Assembly: GCA_964589445.1 (NCBI GenBank)
Contig: CAZPQX010000003.1
Location: forward strand, 42,133-106,132
Reading direction: 5' to 3'
Source of the DNA: an uncultured Candidatus Saccharibacteria bacterium
GTDB taxonomy: Bacteria > Patescibacteriota > Minisyncoccia > Phycocordibacterales > WO2-35-19
Length of the DNA: 64,000 bases
Shown here: in pieces, positions 1 through 64,000 of the stretch
Numbering within the stretch: the stretch's first letter is position 1
How the letters are laid out: each line of letters opens with the position of its first letter
Program-made: the position numbers and the translations under genes
Notes under the pieces: generated by a model
Databases searched by the model: none
Told to the model about the DNA's origin: nothing
The model's input: the letters and a program-made list of their open reading frames with translations, nothing else

Positions 1-2
1 CT

Positions 3-176
3 GGAGTCTCACCTGACGGCAGGCTGATGGAAATAGCCGAGCTCCCAAAGAAAACACACCCATTTTTCTTCGGTACTCAATTCCACCCAGAGTTCCTATC
101 AAGGCCGCTCAAGCCCCACCCTATATTTTCTGAGTTCATCAAGGCGGCAGTAGAGAGGGGTAAGGCCAATTCCTAG
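3..176 (+). CDS. pyrG: CTP synthase, C-terminal fragment (5' end lies outside the window)
   Basis: Frame 3 translates to ...[40 protein letters not shown], which matches the conserved glutamine-amidotransferase C-terminus of CTP synthase (FQFHPEF.SRP..PHPLF). Confidence 0.8.
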
Positions 177-256
177 TTTGCCTTTTTATATAAAAATGTT
201 ACTCTAATAATAGAAGGTCCCAAAGAGGGCAGACTAACCTCCGGTAAGAGAGAGAC

Positions 257-306
257 CCCCGGTGCACACGCATACCTCCAATTTTCGCACCGGGGGCTTT
301 TTTATT
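257..306 (+). terminator. Rho-independent terminator after pyrG
   Basis: GC stem cccccggtgc...gcaccggggg followed by a T-run (cttttttatttc). Confidence 0.6.
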
Positions 307-551
307 TCTAAATTTGTGGTATCTTGTTTTTGCCGAACTCATCCTCTTTCGGCAAAACCCTTCTCCCTGAGGTTTTCGTAGAACCTTACAGCGTTTGAAG
401 GTAGGGGCAGGCGTCTTCCTCCGAGACACCTAGCCCCTCTTTTTATTTTCCTTATTTTCTGTTATTTTAAGGAGGTTAACATTGGCCCGCCCGCCATCGC
501 TACGCCCGCCTGCTATGTGTTGCTAAGCATTGCGGGCAGGCTCAGGCGTTA

Positions 552-627
552 GCGGGCGGGGAGATCGTCTAATGGCCCGCCCGCAACGCCTTGCTTGCAT
601 GGCGGACGGGTAGGACGACGGTTTCTG
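552..627 (+). pseudogene. tRNA-Gln 5'-half pseudo-copy (acceptor 5' arm, D-arm with a 35-nt GC-hairpin insertion, anticodon stem and loop up to CTG), fused directly to the GIY-YIG start
   Basis: gagatcgtctaatgg[35-nt insert]gtaggacgacggtttctg aligns to positions 1-36 of the intact tRNA-Gln at 874. It diverges with 2 indels and 1 substitution and breaks right after the anticodon, 6 nt before the GIY-YIG ATG. Confidence 0.55.
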
Positions 628-632
628 AAAAT

Positions 633-869
633 ATGAATTACACCTATGTATTAAAAAGTTTAAGGGATAATAAACTTTATATTGGGTGGACGAACGATTT
701 GAAAAGAAGGCTGGAAATGCACAATCTGGGTAAGGTTGACGCTACCAAAAATAGAATTCCGTTCGAAATTGTGTATTATGAAGCTTGCCTTGATAAGGAA
801 AAGGCAATTGAGAGGGAAAAGTATTTCAAGACTGGTTTTGGTAGAAAGTTTTTGAAAAGTAGGATTTAA
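633..869 (+). CDS. GIY-YIG nuclease family protein (UPF0213/YhbQ-like), copy 1
   Basis: MNYTYVLKSLRDNKLYIGWTNDLKRRLEMHN... contains the GIY...YIG motif plus downstream R/E/N residues. The ORF track extends the ORF to 591 through the tRNA-like sequence; the ATG at 633 is preferred. Confidence 0.8.
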   Translation: MNYTYVLKSLRDNKLYIGWTNDLKRRLEMHNLGKVDATKNRIPFEIVYYEACLDKEKAIEREKYFKTGFGRKFLKSRI

Positions 870-873
870 ATAT

Positions 874-944
874 TGCGGGATCGTCTAATGGTAGGACAAC
901 GGTTTCTGGAACCGTCTATCTAGGTTCGAGTCCTAGTCCCGCAG
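874..944 (+). tRNA. tRNA-Gln (anticodon CTG)
   Basis: Cloverleaf: acceptor TGCGGGA/TCCCGCA (U1-A72 as in bacterial tRNA-Gln), D-arm GTCT/GGAC, anticodon stem ACGGT/ACCGT with loop TTCTGGA, T-arm CTAGG-TTCGAGT-CCTAG, discriminator G; CCA not encoded. Confidence 0.9.
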
Positions 945-984
945 CCGCGATTTTTTAACGAGCGAAGCGACTGTAAAAAATCAG

Positions 985-1009
985 CGTCCTGAGCGAAGCG
1001 AAGGGCCAG
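985..1009. repeat. Conserved post-tRNA motif GTCCTGAGCGAAGCGAAGGGC (second copy at 55403-55428)
   Basis: A 21-mer repeated with 1 mismatch downstream of tRNA-Gln and downstream of tRNA-Ser; both copies are preceded by an AT-rich inverted-repeat hairpin. Confidence 0.5.
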
Positions 1010-1024
1010 ATTTTTAATGTCTGA

Positions 1025-1104
1025 AAAAATTTTGAGTCGCGGGAGAGATTCCTGAGTCCCGCAGCACTGATCGCAACTTTGATTGAAAAATTTTGAGTCG
1101 GGGT
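1025..1104. repeat. att-like direct repeat of the tRNA-Gln 3' end, copy 1, plus a truncated copy (1086-1104)
   Basis: aaaattttgagtcgcgggagagattcctgagtcccgcagcactgat; the part tcctgagtcccgcagc matches the tRNA-Gln 3' end tcctagtcccgcagcc. Confidence 0.55.
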
Positions 1105-1150
1105 CCCAGGCCTACAATCAAACTAGCTTGCAGCTTGAGACCCAATAAAC

Positions 1151-1909
1151 ATGAAAGAGCCAGAAATAATTCTAGATCCTAAAGAACTCGATATTTTAAA
1201 ATTGGTTCTTGAGGATATTAAAAAATCTTTGACCTGCGAATTTGCTATTGGTGGATCAATGGCACAAAGAGCTTTATTGCCAGAATTTGGGCAATCAAGT
1301 GAAGCAAACAAAAAGAGTGACATTGATATCGTGCTCTTGGCTGGGTCAAGAGAAAGGTGCCCAGTTTTGCATTCCATAAAAAATTATTTTTATGTTTTGA
1401 GCATTACAGAATCTTTTGATAGTTATTATTTCGGACTTGTACATAAAAAGACAAAAAAGTGGGTTGATTTATTTCCAGTCGCATATAGTCGTTCCTACTA
1501 TAATGTACGAGTAGAAGGAAAAGCTTATAAAGCAGAAACTATCTCAAGCCAAGTATTATATCTTGCTCACGATTTGCTGCGGAGAATAAAAGGCCATAAA
1601 GATGTGCGACAAAAATGGTTCAATAAAATAAAATTTCTATTCTCACAGATTAAAGATGTTACTGATTTTGAAAATGAATTTTCTTCTCATAAACAATATT
1701 TACTTGAAGATCTTCCCAGGGGGGTAAAAATACCTGAAAACGCCCATGAATTTATACAAACGGTTATTGAATGTGTCGCTCCTTTCGTTAAACTTTCTAC
1801 AAAGAGAAATTGGTTCCTCCTATTTAAAAATTATTATAAAGATTCTGTTGTTACCTCAAACGGCATCAAGGTAGATTCTAGGTTTGCTCTACTTCGAACC
1901 TTATTTTGA
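1151..1909 (+). CDS. Pol-beta-superfamily nucleotidyltransferase (minimal NTase fold; possibly aminoglycoside/lincosamide nucleotidyltransferase-like)
   Basis: FAIGGSMAQRALL...SDIDIVLL gives the GS...DxD NTase motif; 252 aa is similar in size to KNTase-type ANT enzymes. Resistance function not established. Confidence 0.5.
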   Translation: MKEPEIILDPKELDILKLVLEDIKKSLTCEFAIGGSMAQRALLPEFGQSSEANKKSDIDIVLLAGSRERCPVLHSIKNYFYVLSITESFDSYYFGLVHKKTKKWVDLFPVAYSRSYYNVRVEGKAYKAETISSQVLYLAHDLLRRIKGHKDVRQKWFNKIKFLFSQIKDVTDFENEFSSHKQYLLEDLPRGVKIPENAHEFIQTVIECVAPFVKLSTKRNWFLLFKNYYKDSVVTSNGIKVDSRFALLRTLF

Positions 1910-1940
1910 GGATGTTTGAAACATGTCGGCAGGAGCTCTT

Positions 1941-1998
1941 AAAAAATTTTGAGTCGGGGGAGAGATTCCTGAGTCCCGCAGTACTTGATTTTTTAAGA
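1941..1998. repeat. att-like direct repeat of the tRNA-Gln 3' end, copy 2
   Basis: aaaaaattttgagtcgggggagagattcctgagtcccgcagtacttgattttttaag; a tail-only copy lies at 2446-2466 and a degenerate copy at 5356-5410. Confidence 0.55.
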
Positions 1999-2035
1999 TT
2001 ATGAGAGCATAATTAGTAACAGGAAAGGGGGGTTC

Positions 2036-2302
2036 ATGTCGACTATCATGGGTCGCAAAAAAGAACCACTTAGTATTGAAAATATAAACGAGATTCTCAG
2101 AGGGTCCTATGGAGTCGAGGTTCGAGAGTGCCAAGGTGGCACCGCTCGAGTTTCGCACTTTTTGAATCCTGAAAGACAGTGGTGGGTTGATGTCAGTTCT
2201 CTTTTTAGAGAGGATGAAGTTCCTACCAAACAAGAAGTCTCAAAAAGATTAAACAAGCAGATTCCTGAGCGCAAGGCATATATCGGCGCGCGTTGCATCT
2301 AA
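2036..2302 (+). CDS. Hypothetical protein (88 aa)
   Basis: ORF with a strong SD (aggaaagggggg) upstream; no recognisable motif. Confidence 0.45.
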   Translation: MSTIMGRKKEPLSIENINEILRGSYGVEVRECQGGTARVSHFLNPERQWWVDVSSLFREDEVPTKQEVSKRLNKQIPERKAYIGARCI

Positions 2303-2498
2303 ATTAGTTGCCATGTTCTTCTAAAATAGTTCGTCTGTATTAATGTAGTTAGTAACACACAAGAGGTCAAGCCTCCAGAAGCATCCATCCAGCAGGTTCG
2401 GGTGTTTTTATTTGTCTAAAATAGTTTCAACTTCATACCAGATAGCCAGCACTTGATTTTTTAAATAAATATTATAGATTATTTTGTAGGAGAACAGA

Positions 2499-2696
2499 TT
2501 GGAAAAGCCAAACAAAATGATTCGTGTGACTCTTGACCTCATCCAAGAGGACTACAACCTCTTGGAAGGTTTAGGCGGCATAAAAGCCGTGGCGCTTAGA
2601 AAGGGCATTCGGCTCTTGGACCAACTTCGTCGAGGGGAGGTTTTCCTTCATACACAGAATGGGGACAAGATTCCCACGGAAATTGTCCTCCCTTAA
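2499..2696 (+). CDS. Small hypothetical protein (65 aa; possible DNA-binding)
   Basis: ORF with an SD (gtaggag) upstream; start is TTG at 2499 or ATG at 2517. Confidence 0.35.
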   Translation: MEKPNKMIRVTLDLIQEDYNLLEGLGGIKAVALRKGIRLLDQLRRGEVFLHTQNGDKIPTEIVLP

Positions 2697-2801
2697 TGTA
2701 CTCAACCGCTCACACAAACAGTCTTGCTGACTCGTTTCGGTGGGCTGTTTTTGTTTGTAAAAAATGATTAAAGTTGAATGTCAAAATGATATAATCCAAA
2801 T

Positions 2802-3437
2802 ATGAAAATAAACTTTATTTATAATCAAGACAAAGATATAGACTGTTTACTGAGTAAAGGCCCTGGCTCCACTAATCAACCAGGAAGTATGACAAAGCCT
2901 TACGAATCTCTACTCCTTTTTACTTCAGACATAAATAATAAAGAGAATGTCAGAGAATTTGTAAGAAAATATATTAGAGAAAATAATATAGATATAGAAA
3001 AAAATAAGAATGAAATAGAGAATAATTGGAATCTAATTTCTGGAGAGTTTAATAGAAGAGCTGAAGAAATATTTGGGATAATAATAGAAGATGAGGTAAA
3101 TGCATACCTGACAATTACAGGAAGGCACCCTTATAATGTAGGGAATAAATACTTTTATGTATCAGCCGAAAAGAAAAATGTAAATAAAAATATAATGCAT
3201 GAATTATGGCATTTTTATACTTGGTATAGGTTTGGAGATTTTAATAAAGTTGACCCTGTTAGATATAACGACGCGAAGGAGTCACTGACGGCAATACTAA
3301 ATATAGTATTTCGGGATCTTATGGACGGGGGATATGATAAAGGGTATTCGCAACATCAAAATCTAAGAAATATAGCGATTGATACTTGGGACAAAACCAA
3401 AGATATTGGTGTGGTCTGGAATGAGCTGATCGTATAA
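2802..3437 (+). CDS. HEXXH-motif protein (putative Zn metallopeptidase, ImmA/IrrE-like?) in an AT-rich island
   Basis: NIMHELWHFYTW carries an HExxH motif; the ORF is very AT-rich relative to its flanks. Confidence 0.4.
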   Translation: MKINFIYNQDKDIDCLLSKGPGSTNQPGSMTKPYESLLLFTSDINNKENVREFVRKYIRENNIDIEKNKNEIENNWNLISGEFNRRAEEIFGIIIEDEVNAYLTITGRHPYNVGNKYFYVSAEKKNVNKNIMHELWHFYTWYRFGDFNKVDPVRYNDAKESLTAILNIVFRDLMDGGYDKGYSQHQNLRNIAIDTWDKTKDIGVVWNELIV

Positions 3438-3513
3438 ATTATTAACGTATTTCCCCAGATGGATAATTTGATGCGATATCTTTAATTTTGTGTACTTGCA
3501 TTTAAAACCTAAA

Positions 3514-3549
3514 TATGTTATACTATATAAAGAATCATTCGCCACATTA
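3514..3549 (+). pseudogene. Remnant of a GIY-YIG gene C-terminus (VILYKESFATL)
   Basis: Matches the C-terminal VLKYNESFATL of the downstream GIY-YIG copy at both protein and nucleotide level. Confidence 0.45.
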
Positions 3550-3619
3550 ACTTTTGGGGGTAAGGTGGCCCCAAGAGCTAGGCCCCAAAGGCCAAAGTCC
3601 CGAGTGAATTCTCCACCTG

Positions 3620-3659
3620 ATTGGGCCGCCGGAAATTCCAGCGGCCCAATACTTTTTGG
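3620..3659 (+). terminator. Rho-independent terminator (perfect 10-bp stem attgggccgc/gcggcccaat followed by T-run)
   Basis: attgggccgccggaaattccagcggcccaatactttttgg. Confidence 0.6.
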
Positions 3660-3665
3660 TACAAT
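3660..3665 (+). promoter_or_regulatory. -10 box TACAAT, 7 nt upstream of the GIY-YIG copy 2 ATG (near-leaderless)
   Basis: tacaatagtacacATG. Confidence 0.4.
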
Positions 3666-3672
3666 AGTACAC

Positions 3673-3960
3673 ATGAAGCGGACAAGTGAATCTACGAAAT
3701 ATTTTGTTTACATCCTCGAATGTGCAGACAAGTCTCTCTATGTCGGCTGTACCAATAATCTAGAAAAAAGAGTTCACGAGCACAACAATTTGAAATCGGG
3801 TGCACACTATACAAAAATCCGAAGGCCTGTGGTTTTAAAATATAATGAATCCTTCGCTACCTTGCTTGAGGCGAGAGGTAGGGAGGCCGAAATAAAGGGA
3901 TGGGTAAAAAGTAAAAAAGTAGCACTTATAGAAGGTAAAGAAAATCTCCGTAAATATTGA
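3673..3960 (+). CDS. GIY-YIG nuclease family protein (UPF0213/YhbQ-like), copy 2
   Basis: MKRTSESTKYFVYILECADKSLYVGCTNNLEKRVHEHN...; near-identical paralog of the 8894 copy. Confidence 0.85.
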   Translation: MKRTSESTKYFVYILECADKSLYVGCTNNLEKRVHEHNNLKSGAHYTKIRRPVVLKYNESFATLLEARGREAEIKGWVKSKKVALIEGKENLRKY

Positions 3961-4019
3961 AAAGTTTGATTTTTATTGTGAAATAATGTAAATTCACTAT
4001 GGAAATTGTTAGAGCTTAA

Positions 4020-5225
4020 TTGCTCGTTTTGACAATACCACGACTACAAAGAAAGGTTGAAGCAAAAATGGTTAGCAGTTCTAAGAAGGCGGAGCTAGAC
4101 ATGCGGCGTGAGGCTGTTCATGTCCTAGTGTCCTTGGGGCTGTCGTATCAAGACATTGCCACCGCTATAGCCGTAGATATCGGCTCGGTGGTGAACGATG
4201 TGAAGAAGATCGCTCCCGTTACGATGAGGTTTGAGGTTGAAGGGCTGACCGGCCCACAGCGTCGCGACAAGGCGTTTAATCACTCCTTGCGCGAGTGGCT
4301 TTTGGTTAGGACTGAGAGCTACTCCAAGAGGCTTGGTGTTGATCGGGATGTGATGGACTGTATTGAATCCGCACTCTCAGTTTGCCTCGACATGAGGCGA
4401 CTCAACGGCATCGCCGAAGGTGTCGTCGCATTCGTCAATACATTGCTTTACCCGGTTGATCCGCCAGAGTATCTGCCTTACCGGCATTTACTCAGGGCTA
4501 TCTTTGGAGAACCTACCAAGCTTAAGGAGAAGAAGCCCTATTCGGCTCTGTTGTGTCACTTTGGATATTTCATTCATGGCTCGGGTTTTGAGTTTACCCG
4601 CGATTCCATCGCAGAGCAGCTTGCTACGCTGGCCATGGAAGAGTTCCGGCAAAACTTTCGCGCCCCACTCGGCGAGAGTGTTAAAATCGCTTTTGAGGAA
4701 GCTCTCAAGACAATAGACAAAAGGGAGGCAGAGGTCCTCGATCTCCGCTTTGGTCTTTCGGGGAAGAGACTAACCCCCGGTGAACTTCGTGGTCGTTTCG
4801 CTGTGACTGATGAGAGGATCCGACAAATCGAGGCAAAGGGATTGCGCAAGCTTCGTCACCCCGAGCGTTCTCGTCGTCTCCGTCCTTTTATCGAGTCTCC
4901 CTTCAGTTTTACCCAAAGGACACTCGATGAGATGTTTGTCCGTCCGGCCCCTATTCCTATTGAGGTTTCGGATACGGCCAAGCTTCTTTCTCAGGAAATC
5001 GAGGAGCTTGAGCTATCAACCCGTTCCTACCATAGCCTTAAGGCTATGGGCGTTCATACTGTCGGCGACCTCGTGCAGAAAACGGAGAGAGAAATGTTGT
5101 CCACGGGGATTCGCTTTGGGTTTGGGCGCAAGTCTTTCAATGAAGTAAAGGAGATTTTGCGTTCCATGGGGCTCTCATTTGGCATGAAGCTTGAGGACGG
5201 TGTTTTGAAGCGACCGGCTGACTAA
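4020..5225 (+). CDS. Chimeric transcription-factor-like protein: N-terminal HTH, sigma-70 region 4.2, and an RNA polymerase alpha C-terminal-like domain
   Basis: [56 protein letters not shown] matches sigma-70 region 4.2 almost residue for residue. The following [63 protein letters not shown] matches RpoA alpha-CTD ([27 protein letters not shown]...LASRGLSLGMRLE). No sigma region 2 is recognisable. Start is probably ATG at 4068. Confidence 0.7.
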
Positions 5226-5452
5226 GTCTGATCGTGGTATCAATGCCTGTGCTTGTTCTTTGGAGCAGGCACGGGCTCTCATCAAAGTTTTTTCTAAAAG
5301 AGAAATTTTTGATGAGATTTTTTCTAAAAAAGATTGAAAAAGGAGGGGGCTGCCTGAAAATTTTTGAGTTGAGGAAAGGGGAGGGATTCTTGAGCCCTGC
5401 AGTATTTGACATGCTAGTATATATTATGATATAATATAAGAAGAGGTTAATA

Positions 5453-5737
5453 ATGAAGAAGCTTTTCCTGCTCAAGAATTTGGGTCAGCCTACTCATGGC
5501 GAGACCCGTGCCATGCTCGTTTCCGCAGTCGACGAACTTGATGCACGAAACTGGGCCGGGTCGACGCCGCATGTCCCCAGCCACAACACGGGGGATCCCG
5601 AAGGGATCAATGGGTATGGGGACGAGGGTGCAAATGTGTGGAGAGATTCCACAAAATCATCTTGCACTGAAATCGCGATCTCATTCTCCACCAATTTGGG
5701 GTTCGGTGTAGTCCTAACGGACTACATCTACGCTTAA
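5453..5737 (+). CDS. GC-rich small hypothetical protein (94 aa)
   Basis: -10 TATAAT at 5432-5437 and SD aagagg upstream; GC-rich body; no recognisable motif. Confidence 0.35.
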   Translation: MKKLFLLKNLGQPTHGETRAMLVSAVDELDARNWAGSTPHVPSHNTGDPEGINGYGDEGANVWRDSTKSSCTEIAISFSTNLGFGVVLTDYIYA

Positions 5738-5914
5738 CTTGCCGCAGTACGAATTTAAAGGCACGACGTAACCAACCGTCGGCCTTTTCTGTTTGTAAAA
5801 ACAAAAGAGGATATATTCAAAATTCGGTAGGATAGAAAACTACTTATTGATAAGTTAGGATTACTAAAATCAGTAAGGGTTGAATATTGAGTAATAAAGT
5901 TATATTTTGTCTGT

Positions 5915-7009
5915 ATGAACAAGTTGTTCCAATCAGAAAAATATTTAAACTATCTAAAAAGAAGGGCTAGAAAAGAGAGAAAAGCAAAGCTAAGATATGA
6001 GTTATATATAAAAGCTAAGAACATACTTAAGTATAAAAAGACTATACCAACGTTCAGGCATCTGCGGGATTGGCCAGTTAATATAGAGGCTCCTGAAATT
6101 TTTTCACTCATTAAAAATAGTGAGGAGACAATATCTTTTATAAATAAAATAGGAGAAAATTTTAGAAAAAGAAATAAGGTTTTTATTCTTCTAAATAAGG
6201 TTGAAGAAATAGATTATGATGCAATTGCTGTATTGCTTTCCGTCATGATTCTATTTAGGACGAGTCATATACCTTTTAATGGAGATAGGCCAGTTGCGGA
6301 GTTGGCAAAAAATAAACTTGATGATTCTGGTTTTTTTGATGAATTATACAAGAAAGACAGAAGAGGGATGTCTTATGTTATAGGAAAAGACAAACAAATA
6401 TTTTCAAGTTCTGAGAAAAAGGTTGAACCATCTTTGGGTTTACCTGTTATGAAATATGCTTCCGAATTTATATGGGAAGAAAAAAGGATTTGTAAGGGTT
6501 TGCAAAGAGTATTGCTTGAGTTGATGCATAATACTCATAATCATGCCGGAGGTTATTTGAGTAGGGGTATGGAAAGGTGGTGTTTTTTTATAAATCACAA
6601 CAAAGATAAAAAAGTTGTTGAATTTGTTTTTGTTGACTATGGAGTGGGAATATTCAATAGTTTGAATAAAAAAGAAAAAGGAAATAAATGGTATGATTGG
6701 CAAAATAAACTAAAGAGTGTTTCTGGGTTACCTATAAAAATGACAAATGAAGAAATTTTAAAAAAACTATTAAATGGAGAAATGCATGTGACTGTTACGG
6801 GAGAAGATTTTAGAGGGAAGGGTTTGCCAGGAATTAAGCAAGTTTTAGATAGAAATCAAATAAGTAACCTCTGTATTATAAGCAATAACACCTATGCAGA
6901 AGTGTCAAACAATAAGTACAAATTATTAAGACAAGATTTTAGTGGAACTTTTATTTATTGGGAACTGTGCTATTCTAATAAAAATCATCCGTGGACAATA
7001 AAATTATAA
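5915..7009 (+). CDS. GHKL/HATPase_c-type ATPase (histidine-kinase-like ATP-binding fold)
   Basis: N-box LLELMHNTHNHAGG, G1 VDYGVGI (DxGxG), G2 GEDFRGKGLPGI; AT-rich. Confidence 0.5.
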   Translation: MNKLFQSEKYLNYLKRRARKERKAKLRYELYIKAKNILKYKKTIPTFRHLRDWPVNIEAPEIFSLIKNSEETISFINKIGENFRKRNKVFILLNKVEEIDYDAIAVLLSVMILFRTSHIPFNGDRPVAELAKNKLDDSGFFDELYKKDRRGMSYVIGKDKQIFSSSEKKVEPSLGLPVMKYASEFIWEEKRICKGLQRVLLELMHNTHNHAGGYLSRGMERWCFFINHNKDKKVVEFVFVDYGVGIFNSLNKKEKGNKWYDWQNKLKSVSGLPIKMTNEEILKKLLNGEMHVTVTGEDFRGKGLPGIKQVLDRNQISNLCIISNNTYAEVSNNKYKLLRQDFSGTFIYWELCYSNKNHPWTIKL

Positions 7010-7332
7010 AAATATCAATAGCTAAAGATTTTTCGGTGACACCAGGAGCTCGCTACAAGAAAGAGGGTGATTTTTCAGGTGAAGAATTTAGGGATAAAAT
7101 CCTAGAACCTGCTTTTTTGAGGGCAAAAAAAGAAGGTTGTAAGTTGGTTGTAGATTTAGATGGAACAATTGGGTACGGGACAAGCTTCTTAGAGGAAGTT
7201 TTTGGTGGTCTCGCAAGAACGCAGGGCCCAAATGAAGTCTTTTCCGTATTAGAAGTTTTATCTACAGAAGAAGAATATTTAAAAGAGGACGTTCTTGGGT
7301 ATATAAAAGATGTTAAAGTGGACAAATCTTAA
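6991..7332 (+). CDS. STAS-like (DUF4325-type) small protein, partner of the GHKL ATPase
   Basis: GEEFRDKILEPAFLRAKKEGCKLVVDLDGTIGYGTSFLEEVFGGL fits the G..FR..I.....V.LDF.GV....SF.DE..G.L pattern; overlaps upstream gene by 19 nt; start uncertain. Confidence 0.45.
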   Translation: MDNKIIKISIAKDFSVTPGARYKKEGDFSGEEFRDKILEPAFLRAKKEGCKLVVDLDGTIGYGTSFLEEVFGGLARTQGPNEVFSVLEVLSTEEEYLKEDVLGYIKDVKVDKS

Positions 7333-7915
7333 TATTTTATTATTCATAATAGTTTTCTTACTAGGTAGTTTACTAGGCTTTTCTTTATATGGATATTTAA
7401 GTAGTTATGGATTCCAGATAAATAAAGAGATAGATTTAATGAATTTATTGTCTTTGTCTGTTAATAGTATAATTGCTATTTTTGTTGTTAGGGCAATTAG
7501 AAAAAAGGATGATGGTGATCGTAGAAAAAAAGAGATTATAATAAAATATTTTGAAAATTTTGACTCAGAATTTTTTAACATCTCTAGGGAGATGGCAAAA
7601 AATGGAGTAGAACTTAAGTGGGTTACTGGTGTTTTAAAAAGATACAGAAATAGAGCATATAAGTTAATAAAACTTGCAGATAAACATCATTTTATAACTG
7701 AAAATTGTATTGAAGCTAGTGTATTATTAGAAAATATAAAAAAGATTCAAGATTTACTAACCGACACTCCGCGAGAAGGAGAAATAGAAAATGGAGTAAG
7801 GGCTACAAACGGCAAACTTAGTTTTTCAGCAAAACAGATAGACGATATATCATCCACAACCTTCGATGTAACATCTAATGTATTCGAAATTATAGTGATA
7901 ATAAATAATCGCTAG
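7310..7915 (+). CDS. Membrane protein (2 N-terminal TM helices plus cytoplasmic domain), third gene of the AT-rich operon
   Basis: Hydrophobic N-terminus LNILLFIIVFLLGSLLGFSLYGYL...IIAIFVV; overlaps upstream gene by 23 nt. Confidence 0.5.
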   Translation: MLKWTNLNILLFIIVFLLGSLLGFSLYGYLSSYGFQINKEIDLMNLLSLSVNSIIAIFVVRAIRKKDDGDRRKKEIIIKYFENFDSEFFNISREMAKNGVELKWVTGVLKRYRNRAYKLIKLADKHHFITENCIEASVLLENIKKIQDLLTDTPREGEIENGVRATNGKLSFSAKQIDDISSTTFDVTSNVFEIIVIINNR

Positions 7916-7993
7916 AGAGTTAAGATTTTAGTTACGGCATTTTTATAACTTTAACCAAAGAACCCAGCACATTTTCAATGCTATAATTACCCT

Positions 7994-8884
7994 ATGAAAA
8001 AGGAACTTAAAAACATAGCAGTGCTCGGGGTTTTTGCTTTGCTGGTATTGATTGGAGTGGGGGAGAAAGCACTCGCTACTATAGGTGGCCCGACCTACAT
8101 ATATGATTTCAAATACAACCCGAAAGATGAGTCGGTGTACTACACTGAAAGCGACTACGGAGGCAGAGGCTGCCCACCCATGCTCTCCAAAACATCACTC
8201 GCCACAGGCGTGAGTCAAAAGGTGTACTCATGTGACCAGGGGGAAAAATTATACGACGGAAAAGATTATGAGGTTGCTATTGCTGAGGTGAGGGCTCAGA
8301 TAAACGCCATCACTCAAAATTTCAAAAACCTGGTACCTATCAGTCTAAAGAAAAATAATATTGCTATTGATTTAAAGTTTGTGAGAACTGAAAATTTGAA
8401 CCCCGAGATAGATGAGATCAAAAACAGTGTGTTTAGTGCAACTGTATATCAAGGTGACAAAAAACTGACAGAAATGGAGATATCGGGCTGCAACACTGAG
8501 CAGCCTTTCACTTTTGCCGGCTATGCTGTGCCTGGGTTTGATAAAAAGATAGTGCTCCTCCTTTCTACAAAGGGTGATTGTTTTGAAGGTGGCTATATAG
8601 ACGAGTCGCTCCTCGTGGTGGGCGGCCTAAATTCTATAAACAGAGAATCTTTAAATTTTTATAAGAGCGACGAAGCTCTAGTACCCAACGAAGGCACACT
8701 CACTGTATATGAAAATGAAAGTGTGGAGGTGGTAAATAATGGCGAAGTAGAAACACCTACAGAAACGGAAACAGAAGCAGAGGGAGAGGCAAATATGAAT
8801 TTATATATAATATTTGGGGTAGCCGCTCTGGTGCTTGTGGTACTCGGGTTTGTTGTAGGTAGGATGAGTAAAAAACAAGTTTAG
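7994..8884 (+). CDS. Secreted/membrane-anchored hypothetical protein (signal peptide plus C-terminal TM anchor, acidic TETE linker)
   Basis: N-terminal signal-like MKKELKNIAVLGVFALLVLIG and C-terminal LYIIFGVAALVLVVLGFVVGR. Confidence 0.5.
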   Translation: MKKELKNIAVLGVFALLVLIGVGEKALATIGGPTYIYDFKYNPKDESVYYTESDYGGRGCPPMLSKTSLATGVSQKVYSCDQGEKLYDGKDYEVAIAEVRAQINAITQNFKNLVPISLKKNNIAIDLKFVRTENLNPEIDEIKNSVFSATVYQGDKKLTEMEISGCNTEQPFTFAGYAVPGFDKKIVLLLSTKGDCFEGGYIDESLLVVGGLNSINRESLNFYKSDEALVPNEGTLTVYENESVEVVNNGEVETPTETETEAEGEANMNLYIIFGVAALVLVVLGFVVGRMSKKQV

Positions 8885-8893
8885 GAAGCCCTC

Positions 8894-9142
8894 ATGTATA
8901 AAGTTTATATCCTCGAATGTGCTGACCAAACTTTGTATGTCGGCTCGACCAACAATTTGGAGAAGCGGCTCGTAGAGCACAATACTTCTAAGAAAGGTGC
9001 TCACTATACGAAAATAAGAAGGCCAGTGGTTTTGAGGTATTCTGAAGACATGCCCAACCTCTCCGCCGCCCTAAAAAGGGAACTTGAGATAAAAAGATTA
9101 AAAAGACAGGAGAAGCTAGCTTTGATTGAAAAAACTGGGTAA
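8894..9142 (+). CDS. GIY-YIG nuclease family protein, copy 3
   Basis: MYKVYILECADQTLYVGSTNNLEKRLVEHNTSKKGAHYTKIRRPVVL is near-identical to copy 2. Confidence 0.85.
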   Translation: MYKVYILECADQTLYVGSTNNLEKRLVEHNTSKKGAHYTKIRRPVVLRYSEDMPNLSAALKRELEIKRLKRQEKLALIEKTG

Positions 9143-9227
9143 ATTGACTTTTTCAAAAAAAATAGTAGTGTGAATGTGGAAAAAAAGAACGCCTTTGCGG
9201 CGTTTGTAGCTGGAAGGAAAGGAAAGC

Positions 9228-9830
9228 ATGTCTTCTCTCAAAACTGTTGGGGTTTGTATCCAGGATACCATCTATGCAAGAGGTCTTACCTCAGTGCTGG
9301 AGGGTGCTGGCTACGAGGTGTCTTGTTTAGATGTGTGCACTTTGTGCGCCGACGACATTCCCGATTGTGTTATTGTGGGTCTGAGGAAGGGTGTTCAGAT
9401 TGTGGATTTTCTGATTTCTCAAATCGGAGCATTCAAAGAGTCACCTAAAGCTCTCGTTGTCATCACGAGCGGCGTTACTTCGACCCAGGTGGACAAGCTG
9501 AAGTCGCTCGGGGTGAATGCGATACTGAGCTTCGAGATGGAGCCGGAGGAACTCGTTAACTCGATGGTTCTCTTGCCACAACATTCAATTGTTAACCTGG
9601 AAATAATCACTCCAGGGGCAAATCCGAAACTCCTGACCATCAGGGAATGGCAGGTGTTATCTTTGCTAGCGGAAGGTTTATCGGTCAAGGAGATTGCCGT
9701 ATATCTCAACCTGAATGTGAAGACTGTGGAGGCCCATAAGCTCAATCTCATGAGGAAGCTCGACCTCCACAATAAGGTTGAGGTGGTGAAGTGGTGGTTG
9801 GACAACAAGCAACACAAACCGGCAGCCTAA
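9228..9830 (+). CDS. LuxR/NarL-family transcriptional regulator with an atypical (likely non-phosphorylatable) receiver domain
   Basis: C-terminal LuxR HTH: LTIREWQVLSLLAEGLSVKEIAVYLNLNVKTVEAHKLNLMRKL. The receiver lacks the canonical DD pair, and the phospho-Asp position reads VIVGL. Confidence 0.6.
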   Translation: MSSLKTVGVCIQDTIYARGLTSVLEGAGYEVSCLDVCTLCADDIPDCVIVGLRKGVQIVDFLISQIGAFKESPKALVVITSGVTSTQVDKLKSLGVNAILSFEMEPEELVNSMVLLPQHSIVNLEIITPGANPKLLTIREWQVLSLLAEGLSVKEIAVYLNLNVKTVEAHKLNLMRKLDLHNKVEVVKWWLDNKQHKPAA

Positions 9831-9855
9831 TGTTTGGCCGCGCTCTCTTGATAGA

Positions 9856-9885
9856 ATCCCGCAGGATATCGCGGGGTTCTTTTTG
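9856..9885 (+). terminator. Rho-independent terminator
   Basis: aatcccgcaggatatcgcggggttctttttg. Confidence 0.55.
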
Positions 9886-9973
9886 TAAATGTTCATGATG
9901 GGGTGTTGAGATGCATAGGCATCAGAAACTCGCATTCATTGAAAAAACAGGATTAAGGGGGTAGAATTTTGTA

Positions 9974-10432
9974 ATGCAAAAAATAACACCCAATCTTTGG
10001 TTTAAGGGCAACGCCGTTGAGGCAGTCAACTTTTATTTATCGGTTTTCCCTGACTCCAAAATTATCACTACTTCGTATTATCCGACAGAAGGACTACTCG
10101 ATTTCCAAAAAGATTTTGCTGGGAAGCCTCTCGCTATTTACTTTTCGCTTATGGGAATGGAGTTTGTGGCGATAAACGCAGGCAACGAATTTACTTTCAA
10201 TGAAGCAGTTTCATTCAATATTTCTTGTAAGGATCAAGAAGAGATTGACTATTATTGGCAAAAGCTTGCACTAGAAGGAGGAGAAGAAAGTGTTTGCGGA
10301 TGGTGCAAAGACAAGTATGGCCTCTCGTGGCAGATCAACCCAGAAAATATAGAAGACTTGATGCTCAAACCTGGTGCCTGGTCAAAACTTTTGGAGATGA
10401 AAAAGATTGATATAAAGGCACTCGAAGAATAG
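9974..10432 (+). CDS. VOC-family / PhnB-like protein (3-demethylubiquinone-9 3-methyltransferase-like fold)
   Basis: MQKITPNLWFKGNAVEAVNFYLSVFPDS... matches the typical PhnB/VOC N-terminus. Confidence 0.55.
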   Translation: MQKITPNLWFKGNAVEAVNFYLSVFPDSKIITTSYYPTEGLLDFQKDFAGKPLAIYFSLMGMEFVAINAGNEFTFNEAVSFNISCKDQEEIDYYWQKLALEGGEESVCGWCKDKYGLSWQINPENIEDLMLKPGAWSKLLEMKKIDIKALEE

Positions 10433-10462
10433 TCGTATCTAATTTTGTGATACAAAAAGAAA

Positions 10463-10491
10463 AGCCCCGATTTCGATCGGGGCTTTTCTTG
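10463..10491. terminator. Bidirectional terminator
   Basis: aaaagccccgatttcgatcggggcttttctt lies between convergent genes. Confidence 0.6.
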
Positions 10492-10511
10492 AACTAAAAA
10501 TATTTTTAAAA

Positions 10512-11030
10512 CTATACGAGGTGTTCGAGCCAGGCGCCTACGCTGTAGGCGACTATAGCTGCGATGATACCTATGGCACATGTCTGGATAGCTGTCTTAG
10601 CTTTGGAAACATGAGCTAGTTCACCGCGGATGAGTCCTATAATAAAGAAGGTGATAAGGGTGAGGATGGAGGCTGCATAAAATTCATTTTGGATTGATCC
10701 TGGGAAAAAGTAGCTCCACACGTAAGAAATCATAGGGATAGATCCGACAGTTATAAATGAAAGGAAGGTGACAGAAGCAGTCTTCCAAGGAGAGGTGTGT
10801 TCCATATCTTGGTTTTGAGTCTGGTGCGACTCTTCGGATAGGAAGTTTGAAGATGCCATCGAAAAGCCGTCGGCCAAAACATTTGAGAAGCCGAGGATAA
10901 GCACTATCGAAGGGTCGAGCTTTGCCCCCGCGATGCCGGCGATGATGGCAAAAGTGGTGACTGTGCCGTCTATCGAGCCATATACAAACTCTGGTAAATA
11001 TTCGGAAAACTTTTTTCTAATTTCATGCAT
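10512..11030 (-). CDS. VIT1/CCC1-family iron/manganese transporter
   Basis: GSIDGTVTTFAIIAGIAGA is the VIT-family signature; multiple TM helices. Confidence 0.7.
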   Translation of the reverse strand: MHEIRKKFSEYLPEFVYGSIDGTVTTFAIIAGIAGAKLDPSIVLILGFSNVLADGFSMASSNFLSEESHQTQNQDMEHTSPWKTASVTFLSFITVGSIPMISYVWSYFFPGSIQNEFYAASILTLITFFIIGLIRGELAHVSKAKTAIQTCAIGIIAAIVAYSVGAWLEHLV

Positions 11031-11062
11031 AGTTTTTTTATTGTAACATAGTAATTATAAAT

Positions 11063-11317
11063 ATGTTTAATTCAAAAAAGAGTCAGTTGGTGATACTTGG
11101 AGCCCTATCTCTCATTTGTTCGGGGTTGTTTTTCGCACTTTTAAATGACCCTGAAGGTCCAAATCTATTGGTGATCTTCGGGATGGCAATGATCGTGTAT
11201 TTCCCATCCCTAGGTTTTTATTTGCTCAATGGATCATTCACTGGTATCAAGAAGCTCCTGATCACGATCCTAATTCAGCTAGTGGTAACTGTTTGTTTCT
11301 ATTTTTTCCTGAGTTAA
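11063..11317 (+). CDS. Small membrane protein (hypothetical)
   Basis: 84-aa hydrophobic ORF. Confidence 0.3.
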   Translation: MFNSKKSQLVILGALSLICSGLFFALLNDPEGPNLLVIFGMAMIVYFPSLGFYLLNGSFTGIKKLLITILIQLVVTVCFYFFLS

Positions 11318-11355
11318 TATTCCTGCTCTCTTTTTTACTTCACAATCTTTTTTCT

Positions 11356-11383
11356 ATTGACAAAGCATAATTTCAATGTAGTA
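11356..11383 (+). promoter_or_regulatory. Sigma-70-like promoter (TTGACA-N16-TAGTAT) for the GC-rich ORF at 11461
   Basis: ttgacaaagcataatttcaatgtagtat. Confidence 0.4.
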
Positions 11384-11460
11384 TATTGCCCGTACGCGTT
11401 CTTTGTAGAAGTAGAAGTACCGGAAAAGGGTGCGTAACATCTGACTTGGGGAGTGTTTTT

Positions 11461-11988
11461 ATGGCAGCAAATACTAAGGGACTCGACCTCTTCGCGGCGA
11501 TGGCCGCGGTGGATTTGACGGCGATGTCGATGTCCATGGATGATGGGGTGTGGGGCCCGGTTGAGGAGGGAGACACCGTTTTGGGTGTCATGAGTGAGAA
11601 CCTTCAGCGGATCTTCTGCGTTCGGGCCAATGTCTTTTTCGAGCTCCGGTCGTTTGCCGGGGCGGCTCGTGAAAAGGGCATTCAACTCATCGCTCGTCAT
11701 TTGGAGGAGGTCACATCTCGTGTGGAGGGCGAAGAATTAGGCTGCACCGCGTTCCAAAAGGAGATCGAGGATACCTTTGAAGAAACCTATGGTCTCCAGA
11801 TGGTGTGCGATCGCGTGAGTGAAATTTTGTCAGATTTGATTGCTCTCGAGCTGGGGCTCGAGAGCACTCAGGGACTCATCGTCCGCGAGGGTTTCCAGGT
11901 CGTCAAGCCCAAGGGCCACGAAGAGGAGATCCCACTCCATTTCAAAATCTTGGTGTCCAGGGGTGGGGGGCGCGGTAAACCTGCGTAG
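11461..11988 (+). CDS. GC-rich hypothetical protein (likely acquired)
   Basis: ORF with SD ggggag, its own promoter and a terminator (12017-12050); GC is well above flanks; no recognisable motif. Confidence 0.4.
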   Translation: MAANTKGLDLFAAMAAVDLTAMSMSMDDGVWGPVEEGDTVLGVMSENLQRIFCVRANVFFELRSFAGAAREKGIQLIARHLEEVTSRVEGEELGCTAFQKEIEDTFEETYGLQMVCDRVSEILSDLIALELGLESTQGLIVREGFQVVKPKGHEEEIPLHFKILVSRGGGRGKPA

Positions 11989-12095
11989 GATATCGGCGCA
12001 AAAAATCAGCGATGGCTGGGGCCGGGTGGAGACACCTGGCCTTTTTCTTTTTAAAATTTTATACAAAACCAATATCGATTTGTTATAATATTGGT

Positions 12096-12395
12096 ATGAA
12101 AAAGATATTTATTTTGATTGTGATATTAGTAGTTGGTGTTTTGGGTTATTTATTCTTTAGAAAGTCTCCCGAGGAGGCTATGCCAAATAATACAAACACT
12201 CCAAATACTGAGCAGGGAGCAGTTTCTGGAAAAATTAATATAAACGTAGTTTGCGAAGGAGCTCTTTCATACATGACCTTCCCAGACGCTGTGGCGGCTG
12301 ACGCATTTGTCGCTGAATGTAAAGAAGGAAAGCACCCTGAAGTGATAGAAAAATACAAAGCCGATATGAATTTGGGAGATGGCGCCGCGATATAA
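12096..12395 (+). CDS. Small secreted/membrane-anchored protein
   Basis: MKKIFILIVILVVGVLGYLFF N-terminal TM/signal. Confidence 0.4.
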   Translation: MKKIFILIVILVVGVLGYLFFRKSPEEAMPNNTNTPNTEQGAVSGKININVVCEGALSYMTFPDAVAADAFVAECKEGKHPEVIEKYKADMNLGDGAAI

Positions 12396-12407
12396 AAATT
12401 CAAAATA

Positions 12408-12442
12408 AAACAGCCAGCCCCCGTAAGGGGGCCGGCTGTTTT
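12408..12442. terminator. Bidirectional terminator
   Basis: cagccagcccccgtaagggggccggctgtttttgg. Confidence 0.6.
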
Positions 12443-12479
12443 TGGCTATTAATTTTTCGATACTAGGGGACTAGCTAAC

Positions 12480-14507
12480 TTAAGGGAATGATACGTCGCT
12501 TGTCCTCCACTCAACTAGGCCTGACATGAAGTTTGTCGTGTTTATCGTACCCCCTCCTTGCCACCTAAATCCTTCAAAACCTATTGAGTAGATGCCTGTA
12601 GGTAGAGGAGAGCCGTCTGGTCTTCTACCTAGGATTTGGAAGGTTACAGGTATTGATACTTCTGTACCTTCTGGGATCCTAAAGCTGTTTGTAAGTCCCG
12701 AAGTGTTGCTTCCGCTAGGGATGCTAAATGAGGTTGATGTAGCGGCACTCCCTATACTATTGTCGGATGCACCATTCCTATAAACTTGGAATGACCCGCT
12801 TGTAGATCCGAAAGCAGGGGATGTAGAAGCTGCTGTACCAAGTATCAGATCTTCTCCTACCGCTCTAATCCTCAAGTTGAATGTGGCGGTGAGAGTAGAT
12901 GTGCTCATATTGCTTGTACCACCAAACTGGGGTGCACCATTTGTGGTGATGCTTGCGGATGAAAGTGAAATCTCTGGACCAACATTTCTCACTGTCACAG
13001 GGTAGCCGATGGCGCTGCCCGTGATGTCGCTCGTGTCTATACTGTCACCAAGATTGTTTTCTGCTGTGATGCCTGAAGAGGAGGCACTAGCAGAAAATGT
13101 AACAGGATTGATGTCACTATTCCTTATGTCAGCTCTTACACTGAGTGTGCGAGTAGTGTTTATTGGTATGTTGTAATCGATATTACTAAACACTGCTGTG
13201 TCGCCATTTACTGATGTATTGTCTATCTCTCTAGAGCCGTCATACAAGTAAAGTGTGCTTGAAGCGTTTGCACTTCCGCTACCACTTTTACTTATATTTA
13301 CTCTGAGGTCTCTCATCACGATATCAGCTCTCTCTGCTCTGAGGTCAAAGGTGAGTAGAGTGAGCCTGTCTATCTCGTTGTTGTTTACACCGGAAGAAGA
13401 GACTACATTTTGAGCTCTCGGAGTAGAGTTGTTTAGAGAAAGTCTAAGTGTCGCTGTCTCTGAAAGACTTTCCTGTACGCTAAAGCTTCTTGATACGCTT
13501 GAGCCAAAAGAAGGACCGTAGTGGTCTATACCTGCTCCGTCTGTACCTCTCACACCGTTGTTTGCAAGTGATATAGAGCGAGAGCCTCTGTCATTCTGGT
13601 CTATACTAGTCCGCACATCTGCTCTGATCACCAAGTCTCTAGATGTTTCCTTCGGTACAATGTAGCTAAAACCCGTGAGGTCTATAAAGTAGTTGTCACC
13701 TTCTCTGATCACATTTGATGAATTCAGGTCTCTAGATGCTATGCTTGTGTTTGAGTTGCCCTCGCTCAAATATATTCGAGAGAGTACTCTATTGTACAAG
13801 GTTGAGTTTGTGCCTAAGTTTACACGGACTCTTTGTACCGCTATGTCGGAAGTCCTAGCTTCTACTCTCATACCAAGCACTGCTACACCAGTCTGACCTT
13901 CGTAGATAGTAGAGCTTATGCCGGCGTTGGTCTGGCTAACTGTCATGATGCCCTCTACTCCTGGAGTGGTGATGCCGCCAGTTGTAGGAGTGGTGGTGCC
14001 TGTAGTTGGTGGTGTGGTAGGTGTTTGGGCTGCAAGGATCGCGTTTATCCTAGCTCTTGTTATCGGACCGAAATATCCGGCTGTCGGGCTGATGCTTTGT
14101 GCAGCTTGGAAACGAGAGAGAGCCGCTTGTGTGAGTGTGCCGAAGTATCCATAAGCTACACCTGTAGGCATAACCAAATACCCATTTGTAACTAGGAACT
14201 GCTGAAGTCTAGTCACTTGTGCACCCGTGCTTCCTAGAGTCAGGTCGCTAGTGAAGACGAAGCTCGGAGTAGTCGGAGTACCTCCGGTTTGCTGTCCAGC
14301 TATTATTGCTTGTAGTTGGCTCACGAGTGCTAGCAATGTGTTTATCTGTGCCCTGAGGTGAGCGTCGGTGCTTGTAGTGGTAGTCGCCTGCGCGTTTGCT
14401 CTTTGGGGATTAATTCCAAAGCTTGGGATTAAGAGACCCAGGATGAGTGCTCCGCCCAAAAGCCACTTAAGCACCTTTTCCTTTTTTGTGCTTTCTTTGT
14501 TGTTCAT
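12480..14507 (-). CDS. Large Thr/Ser-rich cell-surface protein with an N-proximal peptidoglycan-binding domain
   Basis: Signal/TM N-terminus; PG_binding_1-like region LGSTGAQVTRLQQFLVTNGYL...GYFGTLTQAALSRFQ...GYFGPITRARI; T/S-rich repeats. Confidence 0.6.
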   Translation of the reverse strand: MNNKESTKKEKVLKWLLGGALILGLLIPSFGINPQRANAQATTTTSTDAHLRAQINTLLALVSQLQAIIAGQQTGGTPTTPSFVFTSDLTLGSTGAQVTRLQQFLVTNGYLVMPTGVAYGYFGTLTQAALSRFQAAQSISPTAGYFGPITRARINAILAAQTPTTPPTTGTTTPTTGGITTPGVEGIMTVSQTNAGISSTIYEGQTGVAVLGMRVEARTSDIAVQRVRVNLGTNSTLYNRVLSRIYLSEGNSNTSIASRDLNSSNVIREGDNYFIDLTGFSYIVPKETSRDLVIRADVRTSIDQNDRGSRSISLANNGVRGTDGAGIDHYGPSFGSSVSRSFSVQESLSETATLRLSLNNSTPRAQNVVSSSGVNNNEIDRLTLLTFDLRAERADIVMRDLRVNISKSGSGSANASSTLYLYDGSREIDNTSVNGDTAVFSNIDYNIPINTTRTLSVRADIRNSDINPVTFSASASSSGITAENNLGDSIDTSDITGSAIGYPVTVRNVGPEISLSSASITTNGAPQFGGTSNMSTSTLTATFNLRIRAVGEDLILGTAASTSPAFGSTSGSFQVYRNGASDNSIGSAATSTSFSIPSGSNTSGLTNSFRIPEGTEVSIPVTFQILGRRPDGSPLPTGIYSIGFEGFRWQGGGTINTTNFMSGLVEWRTSDVSFP

Positions 14508-14742
14508 AATTTTGAATTAAAAGTTTTTGAATAAGATAATAATTGCTGAACTGCCATTTTTGTAAGGCATAATAAAAGTGATGAGTTTTTGTATAACTCT
14601 TACTTCTAAGGAGTCTTACTTATAAATGGTATGTCCGCGACTTTAGGTTAACATTTGAATTGGGAAGTTTTGATGAAGAGGGGACAAACAAAATATCGCC
14701 GTATTAGTGGAGATATTTTGTTTGTTACTTTTTGTTTGGCGA

Positions 14743-15981
14743 TTATCCTATAAAGGTGAGGGCCTTTCCTGTCTTGCCGGCTCTGCCGGTCCTACCTATC
14801 CTGTGCACATAGTCTGCGTAAGTTTGAGGGAGGTCATAGTTGATGACATGTGTTATGTCTTTGACATCGATGCCTCTCGCTGCCACATCGGTGGCTACGA
14901 GTATTTGTACGAGATTATCTTTAAAAAGTCCGAGAGCCTTTTGGCGTTTGTTGTGATTTTTGTTGCCGTGGATGGACTCTGATTTGAAGCCTCTTGAAGC
15001 AAGCTCTTTTGAGAGCTTTTCTACTCCATGTTTGGTTTCCCCGAAGACAAGCACTTTGGTGAAGCCATCTTTCAAAAGAAGGTCGTGAAGGATGTCTATC
15101 TTTGTTTTACCCGAGTCCACTCTTACTATGTCTTGGTCGATACTCTTGGCTGTGTCTTGTGTTTTTACTGAGATAGAAACCGGGTCTTTTAGGAATACCT
15201 TTATAAGACTTTCGATTTCGGGAGACATGGTGGCTGAGAAGAAAATAGTGTGTCTCTCGCTCGGCATTTTGGACATCATAAATTTCATGTCACCGATGAA
15301 GCCCATGTCGAGCATGCGGTCTGCTTCGTCGAGGACTATTGTCTTGAAGAGAGACAAGTCTAAAATCTTTCTCTCTATCAAATCTTTTATTCTTCCTGGT
15401 GTGCCTATGACGAAATGATGGCTCCTCCTTAGGTTTGAAATCTGGCTACCTATCGGCGCGCCGCCCACTGTGACTACAGAAAATATACCGAGCCCGACCG
15501 CAAAGTCTCTTAGCTCCTTTTCTATCTGGATAGCGAGCTCTCTTGTCGGGGCCGCGATGATGACCTTCTCATTTTTATTTTTCAAAACTTTGTCTAAAAG
15601 AGGGATGAGGAAAGCTGCCGTCTTGCCTGTGCCTGTGTTGGCGATGCCGACGATGTCTCTTGCCTTTAGTATGTGAGGGATAGCTCTGTCTTGTATTGGG
15701 CTAGGGGAGAGGTAGCCCTTTTTTGCTATGTTTGATTTTATTTTTTCGTCAATCAAAAAGTCTACGAACTTGTGCTCTGGCACAAACTTCTCTGCCTCTT
15801 CTACTATGACGGCTTTGTTTATAAATTTGGATACATCTATATGCTGGCCAAATCTTTTGCCCCTGCTCCTACCGCCCCTTTGGAATTTCTCTCCCCTTGA
15901 AGGTTTGCCGCCTCTTCCTCCAAATCTATTATTAAATTTTTGGCCTCTGTTTAGGGGCCTTCTGTTTTCTTTGTTGAACAT
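14743..15981 (-). CDS. DEAD-box ATP-dependent RNA helicase with an N-terminal RGG/Lys-rich tail
   Basis: Q-motif; GTGKTAAF (motif I); PTRELA; VLDEADRML (DEAD box); GRTGRAG at the C-terminal end; N-terminal tail FGGRGGKPSRGEKFQRGGRSRGKR. Confidence 0.85.
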   Translation of the reverse strand: MFNKENRRPLNRGQKFNNRFGGRGGKPSRGEKFQRGGRSRGKRFGQHIDVSKFINKAVIVEEAEKFVPEHKFVDFLIDEKIKSNIAKKGYLSPSPIQDRAIPHILKARDIVGIANTGTGKTAAFLIPLLDKVLKNKNEKVIIAAPTRELAIQIEKELRDFAVGLGIFSVVTVGGAPIGSQISNLRRSHHFVIGTPGRIKDLIERKILDLSLFKTIVLDEADRMLDMGFIGDMKFMMSKMPSERHTIFFSATMSPEIESLIKVFLKDPVSISVKTQDTAKSIDQDIVRVDSGKTKIDILHDLLLKDGFTKVLVFGETKHGVEKLSKELASRGFKSESIHGNKNHNKRQKALGLFKDNLVQILVATDVAARGIDVKDITHVINYDLPQTYADYVHRIGRTGRAGKTGKALTFIG

Positions 15982-16348
15982 AATTACTTAACTACACCCT
16001 GATGTCCGCCTAGGTTATATTAGTTAAGCAAACAAAAATAGTGATATTACCCATTAAGTATATACTATTTGGTCTATCTTGTCAATACAGGCGTACAGGC
16101 GGGTAAAAATGGCCTTTTTATACACATATTTAAATTGTAGCTACTCCTCGCTCATATATAATGTATGTATGGCTAAAGGCTTAGGAATACGAAAGGAAAA
16201 GAAGAAACCAAAGAAGAACAAACTCGGTAAGTAAGGTCTCGGTGGCTCTGGTTTCTCAAATTCATATCTCTTTAATGTGGGCATTTTAATATTGCCGTTT
16301 TTTGCTTTTGTGGTATAAATATTTTCGGAAAGGATCGGTGATATTTGA

Positions 16349-16978
16349 ATGATGAGAGCGTTTGAGGTCGAGCTTCAGTTTGCTAGTCAGAGGCTCGAGG
16401 CTTTCCTAAAAGCAAATCGTAGGTTGCTCGGGGAGTCTGGTCTCGAGTCACAGATGGTTGTTGGTCGCTATGCGGCGGCGATAGCCGGCAACTTCATCGC
16501 TTGGCTCGGGATGACTTATCCCTGGCTTAGGCATGAGCGGGCGAGGCGTGTCGTTTTGGACAATTTGCGATGCGATATGGGGGTCAACCGCCGGAGTGTG
16601 CTCCTTAGGTTTGCTAAGAAGTGCGGTGCAATACTTGGTGTAGATGAATACGAGCATGTCGCGTATCATGTGGGCTCCGTCTTCAATTTACTGGCAGACC
16701 CTTCGTTGGCGGGGCTGAGGGGGCTCGCCCTTCTTGCTACACTCGAGCGTCTTTCGCTTACCTTTATCCCCGAACTTGCACGCATGGCCGAAGAGTGCGG
16801 GTGTGTTGACTTTACATATATCCAATCTCATAACAGTGCTAGTGCGGCTCATTCCATCGCCCTTATTGAGGCGGTAAGTGATGAAATGGTGGTGGGTTAT
16901 CTGTCGGCCGAGACTGTGGTCGCGGAGGCATCAAGGTTGGCAGAAGATCTCATCAATCAAATCTTCTCACAAGACTAG
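16349..16978 (+). CDS. GC-rich hypothetical protein (possibly heme-oxygenase-like/TenA-like all-alpha fold; likely acquired)
   Basis: ORF with GC around 57% against a ~40% background, followed by a terminator (16990-17022). Confidence 0.35.
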   Translation: MMRAFEVELQFASQRLEAFLKANRRLLGESGLESQMVVGRYAAAIAGNFIAWLGMTYPWLRHERARRVVLDNLRCDMGVNRRSVLLRFAKKCGAILGVDEYEHVAYHVGSVFNLLADPSLAGLRGLALLATLERLSLTFIPELARMAEECGCVDFTYIQSHNSASAAHSIALIEAVSDEMVVGYLSAETVVAEASRLAEDLINQIFSQD

Positions 16979-17016
16979 CTGGCTGGCTCAAAAGCCGCGC
17001 TTTCGGGCGCGGCTTT

Positions 17017-17370
17017 TTGTTTGGGTTTAAAAATGCACTAAGAAGTGGTAGAGTTTGGGGGATGAAGGAAATCTTTTTGGATATAGGGTTTATACTTCTC
17101 ATGTATCTCTTGGCTTTTTTGTTTGGTTTTGGGTATAGGGCTGTTTTGAAATATTTTGCCAAAGGGACTGTGAGAGGGGTGAATAAAAATATTGGGAAGG
17201 TAGGGCGCCTTGTGCGCTTCGCTATAGGTGTGCTACTACTCATCCTCGCCATCACCACCACATGGAGCCCGCTCACTCTCTTCTTCTCTGGCTTCGCCAT
17301 CTTCGAAGCTCTCTTTAGCTGGTGCGGCTTCTACGCCGCCATTGGCAAGAATAGCTGCCCAGTGGGGTAA
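17017..17370 (+). CDS. DUF2892/YgaP-like small membrane protein
   Basis: TM-rich; C-terminal ...WCGFYAAIGKNSCPVG is typical of DUF2892. Start is probably ATG at 17062. Confidence 0.45.
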   Translation: MFGFKNALRSGRVWGMKEIFLDIGFILLMYLLAFLFGFGYRAVLKYFAKGTVRGVNKNIGKVGRLVRFAIGVLLLILAITTTWSPLTLFFSGFAIFEALFSWCGFYAAIGKNSCPVG

Positions 17371-17375
17371 AAGTT

Positions 17376-19889
17376 ATGAAAAATAAAGAAGCAAAAGCAC
17401 GAATAAAAATAAACAAACTCCTTGAACAAGCAGGTTGGCGTTTTTTTGATAATGAAAAGGGACAAGCAAATATTTCGCTTGAGCCGAATGTAAAACTTAC
17501 CCAAAAGGACATTGACGCTTTTGGTGAGGATTTTGAATCTACAAAAAACGGATTTATTGATTTTTTATTGCTTGATGAAAAAGGTTTTCCGTTTGTTATT
17601 TTAGAAGCCAAAAAAGAATATAAAAACCCGCTCGACGGCAAAGAACAGGCGAGAAAATACGCTCATACCGAAAACGCCCGCTTTGTTATTCTTTCAAACG
17701 GCAATCTTCACTATTTTTGGGATTTAGAACGAGGTGATCCTGAAATCATCACCGAATTTCCGACACAAGAATCTTTGAAACACAGACAGGATTTCAAACC
17801 AGATAATCAGCGTTTGGCAGACGAAGAAGTCAGAGACGATTATATTGCACTTACGCAAAACCCGAATTTCAAAGATGATCCTCGCTACAAACAAGAAGAA
17901 ACGCGAGAGCAATATCTTTGGGAAGAAAATTTGCGAATTTTGCGACCTTATCAGCTTAAAGCAATACACGCTTTGCAAAAATCCGCCGAAGCTGGAAATG
18001 ATCGTTTCCTTTTTGAAATGGCAACGGGGACAGGAAAAACGCTTATTTCCGCCGCCGTCATCAAACTGTTTTTGCGAACAGGCAACGCCAAAAGAATTTT
18101 GTTTTTAGTGGATCGCTTAGAATTGGAAGATCAAGCGCATAAAAACTTTGTCCGCTATTTGAGCAATGATTTTTCATCAGTTATTTACAAACAAAACCGC
18201 GATGACTGGAAAAAAGCGGAGGTTGTCATTTCAACAGTTCAAAGTCTTTCGGCGCAAGATAAATACAAAAAACTTTTTTCGCCGACTGATTTTGATTTGA
18301 TTATCGCCGATGAATCACACCGCGCAATCGGCGGAAACTCGCGCGCAGTTTTTGAATACTTTATCGGCTACAAATTGGGCTTAACTGCAACACCGAAAGA
18401 CTATTTGAAAAATGTTGATCCACAGAAACTTTCACAAAAAGACCCGCGCGCTTGGGAAAGACGACAACTCTTGGACACTTACACGACATTCGGCTGTAAA
18501 AATGGCGAGCCAACTTTCCGATTTAGCTTGCTTGACGGCGTAAAAGAAGGATTTTTGATCAATCCTATTGTTTCAGACGCGCGAACCGACATCACCACCG
18601 AACTACTCTCGGAAAAGGGCTACGCGGTTATGGTTGAAGATGAAGACGGCACAGGAAGCGAAGAAACATTTTTCCAAAAAGATTTTGAAAAGAAATTCTT
18701 TTCCGAAAAAACAAATCGCGTCTTTTGCCAAACACTCATTGAAAATTCTCTCAAAGACCCAATAAGCGGAGAAATCGGCAAGACCATTGTGTTTTGCGTG
18801 AGCCAAAAGCACGCTTCCAAAATTACCCAAACGCTCAACCAAATGGCGAGCCAACTTTGGCCCGACAAATACAATTCTGATTTTGCGTTGCAAATAACTT
18901 CAAACATTGCCGATAGCCAGCAATTCACAATCAACTTCGCAAACAATAACCTAAACGGACACACCAAGTTTTTGGAAAACTATAAATCCAGCAAAACGAG
19001 GGTTTGCGTAACTGTTGGAATGATGACCACGGGCTACGACTGCCAAGACATTTTGAATCTTGCGCTTATGCGCCCGATTTTCTCGCCGACTGATTTTATT
19101 CAGATCAAAGGACGAGGAACAAGAAAATTCACCTTTGAATATATGGACGAATACGGCGAAAAGCACAAAAAGCCAAAAGACCATTTCAAATTTTTTGATT
19201 TCTTCGCTAACTGCGAATATTTTGAAGAAAAATTTGATTATGACGAGGTTTTGCAACTGCCTATCAAGCAAAAAGGAACAGGCGGAGAAGGACCAGTCGG
19301 TGTTGACATTGATGAATTTGAAACTTTCAATCCCGATAAAGTAAAAACTCTTACGGAAACACCTGTCGGAATAGAAGGGATGAAAGTTGATCGCAAACTA
19401 TTTGAAAAAGCTCGCGAAGAATTGCAAAAAGACACTGAGGTAAAATCTGCCGTGGAAAACGAGCAATGGGACAAAGCGGTGCAAATTATGCGCGACAAAT
19501 ACGAAGACAAACCGCAATTATTCTTGAATCTTGAAAAAATCCGCAAGAGCGAAAACCTTGATCGCCGTATTTCTTGGCGCGAATTCTTGGAACGAGCCTT
19601 CGGCTTGATTGACGTTTTCAAATCCAAAGACGAAAAACTGGAAGAAGAATGCGAAAAGTTTATTTCAATTTACAAGCCCGAAAGCAAATATGTTCCGCAT
19701 ATCAAAAACTATCTGAAAGCGTATGTTACGGATGAAAAATTCCGCGACATTATCAACAACAAACATTTCGCCGACTTGAATGTTTATGCGGGGTTTACAA
19801 TGGCGGAATTTAAGGAATTAAACGGATGGCGGGAAACTGTGCCTGAATATGTGAAAGATTATGTTCCCGTTAATCAGTTTATGAGGTAG
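17376..19889 (+). CDS. hsdR: Type I restriction enzyme R subunit (HSDR_N PD-(D/E)xK nuclease plus SF2 helicase)
   Basis: N-terminal FIDFLLLDEKGFPFVILEAKKE (D..EAK nuclease); helicase motif I MATGTGKT; motif II DESHR. Confidence 0.75.
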   Translation: MKNKEAKARIKINKLLEQAGWRFFDNEKGQANISLEPNVKLTQKDIDAFGEDFESTKNGFIDFLLLDEKGFPFVILEAKKEYKNPLDGKEQARKYAHTENARFVILSNGNLHYFWDLERGDPEIITEFPTQESLKHRQDFKPDNQRLADEEVRDDYIALTQNPNFKDDPRYKQEETREQYLWEENLRILRPYQLKAIHALQKSAEAGNDRFLFEMATGTGKTLISAAVIKLFLRTGNAKRILFLVDRLELEDQAHKNFVRYLSNDFSSVIYKQNRDDWKKAEVVISTVQSLSAQDKYKKLFSPTDFDLIIADESHRAIGGNSRAVFEYFIGYKLGLTATPKDYLKNVDPQKLSQKDPRAWERRQLLDTYTTFGCKNGEPTFRFSLLDGVKEGFLINPIVSDARTDITTELLSEKGYAVMVEDEDGTGSEETFFQKDFEKKFFSEKTNRVFCQTLIENSLKDPISGEIGKTIVFCVSQKHASKITQTLNQMASQLWPDKYNSDFALQITSNIADSQQFTINFANNNLNGHTKFLENYKSSKTRVCVTVGMMTTGYDCQDILNLALMRPIFSPTDFIQIKGRGTRKFTFEYMDEYGEKHKKPKDHFKFFDFFANCEYFEEKFDYDEVLQLPIKQKGTGGEGPVGVDIDEFETFNPDKVKTLTETPVGIEGMKVDRKLFEKAREELQKDTEVKSAVENEQWDKAVQIMRDKYEDKPQLFLNLEKIRKSENLDRRISWREFLERAFGLIDVFKSKDEKLEEECEKFISIYKPESKYVPHIKNYLKAYVTDEKFRDIINNKHFADLNVYAGFTMAEFKELNGWRETVPEYVKDYVPVNQFMR

Positions 19890-19900
19890 CCAAAAATATT

Positions 19901-21769
19901 ATGCTTGATCAGACTACAAAACGAAAACTAGACTCTGCCCGACAAATTCTTGTCGGCAAAGTGCCAGACCCCAAGGCGCAAGTTGAGCAAATCACGACTG
20001 CGCTTGTCTATAAGTTTATGGACGATATGGACAAGGAATCGGAAGAGCTTGGCGGAGAGGCGAAATTTTTTGCCAACAGTTTTTCACAGTATTCTTGGAC
20101 GAAACTTATGAACAACAAACTTTCTGGGCAAGAACGCCTTGATTTATATGTTCAGGCAATTACGAATATGTCTAAAAACCCGCATATTCCGCAATTGTTT
20201 CGTGATATTTTCAAAGGCGCGTTTTTGCCATACAACGATCCTCGCACACTTTCGCTATTTCTCAAAGAGATCAATGAATTTAATTACGAACATAGCGAAA
20301 ACTTGGGCAATGCTTTTGAATATTTGCTTTCTATTCTCGGAAGCCAAGGCGACGCGGGACAATTCCGCACACCTCGCCACATTATTGATTTTATAGTTGA
20401 AGTGGTTGATCCAAAAAAGAACGAAACAATCCTTGATCCCGCTTGCGGAACGGCTGGATTTTTGATTTCTGCATACAAACATATTTTGAGGCAGAATAAA
20501 GAAAAATCTCTCACGCCAGACGAAAAATTGAAATTGATGAATAATCTTGCGGGCTATGATATTTCGCCCGATATGGTGAAATTGGCGCTCGTAAATTTGT
20601 ATTTACATGGCTTTCCAGATCCAAAAATTCACGAATATGATTCACTCACAAGCGAAAAGCGGTGGGGAGAAACATTTGATGTAATAATGGCAAACCCGCC
20701 CTTTACAACACCAAAAGGCGGAGTTAGTCCACATTCAAGGTTTAATGTAAGCGTGAAAAGAACTGAGGTTTTATTTGTTGATTATATTGTCAATCATTTA
20801 AATATTTCTGGACGCTCTGGTATTGTTGTTCCCGCTGGAGTGGTTTTTAAAGATGATTCTGGTTATGTCAAAATAAGAAAAAATCTTATTGATAGCAATC
20901 TACTCTGGGCTGTAATTTCGTTGCCTGGCGGAGTTTTTAACCCATATTCCAATGCTGAAACAAGCATTTTGTTTTTAGATAAAAAAGTTGCCCAAAAAAC
21001 AAGTAAAATTTTGTTTGTAAACATCAACAATGATGGTTATAGCCTTGGGAACACAAGAAATCCCATTAAAGATAATGATCTGCCTTCGGCTTTGGAATTA
21101 TTGAAAAATTATGCTAATGGGAAAAATATAAACAGTAGCCAAGCGTTATTTGTTGAAAAAGAGGATATAAAAAATAATTATTACATTCTTGTCGGCGATA
21201 GATATAAAAAGAATGGTGATAAAAAAACAAAAAATCATCTGCCGTTGAGTAAGCTTTTATTGCGGAATAAAACGCCAATAAATATTGAGAGCAATATTGT
21301 GTATAAAAGAGCAACCATAAAACTTTATGGGAAAGGTCTTTCAATAAGAGATGAGGAGATAGGGTCAAAGATAAATACAAAAAAACAATTTCTTATCAAA
21401 AAAGGTCAGCTACTACTTTCAAAAATTGATGCCCGAAATGGAGCGTTTGGAATAGTCCCTCAAGAATTAGACGGGGCAATTATTACTGGAAATTTTTGGG
21501 CTTTTGATATAAATGAAAATTTTGTAAACAAAGATTATTTGTCTTATCTGCTCTCTTCTAAAAAATTCTATTCAATTTGTAAAGATGCCAGCTCTGGGGT
21601 TACAAACAGAAAATACTTAAACGAAACTAAATTCTTGGCAATGGAAATTGAATTACCAAAAATTGAAGAGCAGAACAAATTGATAACGGAATTAAATGGT
21701 TACAAGAGTAAAATTGAGGAGTTGCAGAAAGAGCTTGATTCCAGAATAGCAAAAGAATGGGATGTATAA
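19901..21769 (+). CDS. hsdM: Type I RM fused methyltransferase-specificity protein (HsdM N6-adenine MTase plus a single HsdS-type target-recognition domain)
   Basis: GQFRTPRHI...DPACGTAGFL (SAM binding) and NPPF catalytic motif. The C-terminal ~190 aa (GAFGIVPQELDGAIITGNFWAF...) resemble an HsdS half-TRD. Confidence 0.7.
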   Translation: MLDQTTKRKLDSARQILVGKVPDPKAQVEQITTALVYKFMDDMDKESEELGGEAKFFANSFSQYSWTKLMNNKLSGQERLDLYVQAITNMSKNPHIPQLFRDIFKGAFLPYNDPRTLSLFLKEINEFNYEHSENLGNAFEYLLSILGSQGDAGQFRTPRHIIDFIVEVVDPKKNETILDPACGTAGFLISAYKHILRQNKEKSLTPDEKLKLMNNLAGYDISPDMVKLALVNLYLHGFPDPKIHEYDSLTSEKRWGETFDVIMANPPFTTPKGGVSPHSRFNVSVKRTEVLFVDYIVNHLNISGRSGIVVPAGVVFKDDSGYVKIRKNLIDSNLLWAVISLPGGVFNPYSNAETSILFLDKKVAQKTSKILFVNINNDGYSLGNTRNPIKDNDLPSALELLKNYANGKNINSSQALFVEKEDIKNNYYILVGDRYKKNGDKKTKNHLPLSKLLLRNKTPINIESNIVYKRATIKLYGKGLSIRDEEIGSKINTKKQFLIKKGQLLLSKIDARNGAFGIVPQELDGAIITGNFWAFDINENFVNKDYLSYLLSSKKFYSICKDASSGVTNRKYLNETKFLAMEIELPKIEEQNKLITELNGYKSKIEELQKELDSRIAKEWDV

Positions 21770-24120
21770 TTTATCGAAACATGAAGCTGAAAAGTATCAA
21801 AAAAATCAAAGGTTATAAATCGTTCCAAGATTTTGATTGGCAACCTTTTTTGAATAATGAAACTTTTCATGATGAAGTAAATATTCTTTATGGCGAAAAT
21901 GGAAGTGGTAAAAGCTCAATTGCCAACCTTTTGAAAAGTGTTTCAGAAAATAAAGATTTTGGTAAGTACATACCAGCCGAAGCGTGTTTGGTATTTGATG
22001 ACGGCGAGAAAAAATATCCAGTAAATAACGATTGGGACAATAAAATTTCAAAAGGTTCCATTTTGTTTTTTGATCGCGAATTTATTGATAAAAATGTTCA
22101 TTTGGGACACAGACGAGACACAACGCAAAACGGACAAGAACAAGAATCGGGCAAGATGATTATCGAGTTTGATAGCGACGCTATCAATTTGCGTGGTGTA
22201 AGAGATACGGCTAAAAAAGCGAAAGACGAACAAGACCAGAAAATTAAAGATTTCAATTCTGCGAATAAGGATTCATTGGCTTTTGCTTTGACTGACAATG
22301 AACAGCCGTTTTTCAAAAACTACAAAGATAAAAGTGAAGAAGAAATCAAAACAGCAAAACAAACATTGGGAAAGGAGAAAAAAGAAGCCGAAAAGAGCCT
22401 TGAAACAGATCAGGGATTGCAAAAGAAAGTCGCCAGTATCCAAAGAGACATAAAAAGCTTGCCGACAGAAGAAGTTGAAATTTCCTTTTCTGATGAGAAA
22501 ACATATCAGGCAATTTTTGATTTTGACCTAAAAGAGCAGGCAAAAATAGAAGCCGAGCAGACTTTGATTGATAAAGTTAAATCGCATAAATCATTCTTTG
22601 AAACTGGTTTTGAAATTAGAAAGACACACCAAAATCAGTGTCCTTTTTGCCAATCTGAAAATGAAGAAGCAGGAATCAAAAACATCGTTGATCTATACGA
22701 GCAAATTTATGACACGACATATAAAACACAAGTGCATCAATTTGAAAAAGATAAACAAGTCCTGCTTGATGAAATTTCACAAATTACACAAGCCGTTTCC
22801 GATTTTGATTTGAACAGTATTTTTCTTGAACTTAAAAAATTAGACCAAAATTACAAAATACCAAATATCTACTCTGTTGATGACGAAAAAACATACAAAA
22901 AACCAGCGGTGAAAGAGATAAAAGAGTTGAGTGGTAAAATAACGAAACTTGCGAAGCCAAGCAAAGAGGACATCAAAGAGCTTTATGCAAAAGTAAAAAC
23001 TGAATTTGAGGCGATTGAAGCATTTTTCAAGTCAATTAGTGATTTTGTAGATCAAAAGAACAAGCTCATTTCTAAATTCAAATCCGACAACACCGATGAA
23101 AAACTTCAAGCACGAATTGTTTCAAGCGGTAAAAGAATTGCTGAAATTGAAAAAGAGTTGGTTTTTATAAATGGAAACAAGATAAAGGAACAACAAAAGA
23201 AAGAGCAAAAAGAAAAGGAACAAAAAGCTTTGCAAGATGTTTTTGCTACGCTAAAAACAGAATACGATACAGCCTTAAAAGAATACGAAGATCATTGTTC
23301 GACAAAGGCTTTTTCAAACCTTTTGTCTAAAATTCAAGAATATTTCAAAAATTTCAATTTTAGTTTTAGGCTTGAACCAAAAACAGCACCAACAGGAAAC
23401 AAAACCGAATTTCCGTTTGCGTTCAAGGTTTTGGATTTTGAGGGAAACGAGCGAGATTTCAAAGAGGGACTTTCCGAGGGGGAAATTCAGGTTTTGTCCC
23501 TTTGTTTTTTCTTTGCGTTTCTTGATATACAAAAAGATAAAAAACAAAAGGTGCTTGTTTTTGACGACCCGATCACGAGTTTGGATAATAGCAATTTGAG
23601 TTGTCTCGTTGATTTAATCGCCGAAGAGCAAAAAAACTTTTCACAAATTTTTGTTTTTTCTCACCACAGAACCTTTTTCAAATTTTTAAGAAAGCGATTT
23701 GATAAAAATTGCCATGAATACAATCTAATCCGAAACAAAAAAGAATTTGGCGGAAGTTTTATTTGCAAAAGTAAATCTGATAAATTTTTGGCTAAGCTGA
23801 AAAATTTTGAAACTGACTTGGCGAAAATTCCGCCAGCAAGTCTTGATGTTGAATTGAAAGTCGTTGAATATGGGCAATATTTGCGATATGAGGTTGAAAG
23901 GCATATCAAAAATAATTTATTGCACTGGAACGCAAATGATTTCCCAACGGCGATTGATGGTGTAAAATGTAATAAAGAGATAGATGACGGCGATTTGGAC
24001 AAAATCAAGCAAATATATTCGTTTTGCAACTGGACGACTTCGCATGTTGATGTAGGAGATGATCATGGACTTGGACAACTGAAAACAAAAATCGCCGATT
24101 TTGTAGCAATTGTTAAATAG
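21757..24120 (+). CDS. RloC-like Rad50/SbcC-type ABC ATPase with a coiled-coil zinc hook; candidate anticodon nuclease
   Basis: Walker A GENGSGKSS; long Lys/Glu coiled coil containing a CPFC (CxxC) hook; signature LSEGEIQVLSL; Walker B/D-loop VLVFDDPITSLD; H-loop FSHH. The C-terminal ~150-aa domain has R-x3-E...H candidates (LRYEVERH). Positioned right after hsdR/hsdMS as in restriction-linked RloC. Start may be ATG at 21781. Confidence 0.55.
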   Translation: MGCIIYRNMKLKSIKKIKGYKSFQDFDWQPFLNNETFHDEVNILYGENGSGKSSIANLLKSVSENKDFGKYIPAEACLVFDDGEKKYPVNNDWDNKISKGSILFFDREFIDKNVHLGHRRDTTQNGQEQESGKMIIEFDSDAINLRGVRDTAKKAKDEQDQKIKDFNSANKDSLAFALTDNEQPFFKNYKDKSEEEIKTAKQTLGKEKKEAEKSLETDQGLQKKVASIQRDIKSLPTEEVEISFSDEKTYQAIFDFDLKEQAKIEAEQTLIDKVKSHKSFFETGFEIRKTHQNQCPFCQSENEEAGIKNIVDLYEQIYDTTYKTQVHQFEKDKQVLLDEISQITQAVSDFDLNSIFLELKKLDQNYKIPNIYSVDDEKTYKKPAVKEIKELSGKITKLAKPSKEDIKELYAKVKTEFEAIEAFFKSISDFVDQKNKLISKFKSDNTDEKLQARIVSSGKRIAEIEKELVFINGNKIKEQQKKEQKEKEQKALQDVFATLKTEYDTALKEYEDHCSTKAFSNLLSKIQEYFKNFNFSFRLEPKTAPTGNKTEFPFAFKVLDFEGNERDFKEGLSEGEIQVLSLCFFFAFLDIQKDKKQKVLVFDDPITSLDNSNLSCLVDLIAEEQKNFSQIFVFSHHRTFFKFLRKRFDKNCHEYNLIRNKKEFGGSFICKSKSDKFLAKLKNFETDLAKIPPASLDVELKVVEYGQYLRYEVERHIKNNLLHWNANDFPTAIDGVKCNKEIDDGDLDKIKQIYSFCNWTTSHVDVGDDHGLGQLKTKIADFVAIVK

Positions 24121-24160
24121 TCCCGCCGTCCCGCCGAAAAGTTTTGGGGGCGAAGCCCAA

Positions 24161-24212
24161 GCAGGCGGGCAAAAAGGAAGGGGGTTGGGGGAAGGGATTT
24201 TTGCCCGCCTGC
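24161..24212. terminator. Strong hairpin (15-bp perfect stem gcaggcgggcaaaaa/tttttgcccgcctgc)
   Basis: Perfect inverted repeat with a G-rich loop downstream of the RloC-like gene. Confidence 0.55.
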
Positions 24213-24260
24213 TTCCGTTCTCCTTCTTTTTAAGCAAAGAAAAATTGTTAAAATAAATTT

Positions 24261-24725
24261 ATGAGTATAGAATTTTCTAAAAATTTAATTAAAGGAAAGA
24301 TTGCAGAAGTTGTGTTTGAACAAATGATTCGTGAAGAAGGCAAATATACAGTTATCCCTTTTGGTTATGAGCATACAGTACCAACACTTTCTCAATACCA
24401 GCATTTGGCGGTAGTAAAACAGATAATGGATAATATTTCTGATGCCCCTGATTTCGCTCTTATTTCAGAAGATAAAACAAAAGTTTATTTAGTTGAAGTT
24501 AAATTTCAAAGTAGATTAAATATTAATGATTTAGAAGAATACGCAATAAAATTATGTGATAGGTGGGAGTATCCCTGGCTTTTTGTTGCAACACGTGACG
24601 GTTTTTATAATGGATTATGTAGAGACATAATAAAAGAAAGACGAATCCCAGAACTAACAGAAAATTGGGTTAAAAAAGAACGACAAGAGGAATATTTGAA
24701 ATTACTAAACGAGTTTGAAAAATAA
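24261..24725 (+). CDS. PD-(D/E)xK-fold nuclease (Hjc/restriction-endonuclease-like)
   Basis: GKIAEVVFEQ...PDFALISEDKTKVYLVEVK gives the E...D...E-V-K arrangement. Confidence 0.45.
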   Translation: MSIEFSKNLIKGKIAEVVFEQMIREEGKYTVIPFGYEHTVPTLSQYQHLAVVKQIMDNISDAPDFALISEDKTKVYLVEVKFQSRLNINDLEEYAIKLCDRWEYPWLFVATRDGFYNGLCRDIIKERRIPELTENWVKKERQEEYLKLLNEFEK

Positions 24726-24785
24726 TTTTGTGGGTGTAGGATTTGGGGGATTGATAAAATCCCGTAAAATAATTTATATAAAAAC

Positions 24786-25334
24786 ATGGCTATAAAAATT
24801 ACATATTTTGTACACGGCACGACTACAGATAACGAGAAGCACATTTCTTCAGGTTGGAAGGATGTCGAGTTGTCAGAGCTTGGAGTTCAGCAGTCTAAAG
24901 AATTAACCGGAAAGACAAAAGACCAGAAATTTGATGTTGTGTTTTGCTCGGATTTGAAACGAGCTCATGACTCAGCTAAAATCACTTGGGAAGGCATATA
25001 TGAAATTATCCCTGATGCACGACTTAGAGAATGTAATTATGGCGATTTGAATGGTGCGTCTTCTGATGTTGTCGAACCGATGCAAGAAGGTGAATGCCTC
25101 GAGAAACCATTTCCAGGTGGTGAGAGTTATGAGGATGTGAAGTCTCGCATCGCAGATTTTTTGGAATTTCTAAAACAAAATTATGAAGGGAAGCATGTGG
25201 CTATAGTCGCACATAAGGCGCCACAAATTTCGCTTGATGTGTTGCTTAGGAGTAAGACTTGGGAGCAGGCGCTCGCCGAGGATTGGAGGAAGATAAAAGC
25301 GTGGCGCCCAGGTTGGGAATATAATTTGGAATAG
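24786..25334 (+). CDS. Histidine phosphatase superfamily (PGAM-like) protein
   Basis: FVHGTTTDN (RHG-like) and SDLKRAHDSA motifs. Confidence 0.6.
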   Translation: MAIKITYFVHGTTTDNEKHISSGWKDVELSELGVQQSKELTGKTKDQKFDVVFCSDLKRAHDSAKITWEGIYEIIPDARLRECNYGDLNGASSDVVEPMQEGECLEKPFPGGESYEDVKSRIADFLEFLKQNYEGKHVAIVAHKAPQISLDVLLRSKTWEQALAEDWRKIKAWRPGWEYNLE

Positions 25335-25512
25335 TTGTTTTGGGAGGGAGGGGGATTTTGGTGGTGTGTAATTATGGCCGTAGTCACTAGCGTGATTACG
25401 GCCATAGTTACGAGCGGGTAGGAGCGGAGAAAATAAATTTCAGTAGGTAAGCTTGCAAAATTGAGAAGTTGTGTTATGGTTAGTGACAGAAAGGAAACCG
25501 TTTTAACTAACC

Positions 25513-25830
25513 ATGTCTAAACATTCAAGGGCGGGTGGTAAATTCACAGGCAATCACACGACCCTTATACCCGCCGCGACTATCGTCTGTGATATCGCGG
25601 CTGCCTGTCCTACTGTGACCAAAATCACACCCGGATTTATTAAGGCAGGGCTCAAGTCGGTTAGTGGCAAGCGTCGAGTAAAAATTTTGGAAAAGGAAAG
25701 GGTGCTTTCCGTTTCCGTTAGGGATAATTGTTCCCAACAAGAAATTTTTGTTTATGGGACAGACTTGCGGGCTGCGAATCTCGCAATCGCTAATGGATCG
25801 AAGAAACATGGGTTTGCAGTTACGGAATGA
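25513..25830 (+). CDS. GC-rich hypothetical protein, cassette A
   Basis: SD agaaagga upstream; GC-rich; followed by a strong GC hairpin terminator (25831-25880). An overlapping antisense ORF also exists, so strand is uncertain. Confidence 0.3.
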   Translation: MSKHSRAGGKFTGNHTTLIPAATIVCDIAAACPTVTKITPGFIKAGLKSVSGKRRVKILEKERVLSVSVRDNCSQQEIFVYGTDLRAANLAIANGSKKHGFAVTE

Positions 25831-25987
25831 ACCCGCCGCTTGCAGTAACGGAGACCCTCCGTTTGCAGCGGCGGGTTTTCGTTTGTCTAAAATTTTAATA
25901 GATGAGGAGGATTACAAACTTGATTTTTTGTAATAAATAATGTAAAAATTGTGGCGGATGTTAGGTTAAGAAAGGACAGGTTGGTAA

Positions 25988-26401
25988 GTGCCTAAGAAAA
26001 AGGTAATTCACTATTTTTGCCACGATATCACTTCTAATGGTGACATCTTGTGTGGTATGCTCGAAGCCCTCTTCGGGGTGGTGGTTGTGAGGTTTGCCTG
26101 GGACATCGAGGAAATCGTGGAGAGGGATGTTCGAAAAGATATCCCCATCCTCTGTATTTTTGCCCCACCTCTTCGGCAAAAAGAAGACGCCGAGCGTGTG
26201 GAAAGGGAAGTCTGGGAAAAAGTAAGGGAGTTGTTGAGGGGGACACCAGCCTTGTGGTTGTCTGGGGACCGAGGCCAAGACCTCAGGTTTCTGAGGCTGA
26301 CCAAGGTGGTCCATACAGAAGAAGGAGACCCATTTGGGTCCTTCGTTCGCGCGGTGCATAAGATCACGGGGATTGTGCCTCGAGCTCCGCTCAACATGTA
26401 G
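25988..26401 (+). CDS. GC-rich hypothetical protein, cassette B
   Basis: SD aagaaagga upstream; GTG start; collinear with neighbouring + strand genes. An overlapping 154-aa antisense ORF makes strand uncertain. Confidence 0.3.
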   Translation: MPKKKVIHYFCHDITSNGDILCGMLEALFGVVVVRFAWDIEEIVERDVRKDIPILCIFAPPLRQKEDAERVEREVWEKVRELLRGTPALWLSGDRGQDLRFLRLTKVVHTEEGDPFGSFVRAVHKITGIVPRAPLNM

Positions 26402-26524
26402 GGCGATCACCGGCCTAAGCTTCAAGGGTGTCGAGCAGTCGACGCCCTTTCGTTTATCTAAAATTTATAAATGGGAAAGATGGTATAGTGTTAGGGTATT
26501 TACTTATAACCTTTAAATAAAAAT

Positions 26525-27106
26525 ATGTCATTAAACATAAAAATAATTTTGGCGAGTGTGAGGCAGGGAAGATTTGGTGACAAACCCGCTAATTGGATAA
26601 ATGAAATAGCAAATAAGTCTGAAGGGGTGTCAGCTGAGCTCCTCGATTTGAAGGATTATGAGCTGCCAGTATTTTCTGAAGCCGTTTCTCCTTCGCATAT
26701 GACGGAAGATTATACTAAGCCCGATGTATTGAAATGGGCACAAAAGATTGCCGAGGCAGACGCTTTCATCATCGTCACTCCAGAATACAACCATGGCTAC
26801 CCATCTTCTTTGAAAAACAATATCGATTATCTATATAAGGAGTGGATCAACAAACCAGTGTGTTTCGTGGCTTACGGCTCTACTGGTGGAGCAAGGGTGA
26901 CGCAGCAGCTAAGGGAAGTTTGTATTGAGCTTCAGATGGCGCCTATCAGAAATAGTGTGCACATAATGGCACCTTGGTTTTTGACAGAAGCTGACGGTAG
27001 TTTGAAATCTGGTGCGCTCGACCCTTATATCAAGCCAGCTGAAAATATGCTTACTCAACTAAAGTGGTGGGCCGAGGCTCTCAAAAAAGCTAGAGATAAT
27101 AAATAA
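26525..27106 (+). CDS. NAD(P)H-dependent FMN reductase family flavoprotein
   Basis: ILASVRQGRFGDKPANW...IVTPEYNHGYPSSLKNNIDY is typical of FMN_red. Confidence 0.7.
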   Translation: MSLNIKIILASVRQGRFGDKPANWINEIANKSEGVSAELLDLKDYELPVFSEAVSPSHMTEDYTKPDVLKWAQKIAEADAFIIVTPEYNHGYPSSLKNNIDYLYKEWINKPVCFVAYGSTGGARVTQQLREVCIELQMAPIRNSVHIMAPWFLTEADGSLKSGALDPYIKPAENMLTQLKWWAEALKKARDNK

Positions 27107-27128
27107 TATTTATCATTTTTAAAATAAC

Positions 27129-27161
27129 TCCCATGATAATTTTCAAAAATTATCATGGGAC
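27129..27161. promoter_or_regulatory. Perfect 14-bp-arm palindrome (cccatgataatttt/aaaattatcatggg) immediately upstream of msrB
   Basis: TGATAAT...ATTATCA half-sites resemble Fur/PerR-family boxes but are spaced by 8 nt; could alternatively be a terminator. Confidence 0.35.
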
Positions 27162-27170
27162 TAAGAAAAT

Positions 27171-27548
27171 ATGGAACTAAATAAATTAACTGAAGAAGAA
27201 AGAAGAGTCATCATCGACAAGGGCACCGAGGCGCCATTTACGGGTGAGTATGTAAACAACAAAGCGACTGGTGTCTATGTGTGTAGGCAATGCAATGCTG
27301 CCCTCTATAACTCGAAAGACAAATTTGAGAGTCATTGTGGTTGGCCCAGCTTTGATGATGAGATACAAGGCGCGGTCAAGCGTACTCTAGACGCTGACGG
27401 TCAAAGGACAGAGATCACTTGCGCTCGTTGTGGCGCTCACCTAGGGCATGTCTTCGAGGGTGAGCAAATGACAGACAAAAACATCCGCCACTGTGTCAAC
27501 TCTATTTCTCTAAAATTTATTGAGGGAGTCGAAGGAAAAGGGGAGTAA
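27171..27548 (+). CDS. msrB: Peptide-methionine (R)-S-oxide reductase MsrB
   Basis: [28 protein letters not shown]...[12 protein letters not shown]...RHCVNS contains the catalytic motifs. Confidence 0.9.
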
Positions 27549-27583
27549 AAATGGTGCTCTCGAATTTGGTATAATCAAAACGT

Positions 27584-28144
27584 ATGAATACTAAAAAAAT
27601 TATTATTAAGCTTTTGGTTGGGGGGGTATTGGTCTTGGGTTTTTTTTCTTTTAATTCTTATATACGTAGAGAGAAGCAGGCTGATGTCGCCCTTGATCCT
27701 AAAAATGCAGAGTACACGATCGAAGGTGAGAGGGTGAAGCTCGTCGGTGGTGTGACCGAAAGTGATTTTTTGCTTACAAAGTATTTTGGAAATGAACTTA
27801 CTGTTGATCTAAACGATGATGGGCGCGAAGACAAAGTATTCCTCGTGACTCAAGAAAGTAATGGAAGTGGCGTCTTCTACTATGCAGTCGCGGCTCTGAA
27901 TACAGAGAGTGGCTACCTCGGTTCAGACGGCTATTTCCTTGGAGATAGGATAGCCCCACAGACTACAGAGGTGAGCCAAAACCCACAACATAAAAATGTC
28001 ATTGTTGTAAATTATGCGGACAGGCTACCTACTGAGCCGATGAGTACAAGCCCATCTGTGGGTAAGAGTGTATATTTGAAACTCGATCCAGTCTCTAGAG
28101 TGTGGGGCGTAGTCGAGCCAGATTTTGAAGGGGAGGCTAGGTAA
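27584..28144 (+). CDS. Membrane-anchored hypothetical protein
   Basis: N-terminal TM; no recognisable motif. Confidence 0.45.
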   Translation: MNTKKIIIKLLVGGVLVLGFFSFNSYIRREKQADVALDPKNAEYTIEGERVKLVGGVTESDFLLTKYFGNELTVDLNDDGREDKVFLVTQESNGSGVFYYAVAALNTESGYLGSDGYFLGDRIAPQTTEVSQNPQHKNVIVVNYADRLPTEPMSTSPSVGKSVYLKLDPVSRVWGVVEPDFEGEAR

Positions 28145-28229
28145 GTCTGTGTTTGGATAGTTTAGTTTTGCCCAACAATCTTAATTTTGGTATTTAATTC
28201 AGAATTGCAGATGATATAATTAATCCTTC

Positions 28230-30563
28230 ATGAGGACTAAGGTATTTTTTTTAATAAAATTTGTCGCGATATTTGTTGTATTTGGTTTTTTCAAAACTGC
28301 GAGCGCTGACACTCTTTCACTCACTGCAGGTAGCAATGCGACTACCACTCCAAACGTGGCTACCGCCATCACAGGTTTCCAAATAGTTGGGCCTACGAGT
28401 CAGACTACACCAGTCAAGATAAGGGCGACGAGTGGTACCTTAAATCTTTCTACTATTTCTGGTGTGACTATGAGCGGCAATGGTACCGGCACGGTCAACC
28501 TTTCTGGTACGGTTGAGAAATTGAACCAAGCCCTCTCTACTCTCACTTATACCAGAGGCTCTACTGGTACAGACACTCTAGAGGTATCTCTCGTCGAATC
28601 AGGAGAAGTATTTTTTGAAGACAATGGTCACTTGTACAAATTTATAACTTCAACACTGAATTGGAACGCTGCCAAGACCGCAGCAGAAGCTCAGACTGCA
28701 TACGGTGTGAGTGGGTACCTGGCTACAGTTTCTACTACCACTGAAAATGCTTTTATTTCTGCCCGCCTTGTGGCTGATGGTTGGTTTGGTGCGAGCGACT
28801 CAGGGAGTGAGGGTGTGTGGAAATGGGTGACAGGACCTGAAAATGGCACTACATTTTGGAATGGTGCATCTGGTGGCAGTGTGGTGTCTGGGCAGTATGC
28901 AAACTGGAATTCAGCCGAACCTAATGATAGTGGAGGCAACGAAGACTGTGCACAATACTACTCTGCAAGCGGAAAGTGGAATGACTTGCCTTGTACTGGG
29001 TTCACTCTATCTGGATACGTCGTAGAGTTTGGTGCTCCTGGTAATTTGCCGACGGTGGTCGCTCAAAATATTTCTATCGTCACTGCGGATGTGCCTACTA
29101 TCACATCTTTTTATCCAGCCAATGCTTCTACTACGGTGGCTACTACAAGCAACTTGGTGATAGGGTTTAGCAAAAGTGTCACCAATCAAACCGGAAATAT
29201 TTTGATTAAAAAAGTATCGGATGATTCTGTGGCGGAAACAATAGATGCTTCTGGAGTTTTGATTTCTGGCAGTGGCACCAACTCTATCACCATAAACCCA
29301 AGTTCAAATTTGGAAGAGGGCACTCAATATTATGTGGTCGTGCCTGGTACGGCATTTAAAGATAGCTCAAACAATTTCTTTGCTGGGTTTTCTGCGAGTT
29401 CGACCTGGGCCTTCACTACAGGAGACACTACATCCCCGGTAATTACCAATATAGCTACTTCTGGCGTGGCTACGACGAGCGCGGCTATCTCTTGGGACAC
29501 GAGCGAAGCTGCTTCTACAAAAGTCGTGTACTCCACTGGTAGCTCTTTTGCTTCTACTACGAGCGAGACTGACACTAGTCCGCGTCTCACGAGTCACACT
29601 AAAACAATTTCAAACCTGACTGCTTGCACCACTTACAATTTCAAAGTTGTATCAAGGGATGCATTTGCAAACGCCGCTACTTCTTCATCTTATCTCTTTA
29701 CCACACTCGGCTGTCCTTCTTACTCTTTGCCTATAGCTGCGACTACTTCCTCTGTCACCGTGAGTGGGGCCGCTACTTCTACACTTACAGAAAACGGCCG
29801 CGGGATGCAAGTTGAGACGCCAGCAAACTTCACAGCCACTTCTTCTACTGTGGTGATCCAGATAAGGAGCATGGAGGCTGACCCTGTGCTCGAAAGTTTG
29901 AGTGTGCCAGCGGGTCTCACGAAGGCGTCTCAGGTAGTTTTTGATGTGAAAGCGCTTGTCGATGGCTCTGTCGAGCTAGACTCTTTTGACCATCCTGTCA
30001 CTATGACATACACCTATACTGATGAAGATGTAATAGGTCTCGATGAGAGCACTCTTTGGATGTATCACTATCACGATAGTGTGTGGGATCCTCTCGATGA
30101 CTGCACGGTAGACGCCGGGGCAAATACTATCACTTGCGATACACCCAACTTTTCTATTTTTGGTATTTTTGGCAGTCCGGTAAGTGCCGCTTCGACAAAT
30201 AATACAGGTGGAGCTTCTGTCAGGAGTAGGGTGGCGCACTTTGCTGCCATGGGGGACACAGCTTCGGCTGAGCAATTGAAAAAAGATTGGCATTGGTTAT
30301 TTGGCGTAAGCGAGGCTGCTCCTCTCGTCTCTACTTCGACCTCATACAATTTCACTCGTGATTTATATATAAGTTTGAGTGGCGAAGACGTGCGTGCTCT
30401 ACAAAATCTACTCATATCAAAAGGCTTCGCCATACCGGCTGGGGCTACTGGGTATTTCGGGTTGCAAACCAAATCTGCGCTTTCTTTGTATCAGTCACAA
30501 AATGGCATTTTGCCTTCTCTTGGCTACTTCGGTCCAAAAACACGCGCCTTTATCGGGAAATAA
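28230..30563 (+). CDS. Large cell-surface protein: C-type lectin-like domain plus Ig-like (SbsA-type) plus fibronectin-III-like plus C-terminal peptidoglycan-binding domain
   Basis: CTLD: WNAAKTAAEAQTAYGVSGYLATV...WKWVTGPE...WNSAEPNDSGGNEDCAQYYSASGKWNDLPC. C-terminal PG_binding_1: LSGEDVRALQNLLISKGF...GYFGLQTKSALSLYQ. Confidence 0.65.
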   Translation: MRTKVFFLIKFVAIFVVFGFFKTASADTLSLTAGSNATTTPNVATAITGFQIVGPTSQTTPVKIRATSGTLNLSTISGVTMSGNGTGTVNLSGTVEKLNQALSTLTYTRGSTGTDTLEVSLVESGEVFFEDNGHLYKFITSTLNWNAAKTAAEAQTAYGVSGYLATVSTTTENAFISARLVADGWFGASDSGSEGVWKWVTGPENGTTFWNGASGGSVVSGQYANWNSAEPNDSGGNEDCAQYYSASGKWNDLPCTGFTLSGYVVEFGAPGNLPTVVAQNISIVTADVPTITSFYPANASTTVATTSNLVIGFSKSVTNQTGNILIKKVSDDSVAETIDASGVLISGSGTNSITINPSSNLEEGTQYYVVVPGTAFKDSSNNFFAGFSASSTWAFTTGDTTSPVITNIATSGVATTSAAISWDTSEAASTKVVYSTGSSFASTTSETDTSPRLTSHTKTISNLTACTTYNFKVVSRDAFANAATSSSYLFTTLGCPSYSLPIAATTSSVTVSGAATSTLTENGRGMQVETPANFTATSSTVVIQIRSMEADPVLESLSVPAGLTKASQVVFDVKALVDGSVELDSFDHPVTMTYTYTDEDVIGLDESTLWMYHYHDSVWDPLDDCTVDAGANTITCDTPNFSIFGIFGSPVSAASTNNTGGASVRSRVAHFAAMGDTASAEQLKKDWHWLFGVSEAAPLVSTSTSYNFTRDLYISLSGEDVRALQNLLISKGFAIPAGATGYFGLQTKSALSLYQSQNGILPSLGYFGPKTRAFIGK

Positions 30564-30616
30564 ATTAAGATACTTTATCGACTTTTGTTTTAAATCGAGA
30601 TAATATGTTCGGGTAG

Positions 30617-31261
30617 TTGGTGTTTAAAAATAAAAACATGAAAAATAATTTACAAGCTGGGTTTTTGCCTTTTATCGTGATCGCTGTCGTGGCTGTGCTT
30701 GCTGTGGGTGGTGGAGTGTATTATGCAACTAGGGGTGACGAAGCAGGTACAGAAAGTGAGATAGAAACAGAAGCAAAAGTTGAGACTCATGGTGAGGTAG
30801 AAATAAAAGGTGAGTCTAGCAAATCAAGTTTGCGTTCACTACTCACTATCGGCAAAGATGTGGTTTGTACATTTGAAAGCTCTGCCAGAAATACTGAATC
30901 AAGCGGCACAGTTTATATATCTTCGACAGGACAGATGCATGGCAATTTTAATTCACAAAATCAAATCGGAAGCATCGAATCACACATGGTGGTCAAGGCA
31001 GACGGTATGGCTTATGTTTGGTCAGGAAGTCAGGGAACCAAGATGAACTTTTCTAAGATAGATGCAGCAGCTAGCTCTGAGACAGATACTTCAGTAAATA
31101 TGGATGCGGAAGTTGAATATAAATGTAGTGATTGGAAGAGAGACAACTCCAAATTTGAAGTACCAACAAACGTCACTTTCATCGATATTGATGCCATGAT
31201 GAAAGGCACCTTGCCAGGCAATATAGATATACAAGGAGTGATGAAGGGTAGTGTGCGTTAG
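30617..31261 (+). CDS. Secreted/membrane-anchored hypothetical protein
   Basis: TM at FLPFIVIAVVAVLAVGGGVYY; start may be ATG at 30638. Confidence 0.45.
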   Translation: MVFKNKNMKNNLQAGFLPFIVIAVVAVLAVGGGVYYATRGDEAGTESEIETEAKVETHGEVEIKGESSKSSLRSLLTIGKDVVCTFESSARNTESSGTVYISSTGQMHGNFNSQNQIGSIESHMVVKADGMAYVWSGSQGTKMNFSKIDAAASSETDTSVNMDAEVEYKCSDWKRDNSKFEVPTNVTFIDIDAMMKGTLPGNIDIQGVMKGSVR

Positions 31262-31464
31262 TCTTTGTATTTGTATTCGAGGAGGTCTCCTGGACCACAA
31301 TCTAGTGTTTTGCATATCGCCTCGAGAGTCGAGAAGCGGATGGCTTTTGCTTTGCCCGTTTTTAGGATTGAAAGATTGGCAAGTGTGATGCCCACCTTCT
31401 CGCTGAGCTCAGTAAGACTCATTTTCCTTTTTGCTAACATTACATCCAAGTTTACTAGTATCAT
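31258..31464 (-). CDS. Cro/CI (XRE)-type HTH regulator, YozG/YvaO-like
   Basis: MILVNLDVMLAKRKMSLTELSEKVGITLANLSILKTGKAKAIRFSTLEAICKTLDCGPGDLLEY. Confidence 0.75.
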   Translation of the reverse strand: MILVNLDVMLAKRKMSLTELSEKVGITLANLSILKTGKAKAIRFSTLEAICKTLDCGPGDLLEYKYKD

Positions 31465-31475
31465 TTGATTTAATG

Positions 31476-31958
31476 TTAGACTGTTAGATCATTCTCGGAC
31501 TTCATATGGATAGCGCTTTCGACAAGCTTTTGAAGTACCGCAGCGAAGACAGCGACGATAAGAGGTGAGCATGCTGCGAGGAACCCTACGATAATGAGGC
31601 CTGGAGCGTCGTCCCACTGTGCTACCAAAAACACAACAGGCATGCCGAGCATGCAGAGCCCGCTCATGACGGTGGCAGCATATTTTATCTTCCTAAGAGC
31701 TTTGATACTTAAGTCAGAGAAGGCAATATTTTTATCTATATAATTTAAAAGTTTGAATGATTGGTAAATACAGAAGAAGAATGGTATCGCTATAAGATAG
31801 AGTCCAAACAAGATCGCTTCTTGTAGTGGGGCGAGGGGAGGGAACTCGAGAGCCGCACCCTTTGTTATGGGTGATAGAGCAAAAATACAAATCGCTAGTG
31901 CTATTAGAGTGCCAATACCTAAGACTATCCTTAGAAACCAAGTTGATCCTTTTTTCAT
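31476..31958 (-). CDS. DUF2975-like membrane protein (conserved partner of the YozG-type HTH)
   Basis: 4-TM protein immediately upstream of, and in the same operon as, the HTH. Confidence 0.55.
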   Translation of the reverse strand: MKKGSTWFLRIVLGIGTLIALAICIFALSPITKGAALEFPPLAPLQEAILFGLYLIAIPFFFCIYQSFKLLNYIDKNIAFSDLSIKALRKIKYAATVMSGLCMLGMPVVFLVAQWDDAPGLIIVGFLAACSPLIVAVFAAVLQKLVESAIHMKSENDLTV

Positions 31959-32102
31959 AAATTATTAGTTACTTTTTAATTTCTATTAAGTGGTGTATTT
32001 ATTTTATATTATTATTTATCGAATTACAATAAATATATACCGATAGTTGATAAATAATTAGTATTTTTTTTGGCTAAATAGGTATAATAATATTTAAAAA
32101 AT

Positions 32103-32816
32103 ATGAATGATATATTAATTGCACTCATGGCTGCTCTTACTACTCTCAGTAGTATTTTAACAACTTATGATCCATCACTTCAAAATTTACAAAATAGAGG
32201 AGTTAGTGTTTTAAAAACTAATCCTTCGGGGGAAATAATAGAGGAGATAATAATCCCTAGGAGGCGAGGGTCTATGCCGAGATATCAGGGTGGTGTGAGT
32301 CTCATCACTCCAACTATAGTGTTTGAAGATATAACTAAATTTATAACTGAAGGCCCTATCACTCTTTCTCCTTCGTCAAATAGTGCTGGTGTTTTTAGCT
32401 TTCTTAGTAGTAATACTGATAAGGTTACAATAAGTGGTAATACGGCTAATTTTGTTTCTATAAGTGCAGGGTCTTCTGTTATCACTGCAAATCAGAGTGC
32501 CGCGGGTGACTACTCCGAAGGCTCGGCTGCTATGACTATCACACTCTTGCACACATATTGTATAGCAGAGCCGTGTCTAAATGGGGGTGTCTGTAATCCT
32601 GTGATAGATGGAGATCAAAACTTTACATGTACTTGTGCGGAAGGGTTTGAAGGTCCTACTTGTGCTTTGTATGATGATGTTTGTACACCCCCAGCCCCTG
32701 GGTCGTGCAGGAATGCTGGGATTTGCGTGGCAGATGAAGATGGAGGGCATTGTGAATGTACTGGATGTTGGATGGGGGACTATTGTCAGACTGTAAATAC
32801 AGAGTGTGAAGCTTAA
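32103..32816 (+). CDS. Secreted protein with two EGF-like cysteine-rich domains
   Basis: CIAEPCLNGGVCNPVIDGDQNFTCTCAEGFEGPTC is a canonical 6-Cys EGF pattern; a second copy reads CTPPAPGSCRNAGICVADEDGGHCECTGCWMGDYC. Confidence 0.6.
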   Translation: MNDILIALMAALTTLSSILTTYDPSLQNLQNRGVSVLKTNPSGEIIEEIIIPRRRGSMPRYQGGVSLITPTIVFEDITKFITEGPITLSPSSNSAGVFSFLSSNTDKVTISGNTANFVSISAGSSVITANQSAAGDYSEGSAAMTITLLHTYCIAEPCLNGGVCNPVIDGDQNFTCTCAEGFEGPTCALYDDVCTPPAPGSCRNAGICVADEDGGHCECTGCWMGDYCQTVNTECEA

Positions 32817-32857
32817 TTATAGTACTATTGTAATTTCTAATTTTTCTAATTTTAAAA

Positions 32858-32895
32858 GCTCACCAACTCAAAAGAGTTTGGTGAGCTTTTAAAGC
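32858..32895. terminator. Bidirectional terminator
   Basis: aaaagctcaccaactcaaaagagtttggtgagctttt. Confidence 0.6.
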
Positions 32896-32911
32896 TATTA
32901 ATATATGCAAC

Positions 32912-33451
32912 TTATACAGACGGTTGGTATATGTTTATGTCTTTAGCACCGTGGTCTGAGAGTATCTCTGATATACGAATATCGTCTTCTGAGTGGACAG
33001 CTAGTAATATATTTCCAGCCATGACACTGTCGTTGTATTCTTGTGTGCGAGGTTTGTCTACACCCCAAGCACCAAGCGCACCTATGAGACCTCCAGCCGC
33101 TCCTCCAGTCACAGCTCCAGCTGCTGCGCCGCCCGCTGCACCAGTGATCCCTAATGCTGCCATGAGAGGTCCTGCTGCAAATATGGGTCCCACTATGGGC
33201 ACGGCTCCCGCAAATGCCGCTATGCCTCCAATAGCTCCCAACGCCCCACCTATGGCGGCACCTTTTTTGACGCCTTCAGCTGGAGTGTCAGAACTTATTT
33301 CGCTCGCATTTACTTCCATTTGCTCACTATCTCTATTTCGGTAAACATAAGAAATATCTTCCAGGTCTATTTTTAATTTGCGATGCAGTTCGTTGATTGC
33401 TTCTTCTGCATCCTTCCTAGAAGAAAACGTGGCCAAGGTCATCTTTTTCAT
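32912..33451 (-). CDS. Glycine-zipper membrane protein (DUF1269/general-stress-like)
   Basis: GAAIGGALGAIGGIAAFAGA...GAAGGAAAGAVTGGAAGGLIGALGA glycine-zipper TM segments. Confidence 0.5.
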   Translation of the reverse strand: MKKMTLATFSSRKDAEEAINELHRKLKIDLEDISYVYRNRDSEQMEVNASEISSDTPAEGVKKGAAIGGALGAIGGIAAFAGAVPIVGPIFAAGPLMAALGITGAAGGAAAGAVTGGAAGGLIGALGAWGVDKPRTQEYNDSVMAGNILLAVHSEDDIRISEILSDHGAKDINIYQPSV

Positions 33452-33543
33452 GTTTTTATTATTAGTGATAATGTCTTAATTTTATTAAATGGGAATTAAG
33501 AAAGAGTGAAGTATTTTTTACAGAGTTTTTTTGTAAAAATATT

Positions 33544-33990
33544 TTACTCAGAACTGAAGCATTGATCTGTTTGGTTGTTTGGGCTGACCGTGAGTGCGTG
33601 GTCGGGCAAGCCAGCCTCATTTATATGCATGGCTATAGAGCCATTGCTGCCCGTAGTGGCTATGTTTGAAACAGAGCCATTTGGAAGTAGAGAAACCGCA
33701 ATTTCACCAGGAGGTACTTCTGTGTCTATGGTTGGACCATCAAAAGAAAAACCATCTGATTTGTCGTAGGAAATAGTACACTCATTTCCACTAGCTGTAT
33801 CTTTGACTGTGAGTGGTCCAAAATTTGAGAGTGCATCAGCAGGGCAGATGTAAGCTCCATTTTGCTGGATAGAGCAATTATCTGAATCTATAGAAATAAA
33901 GTCACTACTTGTTTCTCTAAATGCGAACCAAATTATTATGACTAATATTACTGCAGCTACCAATATTGCTATGTTTCTTATGTTACTCAT
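33544..33990 (-). CDS. Secreted hypothetical protein (N-terminal TM anchor)
   Basis: AILVAAVILVIIIWFAF. Confidence 0.45.
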   Translation of the reverse strand: MSNIRNIAILVAAVILVIIIWFAFRETSSDFISIDSDNCSIQQNGAYICPADALSNFGPLTVKDTASGNECTISYDKSDGFSFDGPTIDTEVPPGEIAVSLLPNGSVSNIATTGSNGSIAMHINEAGLPDHALTVSPNNQTDQCFSSE

Positions 33991-34164
33991 ATTTTTATAA
34001 TTAACTTATATGAGTCTAATTTTAATAAACTTCATGAAAGTAGATAGAAGAATATATAAATTTAGCCAGATATTTTGATTTTGTTGTCAATATTTCTTTA
34101 AATTCTTGACTAGGGTATCCTATAAGTTATCATTAACAAATCCTTAAAAAATTAACTTTTATTT

Positions 34165-34872
34165 ATGCAAAGCGAAAATAAATTGTCTCTTCCGATAGCT
34201 ATAGCTTTTGCCGGTATATTGATAGCAGGCTCAATAATGTATGGCAAAGTTGGGACTCCCACCAACAAAGCTGCACAAGTGGCAGAAGTTGCAGGGCAGG
34301 AATCTCTAGATAGTATAAACCCAATTTCAGCAGATGATCATATAAGAGGTAGTAGGGACGCAGATGTTTTTATTGTTGAATATTCAGATACAGAGTGTCC
34401 TTTCTGTAAGAGACTCCATGACACATTGAAGCAAGTGATGGCAGAATACCAGGCGGGCGGAAAGGTAGCTTGGGTCTACAGGCACTTTCCTTTAGAGCAG
34501 CTGCATTCAAAAGCTAAAAATGAAGCTTTGGCTCTAGAGTGCGCAGCAGAGCTCGGTGGAAATGATAAGTTCTGGCAATACACAGATAGGATTTATGAGA
34601 TAACTCCTGCAAACGATGGTCTTGACCCTCTCGAACTTCCTAAAATAGCTCAGTACGTTGGTTTGGATGTCGCAAAGTTTAATGAATGTTTGTCTAGTCA
34701 AAGACACATGGCTAAGGTGGACGCCGACCTTCAAAATGCTATCGCTACTGGAGGAGCGGGTACACCATGGAGCATAATCGTAGCTAAAGACGGCACCAAA
34801 TATCCTCTTTCTGGAGCACAGCCATATGAAGCTATAAAGCAGATGATAGAGTCTGCACTTTCAAAAAACTAG
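34165..34872 (+). CDS. DsbA-family thiol:disulfide oxidoreductase (CPFC active site)
   Basis: YSDTECPFCKRLH sits in a thioredoxin fold; N-terminal TM. Confidence 0.7.
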   Translation: MQSENKLSLPIAIAFAGILIAGSIMYGKVGTPTNKAAQVAEVAGQESLDSINPISADDHIRGSRDADVFIVEYSDTECPFCKRLHDTLKQVMAEYQAGGKVAWVYRHFPLEQLHSKAKNEALALECAAELGGNDKFWQYTDRIYEITPANDGLDPLELPKIAQYVGLDVAKFNECLSSQRHMAKVDADLQNAIATGGAGTPWSIIVAKDGTKYPLSGAQPYEAIKQMIESALSKN

Positions 34873-34873
34873 T

Positions 34874-35506
34874 ATGAACAAAAGTTTTTTAGGGTTAGTT
34901 TTGATCGTCGTCTTGGCAGTGGTTTCCTTATTTGTTTTTGCCCCTGAAGTCAAATACAAATTTGAGAATAATGCCGTTCACCCTCTAGACAATGTTAAGG
35001 GTAACAAAGATGCCAAAGTGATCTTGATTGAATACAGTGACTTTGAATGTCCTGCTTGTAGGACTTACTATCCGATACTGAGACAACTCTTTACCGAATT
35101 TGGTGATAGGGCAACTTTTGTTTACAGACACTTTCCTCTGACTAGTATCCACCCAAATGCTGAGTTTGCCGCTAGGGCAGCAGAAGCAGCAGGTAAGCAA
35201 GACAAGTTTTGGGAAATGCACGACCTACTTTTCCAAAAACAAGCAGAGTGGTCAAACATCGCTGATATAGTGCCTGTATTCAAAAACTATGCTGCTTTAG
35301 TGGGTATTGACGCAGATAAATTTGAAAGTGATTTTAATTCTAGAGAAGTAAAAGATTTTGTAAGTTCTCAAAAAGCACATGCAAATAGCTCTGGCTTCCC
35401 AGGTACCCCAACTTTTGTTTTGAATGGGGAAGTTATAGATAATCCTTCTTCACTCGAACAATTCAGGTCTATTATTTTGGAAAAAATAAAAGAAACTCAA
35501 AACTAG
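34874..35506 (+). CDS. DsbA-family thiol:disulfide oxidoreductase paralog (CPAC active site)
   Basis: YSDFECPACRTYYP; tandem with the previous gene. Confidence 0.7.
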   Translation: MNKSFLGLVLIVVLAVVSLFVFAPEVKYKFENNAVHPLDNVKGNKDAKVILIEYSDFECPACRTYYPILRQLFTEFGDRATFVYRHFPLTSIHPNAEFAARAAEAAGKQDKFWEMHDLLFQKQAEWSNIADIVPVFKNYAALVGIDADKFESDFNSREVKDFVSSQKAHANSSGFPGTPTFVLNGEVIDNPSSLEQFRSIILEKIKETQN

Positions 35507-35564
35507 ATTTTAGTAATCAACAGTTTTGATATTGTTTGCGATAGTTTTGTTATAAAATTATCGT

Positions 35565-35861
35565 ATGGATTATTCTGATATCTATTTTGCAATCTCCTCA
35601 GTCTCTGTGATAGCTGTGGCTATACTTGTGCTTATCTGCCTCCTATATATCATCTCTATACTTTACGATATAAAAAGGCTTTCTGGGGTTGCAAGGAGGG
35701 AAGCTGAGACCATAGCCAGAGGCATACAAAAAGGCGCCGAACTTTTTGGTACTGGCATTTCAGGTGAAGCCAACACTTTCGTCAAAACACTTTTTGCTAC
35801 ATTGCTCACACATTTTGTTTCTAAATCTACAAAGAAGAGAAGTACTAAGTCTAAGGAGTAG
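35565..35861 (+). CDS. Small membrane protein (hypothetical)
   Basis: Single TM followed by a charged tail. Confidence 0.4.
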   Translation: MDYSDIYFAISSVSVIAVAILVLICLLYIISILYDIKRLSGVARREAETIARGIQKGAELFGTGISGEANTFVKTLFATLLTHFVSKSTKKRSTKSKE

Positions 35862-35930
35862 TATTCTTTAACTAAAATTTAATTTACCAAAAATATCAAA
35901 GAGAACCTTTGATATTTTTGATATATGTTT

Positions 35931-37097
35931 TTACCTCGTATCCACTTTTGGGATGAAGAGGAGAGCGAGGAGGACTATGCTGCCCAAGGCATAAAAAGAA
36001 GCGCCGTAGCCAAAATTTGCAACTATAGGAAGGGCAACAAGAGGTACCAAAAGGAAAGAGATAGGTCTCACAATCCTAAAGAGGCTTATCATAGTAGTGT
36101 CCTTTTCTTTTACTTTTTTGAAAAAATAACTTTCGGTTGAGATCTCGACAATGCTTGCTCCGACTCTGGTGAGGAAAAGAGTGAGTGCGATAAATATCAA
36201 ACCTTTGCCGGCTGATAGTGGTAGTACGAGGGTCGTGGCTGACATGATGATCGTGCCCACAACTAGTAATTCTTTTTCACCTATAAATTTGTCATTTAAT
36301 ATGCCTGTGGGAAATTGGAAGAGGAGGAAGGGTGTAAGCATGATTGTAAAAATGACGCCTATATACTCCCAGCCGATGCCTAACTCTTTATATAAAAATA
36401 GGGGAAGGTATATGACCATCCAAGAATAAAAAAAGTTTAGAATAAAGTTGATGACCAAGATTTTGAAGGTGTCTCTCGTTTTAAACACTTCTTTTATTTT
36501 TGAGTATATTTCGAAATCTTTTGTTTTTAAATTTGCAGAAAAGTTTTTGAATACAAAAGTCACGAGGAGTGATAGAGGTATCAGTACTAAAGTCGAGGCA
36601 ATATAAATATTTCTTAAACTATTTTCATTTTGGAGTAATGGGATAAGAAGTGGAGATAAGACCCAACCTATATTTTGTACGGTGAGGAGGGCTCCTCTCG
36701 TCGTGCCTGTCTCGCTCTCTTTTTGGATTTTCTCTTCTACATTTATATCCATAAAGAAGTTGAGGGTAGATTGTCCCGAATGATGAAGGACGAAAAATAT
36801 AGCTACAAGAAGAGGGGAGATAGAAAAACCGAGACTGAGTGTCGCGATGATTTCGAGTAATATAAATATAAGAAAAGCTTTTTTGCTGCCTAGTTTGTGT
36901 ATCAAGAAGGGTGCTAAGATAAGCAAAAATATACTAAGAAGAGAGCCTATTGCATATAGGAAGTTGGTGCTATTTGGGCCCACATATCTTTCTATGGTTG
37001 ATGAGTTTATATAGACGACTGAAGCGTAATGTACAACTGCAAAAAACCCAGCTGCAAAAACAGCAAGCAGTCCCTTGTTTAGAACACTTTTCTGCAT
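35931..37097 (-). CDS. MFS-type transporter
   Basis: ~12 predicted TM segments and MFS-like topology. Confidence 0.6.
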   Translation of the reverse strand: MQKSVLNKGLLAVFAAGFFAVVHYASVVYINSSTIERYVGPNSTNFLYAIGSLLSIFLLILAPFLIHKLGSKKAFLIFILLEIIATLSLGFSISPLLVAIFFVLHHSGQSTLNFFMDINVEEKIQKESETGTTRGALLTVQNIGWVLSPLLIPLLQNENSLRNIYIASTLVLIPLSLLVTFVFKNFSANLKTKDFEIYSKIKEVFKTRDTFKILVINFILNFFYSWMVIYLPLFLYKELGIGWEYIGVIFTIMLTPFLLFQFPTGILNDKFIGEKELLVVGTIIMSATTLVLPLSAGKGLIFIALTLFLTRVGASIVEISTESYFFKKVKEKDTTMISLFRIVRPISFLLVPLVALPIVANFGYGASFYALGSIVLLALLFIPKVDTR

Positions 37098-37113
37098 GCA
37101 AATATTTTACACT

Positions 37114-38979
37114 TTAAACGCCGAGTACTACAGGGATAACTATTGGCTTTTTAGCTGTTTTTTGGAAGAGGAAGCTGCCTACTGCATCGTTTAGGTTGTT
37201 TTTTATGTAGTCAAAGTTGAGTGGGTTCATGCCTCTTGTTGAGTCTTCTACTGTTTTCTTTATGACAAGTCTTGTTTGGCTGAGTAGCTCTTGTGATTCA
37301 CGGAGGTATACGAAGCCTCTGGCGATAAGATCAGGTGACTTCCTTAGTTTGCCAGTCTTCATGTCGACTAGTGTGACGATGACGAATATCCCATCATCAG
37401 CGAGCATTTTCCTGTCTCGTAGCACCACTTCTTGGATGTCTCCAATTGAAAAACCATCTACTGTTACGAGGTCGCTCGGAGCTTTTTCTTTAAGGATTTT
37501 TATCTTTTGACCTTGATCATAAATTTCTATTATTGATCCGTTGTCTGGGATGACTACATTTTCTTTTGGGGCACCGATGCTTTGTGCGAGCTCGGCGTGC
37601 TGGCAAAGCATGTAGTGGTTGCCGTGTACTGGCATAAAGAATTTGTAGTTAATCTTTTGGTGTATCCATTTGAGCTCATCGCGGTTGCCGTGACCTGATG
37701 CGTGGATATCTGAGTCGAGGTAAGTCACTACTTTGGCTTCAGATCGGTATAGGTTGTCTTTGAGTTTGACTATGGCTTTGTGGTTGGTAGGGATGATAGA
37801 AGAAGAAAGCAAAATAGTATCTGTCTTTTTGAGACGAACGTATTTGTGGGTCTTATTTGCAATCCTCATAAGGGCGGCAAACTCTTCACCTTGGGCACCA
37901 GTCACAAGCATGACTATCCTGTCTGGAGGATAATTTTCTATTTCCTCGATTGGTATCACATTTTGTATTTCAGCCAGCTTGAGAAGTTTGATGATCTCGA
38001 GGTTTGCTTTCATGCTCCTACCCTCGACAACTATTTTTTTGTTGTATTTTTCTGCAGTTTTGACGATAGATATGATGCGTTCAACTTGTGAAGCAAATGT
38101 GCCGATGATAAGTCTTGCTTTTGTTTCTTTTATAAACCTCTCGATATTTTGTGCTACCACACTTTCTGAAAGTGAAAAACCTTGCTTCTCAACGCTCGTT
38201 GAGTCCATAGTAAGAAGAAGTACATTCATGTCTTTAAATCTTTTGTATTGTTCCTCTTCTTCTTCGGTAGGCACTCCTTTTATGTTGTCTACTCTCACGT
38301 CCTCGATAAAAACTATGTTTCCGTATTTGGTTTCTATCACAAGACCCATAGAGTCAGGAATGGTGTGAGAAATAGGGAAGGTGCTAACTTTTATGTTACC
38401 GCAAGTTATCTTTTCGTCGCCTTCTATTATTTTGATATCAAGCTCTTTGAGGTGGGGGAATTCTTCTTGCCTCTTTTTTATCATTATTGCTCCAAACTGT
38501 CTGGTGTAGACGGTAGGGTAGCCTATCCTGTCTATGATGTAGGGGATACCACCAATGTGGTCGAGGTGACCGTGTGTGATGAAGAGGCCTCTTATTTTGG
38601 CCTTATTTTCTTCGAGATAGCGGGTGTTTGGAAGTATATAGTCTATACCAGGAGAGTCTTCGTCTTTAAATTGAAAGCCAGCATCCACTACTATGATGTC
38701 TTCGCCAATCTCGATGGCCGTCATATTCCTGCCAATTTCTTCTACTCCACCTAGAGGTATGATCCTGATATTGTCTCCAACAGGAGGTATCTTAGCCATT
38801 TCTTTTGCAGCCTCTCTGTTTGGCTCTCTTTTTTCTATGATCCTGTTTGCTGGATTTGCTGGTTTTGGATTTCTCCTCATCCTCATTGATCTGAAATCTC
38901 GCCCTGGTCTTTTGACTGGTGCTCGCCCAGGTGTATCTGATCTGAAGCTTCTTATTGTTCCTCTCCTATTGTTTTCCAT
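37114..38979 (-). CDS. rnj: Ribonuclease J (metallo-beta-lactamase/beta-CASP) with an Arg-rich N-terminal extension
   Basis: HGHLDHIGG motif II; beta-CASP region; 621 aa. Confidence 0.85.
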   Translation of the reverse strand: MENNRRGTIRSFRSDTPGRAPVKRPGRDFRSMRMRRNPKPANPANRIIEKREPNREAAKEMAKIPPVGDNIRIIPLGGVEEIGRNMTAIEIGEDIIVVDAGFQFKDEDSPGIDYILPNTRYLEENKAKIRGLFITHGHLDHIGGIPYIIDRIGYPTVYTRQFGAIMIKKRQEEFPHLKELDIKIIEGDEKITCGNIKVSTFPISHTIPDSMGLVIETKYGNIVFIEDVRVDNIKGVPTEEEEEQYKRFKDMNVLLLTMDSTSVEKQGFSLSESVVAQNIERFIKETKARLIIGTFASQVERIISIVKTAEKYNKKIVVEGRSMKANLEIIKLLKLAEIQNVIPIEEIENYPPDRIVMLVTGAQGEEFAALMRIANKTHKYVRLKKTDTILLSSSIIPTNHKAIVKLKDNLYRSEAKVVTYLDSDIHASGHGNRDELKWIHQKINYKFFMPVHGNHYMLCQHAELAQSIGAPKENVVIPDNGSIIEIYDQGQKIKILKEKAPSDLVTVDGFSIGDIQEVVLRDRKMLADDGIFVIVTLVDMKTGKLRKSPDLIARGFVYLRESQELLSQTRLVIKKTVEDSTRGMNPLNFDYIKNNLNDAVGSFLFQKTAKKPIVIPVVLGV

Positions 38980-38999
38980 TTTTATTTTTTATTAATTAT

Positions 39000-40748
39000 T
39001 TATTTTGCAAATATTTCCCAAACTTTGTCTGTCTCTATATACCATTTACTTATCATTGCGAACCTCTCACTTGGCGCCGATATATTTTTAAAAGATATAT
39101 TTTTGACCTTTGTTGGTTTGAGGTATGTGAGGCTCGGTGTAAACAAGAATATTGCAGGCATGTCTTTCTTTATTTCATTGCTGATTGCTTCTTTGTCCGC
39201 ACTTATTTTTTGAGGGTCTCTTATAGTCCTCATGTCTTCAAGGAGCTTGTCTACTGTGATGTTTGTATAAAGAGAAATATTGAGGCCTGGATCATTTCTT
39301 TCTGAAGAATGCCAGAAAGGGTGAAGATCTGTGTTTTCGTTTATTATTTCTCCAAAGAGGAGAGAGTCGTATTTTCTACTCTTGATAATATTTTGGGTAA
39401 GATCGGAGGACTCAAAAACTTTTACTTCTACTCTTGCCCCGATTTCTTCCCATCTCGCTTTGAGTATTTCAGCTGTTGCTTTTAGGTCTATTGAGTCTGA
39501 TGTGGTGATGCTGAAACTCAAAACTTCTTTTTTGTCCTTTGTTTCTTTTTGTAAAATGCCTTCTTCGTTTGGTTTCCAGCCATTGTTTGCAAGGAGGGTT
39601 TTGGCAGCCTCGACGTCACCCTTTATCAAAGACTCATTTGTTTCTACGCTTGCTGGGGTCGGTCCGTTTATCGGTTTGCCAAATCCGAACAATACGTTTT
39701 CTACTATCTGCCCCCTTGGTGCAGACAAAGACAGAGCTTCTCGTACTTCTTTGTTTAAAAATACTGGTGCCACATTTTGATTTAGGAAAAGCGCAAAAAC
39801 TCTAGGGGTCGATACATCTTGTGTGAAATTTTGTTTTCCTATTTCGTTTGCCGTAGCAGGACTGATGCCGCTCGCACTTTCTATATCACCATTTTTATAT
39901 GCTTTGTAGAGCTCACTTTCGTTTTGGAAAAATTTTAGAGTCACATTTTTTATTAGTGGTCTTTCTGGTGAGTATCTATTGAAAGACTCAAAGCTCATAA
40001 GTGTGAGTAAACCGCTACCATCCCTCTCGGCCGCTGTCACTTTGAAAGGACCCGAGCCTACGGGAGTGATGTTGAATTCACTGAAAGGGAACTGTTCGGA
40101 GGAAACCTTTTCCCAAATGTGTTTTGGTAGGATGCCGAGAGTCAGTGACTCAAGGAATGGTGTGTAAGGTTTGCTAAGGAAAAATCTGATGGTTTTGTCG
40201 TCTATCTTTTCTACTGAGACTCCGGCCCAGCCTGGTTGCTTGGAGCTTTTTATAACAGGATCAACTATTTTATTTATTGTGAAAATAACGTCATCAGATG
40301 TCACTCTCTTGCCGTCGTGGAAATATGCATCTTCTTTTATTTTGAATTCGTAAGTCCTACCATCGTCTGAGACTCCGTAACTTTCGGCGAGGTCTTCGGT
40401 GTATTTGCCATCCTCATTTACCTTGAGAAGTCCTGAGTACACTAAAGAAGATATGTTTTTGTCTGTGTCTGATATAGCTAGTATTGGATTTATAAATCTA
40501 GGAGAACCAACCAAACCTTCGTTTATAGATCCGCCAAAGCTGGGCACTTCTACAAGGAAGTAGCTGTTGACTTTAAATAGGAGCATGACACCGCTCACCA
40601 CTACAGCGATAGAAGCAATAGTGAAGATCATCCTTTCAGCAGGATTCATCTTTTTTGATACTCCTTCCATTTTTTCTATAAATTTAAAATTTATAGAATT
40701 TACAAATAGAGCATTAAAAAAGGATACTATTTTATTTCCAGGTTTCAT
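39000..40748 (-). CDS. ABC transporter substrate-binding protein, family 5 (oligopeptide/dipeptide/nickel type)
   Basis: N-terminal anchor; SBP_bac_5-like sequence over 582 aa. Confidence 0.7.
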   Translation of the reverse strand: MKPGNKIVSFFNALFVNSINFKFIEKMEGVSKKMNPAERMIFTIASIAVVVSGVMLLFKVNSYFLVEVPSFGGSINEGLVGSPRFINPILAISDTDKNISSLVYSGLLKVNEDGKYTEDLAESYGVSDDGRTYEFKIKEDAYFHDGKRVTSDDVIFTINKIVDPVIKSSKQPGWAGVSVEKIDDKTIRFFLSKPYTPFLESLTLGILPKHIWEKVSSEQFPFSEFNITPVGSGPFKVTAAERDGSGLLTLMSFESFNRYSPERPLIKNVTLKFFQNESELYKAYKNGDIESASGISPATANEIGKQNFTQDVSTPRVFALFLNQNVAPVFLNKEVREALSLSAPRGQIVENVLFGFGKPINGPTPASVETNESLIKGDVEAAKTLLANNGWKPNEEGILQKETKDKKEVLSFSITTSDSIDLKATAEILKARWEEIGARVEVKVFESSDLTQNIIKSRKYDSLLFGEIINENTDLHPFWHSSERNDPGLNISLYTNITVDKLLEDMRTIRDPQKISADKEAISNEIKKDMPAIFLFTPSLTYLKPTKVKNISFKNISAPSERFAMISKWYIETDKVWEIFAK

Positions 40749-40794
40749 TTAGTGATGATTTGCGTAAGAGAAAAGAGATTTCGAAGAAAAGATA

Positions 40795-41004
40795 TTATAG
40801 CAGGTTTGTTATGCTTGATACAACAAATAGTATGGCTACGAGTATTGTGATACGGAAAATCCAAAGCTCTGGACCCCTTCTTTGTCTATGTGTGTTGTCT
40901 AGGTTGCCTCCGCCGAAAGCACTTCCAAGAGAACCTTCTCCTTGCTGTATAAGCACCAAGATTCCGAGTAGTGCACCTAATATTATTTGGATATAAGCCA
41001 ACAT
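40795..41004 (-). CDS. secG: Preprotein translocase subunit SecG
   Basis: LIQQGEGSLGSAFGGGN matches the SecG signature LLQQGKG.G...FGGG. Confidence 0.75.
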   Translation of the reverse strand: MLAYIQIILGALLGILVLIQQGEGSLGSAFGGGNLDNTHRQRRGPELWIFRITILVAILFVVSSITNLL

Positions 41005-41187
41005 TTGATTAATTTAGAGCAAAATTAGCACGCAGTAGATAATAAAACAAGTTTACAATATGATTTTAATTAAGTATCACTTTTTGTCAAGGTCTGGTTT
41101 AAAAAATTGAAGCTTTATTTTTAAACATTTCTGTTTTAGAATACTCTCGCTTAATAGCAAATTTACAAGCATAATTTTGTTTCTAAA

Positions 41188-41535
41188 ATGAAAAAAATGA
41201 AAAATGAAAAATCTGTCAGCTCGAACAAATCTTTGAGTTCAAAGATAGAGCCTCTCTATGACAGGGTCGTTTTGAAGCCTCAAGCTGAAGACGAGAGAAG
41301 CAAAACCGCTTCTGGGATAATCATCCCAGATACAGTAAGTAAAGAAAAGCCAGAACAGGGTGTGGTGCTCTCTGTAGGTGAAGGCAGACTAGATGAAGAT
41401 GGTAAGAGAGTACCGATGTCTGTGAAGGTTGGAGACAGAGTGGTGTTTTCTCGTTATGGATATGAAGAGGTAAAAATCGAGGGCGAGGAATACTACATTA
41501 TAAAAGAGGAAAATATATTGGCGATTATTAAATAA
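41188..41535 (+). CDS. groS: Co-chaperonin GroES (with ~20-aa N-terminal extension)
   Basis: LYDRVVLKPQAEDERSKTASGIIIPDT...GEGRLDEDGKRVPMSVKVGDRVVFSRYG. Confidence 0.9.
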   Translation: MKKMKNEKSVSSNKSLSSKIEPLYDRVVLKPQAEDERSKTASGIIIPDTVSKEKPEQGVVLSVGEGRLDEDGKRVPMSVKVGDRVVFSRYGYEEVKIEGEEYYIIKEENILAIIK

Positions 41536-41539
41536 TTGA

Positions 41540-43189
<1,650 letters not shown>

Positions 43190-43290
43190 TTTTGCTTGAT
43201 TTAAATTTAAGAGGTAAGATATTTGTAGATGAATCCTACCACCCCCACTCCCATGGGGGTTCCGAGAGACAAGAGAGACGAACCAATGAG

Positions 43291-43325
43291 GGCTGACCGC
43301 AAGGTCAGCCCTTTGTATTTGTGTT
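43291..43325 (+). terminator. Rho-independent terminator after groEL
   Basis: gagggctgaccgcaaggtcagccctttgtatttgtg. Confidence 0.65.
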
Positions 43326-43369
43326 AGAATATGTTCATTGAAAACCTTATTAGAAATATTAAAATAAAA

Positions 43370-43482
43370 GCACTACTAGCTTGGGAGTGCTAATTCTTTA
43401 AAAACCAAGAGGCACATTAGAAGGAAAGCCTTGAACCAAAAAAGTAAACACAACCACTCCCGAGCTAGCGGTGCTTTTCTTG
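43370..43482 (+). ncRNA. Candidate structured small RNA or attenuator (20-bp closing helix around a 65-nt interior, T-run at the 3' end)
   Basis: gcactactagcttgggagtg (43370-43389) pairs 19 of 20 with cactcccgagctagcggtgc (43455-43474); followed by ttttcttg. Confidence 0.3.
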
Positions 43483-43519
43483 TAATGTACCTCTAAAGTT
43501 TTTGTAATATAATTAAATT

Positions 43520-44047
43520 ATGGATATTTTTGCACACGCGCTTTGGACCAATATGGTCTATATGAAAAAGTATAAGAACGAAGTGAGGGACAGGTTTATC
43601 GCTGTGGCTTTTGGTGTGGTGCCTGACCTCCTTTCTTTTGTGCCGTTTTTTGTTTATGCGATTTTTAGTAGAAAAGAATTTTTTGAAATGATGGGTAGTG
43701 GGGTGGCGGTGGCTAGGTATGCTAGCGAGTCTTACAACTACACCCACAGTATCGTCTTTTTTGCTTTAGTATTTATTTTAATTGGTTTGGTTAGGAAAAT
43801 TTGGAAAAAATCTTTTGTGTACTGGCCTATCTTTGGTTGGCTCTTGCATATACTGATAGACATACCGTCTCACCGAGGCTTTTATGAGACACCTTTTCTC
43901 TTTCCTTTGTCGGGGTATAAGTTTTCACATGGTGTTTCTTGGGGGCACCCGGTTTTCATGATTATAAATTATAGTGCTTTAGCTGCCATCTACCTTGTTT
44001 GGTTCCTTGTGCTTAGAAAAAAGAATTTACCCGAGAAAAGGGGATAA
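43520..44047 (+). CDS. YdjM-like inner-membrane metal-dependent hydrolase family protein
   Basis: TM protein with H/D motifs (LHILIDIPSH). Confidence 0.4.
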   Translation: MDIFAHALWTNMVYMKKYKNEVRDRFIAVAFGVVPDLLSFVPFFVYAIFSRKEFFEMMGSGVAVARYASESYNYTHSIVFFALVFILIGLVRKIWKKSFVYWPIFGWLLHILIDIPSHRGFYETPFLFPLSGYKFSHGVSWGHPVFMIINYSALAAIYLVWFLVLRKKNLPEKRG

Positions 44048-44148
44048 CTACTTGCATTATTTATAATAGTGTGCTTTTATTGTCCCGGGCGCTCTTTTAA
44101 AGATTTAATCGGAGGAGAGCGTACTATTTCTGATATTTTGGGAGGAAT

Positions 44149-44772
44149 ATGACCAAGAAGCTTTTTGCTTTGGCCATTCTGCTGTTCGTTTTTTCCGTCG
44201 GCATTCTGCCGGCGGCACCCATGACCTATAACACCGGTGACGGTAATGCCGCGTGGGGCGGCGCGGCCCAGGTGGTGATCACCAACATCTCGAGCCCCCC
44301 TTGGGCGCCGAACGGCACCACTGGTGCCGGGTCCTTGTGGGTGAACAGCACCAACTCCGGCTTCCAGGGTGGTGGTCCGGCGCTGGGCACCACGACTACC
44401 TACACCCTTAATTTGGGGTGGGTGTCGTGGATCCACGCTCGGGTCTTGGCCGACGACGGCTCGCATGTGTCGCTCTCGGTGAACGGTAATCCGTTCACTA
44501 CACTGGTGAACAGCAGTGGCGCCCCGCAGGCGACCAATTGCAGTTCGCAGGTGCCTTCGTGTCCAGCGAGCATGGTTTGGGACTCCGGCATGATTAATAT
44601 CGGGGGGAATGCCATCCTCCGGTTCGTCACCAGCCAGGATGTCAACAACACCCCTATGGGCACCCAGATCACGGTGCATTCCGATGTGCCCGAGCCCGGC
44701 ACCTTCGCCCTCATGGGCGCCGCTCTGATTGGTCTCGGCTTCCGCAAGCTCCGGCCCGATCGTAGGTCCTGA
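44149..44772 (+). CDS. PEP-CTERM sorting-signal protein on a GC-rich insert
   Basis: Signal peptide; Gly/Thr/Asn-rich body; C-terminus VPEPGTFALMGAALIGLGFRKLRPDRRS (PEP motif plus TM plus basic tail); GC around 60%. Confidence 0.7.
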   Translation: MTKKLFALAILLFVFSVGILPAAPMTYNTGDGNAAWGGAAQVVITNISSPPWAPNGTTGAGSLWVNSTNSGFQGGGPALGTTTTYTLNLGWVSWIHARVLADDGSHVSLSVNGNPFTTLVNSSGAPQATNCSSQVPSCPASMVWDSGMINIGGNAILRFVTSQDVNNTPMGTQITVHSDVPEPGTFALMGAALIGLGFRKLRPDRRS

Positions 44773-44952
44773 TCACCGTCACCGACCGCCTCTGATTAAA
44801 TAATAGTTCGTTCGTGTCCGTTGCTCGCCTGCATACAAGCAAGTGAGACGCCGTCCCTCCGGGGCCGGCTTTTTTTTGCCAATTTTTTTTCCAAATGCAG
44901 GCACTTTACAGGTATGATATAATGACTCTAAGTTAGAATTAATCAAACTATT

Positions 44953-45513
44953 ATGGAATTATCTTGGATTTTATTGATCGTGGCTGTGGTAGCAGCTTTT
45001 TGGCTAGTCTTTGCCTACAACCGTTTTGTATCTTTGGTAAACAGAGCAAAAGAAGCTTCAAGTGACATCGAGGTGCAAATGAAGAGGCGATATGACCTGA
45101 TACCCAACCTTGTGAGCACGGTGAAAGGCTACGCTGCGCATGAGCAAGAAACTTTAGACAGAGTGATACAAGCAAGGAATACAGCCATGAGCGCCACGGG
45201 CGCCGAGGCTCAAGGTCAGGCAGAAAATATGCTTACAGGTGCACTCAAATCAGTCTTTGCTCTTTCTGAAAGCTACCCAGACCTAAAGGCAAATACAAAT
45301 TTCCTAGAGCTTCAGAGAGAAATTTCTGACACCGAAAATAAGATCCAGGCTGCAAGAAGGTTTTATAATACAAATGTGAGAGACCTCAACATTGCAACCG
45401 AATCTTTCCCTTCAAATATCATCGCCAAAGTTTTTGGATTTTCAAAGATGGAATTGTTTGACCTCGAAGAAGAAGCAGCTAGGCAGCCAGTAAAGGTAGA
45501 CTTTAGCCAATAG
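44953..45513 (+). CDS. LemA family protein
   Basis: N-terminal TM plus FAYNRFVSLVNRAKEASSDIEVQMKRRYDLIPNLV. Confidence 0.8.
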   Translation: MELSWILLIVAVVAAFWLVFAYNRFVSLVNRAKEASSDIEVQMKRRYDLIPNLVSTVKGYAAHEQETLDRVIQARNTAMSATGAEAQGQAENMLTGALKSVFALSESYPDLKANTNFLELQREISDTENKIQAARRFYNTNVRDLNIATESFPSNIIAKVFGFSKMELFDLEEEAARQPVKVDFSQ

Positions 45514-45548
45514 ATTTTAGATAGTAGGTAATAGTAATAGATAAAAAC

Positions 45549-45779
45549 ATGCATAACATAACAATATATTCGACTCCGACTTGTCACTTCTGCCACTTGG
45601 CAAAAGAGTATTTTACTGAGAAGGGTATAAAATATACTGAGCATGATGTACTCGCTGACATGGCAAAGAGGCAAGAAATGGTAGACAAAAGCGGTCAGCT
45701 CGGAGTGCCGGTCATCGTCATTGATGAAAAGGTGATAGTCGGGTTTGATCAGCCACAGGTAGAGGCTTTGCTAAAATAA
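45549..45779 (+). CDS. Glutaredoxin-like protein (NrdH/YruB-type)
   Basis: IYSTPTCHFCHLAKEYF CxxC active site; GVPVIVID. Confidence 0.75.
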   Translation: MHNITIYSTPTCHFCHLAKEYFTEKGIKYTEHDVLADMAKRQEMVDKSGQLGVPVIVIDEKVIVGFDQPQVEALLK

Positions 45780-45787
45780 CCATTCTT

Positions 45788-46033
45788 ATGCTTCCAGAAG
45801 AAAGACAAATGTTAAAAAAGGCCCTTGAGCTTTCTCAAGAAAACAACGAGATGCTTCGTTCTATGAAGCGGAGTATGTTTATTGGGAGGATATTTCGCAT
45901 AGCTTATTGGGTGGTGATAATAGGCGCCGGTGTGGGTGCTTACTATTATATAGAGCCGTATCTGGACGGGGCGGTCAGTGCCTACGGGTCCCTAAAAGGA
46001 GACGTCCAGTCTTTTGGGGATTTGTTTAGGTAA
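45788..46033 (+). CDS. Small membrane protein (hypothetical)
   Basis: 81-aa ORF with one TM. Confidence 0.35.
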   Translation: MLPEERQMLKKALELSQENNEMLRSMKRSMFIGRIFRIAYWVVIIGAGVGAYYYIEPYLDGAVSAYGSLKGDVQSFGDLFR

Positions 46034-46080
46034 ATTTAAAATTTTGTGATATAAATATTCTTGCCTGAGGTAAGAATAAC

Positions 46081-46156
46081 GCCGAGGTAGCTCAGTTGGT
46101 AGAGCGCTCCCCTGAAGAGGGATAGGTCACCAGTTCGACCCTGGTCCTCGGCACCA
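46081..46156 (+). tRNA. tRNA-Phe (anticodon GAA), CCA encoded
   Basis: GCCGAGG acceptor; D-arm GCTC/GAGC; anticodon loop CTGAAGA; T-arm ACCAG-TTCGACC-CTGGT; ends CACCA. Confidence 0.85.
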
Positions 46157-46230
46157 CTTCACTCTTTATGAAAGAGTTTCGCGGTGTAAACACCAAACAA
46201 AACAAAAAACTCCCCAAGGGAGATTTTTTG

Positions 46231-46689
46231 TTAGTTGCCTCTGACTTTTAGTTTGGTCGAGCGGTGCTTGTCGAGTTTTGGAAGCCTTAGTATGAGTAGA
46301 CCGTGCTTTTCGATAGCCTCTGCTCCGTCTACATCTATCTCTTGAGGGAGCACTATGTTTCTTGAGAAGCTGCCCCAATAGAGCTCTCTGTGGAAGTAGT
46401 CATCGTCAGCTACAGTCCTCTCTGTTTCTCTTTTGCCTTTGATAGTCACCATGTCGCGAGTGATGGATACGTCCAAATCTTCTGGCTTCACACCAGCCAC
46501 CATAGACTTGATGATTATCTCATTTGGGTTTTGATAAACATCTACTGTGAGCTCGCCTTCTTCGGGCGCGTTGTTTATCCAGTCACTTTTTTCTTCGACT
46601 TCTAATTCTTCTTCCTCGTCTTCGAAGTCTCGTGTGATGGGTACCGAACCCGTGAGTCTTTCAAAAAATGATCTTTTTTCTTTTGCCAT
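46231..46689 (-). CDS. Hsp20/alpha-crystallin family small heat-shock protein
   Basis: C-terminal alpha-crystallin domain ...LPEEIDVDGAEAIEKHGLLILRLPK. Confidence 0.75.
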   Translation of the reverse strand: MAKEKRSFFERLTGSVPITRDFEDEEEELEVEEKSDWINNAPEEGELTVDVYQNPNEIIIKSMVAGVKPEDLDVSITRDMVTIKGKRETERTVADDDYFHRELYWGSFSRNIVLPQEIDVDGAEAIEKHGLLILRLPKLDKHRSTKLKVRGN

Positions 46690-46701
46690 TTTAAATTAAA
46701 T

Positions 46702-47409
46702 TTAGTTAACCAAACTTTTTTCAAACTTTGTGGTTTTTATTTTTTCTATCAATACCACAAGCACAATAATGAGCACCCAAAAAGCAGAGAATACTAGGAA
46801 TATCGGCGTCTTGATATTAATTATAAGCAAGTTAAATATTGTATGCAATATCACACTTACTAATAACCCTGTGAATAAAAATATTTTTTTTATTTTTACT
46901 TTTTTGTAAAATGACAATCCTATCATTACACCAATTGAAGATGAAGATGCGATGTGGAGCACGGTGGCGCCGATAAATCTCGAATTTCCATTCATGAGAC
47001 TTTCTATGAAAAGATTTGAATATATGAGGTTGGAAAGGAAGAGGGAATTTTCGATCGCTGAAAATCCTAAGGCCGCTGTGATCATATATATGACTGCGTC
47101 TATTGGCTCGTCATTTGCTTTGCTTATTAGTGCTCCCAAAAAGGCTGCTAAAAATTTAAAAAACTCTTCTGTTGCGGCCCAGAGTATTATGGTGAGAGGT
47201 GATATACTTCCTAAAAAATCAAAAATGAATCTCTCTATAGGGATAACAAGAAAAACAGAAATGGCACCAAGGAGGAAGACAATAGCAATTTTCTTTTTAG
47301 GTTCAGGATGCACTCTGTCTTCTTTAAGCCAAAACCAAAGCCAAAAAAGGGCAGGTAGCACTCCTCCTAAGAGAGAAATTAAGGCGGTGTTGAAAGAAGG
47401 AAACATCAA
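46702..47409 (-). CDS. PrsW-family intramembrane protease
   Basis: EEFFKF (EExxK) and FSAIENSLF motifs; multi-TM. Confidence 0.6.
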   Translation of the reverse strand: MMFPSFNTALISLLGGVLPALFWLWFWLKEDRVHPEPKKKIAIVFLLGAISVFLVIPIERFIFDFLGSISPLTIILWAATEEFFKFLAAFLGALISKANDEPIDAVIYMITAALGFSAIENSLFLSNLIYSNLFIESLMNGNSRFIGATVLHIASSSSIGVMIGLSFYKKVKIKKIFLFTGLLVSVILHTIFNLLIINIKTPIFLVFSAFWVLIIVLVVLIEKIKTTKFEKSLVN

Positions 47410-47424
47410 CTAAATTTTAGCACA

Positions 47425-49572
47425 TTACCACTTTTCTATAATCAACATATCCTTTCTTTCTGGTAATAACCCCCAAATCTTTTCAGTGACGAAAGGCATA
47501 AAGGGATGCAACACTTTGAGCTGACTCTCTAGAAGTTTGAAAAGGAGAGCTTTGGCAGAATCAATATCTTTACCTTCTTTTATGCGAACTTTGCAATCCT
47601 CTAGGATTTTGTCTGCAAAAGTATGCCAGAAGTAGTGATATATCTTTTCGGCAGCAAGGTAAAATCTGTAATTTTCCATATCCAAGGTAATGTCCTCTTT
47701 TGTTTTTATAAACTCATCGAATGTTTTTTTGTCGTCTTCGTTCGTTATTTCTTTTGGGAATTCAGACCCAGTGACTGTATTTTCGATGACAAACCTAGAA
47801 GCATTCCATATCTTGTTTGCAAAATGTTTGTAGGCTTTGATTTTGTCTTCTGAGAGCTTACTATCGTTTCCTGGTGCCGTACCTATAATCAAAGACATGC
47901 GCACAGCATCTGAGCCAAATTTTTTGCCCATTTCAACAGGGTCTATGTTGTTGCCGAGGGACTTGGATATTTTTCTACCTTGCCCATCTCTTACTAGTCC
48001 ATGCAAGTAAACTGTCTTGAAAGGTACTTCTCCAAGATGGAACTGACTCATCAAGACCATCCTGGCTACCCAAAAGAATAGTATGTCGTATCCTGTTTCT
48101 ATTATTGTGGTAGGGTGGAAATTCTTAAGATCTTGTGTTTCTTCTGGCCAGCCAAGAGTCGAGAAAGTCCAAAGGGCACTCGAAAACCAAGTGTCGAGTA
48201 CATCTTCGTCTTGTATCCAGCCATCTTCTTTTGGTGCCTCAAGTCCACAATATATTTTTGTGTCTTTGTACCATATCGGAATTCTGTGACCAAACCATAT
48301 CTGTCTTGATATGCACCAAGGTCTCAGGTTTTCTATCCAATGTTGGTAAACTCTTTCAAATCGCTCAGGGAGTATCTTTATTTCTCCTTTTTCGACTGGC
48401 TCTCGCATGAGTTCTTTGAGAGTCTTGCCACCCCTGTTTGCTACAGGTTTATTTACATCTATAAACCACTGAAGTTTTGGTAGGGGCTCAATTATTCCTC
48501 TTGTTCTTTCTGCGACTGAAAGATTTTGTTTTATCTTTTCTTCTTTTATGAGTAAGTTATTCTCTTTTATCCATTCAACAACCTTCTCCCTTGCTTCTGT
48601 AGTTTTTAGTCCTGAAAGCAGATGGCCTGCAGAATCCATCATTCTAGCTTTTTCGTTTATGACTTGGATTTTAGGAAGACCATTACTTTCTGCTATATCC
48701 CAGTCGGTGTGACTATGAGACGGGGTAACGCCTAGTGCGCCAGTGCCAAAATCTTTTTCTACATTTTTATCAGAAACAATTTTTATTTTTAGCCTTACCC
48801 CAGCAAACTCTCCATCAAACTCTTTGCCAATAAAATCTTGGTAGCGGGAGTCTTCTGGATGGACAGCTACAGCTGTGTCACCAACTTTGGTTTCGGGTCT
48901 TGTGCTTGAAATCGCAATGGGGAAGTCTTCCCAGTATTTGAATGTATAAAGAGTTGAATCTCTTTCTTCGTACTCTATTTCATCATCAGAAATAACAGTC
49001 TGCCCCTTTGGGTCCCAGTTTACTATTCTGTTATCTCTGTAGATAAGTCCTGCTTCGTACATGCGGGTGAAAGCAGTCAGCACCGCCTTGTACCTCTTGT
49101 CATCCATGGTGTAGGCATAGCGGCTCCAATCGACTGAAGCGCCTATGCCCCGAACTTGATTTAAGATTGTTGACTTACTTTCTTCTGCAAATTGATCTAT
49201 CCTTTTTAACAACTCCTCTCTTCCAAGATCATATCTGCTTTTGCCTTCTTTTTTCTGAATTTCTTTCTCTACTTTTGATTGGGTAGCTATGGCCGCAGAA
49301 TCGGTCCCTGGTATCCATAATGTTCTTTTTCCTTGCATGCGTGCATGGCGGGTGAGTATGTCTTCTATGACTAGCATGAGGGCACTACCCATATGTAGGT
49401 TGCCAGTAACATTTGGAGGGGGGAGTACCATCGAGAAGGCGTCCGCGTCACTTTTGGTGGCACCTTTTTCTACACAAACATCTGGGTTGAAGTAGCCTGA
49501 GTCTTCCCATTTTTTATAAATAGCTTCCTCTGATGAGGAGGGGTCGTATGGTTTTGTTAATTCTTCGTTCAT
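47425..49572 (-). CDS. valS: Valine--tRNA ligase (compact form lacking the C-terminal coiled coil)
   Basis: PPPNVTGNLHMGSA (HIGH); KISKSLGN (KMSKS); close match to the E. coli ValRS N-terminal region. Confidence 0.9.
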   Translation of the reverse strand: MNEELTKPYDPSSSEEAIYKKWEDSGYFNPDVCVEKGATKSDADAFSMVLPPPNVTGNLHMGSALMLVIEDILTRHARMQGKRTLWIPGTDSAAIATQSKVEKEIQKKEGKSRYDLGREELLKRIDQFAEESKSTILNQVRGIGASVDWSRYAYTMDDKRYKAVLTAFTRMYEAGLIYRDNRIVNWDPKGQTVISDDEIEYEERDSTLYTFKYWEDFPIAISSTRPETKVGDTAVAVHPEDSRYQDFIGKEFDGEFAGVRLKIKIVSDKNVEKDFGTGALGVTPSHSHTDWDIAESNGLPKIQVINEKARMMDSAGHLLSGLKTTEAREKVVEWIKENNLLIKEEKIKQNLSVAERTRGIIEPLPKLQWFIDVNKPVANRGGKTLKELMREPVEKGEIKILPERFERVYQHWIENLRPWCISRQIWFGHRIPIWYKDTKIYCGLEAPKEDGWIQDEDVLDTWFSSALWTFSTLGWPEETQDLKNFHPTTIIETGYDILFFWVARMVLMSQFHLGEVPFKTVYLHGLVRDGQGRKISKSLGNNIDPVEMGKKFGSDAVRMSLIIGTAPGNDSKLSEDKIKAYKHFANKIWNASRFVIENTVTGSEFPKEITNEDDKKTFDEFIKTKEDITLDMENYRFYLAAEKIYHYFWHTFADKILEDCKVRIKEGKDIDSAKALLFKLLESQLKVLHPFMPFVTEKIWGLLPERKDMLIIEKW

Positions 49573-49914
49573 CTTGTTAGGTTATAGTTGAAATCATACA
49601 TCAAAAAAGTATTTTTACTAAATTTGTTCTTTTGGATGTTCTTTGAGACAAAAAGTTAGTTCTTTGTAAAAGACATAATTATTTAGTCTTTTTGTCCTTT
49701 ATTGTAAAAAGTCATCAAATAATGAATTTATGGGTGCCATAAAAGACATTATTTTGTATAAAAGACTTTGTTATTAAAAAATGGCTATAAATATGATTAA
49801 TTTAATATAGGCAATAAGATTGATAGTGATAGTTACTATTGACTTTTCTCGTTATTTATGTAAATCTATGTAGGTTAATTTATATTAGTAATTATTAAAT
49901 TTAAAAGTAAAGTT

Positions 49915-52860
49915 ATGTCTTCTAGAAACACATTATTGAATAAAATCCTTTCCTTCGCGTTTTTGATAACGATGGTACTCCCATCTTCTTTTGCGCCTGT
50001 AAGCGTCCTTGCATCACAAGATCAGGGCGGTCAGTGCGTGACAGAAATAGTGAGCGATTCACAAACTCTTGTGAATGGTGCAGCTTCTGTAGCGACTTAT
50101 GATGAGCATGTTGATTGGACAGCATCCATCCCTGGAGCAACTTGGATATGGTCAACCTATAAAGTTGAAGATCCTCTAGTTGTAACCACAAAGACTTTCG
50201 CTAGACAGTTCAATCTTGCTTCAGGTAGTGTCGCAGACTCTATACTGACTATCGCTGCTGACAACTCATTCAAAGTCTTGGTTAACGGTACTGAAGTTGC
50301 TTCAGAACAAACGGGAGATAGTTTCTTTGAAACAAACAAGAAGACATATAATGTATCTTCATATTTAAACAGTGGGTCAAACACTGTAACTTTTGAAGTA
50401 ACAAATTTAACTCATCCTCAGGCATTAACTCCTGAGACAAATCCAGCAGGTCTTCTTTACAGCCTCAGAGTTGTACAGAACGGAAGCTGTGGTGGTGATA
50501 CTACCCCTCCTCCAGCCCAAGACCCAACGGTCAACCTCACTGCTACTCCAAGCGTGATAACAGCAGGTGAATCATCTTCTCTTGCATGGACTTCTTCAAA
50601 TGCTGATTCTTGTTCATCAACTTGGTTTGATGGCATGGGCACAGCTGGAAGCACAAATGTTTCTCCTGCTACGACTACTGACTACGTCATAAGTTGTGTG
50701 GGGAACAGCAAAACTGTTTACGCGACTACTACTGTCACTGTAAACACAAACACTGGAGGCAATGGTCCTTCTTGTACTATAGATATAGTTAGCGATGCTA
50801 CAAATACTGTTAATGGTACAGTCACACCTTCAGTTGCAACTTACAACAATCACCCAAGGTGGACAGCTTCAATCCCTGGAGCAACTTGGATATGGAAAAC
50901 TCTATTTGTAGAAAATCCTACACAAGACGAATACTATACTTTCTTAAAGCAATTTAATGTATCAGATGTTTCTAAGGTAAAGACAGCCTCTTTGGTTGTC
51001 GCAGCTGACAACTCATATACCGTAAATCTAAATGGTACCGAATTTGCTGCTGACGCTACAGAGACAAACTACTTTAACGAGGAAAAAGATACTTATGATG
51101 TAAAGAGCAGACTCATAAACGGAAACAATGCAATTTACTTCGTAGTCAAAAACTGGGCAATTGAAGGTGCCACAGCTGAGACAAATCCAGCAGGTCTTCT
51201 TTACAAACTTTCTATAACACTCGAAGGCAGTGATTGTGGTGGTAATGGCGGCACTACTACTCCTTCAGTTTCTTTAGGTGCCAATCCTTCTACGATAAAT
51301 GTAGGAGCAACATCAACTCTTTCTTGGGTCTCAACAAATACCAACTATTGTTCGGCTAGCTGGACTACTGCTACATCAACTTCAGGATCAATGGTAGTTT
51401 CTCCTGCTACTACTACTGACTATGCGATATCTTGTGGGGGCAACTACGGCACAACTACAGCGACAACTACTGTCATTGTAAACAGTAATAACAATGGCGG
51501 GGGCAGCCCAACTCCATCAGTCACTCTTACTGCAAACCCTCAATCTATAGCTCCGGGCGCCACATCAACTCTTGTTTGGAATTCTTCAAATACAAATTAT
51601 TGTACAGCTGGCTGGACTAATGCGACTTCAACCTCAGGTTCTTTTGTGGTCACTCCTGGCGTAACTACTGATTACTCAATATCTTGTGGTGGTACTTATG
51701 GCACAACTACAGCTACAACTACTGTGACTGTAACTACAGGAGGTGGCAACGGAGGCAGCCCAACTCCTTCTATTACTCTTACTGCAAACCCAACTTCAGT
51801 AACACCTGGCGCAAGCTCAACTCTTTCTTGGGTCTCAAATAATACAAATTACTGTACAGCAGCGTGGACTACCGCTACATCAACTTCTGGTTCTATGGAA
51901 GTGTCTCTAACATCAACAACTGATTACTCAATATCTTGTGGTGGTAATTATGGCACAACTACAGCTACAACTACTGTGACTGTAAACACCGATAACAATG
52001 GTGGCGGAAACGGCGGAGGTGGAAATGGTGGTGGCAATGGTGGTGGCGGAAGCAATATTGGTGGCAGAAGGAGAGATATTTCTAACCTATTGGCTCCTCA
52101 AGGAGAAGTGCTTGGCGCAACATCATGTTCTTATCTTAGAGATCACCTTAAGATGGGATGGAACAATGATAGTGTTGAAATGCTTAAACTCAAGTCATTC
52201 CTAAATGTCTTTGAGAAAGAAAACTTGTCACTAGATTCAAACTTTGATCAGGCAACATTTGACGCTGTATCAAGATTCCAAAACAAATACTTCGCTGAAG
52301 TCTTGGCTCCTTGGGGTCACACTGCTCCGACTGGATTTGTGTACATCACAACAAAGAAGAAAATAAACGAGATTTATTGTAACGCAGCATTCCCTCTTAC
52401 TTCTGCTGAAGCTGAAGAGATAGTAGCTTTCAAGGCTATGATCGAAGGAGGTTATTTCGGAAGTTCTTCTGATGGTTCACATTCTGATATCTTGAGCGGT
52501 CTTTATGACGACGAAGTGGTAGTGGGTGCAAATACTGAAGATGATGTAAGCAATACAAGCACTACTTCGACAAGCACAAGCCCTGTCTCTGTAGTAAAAA
52601 ACATGGCGGTTTCTCTCTTCTCTATACCTGATGGTTTGCAAGACTTCTTCAGTAACTCAAGAAATGTAATATTCGCAATAATAGCTCTTATAGTACTTTC
52701 AGTAGTAGCAAGGATGTTCCTCTACAGTGGTGATGAAAACGAAGAGCTTGTCTCAGAATCATCAAGTGTCTCTAGTTCAAACACTGGTGCAGCTTCTACT
52801 ATGAAAGATGATTCTCCTGTCATAGTCCTTCCTGGAGAAAACAAAGAAAACAAAGCCTAA
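49915..52860 (+). CDS. Large repetitive cell-surface protein: 2 N-terminal ~150-aa repeats, then 4-5 tandem ~80-aa Ig-like repeats, a Gly/Asn linker, a PG-binding-like domain and a C-terminal TM anchor
   Basis: Repeats of ...SLAWTSSN..C...W....TSGS..VSPATTTDY.ISCGG...TTTATTTVTV; GGGNGGGGNGGGNGGGG linker; C-terminal TM VIFAIIALIVLSVVA. Confidence 0.6.
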   Translation: MSSRNTLLNKILSFAFLITMVLPSSFAPVSVLASQDQGGQCVTEIVSDSQTLVNGAASVATYDEHVDWTASIPGATWIWSTYKVEDPLVVTTKTFARQFNLASGSVADSILTIAADNSFKVLVNGTEVASEQTGDSFFETNKKTYNVSSYLNSGSNTVTFEVTNLTHPQALTPETNPAGLLYSLRVVQNGSCGGDTTPPPAQDPTVNLTATPSVITAGESSSLAWTSSNADSCSSTWFDGMGTAGSTNVSPATTTDYVISCVGNSKTVYATTTVTVNTNTGGNGPSCTIDIVSDATNTVNGTVTPSVATYNNHPRWTASIPGATWIWKTLFVENPTQDEYYTFLKQFNVSDVSKVKTASLVVAADNSYTVNLNGTEFAADATETNYFNEEKDTYDVKSRLINGNNAIYFVVKNWAIEGATAETNPAGLLYKLSITLEGSDCGGNGGTTTPSVSLGANPSTINVGATSTLSWVSTNTNYCSASWTTATSTSGSMVVSPATTTDYAISCGGNYGTTTATTTVIVNSNNNGGGSPTPSVTLTANPQSIAPGATSTLVWNSSNTNYCTAGWTNATSTSGSFVVTPGVTTDYSISCGGTYGTTTATTTVTVTTGGGNGGSPTPSITLTANPTSVTPGASSTLSWVSNNTNYCTAAWTTATSTSGSMEVSLTSTTDYSISCGGNYGTTTATTTVTVNTDNNGGGNGGGGNGGGNGGGGSNIGGRRRDISNLLAPQGEVLGATSCSYLRDHLKMGWNNDSVEMLKLKSFLNVFEKENLSLDSNFDQATFDAVSRFQNKYFAEVLAPWGHTAPTGFVYITTKKKINEIYCNAAFPLTSAEAEEIVAFKAMIEGGYFGSSSDGSHSDILSGLYDDEVVVGANTEDDVSNTSTTSTSTSPVSVVKNMAVSLFSIPDGLQDFFSNSRNVIFAIIALIVLSVVARMFLYSGDENEELVSESSSVSSSNTGAASTMKDDSPVIVLPGENKENKA

Positions 52861-54138
52861 TTATTGTATCGAAAGATTGCCGTTAGCTTCGAGGTCTCTA
52901 GACTTCGATTGTAGAAAATCAATATAGCCAGAGATCGCTATCATTGTGGCGTTGTCTGTAGTCAAAATATTTTCGGGTATCATTAAATTGAGGTCATGAT
53001 AAATGTCCTTTAGAAGAGAGAGGTCTTCTCGCAGCTTCTTGTTGGCTATCACTCCTCCTCCTACTATCAAACTTTTTGGATTGTATTTTTCTATTGCATC
53101 TTTTGTCTTGGAAACAAGAGTTTCTATAGCGGCGTCTTCAAATTCTCTTGCGACGGCCATTTTGAGATTGTTATCAAAAACAAAATCATCTCTAGTAACC
53201 GGGGTATTTTCCTGCTGAAAAATCCCCTCCTTCTCCCGCCAGTCGCGGTCCGAAAGTTGCTCTCGACGATTTTCTTTTTGATAACTAACCCTTTTATCTC
53301 CAGGCTCGTTCGAAGAACTATTTCGTAAATTCCTCACATAATACAAAACTGCTGTCTTGAGTCCTGAAAAAGAGAAATTCAAATCACCCGAATGCATCAT
53401 CGGCCGTGGGAATTTGGTGTCGAGGGAAATATTTTTCTCTCTCGCCTCGGCTGCGAGTTTCGATATTTGTGGGCCACCAGGGTAGGGAAGGCCGAGGAGG
53501 CGAGCCACTTTATCAAAAGCTTCACCTACTGCATCGTCTTTGGTTTCGCCCACCTTTTCTTTCTCTTGCCAATTTTTAATATATACAAGCTCTGTGTGTC
53601 CGCCGCTCACGAGGAGTGCGATAGCGGGGAATTCTAATTTTGATTCATTTTTGCCAAGCAAAACAGAAGCGATGTGTCCTTCCATGTGATTGGCCCCGAT
53701 CACTTTGACTCCAAGTTTTTCTCCGAGTTCTTTGGCAAAGTCTATACCAGTCCAAAGAGCTGGCTCGAGCCCTGGGCCTACCGTCACCGCTATCAAATCA
53801 ATTTTTATTTCTGGAAGGTTTTCAAAAAATTCTTTCCAAAATTCTTTTGCTTGTGAATTCGGTATTTTTTCATTTAGAGTTTCTTTAGAAACGGGAAATT
53901 CAAAATCAGAAACTAAACCCGCTTCCGTTAATGCTTTTATTAAAACCAATGGAAGGTTCCGGATGTGTTCTCTTTTTGCTATGTTGGGCACCACGCCGCC
54001 GAATGGCTCGTGGTCTTTTATTTGTGAATGCACCACATGCGAGAGTGTTTTAAAGATAGGATTTTCTAAATCCCCATTTGCTTCAACTATGCTTATGGCT
54101 GTCTCGTCGCAGCTTGTCTCGATACCAAGTATGATCAT
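52861..54138 (-). CDS. tsaD: tRNA N6-adenosine threonylcarbamoyltransferase TsaD (with a low-complexity insertion)
   Basis: MIILGIETSCDETAISIV; GANHMEGHIASV (HxxEGH metal site). Confidence 0.85.
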   Translation of the reverse strand: MIILGIETSCDETAISIVEANGDLENPIFKTLSHVVHSQIKDHEPFGGVVPNIAKREHIRNLPLVLIKALTEAGLVSDFEFPVSKETLNEKIPNSQAKEFWKEFFENLPEIKIDLIAVTVGPGLEPALWTGIDFAKELGEKLGVKVIGANHMEGHIASVLLGKNESKLEFPAIALLVSGGHTELVYIKNWQEKEKVGETKDDAVGEAFDKVARLLGLPYPGGPQISKLAAEAREKNISLDTKFPRPMMHSGDLNFSFSGLKTAVLYYVRNLRNSSSNEPGDKRVSYQKENRREQLSDRDWREKEGIFQQENTPVTRDDFVFDNNLKMAVAREFEDAAIETLVSKTKDAIEKYNPKSLIVGGGVIANKKLREDLSLLKDIYHDLNLMIPENILTTDNATMIAISGYIDFLQSKSRDLEANGNLSIQ

Positions 54139-54169
54139 AAATTTGAATTTAAAGTTTATCTAGAAAATT

Positions 54170-54252
54170 TGACACTTCTCGCCCCGTGTAGTTCCGCGTA
54201 GCGGGACGAAATGGGGTCGCAGCTTGTTTCTATACCTAAAATAATCATTGCA
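54170..54252 (-). pseudogene. Duplicated tsaD 5'-end fragment (MIILGIETSCD...)
   Basis: atgattattttaggtatagaaacaagctgcgac (reverse complement) repeats the tsaD start ~110 bp upstream of the real gene. Confidence 0.45.
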
Positions 54253-54354
54253 GGGATTATAGCAGAGAATTTTGGTTTTTCCTTTGCCTTGCCTAACTAT
54301 TGGAACATCGCGTCGTTTTTATATTGACATAATGGGTTAAAGGGTGTATAATAT

Positions 54355-54642
54355 ATGAGTAATACTTCCATCAAAGTTTTCTTTGCGAAGAATGTTTTGA
54401 TGGGATTTTTCCCAAGAAGGAGTTCTTTCGTGGATACTCAAATCAGCTTTGAGGCGAGACGACCGATAAAGATTTTTGCTGGCATTCTGCAATGGGCTAG
54501 CCTGATCGTTGTCCTTGCAGGCATCCTCAACATCTTCGTCCCATTCGGATTCCCGGGCTGGGCGATGTATACAGGAATGGCCGGCTACTTTATTGGCATG
54601 CTCGGTGGTATGAATGTGACCTTGTTCCGCCGGCATCGGTAG
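54355..54642 (+). CDS. Small membrane protein (hypothetical)
   Basis: 95-aa ORF with 2 TM; an overlapping antisense ORF also exists. Confidence 0.3.
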   Translation: MSNTSIKVFFAKNVLMGFFPRRSSFVDTQISFEARRPIKIFAGILQWASLIVVLAGILNIFVPFGFPGWAMYTGMAGYFIGMLGGMNVTLFRRHR

Positions 54643-54902
54643 TTTGTTGCCATCCGCCCACACAAGGACAAAATCCGGTGGAGGGCGGATTTTGTTTTAT
54701 TAAAAAAACGGTGACTATTGTACTAGATAGAGTGGTGTAATTTTTGTGATCACAAGTCACTACCGGGAATTTTTCCTTCGACTCAAAAGTTTTTCAGTCA
54801 AAAACTTTTGGTCTAGGCACCAGCTCGCGGCCGGACTTGTGCTCAAGTCCGGACTTCGTCCGCTCCGCTGTTCAAATCCCTAACAAAGCATCTGCTTTGT
54901 TT

Positions 54903-54955
54903 AGCGTCACAAAATTAAAAATCCCAATTTCTTGGGATTTTTAATTTTGTGACGC
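54903..54955. terminator. Long perfect hairpin (24-bp arms) abutting the tRNA-Glu 3' end
   Basis: agcgtcacaaaattaaaaatcccaa-tttc-ttgggatttttaattttgtgacgct. Confidence 0.5.
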
Positions 54956-55023
54956 TACCGGGATTTGAACCCGGGTACCAAGCTTGAAAAGCTTGTGTCC
55001 TAACCAGGCTAGACGATAGCGCC
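54950..55023 (-). tRNA. tRNA-Glu (anticodon TTC)
   Basis: The reverse complement gives GGCGCTA-TC-GTCT..GGAC-A-CAAGC-TTTTCAA-GCTTG-GTAC-CCGGG-TTCAAAT-CCCGG-TAGCGTC-A. Confidence 0.85.
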
Positions 55024-55138
55024 TTTTAAGCTCTTGCGAGCCAGGTAAAATATAACATTTTTTACTAAAAATGCAAAAAATGTTAGGCTAGGAAATGTCT
55101 GGTAGAAAGATGGCTATTTTAAAGCTATATTCTACAAA

Positions 55139-55223
55139 GGAGGGTTGGCAGAGTGGTCTAATGCGCCGCACTCGAAACGCGGTTTGGGGCAACCCATCAC
55201 AGGTTCAAATCCTGTACCCTCCG
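55139..55223 (+). tRNA. tRNA-Ser (anticodon CGA), type II with long variable arm
   Basis: GGAGGGT acceptor; D-arm GCA/TGC; anticodon loop CTCGAAA; variable arm TGGGGCAACCCA; T-arm ACAGG-TTCAAAT-CCTGT; architecture parallels E. coli tRNA-Ser(CGA). Confidence 0.8.
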
Positions 55224-55349
55224 CTTGAGCTTCGCGAAAGCGGAGGCTGTCTAGCTTTTGGAACAAAAGCGTAAGACGGATTTGAAGAGCTTTTGAGCTA
55301 AAATTGATTTTAAGAAAATTTTAGCCAAAAGGTGTACTGAAACTGTAAG

Positions 55350-55373
55350 TTTCAAATCCTGTACCCTCCGCAA
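55350..55373 (+). repeat. Direct repeat of the tRNA-Ser 3' end (gtttcaaatcctgtaccctccgc), att-like scar
   Basis: 22 of 23 identity to the T-arm/acceptor 3' end of tRNA-Ser, 130 bp downstream. Confidence 0.55.
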
Positions 55374-55461
55374 AATAAGGAACGAAGTGACTATATTTTG
55401 CGAGAGTCCTGAGCAAAGCGAAGGGCAACCCGCAAAATAGTGAATAAAATTTTATAAAAAC

Positions 55462-56232
55462 ATGGTTAAGGTTGAGACGACAAAAAATAATTTTATAAAC
55501 CCAGAGACTGGCAAGATTTCTATCGCTGCTGCATATGGTGAAAATCTAGGGCTGATGCTCGCAGCCAAAATATCTGAAGTATATAAAAAATTTAAGACTA
55601 GAGAATTTGTCCAAAGCATCAAAAATGAAGTCGGGGGCAAAACTTATACAGAAAGAGTCGAAATATTTGCTGATCTTTTAAAAAAGTATTTGCCCGAAAA
55701 ATACGATGAGGCGATCCAAATACTTATGCAAATCATGGGTCCAGAAAATGAAAAAGAGACGGGCATGTTCACCAACTTTTATTGGCTTTTGCCAGTCGGT
55801 AAATTTATCCAAAAATATGGATTAGAAAATTTCACTCTTTCTATTAAGGCAATTGAGGAGCTGACAAAAAGAAATACAGGTGAGTACGCGATACGACCAT
55901 TTGCGCGCAAATATCCATCCAAAATTTTGGCTGTCTGTACGGGGTGGGCTAAATCCAAAAATTTCCATTTGCGACGCTTGGCTTCAGAAGGTTTGCGACC
56001 CAAACTTCCTTGGGCGACGAAGCTCAATATCTGGAACTCCGACCCTCGGCCAATCTTTGAAATACTCGAAATTTTAAAAGAAGACGAAGTCAAGTTCGTC
56101 AAAAAGTCAGTCGCAAATCATCTCCGTGATTGGACGAAGGTAAATCCTGAAATAGCACAAAAAATAATTAGTCGCTGGTCAAAATCAAAAAACGAACACA
56201 CAAAGTGGATTTTGAAACACGCTCAAAGATAG
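55462..56232 (+). CDS. DNA alkylation repair enzyme (AlkD-like HEAT-repeat DNA glycosylase family)
   Basis: HEAT-like repeats; ...HLRRLASEGLRPKLPWATKL...VKKSVANHLRDW is typical of the DNA_alkylation family. Confidence 0.55.
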   Translation: MVKVETTKNNFINPETGKISIAAAYGENLGLMLAAKISEVYKKFKTREFVQSIKNEVGGKTYTERVEIFADLLKKYLPEKYDEAIQILMQIMGPENEKETGMFTNFYWLLPVGKFIQKYGLENFTLSIKAIEELTKRNTGEYAIRPFARKYPSKILAVCTGWAKSKNFHLRRLASEGLRPKLPWATKLNIWNSDPRPIFEILEILKEDEVKFVKKSVANHLRDWTKVNPEIAQKIISRWSKSKNEHTKWILKHAQR

Positions 56233-56347
56233 CTTAAGGATATATTGGTATTTTAAAATTCAAAATATTTATAAATTCTATATAAAAAGAAAAGGCGCGG
56301 GTCGTGGGCCCTGATTCCCACATTCGCGTCTTTTTTGGTGCCAAACT

Positions 56348-57370
56348 TTAAACAGTCTGGCAGATTTCTTCCGCTGGTACGAGCGCCTCTGCGGCTACTA
56401 CCGAGCCGTACCAGTCGAACATTCTTTGTACTACTTTTTTGCTGTGCCTCGCTAAGAGCTCACGCTTCTTGTCGAGGAAATTACTCATAAGGACTTCTTT
56501 GGCGTATGTTTCCAGCATACTCCTCTGAAGCTCATCTTCTGGGTCGTATTCCATCGCCTCCGAATCCTGTTCGGAGAGATATCTACCGAGTATCTCTGAT
56601 GAGATAAGGGAGGCATCATTGCAGAGTACAAGGTCGAATTTTCGCCTTGTGTATCTCACGATAACACTCACGAACTTAGGTGCGTTGTACCCTCGTGTTT
56701 CGCTCGGGTTGGTAAAGAGGTTTACGATTGAAACCAGTTTGGCGTCAGTTTTCCTTAAGGCCTCTGGTACTCCACCAACGACAAGGTTGGGTACTATGGA
56801 TGTATGGAGGCTTCCTGGGCCTATGACAACCAGGTTAGCGCCCATGATCCTGTCTAATGCGGTCTGGGTCGCCATGACTGGCGGCTCCAGCCTTATTTCT
56901 TCAATCGCCCTTTCGTCATTAAGAGGGCGGCTGCCGATCCTATGCTCCTTTCTAAGGAAGGTTCCATCGCTCAGTACAGCGACGAGCCTCGTGCTCTGTG
57001 CTGTTACCGGAATGACTTCACACCCCTCTCTTAAAACTTTTCTGCCGAGCCTTTGTATGCCGAGTTCAAAATTTCGGCACTTCTTGATTTCAGCGACAAT
57101 TTCTAGGTTGCCCTGACACTTGTTGCCTTCCCGTTTTTCGAGACGGGCTGTGATTTCTGGAGTTTGTGCCAGAGAGGCTATCACTTTTCTGGCGTCACCC
57201 ACTCCTGCAATCCTCTTCCCATCAATCTCTACTTCTCTCCTCAGCTCGCCAGTATGACCGCCATCGTCGGCCACCGTAACAATAGCAGTCAGAAGCTTTA
57301 ATCCTCGCCCCAAAAAGTGTGGGGCGATTGTGGATATCCCAGATCCACCACCAATCAATACTACATTCAT
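56348..57370 (-). CDS. YvcK/CofD-family (UPF0052) gluconeogenesis-factor-like protein
   Basis: MNVVLIGGGSGISTIAPHFL...VTVADDGGHTGELRRE. Confidence 0.75.
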   Translation of the reverse strand: MNVVLIGGGSGISTIAPHFLGRGLKLLTAIVTVADDGGHTGELRREVEIDGKRIAGVGDARKVIASLAQTPEITARLEKREGNKCQGNLEIVAEIKKCRNFELGIQRLGRKVLREGCEVIPVTAQSTRLVAVLSDGTFLRKEHRIGSRPLNDERAIEEIRLEPPVMATQTALDRIMGANLVVIGPGSLHTSIVPNLVVGGVPEALRKTDAKLVSIVNLFTNPSETRGYNAPKFVSVIVRYTRRKFDLVLCNDASLISSEILGRYLSEQDSEAMEYDPEDELQRSMLETYAKEVLMSNFLDKKRELLARHSKKVVQRMFDWYGSVVAAEALVPAEEICQTV

Positions 57371-57537
57371 ATACCCTCACAACTTCCCTCAATCAATATA
57401 GATCTAAAATCCAATTTTAACTATAGTGGTTTTTTAATGAACTGTCAACTTTTTCTTCATGATATATTCACTCTTTTATTGTAGAATTTAAGATGAGTTT
57501 AATGTGTTTATTTAATTAAAAAATTTATTTTATAATT

Positions 57538-57807
57538 ATGAAAAGTTTTGTAATAACAATTTTAAGTTTAGTATTACTTATCGGTATTGGTGTTTATTAT
57601 TGGACTAGAGATGACTCAAACTTAGGTGAAGAGCAGGTTTTTTGTACGATGGATGCCAAGATGTGTCCGGATGGAAGTTATGTGGGTAGGGTAGCGCCGA
57701 ATTGCGAGTTCGCAGCGTGTCCCGCTACATCAGACACTCCGAGCGGCATGATGGAAGACGGTACTACATCTGCTTCAACATCTCTTGATGTGCAAATAGG
57801 CTACTAG
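57538..57807 (+). CDS. Small secreted Cys-containing protein (hypothetical)
   Basis: Signal peptide plus 4 Cys. Confidence 0.4.
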   Translation: MKSFVITILSLVLLIGIGVYYWTRDDSNLGEEQVFCTMDAKMCPDGSYVGRVAPNCEFAACPATSDTPSGMMEDGTTSASTSLDVQIGY

Positions 57808-57813
57808 AAAGTA

Positions 57814-58674
57814 CTAAATTTTTTCCACTCTAAAATCTTTAAACTCGACGTCCATAAAATCTGTGCGTATGCCTTGGAAACCTTCATTGTAGATTGGCTC
57901 AGTGCCAGAAACTTTTTTAGAGTCTACAACTTCAAGTATTTTTTGCCATTGCCCGCTTTCGTTTAAGTCACTAAAAAGTTTTATCCTTAGGGAATTATTT
58001 TCATTTTTTATTTCACTTCTGATACCAATCCACTTATTTTTGGGAAGTAGGTTTGGGTTTGTTTCTCTATTGTAAATGCCTTCAAATATTTTTTCTTGTG
58101 CCAAAGTAGTGTATTTACCCTCTAATTTCTTTTTTATTATCGCAGTACCATCTACTCTAAGTCCTGCATAGTATAGGTTGTCTCCGTCTTGGTAACGCAG
58201 CATTAGTAGTAGCCCATTTGAATCATTTCTATTTGGGCTATTGCTCAAGTTGTCTTTGATGATATTGAAGTAGCTTTGACTATAAAAATCTTTCCAGGCT
58301 GCTCTACTTACTAATCTAAAAATATTTTGAGGGTGGTAGCCATCGTCTGTGTCTAAGGCATTTGATATTTTGTAAAGTATCCGCCATTTTGAGAGTTTCG
58401 CGAGCTCACCTATGTTTGTAGTACCAACACTTTCTTTTATGTTCATGACGCCGCCAGAGTTGAGCCACCAGTAGGGGCTGCTACTTTCGGTCATGTCTCC
58501 TGATTCGCTCAGCACACCATCAGCATTGAAAGAATATATAAATGTTGAAGCCATGTTTATTTCTGCGGTGTAGTTTTTGTTTGTGTTAAATCCTAGTATA
58601 AATACTAGTATCAGAATACAGAAATATACAAATATATTTATTGCCTTTTTATAGGTTTTTTTCTTAATTTTCAT
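57814..58674 (-). CDS. Secreted hypothetical protein (first gene downstream of the deacetylase; paralog at window end)
   Basis: N-terminal TM; C-terminus ...GFQGIRTDFMDVEFKDFRVEKI matches the partial ORF at 63891-64000. Confidence 0.5.
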   Translation of the reverse strand: MKIKKKTYKKAINIFVYFCILILVFILGFNTNKNYTAEINMASTFIYSFNADGVLSESGDMTESSSPYWWLNSGGVMNIKESVGTTNIGELAKLSKWRILYKISNALDTDDGYHPQNIFRLVSRAAWKDFYSQSYFNIIKDNLSNSPNRNDSNGLLLMLRYQDGDNLYYAGLRVDGTAIIKKKLEGKYTTLAQEKIFEGIYNRETNPNLLPKNKWIGIRSEIKNENNSLRIKLFSDLNESGQWQKILEVVDSKKVSGTEPIYNEGFQGIRTDFMDVEFKDFRVEKI

Positions 58675-60220
58675 TTACAGTAATGTTGGAAAATTTTGCT
58701 TGTGCCGTTCCTACTTTTGGATCCCAAATTTCTATACCTATGCCTCCGTTTTTAATTCTTTGGTTTACTCCTGTTGATTCAATTATAGGCACTCCATTTA
58801 CTAAGCATTTTATATCTTGATCATTTACTGAAATCCCCAAGTTTATATTTTCATGGGATTTGGGGGAGTAGTTTTGTGAAATTATATTATACTGAGAGTC
58901 GTCGATAACTGTCTTGATATACACTTTTCCGTTTTTTCCAAAGTTGCACGCAAAATAATTTTCATCATCTTCTCTTCTTGCTATGAGGACCACGTGACTG
59001 CCACTTTGCCAATCCACGTCTGTGGTGAATGTATAGTTTTGCCACAGATAAGAGCCTTTCATCATTGTACTAGCACCGGTGGTTTCGGTACCTGATTTGA
59101 GCCTGATTGATTCTCCTCTTTCTATTTCTCCCCAGTTTTGTGACCATTCATTTGCGTAGCTGTTTGGTGTGTAAGGCAGGTCTTTAGATACCCCTGACTC
59201 AAGTACACTAAGCAGGTATTCGGCGTCCCAATCTCCTTGGGGCTCAATCCTTTTCATCATCACTTTTTCTGGATCTCTATAATTGAAAGTTTCGCTACTT
59301 CTTTCGCCAACTTGATAAAAAGCAATTTCATACTGTCTTTCTGCTTCTTCTTTGACAATATCAGCCGCTCTAGGAAAGTTTAAAGTATCTTGCCCGAAGT
59401 CGCTAAAGGGAAAGGCCAAAGTTTTTACTTCTCTACCAAGCGCGTTTTCTAAATCCTTTTTTGAGTTTAGTAGGTCATAGGCTACTCGATCTTTAAACTC
59501 TTCTTCTGTTTCGTTTCTACCCTCCGTATCAAGCCAAAGTAGGTTGCTAAAGAAGTGCCCGATATCTCCTTTATCATTTATGTAATACCAATCATGGCTG
59601 TCTCTTCCGTGAGACTCTACTTCCCAATGAGGACTCTTCTCCATTGATAGTAGTTCGTATTCTGACATGTAGTAAGTCGATTGGTTACTGGTAGGGGAGA
59701 GGGATTTTTTGGTTATGGCAAACATTACCGCCTGAAACCCAAGATCTTTGAGGACCGGATCTGAAGGGTAAAAGGTATCTTTGCGCCCATCGTCAAAAGT
59801 GAGCAAGAAAGATTTTTCTGGTAAATCTACTTTTTCTCTTATAAAGTCGTTGAATTCTTGCAGAGATATAGTATTCCAACCGTTATTTTTGAGTGTGCGC
59901 ATATGCTGTGCAAACTTTGCTGGACTGAACGGGTTTTCACCACCACCCTCATCGGGTAAACCGTGGTATACAAGTACTGGTACTGATTTAGCAACATTAT
60001 TATTTTTTGTATAAAATACTGAAGCGCTACTGTTGTGTGTCAATAATTTATTTTGCCACCAATAACTCACATCTTCCTTAAAGCTTCTACTATAAAGACT
60101 AGATAATTCTCTTATTTTGTATTTACTTATTAGGGATGTAGAAAATATGGCTCCAGAAAATATAATAATTGCCATTATAGAGAGTCTCATTACTTTTTCT
60201 TTTGTGAAATTAAAAAACAT
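58664..60220 (-). CDS. Polysaccharide deacetylase (NodB domain; PgaB/IcaB-like) with extra C-terminal domain
   Basis: LLTFDDGRKDTFY (TFDDG motif); HxxxH region further on. Confidence 0.7.
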   Translation of the reverse strand: MFFNFTKEKVMRLSIMAIIIFSGAIFSTSLISKYKIRELSSLYSRSFKEDVSYWWQNKLLTHNSSASVFYTKNNNVAKSVPVLVYHGLPDEGGGENPFSPAKFAQHMRTLKNNGWNTISLQEFNDFIREKVDLPEKSFLLTFDDGRKDTFYPSDPVLKDLGFQAVMFAITKKSLSPTSNQSTYYMSEYELLSMEKSPHWEVESHGRDSHDWYYINDKGDIGHFFSNLLWLDTEGRNETEEEFKDRVAYDLLNSKKDLENALGREVKTLAFPFSDFGQDTLNFPRAADIVKEEAERQYEIAFYQVGERSSETFNYRDPEKVMMKRIEPQGDWDAEYLLSVLESGVSKDLPYTPNSYANEWSQNWGEIERGESIRLKSGTETTGASTMMKGSYLWQNYTFTTDVDWQSGSHVVLIARREDDENYFACNFGKNGKVYIKTVIDDSQYNIISQNYSPKSHENINLGISVNDQDIKCLVNGVPIIESTGVNQRIKNGGIGIEIWDPKVGTAQAKFSNITVNEN

Positions 60221-60229
60221 AAATTAAAT

Positions 60230-61564
60230 TTATCTTGTACCCCAGCGAGTATCATTCATCGTTATCGCCGCCCAAGGAAGTTGCCAAATAAGTATCACAG
60301 TGCTAAACCAAAAATAAACTACAGCATTAAACCAGTCTTTGTCCCCAACTTCGATTCTATAGTATATGCCATGCAAAAATAGCATAAGGAAAAGTCCAGT
60401 GAGATATGTAAAAGGAAAGGTTTGTTCGATTATCGGATACCATATGACTGCCCTGAAGAAGACAACAGGGGCAACTATTGCTAAGAATACGTAAATATAG
60501 AAAGACATGGCTGCAAAAAAATTTTTCTTCCACATAAATGATCCCGCAAGTATCGTCTCTCTTACCCAGGATTTTTTCCATCTCTGCTGTTGCTTCATAT
60601 ATTTTTTGAAATTATTTGGAACAACGGTTTCGGCTCTGGCCTCGCTAGAGTAGACAGCTTTGTATTTTTGCAGTATAAAATTTGTTAAAGACCTATCATC
60701 TCCAAATGTGCATTGTTTACCAAAGAATTTTTGGTGCAGCCAGACGTCTATAAACTCTAAGAGGTATTCTCTTCTATAAGCACTACAGCACCCAGGGCAG
60801 CAGGTGACTAGTCCAAAAACTGATTCTGCAGCTTTATATATTTTAAAAGATATATAATATCTAACCGCTTGCATCCTCGTAAGTATATTTTCTCTATCAT
60901 TGTGTACATCAGTATGTCCAGAAACCGCCCCCACTGTAGGGTCGGCAAAATATTTCACGAGATGTCTAACACAATTTTTATCTATAAAACTATCACTATC
61001 CACAAAGATAATTATTTCCCCTCGTGCCATCTTTACTCCTGAAGCCATACCCTCTCTTTTGCCTTGGTTTACTTTCCAGTCCACTACTTCAAATCTCTTT
61101 ATTTTTGCACCAAATTCTTTTTGCACTTTTAGCATTTCACTAAGAGTATTGTCGTCTGATCCATCGTTTATGGCTATAACTTCTATTTTTCCCTTAGGGT
61201 AGTTGATTGAATAAAAACAACGGAGTGTCTTGGCGATATTGTCGCCTTCATTTTTTGCGGGCACCACAAAAGATATGGTGGGAGTATATGTCATATCAGC
61301 CTTAATGGATTTATGAAAATATGAAAGTATAAATCGTGACAGGATATATAGAGTGATAAGAGAACTGTAAATTCCAAAAAATAAACTATCGTTGAGTGTT
61401 TTCCAGGAAGTAAGCTTGATGACTATTATGAGGTATATAATAAAGAAGAACAGAATTCTTAATCCTAAATCAATTCCCATATTATTGCCTTCTCCTTTTT
61501 TTGCTAATGGATCACCTTTGTATTTGTAGTTTTTGTATTGGGGGATGGTTTGTGAAGTTTGCAT
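60230..61564 (-). CDS. Family-2 glycosyltransferase, processive synthase type (PgaC/IcaA/cellulose-synthase-like)
   Basis: DGSDDNT (DxD); TGCCSAYRR; QQQRWKKSW (QxxRW) motifs; multiple TM. Confidence 0.75.
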   Translation of the reverse strand: MQTSQTIPQYKNYKYKGDPLAKKGEGNNMGIDLGLRILFFFIIYLIIVIKLTSWKTLNDSLFFGIYSSLITLYILSRFILSYFHKSIKADMTYTPTISFVVPAKNEGDNIAKTLRCFYSINYPKGKIEVIAINDGSDDNTLSEMLKVQKEFGAKIKRFEVVDWKVNQGKREGMASGVKMARGEIIIFVDSDSFIDKNCVRHLVKYFADPTVGAVSGHTDVHNDRENILTRMQAVRYYISFKIYKAAESVFGLVTCCPGCCSAYRREYLLEFIDVWLHQKFFGKQCTFGDDRSLTNFILQKYKAVYSSEARAETVVPNNFKKYMKQQQRWKKSWVRETILAGSFMWKKNFFAAMSFYIYVFLAIVAPVVFFRAVIWYPIIEQTFPFTYLTGLFLMLFLHGIYYRIEVGDKDWFNAVVYFWFSTVILIWQLPWAAITMNDTRWGTR

Positions 61565-61582
61565 AGTTCATATTTTAAAAAA

Positions 61583-61612
61583 GAACTCCTATATGAGTTC
61601 TGCTTAACTCTA
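61583..61612 (-). terminator. Rho-independent terminator after the histidine kinase gene
   Basis: Reverse complement reads gcagaactcatataggagttctttttt. Confidence 0.55.
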
Positions 61613-61639
61613 GCAGGGTGACAGTGAAAGGAAGATGAA

Positions 61640-62803
61640 CTACACTTTTTCTTTTTTGAGGAAGTTTATTGAAATCTCGTTTAATTTAGATAAATCTACT
61701 TGTTCTTCTATGTTGGTATTTTTACCGTAAGGCAGAGTCACTATAGCGACGGTGCCCTTATTTTCAGCACTTTTTATTGTTATCCTGCCAGAGTGCATTT
61801 TTACAAGTTCGCTCACTATCGTAAGTCCAAGCCCCGATGAGCCGAGTCTTCTGTTGCGTGACTTTTCGGCACGATAAAAAGGTTCAAATATATGCATCAA
61901 GTCTTCTTTTGTGATACCCACACCCGTGTCTTCAATGTGTATGAGTACATTTCCATAGTAGTCAGGACCAACCCTGAGAGTGATGCGGCCGTCTTCTTGG
62001 GTGTAGTTGATAGCATTCTTAAGCAGGTTGCTTATTATTTGTTCAATCGCGACTGCATTACCCCAGACAATATGTGGAGTTATCTTTTTAACTATTATTT
62101 CGAGACGGTTTTTTTCAGATAATTCTTTAAATCTATTTACGGATTGATCTACTATCGGACCTATGTCTACATTTGAAAATTTTATCCTCTCTGGTCTCAC
62201 TAATTGATTAAATGAAAGTATGTTGTTTATTATTTCTGATACACGATCAAGCTCCTCGACGTTGCTTTTGAGCATGTCTTTTATATTTGGATCAATATTG
62301 CCGTCCATCAATGCGACTTCGTTGTTTGTTTTTATCACAGTGAGTGGGGTACGAAGTTCGTGAGCCACATCAGATATAAATCTCTTTTGGGAACTAAGAG
62401 CATTTTTTGCAGGGCGCAGAGTTATCTTGGCCACCAAGAATGCAAATATGACTGTAAGTACAGCAAGTATCGTGGAAAATAGACCAAAGTTTTTTGCCTT
62501 CGCTATTTTAAGCGAAGCCATGATTTGATCGGAGCTTGTAGGTTGCCCAGTATTTATGGCATTTGTAATACCATAAATTACTGTCCTTACAGCTTCTTCG
62601 TAAAGATAATTGAAGAATCCATAGGCAAGCAAAAGCAAAGCAGCCGCAAAAGTTACTTGTAGAGCTATGACATTAAGCTCACTTTTTACAAACGGGTCGC
62701 TCCACTTATTCTTTAAGCCTATAACCAACCCCACGAATTGTCTCAAGTATTCCTTCAGAGCTCTCCCAACCAAGTTTTTTTCTAAGATTTTTGACATGTA
62801 CAT
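61640..62803 (-). CDS. Two-component sensor histidine kinase
   Basis: H-box SDVAHELRTPLT; N/G boxes (LLKNAINYT, DTGVGI, GSSGLGL). The ORF overlaps the regulator gene by 98 nt, so the true start is probably internal (GTG/TTG near 62737). Confidence 0.8.
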   Translation of the reverse strand: MYMSKILEKNLVGRALKEYLRQFVGLVIGLKNKWSDPFVKSELNVIALQVTFAAALLLLAYGFFNYLYEEAVRTVIYGITNAINTGQPTSSDQIMASLKIAKAKNFGLFSTILAVLTVIFAFLVAKITLRPAKNALSSQKRFISDVAHELRTPLTVIKTNNEVALMDGNIDPNIKDMLKSNVEELDRVSEIINNILSFNQLVRPERIKFSNVDIGPIVDQSVNRFKELSEKNRLEIIVKKITPHIVWGNAVAIEQIISNLLKNAINYTQEDGRITLRVGPDYYGNVLIHIEDTGVGITKEDLMHIFEPFYRAEKSRNRRLGSSGLGLTIVSELVKMHSGRITIKSAENKGTVAIVTLPYGKNTNIEEQVDLSKLNEISINFLKKEKV

Positions 62804-63380
62804 CTACTACATTACTGAAAGAATTATAATTAAAATCCCATAAATGACTTAATAGTTCCTCTCGGTTTACTACTTTATTTGGGTTTCTCATAAAGTATTC
62901 AAGAAGCATATACTCTTTCAAGGTAAGCATAACCTCTTTTCCATTTTTTGTAACTTTCCTTGTTGACGAATTAAGCTCGACCCCTCTTATTTTGAGTATT
63001 TGAGGCAGGGAAGTCTGTGGTCTTCTAAATATTGCTTTTATCCTTGCAAGCAGCTCCTCAAAAGAAAAAGGTTTTACTATATAGTCGTCTGCTCCTGTAA
63101 GTAACAGCTCTACTTTGTTTTCTATTTCATCTCGAGCTGTAAGTATCAAGATTGGCGTGGTTATGCCTTTCTCTCTTACGCTCTTAGTTATGGCACCTCC
63201 TTCCATGCCAGGCAACATTAAATCAAGGATTATTAAATCATAATCCATGTTATTCAAAGATATCCTACTCAGGGCTTTTTCACCATTATTAATAATGTCA
63301 ACGGCATAACCGTTTTTTGCTAGGCCCGTTTGAAGAGCACTAGCCAACTTTTCTTCATCTTCTACTATTAATATTCTCAT
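62706..63380 (-). CDS. OmpR-family response regulator
   Basis: MRILIVEDEEKLASAL...DLIILDLMLPGMEGG receiver domain plus winged-helix output (VHVKNLRKKLG...GVGYRLKE). Confidence 0.85.
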   Translation of the reverse strand: MRILIVEDEEKLASALQTGLAKNGYAVDIINNGEKALSRISLNNMDYDLIILDLMLPGMEGGAITKSVREKGITTPILILTARDEIENKVELLLTGADDYIVKPFSFEELLARIKAIFRRPQTSLPQILKIRGVELNSSTRKVTKNGKEVMLTLKEYMLLEYFMRNPNKVVNREELLSHLWDFNYNSFSNVVDVHVKNLRKKLGWESSEGILETIRGVGYRLKE

Positions 63381-63490
63381 GCATTAATTCTAATATATCG
63401 ATTATGAATCGTTCATGAAGAAGCGGTTTTAATTTTATTTACTTTAATTTATTTTGTGACTATAATGGGCCCATAATTCCTAATAAAACC

Positions 63491-63907
63491 ATGAATTTGT
63501 TCGACCTGATAAAATCAAAGAGGTTCGACGAGGTAAACAAAGACATAGTTTTGGGCAACGCCAAATTTCCGAACGACACACTCAGAGTAAAAGACCAAAA
63601 TAGTTTTCAACTTTTCAAAATTTCGGCACAAACAACCTCTTTTGATGAGGTTGTTTCGCTCATGGATAAAGGTGGTTTTTTGCCTGCCAATATCTATGAG
63701 CTTCTTTTTTGGAATGGTTGGGATAGTAAGTCTACTGTTATTGCCCCAGGTTCTTTTGTGGAGCTAGAAGACAAGGGGTATGTTCCTTGTATGTCTTTAG
63801 ATTACTTTAGTGAGCCGGGTAAATACTACTCTATGCGCAGACTGTGCCTTCTTGAGAGAGACAGGGAGTGGAAAGGCGAGATGTTTTTCCTGGGAGTTAG
63901 AAAGTAA
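63491..63907 (+). CDS. Hypothetical protein (138 aa)
   Basis: ORF only; no recognisable motif. Confidence 0.35.
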   Translation: MNLFDLIKSKRFDEVNKDIVLGNAKFPNDTLRVKDQNSFQLFKISAQTTSFDEVVSLMDKGGFLPANIYELLFWNGWDSKSTVIAPGSFVELEDKGYVPCMSLDYFSEPGKYYSMRRLCLLERDREWKGEMFFLGVRK

Positions 63908-64000
63908 AGCTATCTATATCTTTTGATCTGAAATTTTCAAACTCGACATCCATAAAGTCAGTCCTGATGCCAGTATATCCTTCGCTAGTAAAAGCGGAGC
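63891..64000 (-). CDS. Partial CDS (3' end) of a paralog of the 57814-58674 protein; continues beyond the window
   Basis: Reverse translation ...SAFTSEGYTGIRTDFMDVEFENFRSKDIDSFTF* parallels ...GFQGIRTDFMDVEFKDFRVEKI*. Confidence 0.5.

Follow-up and report, generated by a model that had tools for sequence, protein, structure and literature searches.

Classical tRNA-targeted prophages and islands use tyrosine integrases, with crossover in the anticodon loop, the T-loop or the 3' end of the tRNA gene. A dif-like site of a Xer-dependent element (IMEX) spans 28 bp, with two inverted 11-bp arms and a 6-8-bp spacer. In Dehalococcoides, a single small RNA gene, ssrA, is followed by several stacked genomic islands. 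Direct repeats of ~20 bp, matching the 3' end of this gene, delimit them, and crossover takes place in or beside the T-loop; on their left the repeats carry an extra conserved motif that cannot be aligned to the RNA gene. A serine recombinase of ~540 aa, encoded on the reverse strand beside attL, serves as integrase, and some of the islands have no integration module (PMC3146451). The CIMEs related to ICESt1/ICESt3 of Streptococcus have kept attL and attR and lost the genes for integration and transfer; they stand in tandem at the 3' end of the target gene, and a related element can supply the recombinase that moves them (PMC5704250). A tRNA gene cluster can also house a GIY-YIG homing endonuclease, as in the case of T4 SegB (PMC2330249).

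We describe here a tRNA-Gln gene followed by a row of small cassettes, in a 64-kb stretch of DNA (the window, by which we mean the whole stretch analysed) from a Patescibacteria-type genome. The locus is best read as a tRNA-linked genomic island of a familiar kind, in an unusual, miniature form and without an integrase of its own anywhere in the window. More specifically, it is probably a series of CIME-like cassettes lacking integrases, arranged in tandem at tRNA-Gln and acquired or lost at att-like sites by an activity supplied in trans.

An array of repeat units at tRNA-Gln

The gene order pyrG then tRNA-Gln recurs in many Patescibacteria loci (L032, L036, L020, L026, L029 and others, by tblastx), and the DNA downstream of tRNA-Gln differs among them although this synteny stays conserved. 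In two relatives (L069 and L044), tRNA-Gln is followed at a distance of 2.5-3.9 kb by a large serine recombinase gene. The site had been called an integration hotspot in a preliminary description of the window, and both observations agree with that. Parts of the 3' flank of the tRNA are found elsewhere: ATTTTT(T)AACGAGCGAAGCGA is common to the window and Vogelbacteria locus L059, and GTCCTGAGCGA.. to the window and L073, where it stands upstream of a GIY-YIG gene. The G+C content ranges from 0.31 to 0.51 across the array.

The tandem repeats that had been reported downstream of tRNA-Gln are real, comprising two well-preserved units, a diverged third and partial copies at 1083-1112 and 2446-2466 (Table 1). 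Units 1 and 2 are 94% identical over 49 nt (1020-1068 versus 1937-1985, repeat search), and each unit consists of two halves. The left half (AAAATTTTGAGTCG..GGGGAG) is conserved, contains an A/T tract plus TTGAGT, and is not tRNA sequence; it belongs to a 21-nt family with members at 1022, 1083, 1939 and 5354. The right half resembles tRNA-Gln from the T-loop to the 3' end and runs into a -35/-10 promoter, and the right halves of units 1 and 2 are identical up to GCAG, which is what one would predict for related cassettes with the same att half. The core GATTCCTGAGTCCCGCAG occurs at 1047, at 1964 and, with three mismatches, at 5385, against 0.03 expected in 64 kb (0/100 shuffles reach three occurrences), and nowhere else in the 64 kb outside the array. 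Likewise, CCGCAGYAC is found three times in the window, always inside the array, where 0.43 would be expected. Positions 2446-2459 of the partial right half at 2446-2466 equal GCAGYAYTTGAYWT with one mismatch, and CCGCAGTAC at 5742-5750 is a possible further relic. No copy of the unit pattern was found in other genomes in the searchable collections.

The earlier reading of the repeats as the tRNA 3' end plus its flank holds in part. It stands for units 1 and 2, whose local alignments with the tRNA 3' end beat 2000/2000 shuffles; the match itself is narrower, amounting to 10 nt exactly (AGTCCCGCAG) or 17/19 with one indel, and it is continued by GATTTTTTAA only in unit 2 and at 2455. Alignments of unit 3 and the half-unit with the window tRNA alone were not significant against shuffles, so these are tied to the tRNA only through units 1 and 2. 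Overall, the tRNA identity of the repeats is short and decayed. The half-unit aligns with the tRNA-Gln 3' end plus spacer of L125, and may be read as a relic of the tRNA-Gln 3' end that adjoins a homologue of the cassette A cargo gene in that locus.

Every unit lies upstream of a + strand gene, and the right halves contain good -35/-10 matches 40-90 nt before start codons (TTGATT-17-CATAAT in unit 2, TTGACA-18-TATAAT in unit 3). As they carry promoters of the downstream genes, the right halves are also regulatory. Unlike the core sites of tyrosine recombinases, the unit core shows no dyad symmetry around it; the arms flanking the shared 6-nt core, TTTTGAGTCG and AGATTCCTGAG, are not inverted repeats.

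A second kind of tRNA copy occurs on the other side of the intact gene. This 5' pseudo-copy comprises tRNA positions 6-18 at 563-575 (13/13 nt) and 17-35 at 609-627 (18/19 nt), the D-loop being interrupted by a 35-nt hairpin (576-610); the repeat search gave 91%, and 0/2000 shuffles were as good. Neither this pseudo-copy nor the non-tRNA left half of the units figures in the preliminary description. The fold of the surrounding region (484-630) has z = -3.2, and the hairpin CCCGCCCGCAACGCC..GGCGGAC is also present in the 5' pseudo-copy of L059. GIY-YIG gene no. 1 lies downstream of the pseudo-copy and is bracketed by it and the intact tRNA-Gln. A 51%-identical homologue takes the same position in Giovannonibacteria locus L083, where the arrangement of pseudo-copy, GIY-YIG gene and tRNA is repeated and a 3' fragment follows 57 nt after the tRNA.

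Table 1. Features of the tRNA-Gln array, in window coordinates
Feature	Position	Strand	Remarks
3' end of pyrG (CTP synthase)	27-176	+	conserved left anchor of the locus (tblastx)
Two GC-rich hairpins and 5' pseudo-copy of tRNA-Gln	484-630	+	pseudo-copy 563-630
GIY-YIG nuclease no. 1, 78 aa	633-869	+	Pfam PF01541, E 2.8e-16
Intact tRNA-Gln (CTG)	874-944	+	ARAGORN; Rfam 61.2 bits
Conserved 3' flank of tRNA-Gln	945-1019	+	GAGCGAAGCGA at 960 and 991
Unit 1	1020-1075	+	left half 1020-1045, tRNA-like right half 1046-1075; identical in L130
Half-unit	1083-1112	+	left half joined to TCCCAGGCC
Cassette A cargo, 252-aa nucleotidyltransferase-like protein	1151-1909	+	G35-S, D57xD59, D106 conserved
Unit 2	1937-1998	+	attL-like junction of cassette B; 6-nt core GGGGAG 1957-1962
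Cassette B, 3,421 bp	1963-5383	+	present in window, absent in L130 strain
88-aa ORF	2036-2302	+	in cassette B
65-aa ORF	2499-2696	+	in cassette B
211-aa HEXXH protein	2802-3437	+	in cassette B
GIY-YIG no. 2	3673-3960	+	in cassette B; Pfam
Sigma-r4/alpha-CTD protein	4068-5225	+	in cassette B; Pfam Sigma70_r4, RNA_pol_A_CTD
Unit 3, diverged	5354-5412	+	attR-like junction of cassette B; core GGGGAG 5378-5383
94-aa ORF	5453-5737	+	right of unit 3; directly after hybrid unit in L130
Possible further right-half relic (CTTGCCGCAGTACGAATTTAAAGG)	5738-5760	+	weak evidence

Absence of cassette B from a sister strain, and homologues of the cassette A cargo in other lineages

A Logan contig of a close relative (L130), seen in 9 samples and 99% identical in the first cargo gene, is missing precisely the 3,421 bp that separate unit 2 from unit 3. 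Its positions 1-973 equal window 990-1962 and its positions 968-1378 equal window 5378-5788, such that a single hybrid unit results, its left half from unit 2 and its right half from unit 3, and the sole block shared at the junction is the 6-nt GGGGAG. A contig from a second run (L131) is identical to L130. Logan assembly uses k = 31, and an overlap of 6 nt is too short for k-mers so much longer, so the junction is not an assembly mis-join. This hybrid unit provides the empty site with which the occupied one can be compared. The repeats had been taken as a signature of integration in the preliminary description, and an indel polymorphism that falls exactly at the units bears this out, against their being shared regulatory sequence only. 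Since the sister strain is without exactly one 3.4-kb cassette at the tRNA copies, the units mark recombination junctions. The two reconstructed sites of cassette B are ~70-80% alike, whereas a large serine recombinase normally acts on an attB and an attP that differ in sequence. Neither an excised circle nor an attP form of the cassette was observed.

Among 60 ORFs scanned across the 64-kb window, Pfam detected no member of the Phage_integrase, Resolvase or transposase families, as the first reading of the window had also found, and the array accordingly includes no element-encoded tyrosine or serine integrase there. In relatives, large serine recombinases do occur downstream of tRNA-Gln or tRNA-Ser.

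The cargo protein of cassette A has only weak NTP_transf_5 and DUF6036 matches, and its family is rare (45 representatives in 1.84 billion proteins). Homologues lie directly downstream of tRNA genes in other lineages, the two closest (66% and 49% identity) being found 31-43 nt after an intact tRNA-Gln in unrelated neighbourhoods. The homologues of the gene in L133 and L136 are 88% identical at the DNA level; their homology begins 6 nt before the end (CCGCCA) of a tRNA gene that differs between the two, being tRNA-Trp or tRNA-Ser, and stops ~110 nt past the stop codon, in a tRNA-3'-like relic (..GGTTCTAGYCCGAGACGGCCCGCMA). Just past this relic, on the opposite strand and right beside the cargo-gene homologue, L136 encodes a large serine recombinase (Resolvase, Recombinase, Zn_ribbon_recom). 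L133 and L136 are an independent case with the same boundary logic as the cassettes of the window. It is tempting to speculate that the nucleotidyltransferase-like gene and its neighbours represent a class, undescribed so far, of miniature and often single-gene cassettes that insert at tRNA 3' ends (Gln, Trp, Ser) via a 6-nt core, forming an integron-like, tRNA-anchored array served in trans by large serine recombinases. We consider so general a scheme decidedly improbable; in its boldest version, the nucleotidyltransferase-like protein itself may help to target tRNA 3' ends.

Proposed mechanism and alternatives

We propose that small cassettes without integrases lie in tandem downstream of tRNA-Gln, separated by ~55-nt att-like junctions. 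The right half of each junction would be descended from the last ~20 nt of a tRNA-Gln gene (T-loop to 3' end) and continue into the promoter of the next gene, the left half would be the end of the preceding cassette, and cassettes would be gained or lost by recombination within the 6-nt core GGGGAG where the halves meet, as is shown for cassette B by its precise absence from the sister strain. Given the large serine recombinases beside tRNA genes in relatives, the most likely candidate for the enzyme would be a site-specific recombinase acting in trans, with its gene on a helper element or at another place in the genome, in which case the cassettes would be remnants, mobilizable in cis, that have accreted beside the tRNA. 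The repeats, their likeness to the tRNA, the promoter motifs, the exact indel and a window free of recombinases are observed; whether the event was an insertion or an excision, its catalysis in trans and the type of recombinase are things that we infer. Several observations weigh against the proposal: the 60 scanned ORFs include no recombinase, no circle was seen, the polymorphism is a single one, the core lacks dyad symmetry, the two reconstructed sites are too alike for a typical attB and attP pair, the tRNA match is short and contains an indel, and no other genome searched has the units.

The hybrid unit of L130 would look the same if the units were a diverged, promoter-bearing intergenic repeat and the allele had arisen by RecA-independent deletion (slippage or illegitimate recombination) at GGGGAG, with no site-specific recombinase involved today. 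A shared block of only 6 nt fits such an event, as do the promoter matches in the right halves, the window without a recombinase and the fact that one polymorphism only was seen at the units. However, deletion at a microhomology leaves unexplained why two similar units flank the cargo, why their right halves have the look of a tRNA 3' end, and why L133 and L136 have a tRNA end on the left and a tRNA-like relic on the right, at different tRNAs and with a serine recombinase adjoining. Moreover, the block used was not the longest one in which units 2 and 3 agree, which is TTTTGAGT (8 nt). We therefore think this explanation unlikely. Even less room is left for units that are purely regulatory, as an UP-element/-35 module or an operator (e.g. 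for the sigma-r4/alpha-CTD protein), with no role in rearrangement. Their A/T tract and TTGAGT on the left, their -35/-10 motifs on the right and their constant position upstream of + strand genes would suit such a function, but the indel breakpoint lies inside units, the L130 polymorphism contradicting the exclusive version, and the units are found nowhere else in the 64 kb, have no Rfam match (Rfam returns only the tRNA) and as ssDNA fold no better than shuffles (z between -0.2 and -1.1). An exclusively regulatory role is thus scarcely credible; a regulatory role can coexist with the cassette explanation and is insufficient alone.

Another possibility is intronless homing, in which a naive genome is cleaved by a GIY-YIG nuclease at its tRNA-Gln gene or at a unit, break repair copies the neighbouring DNA, and imprecise repair leaves partial tRNA copies. 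There is precedent in T4 SegB and its tRNA gene cluster (PMC2330249). By Pfam, three GIY-YIG genes lie within 9 kb in the window, no. 2 being inside the mobile 3,421-bp segment; no. 1 sits between a pseudo-copy and the intact tRNA, as does its counterpart in L083 with its 3' fragment, and the GIY-YIG gene of L073 lies 100 nt after tRNA-Gln. Precise insertion by homing makes no similar ends, yet the ends of cassette B together form a unit-like site, and cassette A has unit boundaries without containing a GIY-YIG gene. Homing is accordingly a highly improbable source of the array, and trans-acting recombination at the att-like junctions remains our preferred reading.

Significance and comparison with known systems

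The genomes of Patescibacteria are tiny, and gene exchange among these bacteria is poorly understood. At the present locus, strains differ by the gain or loss of one defined 3.4-kb cassette; the site derives from a tRNA, and the array is without its own recombinase. This suggests that very small cargo modules, serviced in trans, dock at tRNA-Gln and, in relatives, at tRNA-Ser and tRNA-Trp. The rare nucleotidyltransferase-like family and the sigma-r4/alpha-CTD fusion are thereby marked as mobile accessory DNA and not core genome, and the exact junction sequences yield predictions for read-level searches and recombination assays.

Among described systems, integron arrays likewise present a row of small, mostly single-gene cassettes in the same orientation with short recombination sites, and differ between strains by whole cassettes. 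Unlike them, the window has no IntI, attI or Pc, its units have neither inverted R/L boxes nor a GTTRRRY/RYYYAAC pair nor an attC-like fold, and its cassettes bring their own promoters. The small GIY-YIG genes within a tRNA locus, surrounded by partial copies of the tRNA, recall T4 SegB; homing leaves the unit structure at the cassette ends unexplained, and endonuclease activity is here predicted from sequence. As in classical tRNA prophages and islands, an intact tRNA gene (tRNA-Gln) stands at one end and displaced copies of its 3' end recur downstream, as direct repeats at the distal boundaries (units 1 and 2, and unit 3 via unit 2), but the window has no tyrosine integrase, the repeats are inexact and their left extension is not tRNA. 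Like CIMEs, cassettes A and B are flanked by att-like sites while genes for integration and transfer are absent; unlike CIMEs, they are accompanied in the window by no helper element or conjugation remnants, and we only infer their mobilisation in trans. With the Dehalococcoides islands the array shares stacked elements, repeats of an RNA 3' end, a left motif foreign to the RNA gene and, in relatives L136 and L069, a reverse-strand serine recombinase. It differs in its target (tRNA-Gln, not tmRNA), in its Patescibacteria-type host, in its much smaller cassettes (0.9 and 3.4 kb) and more decayed repeats, and in that none of the islands in the window carries an integrase. It is thus a system of known kind, here in unusual miniature form.

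Repeat units and a polymorphism between strains

The array reads, in order, as tRNA-Gln and its conserved flank, unit 1, a half-unit (a probable tRNA relic), cassette A with its 252-aa NTase-like gene, unit 2, the multi-gene cassette B, unit 3, a 94-aa gene and a possible further relic. The simplest account of this arrangement, already proposed in the preliminary description, is that elements accreted at tRNA-Gln with the units as their junctions; its support comes from a precise polymorphism between strains and from recombinases that relatives have at sites of this kind.

Insertion/deletion polymorphism at the repeats had been set beforehand as the test of that account, and it was found. When a variant 99% identical to the 252-aa protein was looked up, it led to L130, a Logan contig from a closely related strain that is present in 9 samples and has an identical copy, L131, from another run. 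Runs SRR28520273 and SRR28520275 hold the L130-type allele, and SRR14271372 holds the window-type one. L130 1-973 corresponds to window 990-1962, save for 11 substitutions that all fall within the 252-aa gene, and L130 968-1378 corresponds exactly to window 5378-5788. The sole overlap of these two stretches is GGGGAG (6 nt). In the L130 strain a single hybrid unit thus joins unit 2's left half to unit 3's right half, with the 94-aa gene directly after it; the window has 3,421 bp more, lying between its units 2 and 3. An assembly artefact was rejected, given the recurrence of the contig and the short sequence shared at the join: a 6-nt overlap is far below the k-mer length of the assembly and cannot cause a mis-join, so the two alleles are both real. 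Further look-ups with the 88-aa, 94-aa and GIY-YIG proteins gave only the two known arrangements.

The 11 substitutions are confined to 420 nt of the NTase-like gene (1371-1792), with none in the other ~960 aligned bases, a clustering suggestive of homologous recombination, over this patch, with an allele that had diverged.

Repeat and core searches of the window recovered the sites described earlier, whose coordinates were correct: a 49-nt pair (1020-1068 and 1937-1985, 94% identical), a 21-nt family (1022, 1083, 1939 and 5354) and a core, GATTCCTGAGTCCCGCAG, at 1047, 1964 and, with 3 mismatches, 5385. The core is expected 0.03 times by chance in the 64-kb window and has no further copy anywhere in it; a tail copy, CCAGCACTTGATTT, lies at 2446 and a possible extra relic, CCGCAGTAC, at 5742. 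Each unit consists of two halves meeting at GGGGAG (CGGGAG in unit 1), a left half of non-tRNA sequence, (T/G)AAAAAATTTTGAGTCG.., and a tRNA-like right half running from the T-loop to the 3' end, AGATTCCTGAGTCCCGCAG(Y)ACTTGA... Units 1 and 2 share 92% identity in their left halves, and their right halves are identical as far as GCAG; for units 2 and 3 the left halves agree at 66% and the right halves at ~80% across the initial 26 nt.

That the repeats are copies of the tRNA 3' end holds in part. The resemblance is real and significant for units 1 and 2 (0 of 2000 shuffles as good), but it is short (10 nt exact, or 17/19 with one indel) and, in the same shuffle test, does not reach significance when unit 3 or the half-unit is taken alone. 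Other identities for the unit were rejected. Both strands of the acceptor stem (GCGGGA..TCCCGC) are present in unit 1, yet units 2 and 3 do not keep the stem, ssDNA folding of the units does not surpass that of shuffles and no Rfam family matches, which argues against a structured RNA, hairpin, tRNA minihelix or folded attC-like site; a genome-wide promoter or REP-like motif is at odds with confinement to 1.0-5.4 kb of the window. A degenerate 24-mer of the unit had no exact match in viral or metagenome contigs, and the unit occurred in 0 of 119 tRNA-Gln loci from GTDB genomes. A perfect 10-nt inverted repeat around unit 2 (CTTAAAAAAT/ATTTTTTAAG) is missing from the other units and was taken as chance in A/T-rich DNA.

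Coordinates of features in the window and in compared loci
Feature	Window	Compared loci	Remark
pyrG end	27-176		opens window
Hairpin/pseudo-copy region	484-630	L059 5215-5355 (minus strand); L083 2885-2995	
GIY-YIG no. 1	633-869		Pfam
tRNA-Gln(CTG)	874-944		intact
Conserved tRNA-Gln 3' flank	945-1019	L059 about 4780-4800 (minus strand); L073 6629-6735	
Unit 1	1020-1075		
Half-unit	1083-1112		
NTase-like gene	1151-1909	L125 426-1286; L123 2154-3033; L133 376-1125; L136 2750-3625	
Unit 2	1937-1998		
Cassette B	1963-5383		88-aa, 65-aa, 211-aa, GIY-YIG no. 2, sigma-r4/alpha-CTD genes
GIY-YIG no. 2	3673-3960		Pfam
Sigma70_r4 + RNA_pol_A_CTD protein	4068-5225		Pfam
Unit 3	5354-5412		
Promoter TTGATT-17-CATAAT			before 88-aa gene; sigma-70-type motif
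Promoter TTGACA-18-TATAAT			before 94-aa gene; TG extension; sigma-70-type motif
Low-G+C gene pair	5915-7332		
GIY-YIG no. 3	8894-9142		
Type I restriction-modification cluster	17376-24120		

Cargo and its relatives

As had been noted from the sequence, the window holds no recombinase: a scan of 60 ORFs spread over its full length yielded no tyrosine recombinase, serine recombinase or transposase. The 252-aa protein has no Pfam match, weak PDB matches, no phage, plasmid or viral relatives and nothing in PHROGs or PADLOC, and its AlphaFold model was set aside (pLDDT 53.7). G-S, DxD and a third D are kept in its relatives, some few of which weakly match nucleotidyltransferase families, so that 'NTase-like' is a reasonable label. 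The 385-aa protein, whose gene belongs to the strain-variable cassette B, combines Sigma70_r4 (residues 212-264, matching PADLOC MzaA at E 1.5e-11) with an RNA polymerase alpha-CTD (301-365), and no family was assigned to its N-terminal 200 aa.

The NTase-like family is rare (5 close homologues; 45 representatives in 1.84 billion proteins). Its two members closest to the window gene, at 66% and 49% identity, lie in unrelated neighbourhoods 31-43 nt past an intact tRNA-Gln (L125 and L123). Between half-unit and start codon, the window sequence can be aligned to the 3' end of tRNA-Gln and the spacer in L125, which makes the half-unit the probable remnant of the 3' end, now worn, of a tRNA that formerly adjoined the 252-aa gene. 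A tRNA-Trp (L133) and a tRNA-Ser (L136, L137) precede, by 28-35 nt, two further members that share 88% DNA identity with each other; the homology between L133 and L136 starts at the last six tRNA bases (CCGCCA) and stops ~110 nt after the stop codon, within a relic that resembles a tRNA 3' end (..GGTTCTAGYCCGAGACGGCCCGCMA). Just past this relic, L136 encodes a 561-aa large serine recombinase on the opposite strand. Of 13 contexts of the family, about 5 place it 28-45 nt after a tRNA gene (Gln 3, counting the window relic, Trp 1 and Ser 1), with a common leader motif, GC(A/T)(C/T)GAGA; remoter members are not adjacent to tRNAs. Of 81 ORFs from the downstream side of tRNA-Gln across 48 Patescibacteria loci, two also encode large serine recombinases (in L069 and L044), both on the reverse strand and 2.5-3.9 kb from the tRNA.

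The order pyrG then tRNA-Gln is kept across many Patescibacteria, with differing genes downstream; the GTDB empty-site comparison drew on distant relatives (L020, L032 and others), too far for breakpoint definition. Among loci with this order (L020, L026, L029, L032, L036, L041, L043 and others, from Saccharibacteria and Parcubacteria) the two genes are separated by anything between about 50 nt and 3.2 kb, which makes the tRNA's upstream side a variable site too.

tRNA-Gln flanks and neighbouring genes

GIY-YIG no. 1 is preceded by a 5' pseudo-copy of tRNA-Gln (563-630), which is broken by a GC-rich hairpin (CCCGCCCGCAACGCC..GGCGGACGGG) and has a second, similar one before it. A Giovannonibacteria locus (L083) has the same layout of 5' fragment, GC-rich hairpin, GIY-YIG gene (resembling no. 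1), intact tRNA-Gln and, 57 nt on, a 3' fragment; a Vogelbacteria locus (L059) has the identical hairpin sequence in its own 5' pseudo-copy, but at another tRNA position, along with several 3' fragments in both orientations. The hairpin may be a palindromic element that is small and mobile, or else a conserved leader. From these shared features it seems that tRNA-Gln is subject to a second process in these bacteria, which may, by analogy with T4 SegB (PMC2330249), be linked to a homing endonuclease.

The tRNA-Gln 3' flank is kept across genera: ATTTTT(T)AACGAGCGAAGCGA is common to the window and L059, and GTCCTGAGCGA.. to the window and L073, where it forms a long hairpin before a GIY-YIG gene 100 nt downstream of tRNA-Gln. 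The window has three small GIY-YIG genes within 9 kb; nos. 2 and 3 are paralogues (YILECAD..) and resemble that L073 gene. GAGCGAAGCGA occurs twice, at 960 and 991. Independent short-read contigs break at window 531 (L001, within the GC-rich hairpins) and 990 (L130, within repeated GAGCGAAGCGA), where assembly is disturbed by these repeats or by strain variants.

Farther on, a gene pair of very low G+C (0.31), in which the gene for a 364-aa protein (no Pfam family; PHROG 3364, E 1e-33) overlaps that for a DUF4325 STAS-like protein (PHROG 5816), looks like an accessory two-gene module. The restriction-modification cluster comprises an HsdR-like gene and HsdM fused to an S domain, then an AAA_13/SMC-like ATPase; L136 likewise has an HsdR-like gene, past its serine recombinase.

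Gain or loss of cassettes, and likeness to known systems

Judged from sequence, the cassettes were probably, if by no means certainly, gained or lost by site-specific recombination in trans. The hybrid unit of L130 would then be the unoccupied site (GAGTCGGGGGAG followed directly by GGATTCTTGAGCCCTGCAG), and the attP-like site of cassette B would pair the left half of unit 3 with the right half of unit 2, with a predicted circle junction of GAGTTGAGGAAAGGGGAG followed directly by AGATTCCTGAGTCCCGCAGTACTTG. Deletion by short homology between old repeats, acting through the 6-nt microhomology, would yield the same hybrid unit; the units moreover have no dyad symmetry about GGGGAG, which we count against site-specific catalysis, and no circle was seen. 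We consider such a deletion unlikely, and repair driven by the GIY-YIG genes more doubtful still. A purely regulatory role for the units, whose right halves lead directly into sigma-70-type promoters (motif matches), is highly improbable.

With att-like sites and no recombinase in the array, the cassettes match cis-mobilizable elements as these are defined (PMC5704250). The closest described system is the ssrA island stack of Dehalococcoides (PMC3146451), with 20-bp 3'-end repeats and crossover in the T-loop, a conserved non-homologous motif left of each repeat, and, at attL, a serine integrase encoded on the reverse strand, some islands being without integrase. The array belongs to a known kind of system, that of tRNA-anchored tandem islands some of which are integrase-less; its form is unusually miniature and its phylum understudied.

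Follow-up and report, generated by a model that had tools for sequence, protein, structure and literature searches.

A probable selfish cassette of a GC palindrome and a minimal GIY-YIG nuclease gene in the 5′ part of tRNA genes of CPR bacteria

Positions 484–944 of the window (the whole analysed stretch of 64,000 nucleotides, from an uncultured Candidatus Saccharibacteria bacterium) probably represent one copy of a selfish two-module cassette that has colonised the 5′ part of a tRNA-Gln gene. The two modules are a GC palindrome and the gene of a minimal Slx1-like GIY-YIG nuclease. A first-pass annotation of this DNA had noticed that the 5′ part of tRNA-Gln(CUG) is duplicated ahead of the nuclease gene, which was confirmed by reading the sequence. 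It had also suggested that the tRNA gene may have been invaded in a GIY-YIG-mediated event and partly duplicated. This suggestion was borne out, and the architecture is general and recurs across loci. As judged from comparison of the sequences, many ultra-small CPR bacteria carry the cassette in the front part of tRNA genes and of one protein-gene family. The literature searches turned up no account of such an architecture; the nearest report notes ORFs of the GIY-YIG type within CPR rRNA genes, in insertions that are not introns (PMC11270868).

Layout of the tRNA-Gln locus

The features of the locus, with window coordinates, are the following.
484..560, no strand: upstream composite GC palindrome (HP1), from the sequence and inverted repeats I23 and I8
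563..575, + strand: a1, displaced tRNA-Gln positions 6–18, GATCGTCTAATGG, 13/13
576..610, no strand: HP2, 35-nt GC palindrome in the D-loop of the displaced copy, CCCGCCCGC-AACGCC..-GCGGGCGGG family
611..630, + strand: a2′, displaced tRNA-Gln positions 19–38, 16/17 to position 35, then 2/3; repeat D9
633..869, + strand: gene of a 78-aa minimal GIY-YIG nuclease, Slx1-like/UPF0213 type (Pfam PF01541)
874..944, + strand: intact, presumably functional tRNA-Gln(CUG) (ARAGORN; Rfam RF00005)

Window positions 563–575 and 611–630 repeat positions 6–18 and 19–38 of tRNA-Gln(CUG). The first segment (GATCGTCTAATGG) matches 879–891 of the tRNA gene (13/13) and is shared unchanged by L001 and L002, which come from two independent assemblies of relatives and show the same arrangement. 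The second (TAGGACGACGGTTTCTG at 611–627) matches 892–908 (16/17), and the likeness runs on to 630, which is tRNA position 38. The copy had been placed at 552–627, starting with an acceptor 5′ arm. It stood from 563 onwards and extends to 630, but the supposed acceptor arm at 552–560 (GCGGGCGGG) is the 3′ arm of HP1. It only resembles GCGGGA, and secure tRNA homology starts at 563. HP1 covers the expected place of tRNA positions 1–5 of the displaced copy. Its outer arms are CCCGCCCGC (486–494) and GCGGGCGGG (552–560), and its loop encloses a further palindrome (GCCCGCCTGC, 504–513, and GCGGGCAGGC, 532–541). HP2 (CCCGCCCGC-aacgccttgcttgcatg-GCGGACGGG) is located at the GG of the D-loop, with a junction ambiguous by 2 nt. 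The 35-nt hairpin noted earlier in the D-loop is therefore present, but it belongs to a conserved, mobile palindrome family and is not a chance insertion. The 64 kb of the window contain just two occurrences of GGCCCGCCCGC, at 484 and at 574, where 0.15 would be expected.

A 2-nt spacer separates a2′ from the nuclease ATG (633). The complete tRNA-Gln already annotated after the nuclease stop codon was recovered by ARAGORN and by Rfam at 874–944 (RF00005, 61.2 bits, E = 5.5e-12). It starts 4 nt past the stop codon, and L001 and L002 have the same tRNA sequence (100% identity). Between the tRNA copies lie 243 nt, made up of the ORF and 9 nt only, and the whole insert is about 320 nt long.

The single ARAGORN call at the locus was 874–946, and the fragment 552–630 gave no Rfam tRNA match even at E ≤ 10. 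Its similarity to the tRNA is above chance: gapped local alignment of the displaced copy with the tRNA scored 44.8, and the 99th percentile of controls, in which tRNAs were aligned with upstream regions taken from other loci, was 38.6. Chance likeness was excluded on the basis of this score and of the repetition of the arrangement in L001, L002 and dozens of loci with other tRNAs. An Rfam search of 1–4200 (E ≤ 10) detected no ribozyme, intron or other RNA family apart from the true tRNA. The miRNA matches on 473–574 stem only from the extended GC hairpin, and those to the S4 leader and U12 were considered to be chance. Elsewhere in the window, a second GIY-YIG gene (3673–3960) has neither a duplicated target nor a tRNA fragment, and repeats of tRNA 3′ ends were seen downstream of tRNA-Gln and tRNA-Ser.

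The nuclease and its recurrence at tRNA genes

The ORF at 633–869 matched the Pfam GIY-YIG family (PF01541) with E = 2.8e-16 and 60 bits (cut-off 22.6). Residues Y5, Y16, G18, R26, H30 and E62 are invariant among 40 sequences, with a spacing that matches Y6/Y17/R27/H31 of I-TevI. The 78-aa protein was modelled with AlphaFold2 (pLDDT 96.4). No domain beyond the catalytic core, DNA-binding module included, was found with Pfam or in the AlphaFold2 model. Profile searches of the PDB retrieved 1zg2 and 1ywl, both assigned to the Slx1 family (PMC1564403). With Foldseek, UPF0213 and Slx1 structures ranked above I-TevI (1zg2, E = 1.4e-4; Slx1 7cq3, TMq 0.71; 6sei, rmsd 2.2; I-TevI, TMq 0.49). The modelled fold is closest to Slx1/UPF0213, not to the homing-endonuclease/UvrC branch. 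A total of 636 homologues were collected, and all those with a source name came from CPR/Patescibacteria; just one relative was found among 2.9 million viral contigs. In comparison with L002, the ORF has a dN/dS of 0.026 at pS = 0.61, and by this measure the nuclease is under strong purifying selection. The locus had been called a possible relic. This is an understatement: the ORFs of the window and L002 have diverged to pS = 0.61, yet the 5′ copy with its palindrome is still 78/84 identical.

The flanks of 78 nuclease relatives were compared in CPR/Patescibacteria genomes. Many of the loci came from metagenomes such as SRR13208893, SRR24788576 and those of Hainich groundwater. A same-strand tRNA lies within 25 nt of the stop codon in 51/78, and within 130 nt in 13 further members. 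The adjacent tRNAs represent 14 amino-acid types. At 27 loci or more, the 5′ part of the adjacent tRNA is copied upstream of the ATG with 98% identity (693/704 positions in the 27 cleanly alignable loci). In these 27 loci, the copy starts at tRNA position 1–3 and is split at position 8–21 by a 26–62-nt insert of the same palindrome family (CCCGCCCGC-loop-GCGGGCGGG), after which the tRNA sequence resumes exactly at the break point. The end of homology varies across loci from position 18 to 38 and correlates with the position of the palindrome (r = 0.65). A palindrome was found within 130 nt upstream of the ATG at 42/80 loci and in 5/556 control windows. The nuclease tree clusters only weakly by tRNA type: the nearest neighbour has the same type in 14/53 cases, against 5.7 expected. 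Two genomes each carry copies at two different tRNAs. No closely similar pair at different tRNA types was found in the sample, the closest such pair having 79% DNA identity. In L071, L027 and L006, the non-tRNA leader is also duplicated (20/20, 7/7 and 6/6, respectively), which looks like in-situ target duplication.

The intact and displaced copies are not always the same allele. In L022, the acceptor stem of the intact tRNA-Thr is GCCGGTG/CACCGGC, and that of the disrupted host copy, whose two parts lie on both sides of it, is GCCGGAA/TTCCGGC. Diverged alleles were also found in L019, L051 and L158, as expected of co-conversion. NAD-epimerase genes show this layout too, at the 5′ end that encodes GxGxxG (L045, L051 and L058) and always after GGATTYN, so that the conserved sites occupied are the D-arm of 14 tRNA types and this box. 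The nuclease is fused in frame to the epimerase host start codon in L051, and its stop codon overlaps the host ATG in L058.

Gain and loss were visible between related loci. An extra 96-nt unit precedes the intact tRNA in L035 and is absent from its orthologue L186 (about 90% identical), which in turn has a palindrome absent from L035. The nuclease ORF is present in L058 and absent from the orthologous L158. Two tandem copies were found in L061, a decayed ORF remnant in L163, and a GIY-YIG gene of another subfamily at the same pyrG–tRNA-Gln site in L204. L062 and L075 are 96.8% identical across the cassette region (95.8% for the ORF alone) and 89.6% identical in the flank. A search with the PyrG C-terminus and four locus look-ups did not reveal an empty tRNA-Gln site orthologous to that of the window; L203, L205 and L206 have no tRNA-Gln after pyrG. 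Scanning metagenome contigs for empty sites with the exact 71-nt tRNA-Gln gave 0 matches.

Mechanism and competing explanations

Insertion into a tRNA would destroy an essential gene. In a homing-type selfish cassette, the damage would be neutralised by an intact 5′ segment or whole tRNA carried directly downstream of the nuclease gene, and the original 5′ segment would remain upstream as a dead fragment whose D-loop is broken by the palindrome. Fragment, nuclease mRNA and tRNA are probably expressed as a single transcript from the promoter of the tRNA itself, since an extended −10 motif is enriched within 50 nt upstream of the 5′ copy (12/34 loci, 1/33 controls) and none was found between the ORF and the tRNA in related loci. 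The tRNA-like 5′ UTR had been proposed as an RNase P site. This was abandoned, as the fragment lacks both a T arm and a 3′ acceptor strand and gave no tRNA match at E ≤ 10. RNase P would more plausibly act where the intact tRNA begins, 4 nt past the stop codon, and cleavage there would both release the tRNA and set the 3′ end of the mRNA. Spread would start with cleavage, by the nuclease, of copies of the same conserved target that lack the cassette. Repair of the break with the cassette-bearing allele as template (i.e. homing) would then co-convert the replacement 5′ segment.

The cassette reading is favoured because of the recurrence at tRNA genes, the palindrome association, the foreign replacement copies, the epimerase layout, the turnover, the expression motif, and the conservation and Slx1-like fold of the protein. 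Several observations weigh against it. A bare catalytic domain of 78 aa is unlike the characterised site-specific GIY-YIG homing enzymes. The D-arm of the intact downstream tRNA equals that of a naive target, so self-cleavage must somehow be avoided. Homing explains spread within one tRNA type only, yet the nuclease tree barely clusters by type. The sample contains no closely similar pair at different types. The leader duplications look in situ, and no orthologous empty tRNA-Gln site was found. Finally, a simple homing cycle would not predict an ORF preserved at a single locus for as long as a divergence of pS = 0.61 implies.

A more ambitious version, which we put forward tentatively and hold somewhat less probable than not, is an undescribed two-tier selfish system of CPR bacteria. 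The palindrome of 35–50 bp would take the role of a group I intron and the nuclease that of the mobilising homing endonuclease, possibly by structure-specific cutting of the hairpin or cruciform or of an extruded tRNA-gene cloverleaf. The system would target the D-arm of tRNA genes, which is universally conserved, and the GxGxxG box of Rossmann-fold genes, ride on tRNA promoters and drive tRNA allele exchange between lineages. The palindrome would render the insertion harmless through the travelling replacement 5′ segment, not by splicing. If true, this would be the first GIY-YIG ‘transposase-like’ activity in bacteria.

The behaviour of the palindrome bears on a transposon explanation, which we regard as unlikely. 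The arms would be terminal inverted repeats, the arm–GIY-YIG–arm form the autonomous element, the 35–50-nt palindromes MITE-like deletion derivatives, and the Slx1-like nuclease a structure-specific transposase or excisase acting on hairpins or cruciforms. Insertions into essential genes would survive only with a gene-restoring partial duplication, and the window would hold a derivative with its ORF displaced outside the arms. The loci examined contain 261 distinct palindrome copies. One 20-nt variant was present on at least 120 metagenome contigs; of the 125 palindrome occurrences found on 120 contigs, 65 have no GIY-YIG gene nearby. The family is dispersed in CPR metagenomes in both orientations; the HP1 equivalent at the same site in L002 is inverted (alignment 81.5 as reverse complement, 40 in the same sense). 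The palindrome also nests in itself (484–560 in the window; L078). Its ends are defined, and it is inserted precisely at many different D-arm positions. In three loci only (L045, L046 and L051), the arms flank the GIY-YIG ORF. With conserved inverted-repeat arms, many dispersed copies and this longer nuclease-enclosing form, the family is MITE/REP-like. Transposition would also account for moves between tRNA types and for the leader-inclusive duplications, and the closest folds of the nuclease are structure-specific Slx1 enzymes. However, no consistent flanking direct repeat, i.e. no target-site duplication, was seen at solo palindromes with the crude boundary handling used, and we know of no GIY-YIG transposase. 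In the commonest layout, that of the window included, the ORF lies outside the arms, and the 64 kb of the window contain no palindrome beyond this locus. The diverged displaced and intact alleles of L022, L051 and L158 are better explained by a copy taken from a foreign donor than by local transposition.

Stable host use was considered very improbable. A domesticated nuclease gene would be kept in tRNA operons with the hairpin leader as a cis-regulatory or stabilising 5′ UTR (e.g. pairing with the downstream tRNA or protein autoregulation), and the leader would then be no sign of mobility. This agrees with the purifying selection, with the constant placement of the ORF directly upstream of the tRNA on the same strand, and with a leader conserved beyond neutral expectation (78/84 identical between the window and L002, against 102/133 for the neighbouring intergenic DNA). 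The fold of 470–640, whose prediction had been suggested, is indeed more stable than those of shuffled sequences (z = −3.2). Against it, the tRNA identity varies and the distribution is patchy; tandem, decayed and ORF-less copies exist; presence differs between orthologous loci; and epimerase genes show the same layout. The palindrome occurs in either orientation, inverted even between close relatives, which argues against a sequence-specific RNA element. Its arms consist mostly of invariant C–G pairs and vary mainly by single transitions with few compensatory pairs, and no support for an RNA structure is claimed from covariation.

An intron or split gene was given almost no credence. The 5′ half would be the exon before a degenerate group I intron with its homing endonuclease gene, or a split-tRNA half. 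The first-pass annotation had placed the break at the intron site after the anticodon but had not taken the locus for a simple intron. GIY-YIG enzymes are common in group I introns, and the homology in the window ends near tRNA position 38, beside the canonical intron position. A group I intron in the anticodon loop was nonetheless refuted by the absence of any Rfam match other than the true tRNA in 1–4200 and by the variable end of homology, which in other loci falls at positions 18–37 and tracks the palindrome. Only the ORF and 9 nt fill the space between the copies. A split or permuted tRNA gene was ruled out by the adjacent intact tRNA, which is complete and not a 3′ exon, and by the palindrome that breaks the 5′ fragment. 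Coincidence (an unrelated tandem duplication, repeat insertion and small gene brought together by accident, or an assembly artefact, GC-rich palindromes and tRNA genes being known sites of rearrangement and misassembly) was refuted by the occurrence of the arrangement in three independent assemblies of the lineage of the window and at over 50 loci from other species and with other tRNA types.

If the selfish-cassette reading is correct, many small ‘GIY-YIG nuclease family protein’ genes annotated in Patescibacteria would be explained as cargo of a tRNA-tied selfish cassette. Besides splicing introns and inteins, there would be a third way to inhabit an essential gene, by supplying a spare front end. 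A minimal 78-residue Slx1-type nuclease and its candidate DNA partner (the GC palindrome and the tRNA-gene D-arm) could be tested in vitro, with a bearing on how GIY-YIG enzymes reduced to the catalytic domain find their targets. Half-tRNAs, tandem tRNA fragments and contig breaks beside CPR tRNA genes would have a biological cause, of which annotators should be warned. Alleles of tRNA genes may move horizontally with the cassette, as L022 suggests.

Comparison with known systems

The best sequence and fold matches of the nuclease are Slx1 and the bacterial UPF0213 proteins (BH0048, EF2693; YhbQ-like), with which it shares the minimal domain. The Slx1 cluster is characterised by a minimal domain without C-terminal extension, and its bacterial members are treated as mostly vertically inherited repair factors (PMC1564403). 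The eukaryotic Slx1–Slx4 complex is described as cutting branched DNA (PDB entries 6sei and 7cq4). No link of Slx1/UPF0213 proteins to tRNA genes, partial gene duplications or palindromic repeats was found in the literature.

SegB of phage T4 belongs to the classical branch of homing endonucleases and has additional domains. Like the cassette nuclease, it is encoded by a free-standing GIY-YIG gene among tRNA genes. It is described as a site-specific homing endonuclease of the T4 tRNA cluster that promotes the preferential inheritance of this region in co-infection (PMC2330249), and is reported to promote segmental amplification of tRNA/anti-defence loci (PMC13096335). Unlike the cassette, SegB has neither a 5′ half-copy nor a palindrome, and the cassette nuclease family is chromosomal in CPR bacteria. 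Integrative islands with att sites also use tRNA genes as landing sites, a partial tRNA copy marking the far junction. The cassette differs by its small insert (about 320 nt), by the lack of an integrase and by duplication of the 5′ and not the 3′ part; an integrase-type island was rejected for the window, as no integrase was found in 1–7009 and the copy beside the nuclease is the 5′ part.

Palindromic repeats with a dedicated nuclease are known as REP sequences with RAYT transposases, IS200/IS605 subterminal hairpins, and MITEs with their autonomous partners. The cassette shares with them a short, GC-rich, dispersed palindrome with conserved arms, precise insertion, nesting and inversion, and a longer form that encloses the nuclease gene between the same arms (L045, L046, L051). 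Its protein, however, belongs to the GIY-YIG nucleases rather than to the Y1/HUH or DDE transposases, target-site duplications were not observed, and insertion is into essential genes with a long duplication of the 5′ gene segment.

For the mitochondrial atp6 gene of Allomyces, Paquin, Laforest and Lang reportedly described in 1994 a mobile endonuclease ORF that had introduced a foreign segment for the C-terminal part of atp6, with displacement of the native segment. In those same genomes, GC-rich double-hairpin elements are reported as mobile (Paquin et al. 2000, cited in PMC3787672). As in atp6, the nuclease ORF of the cassette lies inside a conserved essential gene, a substitute segment arrives with the ORF and keeps the gene functional, and the displaced segment is left as a pseudo-fragment. 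GC-rich hairpin repeats accompany the ORF, which sometimes uses host expression signals (in the cassette, the in-frame fusion of L051 and the overlapping stop/ATG of L058). In contrast to atp6, the cassette is a mirror image, lying upstream and replacing the 5′ end. Its targets are bacterial tRNA genes, entered at the D-arm; its enzyme is a 78-aa Slx1-like catalytic domain without a DNA-binding domain; and its palindrome sits exactly at the break of the displaced copy, with arms that enclose the ORF in some loci.

Anatomy of the tRNA-Gln cassette

The GC-rich block at the start of the window was distinct from its surroundings (63% GC at 501-600 versus 35-39% in the ORF after it). The locus was resolved into the following features.

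Window start to 176: 3' end of pyrG (CTP synthase), stop at 176, followed by a terminator-like hairpin and then an AT-rich stretch
484-560: composite palindrome, outer arms CCCGCCCGC and GCGGGCGGG, with a second palindrome nested in its loop
563-575: first block of the displaced 5' copy, GATCGTCTAATGG, tRNA-Gln positions 6-18
576-610: 35-nt palindrome, CCCGCCCGC, 17 nt, GCGGACGGG
611-630: second block of the 5' copy, tRNA-Gln positions 19-38 with two mismatches
633-869: 78-codon ORF, ATG at 633
874-944: intact tRNA-Gln(CUG) (ARAGORN; Rfam 61.2 bits)

The first-pass annotation, which described a 5'-half tRNA-Gln copy with a hairpin in its D-loop ahead of a GIY-YIG gene and a complete tRNA, was right in coordinates and description, except that its 'acceptor arm' at 552-560 is an arm of the upstream palindrome. 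The fragment upstream of the ORF matched no tRNA model at E ≤ 10. The fold of 470-640 (-79.6 kcal/mol, z = -3.2) consisted of the GC arms paired with each other. Between pyrG and the cassette, the segment 306-445 may be a small RNA or a leader. A promoter-like TGGTATCTT at 326-334 is kept in L002, one of the two closest related loci, and the ~100 nt after it end in a terminator-like hairpin (GGGGCAGGCG...GCCCC and a T-run, ~405-445). Rfam has no family for this segment.

Other features of the window were recorded separately. Three repeats (1020-1068, 1083-1103 and 1937-1985; the outer two of 49 nt, 94% alike) end in GATTCCTGAGTCCCGCAG, nearly a copy of the last 18-19 nt of tRNA-Gln, with GCGGGA before it, like a collapsed mini-tRNA. 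They flank part of a low-GC (~35%) stretch (950-4050) containing ORFs without Pfam matches. They resemble att-type remnants left by islands that integrated into the 3' end of the tRNA gene, in which case this gene would have been used from both sides. A second GIY-YIG gene (3673-3960, 95 aa, PF01541 E = 4.5e-15), whose family shares ~40% identity with the first, follows a different GC palindrome (3620-3650, 15 + 15 nt, ATTGGGCCGCCGGAA/TTCCAGCGGCCCAAT) and has no adjoining tRNA and no duplicated target. Directly after the low-GC island, a 401-aa ORF (4020-5225) carries an unusual pairing of Sigma70 region 4 (E = 1e-9) and the RNA polymerase alpha C-terminal domain (E = 2.3e-19). The 3'-terminal 24 nt of tRNA-Ser(CGA) (55201-55224) recur with 23/24 matches at 55348-55371, 147 nt downstream, in an att-like duplication of the tRNA 3' end; neither of the two ORFs that follow was found to encode an integrase.

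The cassette recurs at tRNA genes

The two closest relatives, L001 and L002, came from samples other than that of the window. In L002 the elements follow one another as in the window (pyrG, palindrome, 5' copy with palindrome, ORF, tRNA-Gln), and the L001 contig, which begins within the upstream palindrome, has this order from there on. A scan of one genome per species yielded 566 nuclease relatives, of which the best 80 loci were examined. Downstream tRNAs were counted for the 78 gene copies with enough 3' sequence. A same-strand tRNA gene started at most 25 nt from the nuclease stop in 51 of them, often 0-6 nt away, and a further 13 had a tRNA within 130 nt. The adjoining tRNAs were Lys, Asn, Gln, Val, Thr, Pro, Leu, Met, Ala, Phe, His, Glu, Arg and Asp. 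Each tRNA was aligned to the 130 nt 5' of the nuclease ATG of its own locus, and the 5'-copy pattern of the window was seen repeatedly.

Displaced 5' copies at the 27 cleanly alignable loci
Start of 5' copy: tRNA position 1-3
Break position in 5' copy: 8-21, median 14
Insert length: 26-62 nt, median 40
tRNA stretch 3' of insert: median 11 nt
Spacer to ATG: median 7 nt
Identity of 5' copy to tRNA: 693/704

Past the insert, the 5' copy picks up precisely at its break point. The insert was nearly always of the same palindrome family, and a palindrome was present in the 130 nt 5' of the ATG at 42/80 loci versus 5/556 control windows. Between the window and L002, the 5' copy was conserved beyond neutral expectation (78/84 versus 102/133 in neighbouring intergenic DNA). 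A variant layout, mostly at tRNA-Lys(UUU), places the palindrome between the nuclease gene and the tRNA, touching tRNA position 1 (L012 248-306, L018 1765-1803, L047 1764-1807 and L037 1766-1810); in L012, a promoter-like GGTATAAT lies between ORF and palindrome.

Several loci give evidence of movement of the cassette together with a replacement segment. At the tRNA-Thr locus L022, the intact tRNA (acceptor stem GCCGGTG/CACCGGC) is flanked by the nuclease gene on one side and by a downstream remnant on the other. The disrupted copy (GCCGGAA/TTCCGGC) has its 5' part before the ORF and its 3' part after the intact tRNA, with a palindrome copy beside each. Because the acceptor stems differ, the functional tRNA is a foreign allele. 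The acceptor sequence of the displaced 5' part also differs in L019, and downstream remnants are kept in L025, L068 and L004. NAD-dependent epimerase/dehydratase genes were found with the same layout at their 5' end (L045 1445-1800, L051 1425-1800, L058 1400-1800 and L158 200-470). In the first three, the palindrome always follows GGATTYN in the VTGGAGFIG-coding (GxGxxG) box. In L045 and L051 the palindrome encloses the ORF; in L058 the ORF comes after it, and in L158 the ORF is absent. L058 and L158 are orthologues, and the ORF is the difference between them. In L051 and L158, the displaced 5' end and the intact one are alleles with ~65% identity. An in-frame fusion joins the L051 nuclease to the start codon of the host gene, and the L058 nuclease stop overlaps the ATG of the host gene.

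Turnover was visible between related loci. The orthologous L035 and L186 are ~90% identical over promoter, 5' copy, ORF and tRNA-Thr. In L035, an additional 96-nt ORF-less unit lies immediately 5' of the intact tRNA, with a diverged palindrome between tRNA positions 10 and 11, as in the older one; a palindrome between positions 22 and 23 of the old copy is present in L186 and absent from L035. L061 contains two identical units in tandem. L062 and L075 are 96.8% identical from promoter to tRNA (95.8% for the ORF alone) versus 89.6% in the upstream flank. In L204, from a more distant Paceibacterota MAG, the pyrG-tRNA-Gln site (270-670) is occupied by another GIY-YIG subfamily (84 aa) with a different GC palindrome, in the same layout; the ORF's stop codon TAA falls in the tRNA D-loop (GTCTAATGG).

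Palindrome, expression and nuclease

At the DNA level, the palindrome is a mobile module. It has two main forms, AACGCCTGAGC... and ...GCTCAGGCGTT, each the reverse complement of the other, and both orientations are common 5' of nuclease genes (16 versus 10); the upstream palindrome of the window is inverted at the same site in L002. It is nested within itself in the window (484-560) and in L078. Insertions lie at many D-arm positions; their ends are sharp and the target is not duplicated. In L045, L046 and L051 it encloses the nuclease ORF, with one arm on each side. One 20-nt variant was found on at least 120 metagenome contigs; among the matches listed, 65 cases had no GIY-YIG gene of the window nuclease's family nearby. 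Several of these are ORF-less units, [tRNA 1..k]-palindrome-[k+1..N]-spacer-tRNA. Such a unit in L163 retains the final codons of the ORF (FGRFLKSRV*), and L135 has two in tandem. Arm variation showed little covariation, and no selected RNA structure is therefore claimed. Several solo palindromes were also seen inside short heptamer tandem repeats, such as (GGTAATC)n, (CCAATTA)n, (CCTACCA)n and (TAGGTNG)n, in metagenome loci (L125 ~991, L141 ~534, L173 ~499, L193 ~680 and L123 ~5224).

In 12/34 loci, versus 1/33 controls, an extended -10 (TGnTAnAnT) was present in the 50 nt preceding the 5' copy, and none was found between ORF and tRNA in the loci scanned. From this distribution we infer that fragment, ORF and tRNA would form a single transcription unit driven by the tRNA promoter; the mRNA would be parted from the tRNA by an RNase P cut at tRNA +1.

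The ORF at 633-869 matched Pfam GIY-YIG (E = 2.8e-16). A profile built from 40 homologues matched only two UPF0213 NMR structures, 1zg2 and 1ywl, which have been placed in the bacterial Slx1-like cluster, a minimal form of the domain (PMC1564403). The structures nearest to the AlphaFold2 model (pLDDT 96.4) were 1zg2 and the eukaryotic Slx1 nuclease domain (TMq ~0.7, rmsd 2.2-2.8 Å), with I-TevI behind them (TMq 0.49). Residues Y5, Y16, G18, R26, H30 and E62 are invariant. Compared with L002 (92% identical), 27/44 synonymous and 6/190 non-synonymous sites differ; the dN/dS of 0.026 shows the gene to be functional. Of 636 database homologues, the few with a source name are from CPR/Patescibacteria, and 2.9 million viral contigs yielded a single relative. 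In the 2006 GIY-YIG survey (PMC1564403), a fusion between a bacterial Slx1-like domain and a TrmH-type methyltransferase was reported. Methyltransferases of this type modify G18 of the tRNA D-loop, the same part of the tRNA in which the cassettes break the gene. This may be a coincidence.

Mode of spread and nearest known systems

The anatomy of the cassette and its recurrence are established by the loci compared here; for the mode of spread, we infer a homing-type cassette as the best-supported reading. A conserved target would be broken, the break would be repaired off a cassette-bearing allele, and donor sequence including the replacement 5' segment would be co-converted with the cassette. 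This reading explains why alleles are foreign, why the intact copy is invaded repeatedly, why targets are conserved and why host expression signals are used. It does not account for site finding by a bare catalytic domain, for the sparing of the intact copy, for the origin of a matching 5' copy when the tRNA type is new (tRNA type is barely reflected in the nuclease tree), or for the duplication of the leader as well in L071, L027 and L006. The main rival has real support in the ORFs nested in palindromes, the dispersed solo palindromes and the Slx1-like fold of the nuclease: the arms would be the inverted repeats of a hairpin-recognising transposon-like element, and the duplication a condition of survival in essential genes. 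Palindrome and spacer are separated by a roughly constant 11 nt, a hint of two junctions with a fixed offset.

In fungal mitochondria, some free-standing homing endonuclease ORFs carry a replacement gene end. Double-hairpin elements of such mitochondria are reported to be mobile (cited in PMC3787672), and these ORFs and elements are both among the nearest known likenesses of the cassette. T4 SegB, among phage tRNA genes, is also near (PMC2330249, PMC13096335). So are the Slx1/UPF0213 nucleases (PMC1564403), which the cassette nuclease resembles, and REP/RAYT and IS200/IS605, palindromic repeats with dedicated nucleases. A search of 8 million full texts gave no description of the architecture; the nearest remark concerned GIY-YIG ORFs in non-intron insertions of CPR rRNA genes (PMC11270868). 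In none of the systems compared here are a minimal Slx1-like enzyme, a break-point palindrome and a replacement 5' segment found together at bacterial tRNA genes.

Follow-up and report, generated by a model that had tools for sequence, protein, structure and literature searches.

Analysis of a 64,000-nucleotide stretch of DNA (the window) showed that three overlapping genes, which we call A, B and C, form a cassette that looks like an undescribed membrane-effector version of VapKSC, a tripartite toxin-antitoxin and anti-phage system (Chambers et al., EMBO J 2026; PMC13373217). In VapKSC, the STAS-GHKL kinase VapK phosphorylates the DUF4325 antitoxin VapS, and the VapC toxin is thereby freed; the S48E mutant of VapS has lost toxin neutralisation, and the system gives about 2 logs of protection against phage Bas42 (PMC13373217). 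A transmembrane variant of VapKSC is not mentioned in that report. In the cassette described here, the membrane protein C stands in the place of the PIN toxin, and the three genes constitute a strictly co-inherited mobile unit. We propose, with a probability of about one half, that the cassette is a mobile toxin-antitoxin-like or abortive-infection module in which a one-way phospho-switch would control a membrane effector, a reading drawn by analogy with VapKSC.

An ORF check placed A, B and C on the forward strand at 5915-7915, with overlaps of 19 nt between A and B and 23 nt between B and C, exactly as a first-pass annotation of this DNA had described them (Table 1). The low GC content that it had reported relative to the flanks was also evident. 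The cassette has a GC of 0.307 (A 0.303, B 0.363, C 0.277) compared to 0.469 upstream, 0.438 downstream and 0.408 for the whole window; among all 2001-nt windows it ranks in the bottom 0.5%, and the minimum of the entire stretch falls on it, which is consistent with horizontal acquisition. The sole plausible -35/-10 candidate for the cassette (TTGAAT at 5880-5885 and TATATT at 5901-5906, with a 15-nt spacer) is absent from the promoter scan output. The duplicated GIY-YIG genes noted earlier were recovered as three paralogues in the window, at 591-869, about 3700-3960 and 8894-9142. The proposed upstream 'mobile-element-rich island' was not upheld, since the scanned ORFs upstream of the cassette included no integrase or transposase. 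A protein with a sigma-70 region 4 is encoded just upstream of the cassette, at 4020-5225.

Table 1. Features of the cassette, in window coordinates.
Feature	Position	Strand	Description
Terminator-like hairpin and T-run	5764..5790	+	Sets the cassette apart from the upstream 94-aa ORF
Gene A	5915..7009	+	364-aa STAS-GHKL protein kinase, VapK/CapK-like architecture
A residues 1-52, very basic N-terminal helix	5915..6070	+	Candidate nucleic-acid or membrane contact
A residues ~55-150, STAS domain	6077..6364	+	Without conserved phospho-acceptor
A residues ~170-364, GHKL (Bergerat-fold) kinase domain, SpoIIAB/RsbW type	6422..7006	+	
Gene B	6991..7332	+	113-aa DUF4325 (STAS-like); predicted phospho-acceptor, antitoxin-like (VapS-like) partner
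B Thr64-Ser65 codons	7180..7185	+	Predicted phosphorylation site; 87/87 invariant, aligned to VapS Ser48
Gene C	7310..7915	+	201-aa two-TM membrane protein; predicted effector; fast-evolving orphan family

Searches with A as a single sequence against Pfam, NCBIfam, PADLOC and the PDB returned nothing useful, and a profile of A gave just low-complexity matches on the basic N-terminus when compared with PDB sequences. The domains of A were assigned by family-level scanning and structure. Presence of a GHKL fold in the first protein had been set beforehand as the test on which the earlier proposal could fail; the fold is present and is of the anti-sigma serine-kinase type, with SpoIIAB and RsbW as the nearest structures. 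Its active site is conserved, and the motifs of this domain are an N-box (E202/N206), a G1 box (D241xGxG245) and a G2 box (R300-G-K-G303). The STAS domain matches MlaB and SLC26 STAS structures, and the position equivalent to Ser58 of SpoIIAA is occupied by Y, H, N, S or G. The N-terminus forms one long basic helix (residues 8-40 in the structure model) that matches no HTH family, and the first 50 residues across the A family hold a mean of 18 K+R versus 3.6 D+E. Comparison of the A family with VapK/CapK using hhalign gave E-values of 0.04, 0.004 and 0.002, with low probabilities and with the motifs in register; the best match was CapK, where N-box, G1 and G2 all align. By sequence, A is thus only marginally similar to VapK and CapK, and homology at the level of the kinase rests on fold and architecture.

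The DUF4325/STAS-like signature that had been recognised in B was confirmed by a match to Pfam DUF4325 (PF14213; E = 1.9e-12), the same family that VapS matches (E 2.7e-17). DUF4325 is the only domain of this 113-aa protein, which has no DNA-binding domain. Thr64 and Ser65 are invariant in 87/87 sequences, and together they align with the GSSF motif of STAS 3t6o. Alignments of the B family with VapS and CapS by hhalign were in register and statistically weak, and it is in such an alignment that Thr64 lies opposite phospho-Ser48 of VapS.

Hydropathy analysis of C identified the two hydrophobic N-terminal helices expected from its description as a 201-aa two-TM membrane protein (residues ~9-27 and ~41-59), and two such helices near the N-terminus were seen in 71/88 relatives. 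Hydropathy and the distribution of K/R residues predict an N-in/C-in topology, and a cytoplasmic helical domain of ~135 aa is predicted beyond the TM helices. C is the most divergent of the three proteins, with a median identity among relatives of 20% compared to 41% for A and 50% for B. It showed no PIN or other Pfam match and no similarity to PDB or PADLOC entries, matches to the PDB and Pfam being non-significant coiled-coil/TM noise such as t-SNARE (E 0.008) and ClyA (E 0.12), and it showed no similarity to known toxins or pore-formers. When an index of 5.8 billion proteins was searched, C alone retrieved only itself and a 44-sequence profile retrieved 7 proteins; a structure model built from a 7-sequence alignment was poor (pLDDT 57). 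None of the three proteins matched PADLOC-DB 2.0.0 (2023) at E<=1.

Co-conservation of the genes, a check suggested by the first-pass annotation, was found in all 86 related loci (80 unique), where A, B and C were adjacent with order and strand kept, and extended to phages and plasmids. The genes overlap in all database gene calls inspected, and the identities of A, B and C co-vary among relatives (r 0.53-0.65). The trio is centred on Bacteroidota and CPR, and occurs in at least nine phyla, including Bacteroidota, six CPR lineages, Proteobacteria, Verrucomicrobiota, Fibrobacterota, Nitrospirota, Cloacimonadota, Omnitrophota and Firmicutes. The majority of copies lie on chromosomes, amid restriction-modification or defence genes. 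Complete trios were present on four IMG/VR phage contigs, one between the portal and major head genes and another adjoining an integrase. In Marinobacter phage AS1, genes resembling A and B are accompanied by one for a single-pass membrane protein; they lie next to Cro/CI and not adjacent to the endolysin. Plasmid-borne trios adjoin MNT/HepT in Leptospira and RelE/ParE in Acinetobacter. The third gene of the Leptospira plasmid is homologous to C (hhalign probability 82%), while those of phage AS1 and the Acinetobacter plasmid have no detectable similarity to it and share its architecture alone. A fold search of a viral library returned one phage protein at E 6.8e-05 and little else.

At all 86 loci the gene after B was C, and the genes beyond C differed in identity and strand. 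There was no fourth conserved gene beside the trio and no neighbour family at more than 8/80 unique loci; HsdM (8/80) and HsdR (7) were the commonest, followed by RhuM, recombinases/integrases, AbiEii, HsdS and ArdC. PADLOC matches among 140 immediate neighbours, scanned by a pseudo-alignment that lists the best 25 families and to be read as examples and lower bounds with no per-locus rate, included SduA, AbiEi, Type I R-M, DrmMI and mad2/mad8 among those listed. Single loci adjoin Shedu, Mrr, MazG with an SLFN helicase, or WYL with a helicase, and toxin-antitoxin genes were also among the neighbours. The proximity to defence genes that had been put forward for checking is seen in R-M, Shedu, AbiE and toxin-antitoxin neighbours, as examples and raw counts uncorrected for genomic background. 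No sigma factor or PP2C phosphatase was conserved next to the trio at the 80 unique loci, and no ABC (MlaFE) or SLC26 transporter was found among its conserved or recurrent neighbours.

The cassette shares with VapKSC a three-gene operon in the same order, a STAS-GHKL kinase as first gene, a DUF4325 STAS-like protein as second gene (~115 aa in VapKSC) in which an absolutely conserved Ser/Thr occupies one aligned position (S48 in VapS, T64 in B), frequent proximity to defence genes, and the lack of a phosphatase. It differs in its third gene, which in the window and in 86/86 relatives encodes a two-TM membrane protein and not a PIN (VapC) nuclease, in the extra basic N-terminal helix of ~50 residues that A has relative to VapK, and in being centred on Bacteroidota and CPR and not on Enterobacteria. 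A further relative is CapK-CapS, an ssDNA-activated kinase/repressor pair that controls immune operons and is often next to restriction-modification systems; CapK, the partner activated by ssDNA, has an N-terminal HTH, and CapS is a DNA-binding repressor with a C-terminal wHTH (PMC13373217). Like this pair, the cassette has a STAS-GHKL kinase core with a STAS phospho-acceptor gene immediately downstream, and often lies next to restriction-modification systems. However, A lacks the N-terminal HTH, B lacks a wHTH or any other DNA-binding domain, and the gene downstream of the pair is a constant C and not a variable immune operon.

We infer a mechanism that would comprise phosphorylation of B by A, binding of B to C, toxicity of C, a trigger of a particular nature and anti-phage activity. 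A would act as a cytoplasmic sensor kinase, made up of the basic helix, the STAS domain and the SpoIIAB-type GHKL domain, and unphosphorylated B would keep C inactive. On a trigger tied to infection or DNA damage, which, if A behaves like CapK and VapK, may be ssDNA bound between its STAS and GHKL domains, A would phosphorylate B at Thr64 (or Ser65). Phospho-B would then release C, the membrane would be compromised, and growth of the infected cell would stop. Small TM proteins are common as abortive-infection effectors, for example the 2TM effectors of CBASS/Pycsar, and RexB. C resembles these in being short, in its N-terminal TM helices and in its place as the last gene of a defence-type operon, and they too are released or activated by a cytoplasmic sensor, as proposed for C. 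It has no sequence or structural similarity to them, however, and would be activated by release from a phospho-STAS protein and not by a nucleotide signal. Of the options raised in the first-pass annotation, the abortive-infection one ('ATP-dependent sensing gates a membrane effector') is favoured because of the variable, defence-rich neighbourhoods, the carriage by phages and plasmids, and the experimental precedent of VapKSC. The other, classical anti-sigma signalling, is unsupported, with neither a sigma factor nor a PP2C phosphatase conserved in the neighbourhood of the trio.

The effector role predicted for C is the weakest link of the defence interpretation. The switch could be kept while C serves as a membrane anchor, or as a sensor of what happens at the envelope, for instance the entry of phage DNA or the action of a holin, and does not kill; the output would then lie elsewhere, either in host or phage proteins phosphorylated by A or in a host target of phospho-B. 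We consider this unlikely. C diverges far faster than A and B, as expected of an arms-race component, and such divergence would be no less expected of a sensor or anchor in contact with phage than of a toxin. C also bears no resemblance to known toxins, and distant trios carry unrelated single-pass membrane proteins as their third gene, so that membrane localisation may matter and not a specific lethal fold. Against this, nothing else that is conserved with the cassette is a candidate effector, the only characterised relative, VapKSC, has its toxin third and its STAS antitoxin second, and abortive-infection effectors are commonly small TM proteins. A somewhat less probable role would be addiction (toxin-antitoxin) or a part in phage lifestyle with no dedicated anti-phage function, whether stabilisation of a plasmid or prophage, superinfection exclusion by the carrier phage, or lysis timing. 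The plasmid copies beside other TA pairs would suit such a role, as would the phage copies between portal and head genes, beside an integrase and beside Cro/CI; yet copies are mostly chromosomal in restriction-modification and defence neighbourhoods, the AS1 copy is not adjacent to the endolysin, and prophage morons at such positions are usually defence genes. These roles and an anti-phage role are not mutually exclusive.

Classical reversible partner switching as in RsbW/RsbV or SpoIIAB/SpoIIAA, with a sigma factor or another housekeeping stress response under its control, appears very improbable. The cassette does pair a GHKL serine kinase of the SpoIIAB/RsbW type, structurally closest to those two proteins, with a STAS-like protein, and the sigma-70 region 4 protein lies just upstream in the window. 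Unlike in those systems, though, the kinase carries a STAS domain of its own in the same polypeptide, and the cassette is mobile and patchy, with no linked sigma factor or PP2C phosphatase; neither was conserved across the 80 unique loci, all neighbour families were at <=10% of loci, and the upstream sigma-like gene was not conserved at other loci. The patchy spread over phyla and the carriage on phages and plasmids also speak against a housekeeping regulator. One relative bears the JGI name 'ABC-type transporter Mla MlaB component', which, with the matches of the STAS domain to MlaB and SLC26 structures, would suggest a STAS accessory of a membrane transporter. This is effectively ruled out by gene content: the cassette has no associated ABC transporter or SLC26 gene, C has just two TM helices and no transporter family match, and the STAS domain belongs to a fusion with an intact kinase.

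If the proposed one-way switch with a membrane effector is correct, kinase-gated STAS antitoxins (VapKSC, CapKS) would no longer be confined to a single PIN system of Enterobacteria and would take in a much larger family, spread more widely over taxa and killing by a different module. Both the STAS-GHKL proteins of type A and the membrane proteins of type C, each a widespread 'hypothetical' family, would gain a function, as would many DUF4325 genes. Bacteroidota, gut Bacteroidales included, would gain a candidate anti-phage system, and so would CPR bacteria, a group with few characterised defence mechanisms. It would also be further evidence that immune sensor and effector modules recombine freely. 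More tentatively, and at somewhat less than even odds, the kinase and DUF4325 'K-S' pair may be a general, portable phospho-switch to which bacteria and phages attach interchangeable outputs (a wHTH repressor, a PIN nuclease, membrane proteins), of which the membrane-effector branch would be a large uncharacterised anti-phage family. At 50% identity this branch amounts to about 870 to 3000 clusters of sequences; its centre is in Bacteroidota, and CPR/Patescibacteria also carry it. Were this so, a kinase that senses nucleic acid would set free a membrane-disrupting protein of a new type, CPR bacteria would receive one of their first assigned defence mechanisms, and temperate phages would use it against competitors. 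In addition to the cassette, the window holds a Type I R-M system and a PDC-S06/LmuB-like ATPase, about 9.5 kb away.

The cassette of three overlapping + strand genes encodes a STAS-GHKL kinase-like protein (A), a small DUF4325 protein (B) and a membrane protein (C). The three open reading frames (ORFs) lie in the window exactly where the first-pass annotation had placed them, with overlaps of 19 nt between A and B and 23 nt between B and C. The low GC content reported earlier was also reproduced, with a value of 0.307 for the cassette; the 2-kb flanks have 0.469 and 0.438, and the whole window has 0.408. The minimum among all 2001-nt windows falls on the cassette, which belongs to the lowest 0.5%. 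A terminator-like hairpin lies between the cassette and an upstream 94-aa orphan ORF, which is served by its own predicted promoter, a perfect sigma-70 consensus (TTGACA-18-TATAAT). An intergenic repeat of ~49 nt (TCTGAAAAAATTTTGAGTCGCGGGAGAGATTCCTGAGTCCCGCAGCACT) is present in two copies that are 94% identical, and a partial third copy is found directly 5' of this promoter. A T-rich motif (GTGGGCTGTTTTTGTTTGTAAAAA and variants) occurs at three intergenic sites, one of them the terminator-like site before the cassette, and may be a common terminator element.

Coordinates of the cassette and of surrounding features in the window
Feature	Position	Strand	Remark
GIY-YIG gene, first copy	591-869	+	URI-type
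tRNA-Gln	874-946
~49-nt repeat, first copy	1020-1068
~49-nt repeat, second copy	1937-1985
T-rich motif	2397-2420
T-rich motif	2740-2763
GIY-YIG gene, second copy	~3700-3960	+	URI-type
Sigma-like gene	4020-5225	+	401 aa
~49-nt repeat, partial third copy	5354-5374
Predicted sigma-70 promoter	5406-5435
Orphan ORF	5453-5737		94 aa
Terminator-like hairpin	5764-5781
T-rich motif	5778-5801
A	5915-7009	+	364 aa
B	6991-7332	+	113 aa
C	7310-7915	+	201 aa
GIY-YIG gene, third copy	8894-9142	+	URI-type
Type I R-M system	17376-21769	+
HsdR	17376-19889	+	Type I R-M
HsdM fused to specificity domain	19901-21769	+	Type I R-M
ATPase	21757-24120	+	787 aa; matches PADLOC PDC-S06, LmuB and mad3 models

We assembled 79 loci containing relatives of A (one genome per GTDB species), supplemented them with loci retrieved through exact protein look-up, and compared every ORF of each locus with iteratively built profiles. 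The trio was complete in other genomes: in 86/86 loci (80 unique), A was directly followed by B, and B by C, with all three on the same strand. The genes overlapped in all five independent loci for which database gene calls were used. The hosts comprised ~55 Bacteroidota, six CPR lineages (Saccharibacteria, Moranbacteria, Kaiserbacteria, Adlerbacteria, Staskawiczbacteria and an unclassified Patescibacteria bin) and, for the remainder, Gamma- and Betaproteobacteria, Verrucomicrobiota, Fibrobacterota, Nitrospirota, Cloacimonadota, Omnitrophota and one Firmicute. The window's own host appears to be a CPR (Parcubacteria-like) bacterium, to go by the source names found in the cluster of its HsdR protein. 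Relative to the window proteins, median identity was 41% (A), 50% (B) and 20% (C). These identities co-varied (r 0.53-0.65), and the trio is therefore inherited as a unit, though C diverges much faster.

Searched alone, A had no direct match in Pfam, NCBIfam, the defence-system models of PADLOC or PDB sequences. Its relatives numbered 328 in the 90% cluster index, and an exhaustive profile search recovered 2973 clusters (50% identity) at E<=1e-3, and 868 of these reached E<=1e-30. When 44 relatives were scanned singly, 29 matched Pfam STAS weakly and 21 matched HATPase_c. The AlphaFold model of A, built on the 44-sequence alignment, was confident (pLDDT 85, pTM 0.79). In it, a long helix at the N-terminus is followed by an alpha/beta domain (residues ~55-150), and an alpha/beta sandwich forms the C-terminal part. 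The ATP-binding residues E202, N206, D241, G243, G245 and R300-G-K-G303 were invariant (87/87 sequences). The GHKL part of A had been rightly called in the first-pass annotation, but the STAS domain fused to it had been overlooked. In this domain, the position equivalent to SpoIIAA Ser58 is not conserved as Ser/Thr and is occupied by Y, H, N, S or G. The first 50 residues of A are strongly basic; across the family they contain 18 K+R on average.

B was confirmed as a member of the Pfam family DUF4325 ('STAS-like'; E 1.9e-12). Nearly all positions of its motif D57-G-x-x-G61-x-G63-T64-S65-F/W-L-E68-E-x-F71-G-G-L74 were invariant, including T64 and S65 (87/87 each), and the motif aligned with GSSF in a STAS antagonist of solved structure. 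C carries two hydrophobic helices (~residues 9-27 and 41-59), as expected for the two-TM protein described earlier, and two TM helices were detected by the same crude hydropathy measure in 71/88 relatives. The distribution of K/R residues predicts an N-in/C-in topology with a cytoplasmic helical domain of ~135 residues. C did not match any entry in Pfam, NCBIfam, PADLOC or PDB, and its structure model was unreliable (pLDDT 57); its sole invariant residue is T151, within an 'LLTxTP' motif.

Complete trios were found on four IMG/VR viral contigs. On UViG_2884948029_000003, the trio (7989-10007) lies within the phage structural module, following the terminase large subunit (3227-4732) and portal (4759-6249) and preceding the major head protein (11544-12632), and is a moron-like insertion. 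On a second contig, the neighbours of the trio are a serine integrase and a tail gene, and on a third it comes after a large tail protein. Distant trios were present in the temperate Marinobacter phage AS1 (AS1_41/40/39, L092 2895-4821, next to Cro/CI and all annotated as hypothetical), on a Leptospira plasmid adjoining an MNT/HepT pair, and on the Acinetobacter wuhouensis plasmid p2_010060 (L093 3517-4800) near a RelE/ParE toxin. The Acinetobacter trio is flanked by two ISAba14 copies and its kinase gene is truncated by an IS element to 163 aa, and it looks like a decaying or IS-captured copy. In AS1, the A-like protein is divergent (E 5e-18 to the A profile) and the B-like protein is 48% identical. 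The third gene of these distant trios encodes a protein of 155-166 aa that has a single TM helix in its N-terminal part. Homology to C is seen for the Leptospira protein (hhalign probability 82%), while the AS1 (159 aa, unrelated to C) and Acinetobacter proteins have only architecture in common with it. In a published annotation of the Francisella prophage KIRK, genes for a hypothetical protein (293 aa), a DUF4325 protein (112 aa) and a TM protein (125 aa) lie between the CI repressor and the integrase (PMC7924643).

No fourth gene was conserved, the commonest neighbour family being present in just 8/80 loci. Recurrent families were HsdM, HsdR, HsdS, RhuM, serine recombinase, tyrosine integrase, AbiEii (with AbiEi) and ArdC, and PADLOC models matched among the 140 immediate neighbours included, among the matches listed, SduA (Shedu), AbiEi, Type I REase and MTase, DrmMI, mad2/mad8 and PbeA. 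The Marivirga trio adjoins Shedu, and individual loci adjoin Fic/RhuM and DMP19, an Mrr-type endonuclease with MazG and an SLFN-like helicase, or WYL with a DUF4011 helicase and RtcB. In the window, the Type I R-M system and the 787-aa ATPase form a defence cluster ~9.5 kb downstream of the cassette. This comparative evidence supports the defence-type interpretation offered earlier.

Published kinase-STAS systems provide a comparison. CapK (HTH-STAS-GHKL) is activated by ssDNA and phosphorylates CapS (STAS-wHTH) on a conserved serine, resulting in de-repression of adjacent immune operons (Chambers et al., EMBO J 2026, PMC13373217). [quoted passage not shown] An earlier PIN classification had merely noted a VapC group as 'transcriptionally coupled to DUF4325' (PMC5499597). 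Using sequences from the appendix of Chambers et al. (PMC13373217), we found that VapS belongs to DUF4325 (E 2.7e-17), the same Pfam family as B, and that B T64 lies opposite VapS S48 in hhalign. CapK and VapK matched A only weakly (hhalign E 0.002-0.04), but the 'GFF' motif at the C-terminal end of STAS, the N-box, G1 and G2 all lay in register; the K237/K239 region of CapK aligned with the basic hairpin K230-D-K-K233 of A, which has an extra basic helix besides. Strict membership in VapKSC was rejected, as the cassette lacks a PIN toxin, as was membership in CapKS (no HTH or wHTH) and the classical partner-switching module of the first-pass annotation (no sigma factor or PP2C). A transmembrane third gene is not mentioned in Chambers et al. 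(PMC13373217), the only directly relevant paper in a full-text search, which found no other link of DUF4325, STAS and GHKL to phage defence.

The best-supported reading of the cassette is a one-way phospho-switch. A would be the sensor kinase and B the STAS-like acceptor, which would hold C in check until phosphorylated on T64 or S65; C, as a membrane effector, would arrest or kill the cell. The trigger may be ssDNA, by analogy with CapK and VapK only. The role of C is the least certain part of the model: the rapid divergence of C, and the unrelated single-pass membrane proteins that take its place in distant trios, would fit a membrane anchor or sensor just as well. With regard to the switch itself, the lack of a linked phosphatase or sigma factor, the strict three-gene unit, its low GC and patchy cross-phylum distribution, and its location in defence islands, plasmids and prophage moron sites argue against reversible signalling and in favour of an irreversible device for toxin release or abortive infection. 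The most fitting description of the cassette is a new and widespread variant of the kinase-STAS-toxin design, with a predicted membrane effector. The design itself is already published (2026); the membrane-effector branch, its size and its occurrence in Bacteroidota, CPR and phages appear undescribed.

Just upstream of the cassette, the sigma-like gene, which is not conserved beside the trio in other loci, encodes sigma-70 region 4 (residues 228-280) and an RNA polymerase alpha-subunit C-terminal domain (317-381), an unusual fusion that also matches the C-terminus of the PADLOC MzaA model (E 1.6e-11). Three small GIY-YIG paralogues are present in this region. The second and third copies, with 73% nucleotide identity over 144 nt, flank a ~5-kb segment in which the cassette lies together with the sigma-like gene and a gene for a membrane or secreted protein of 296 aa, and the first copy abuts tRNA-Gln.
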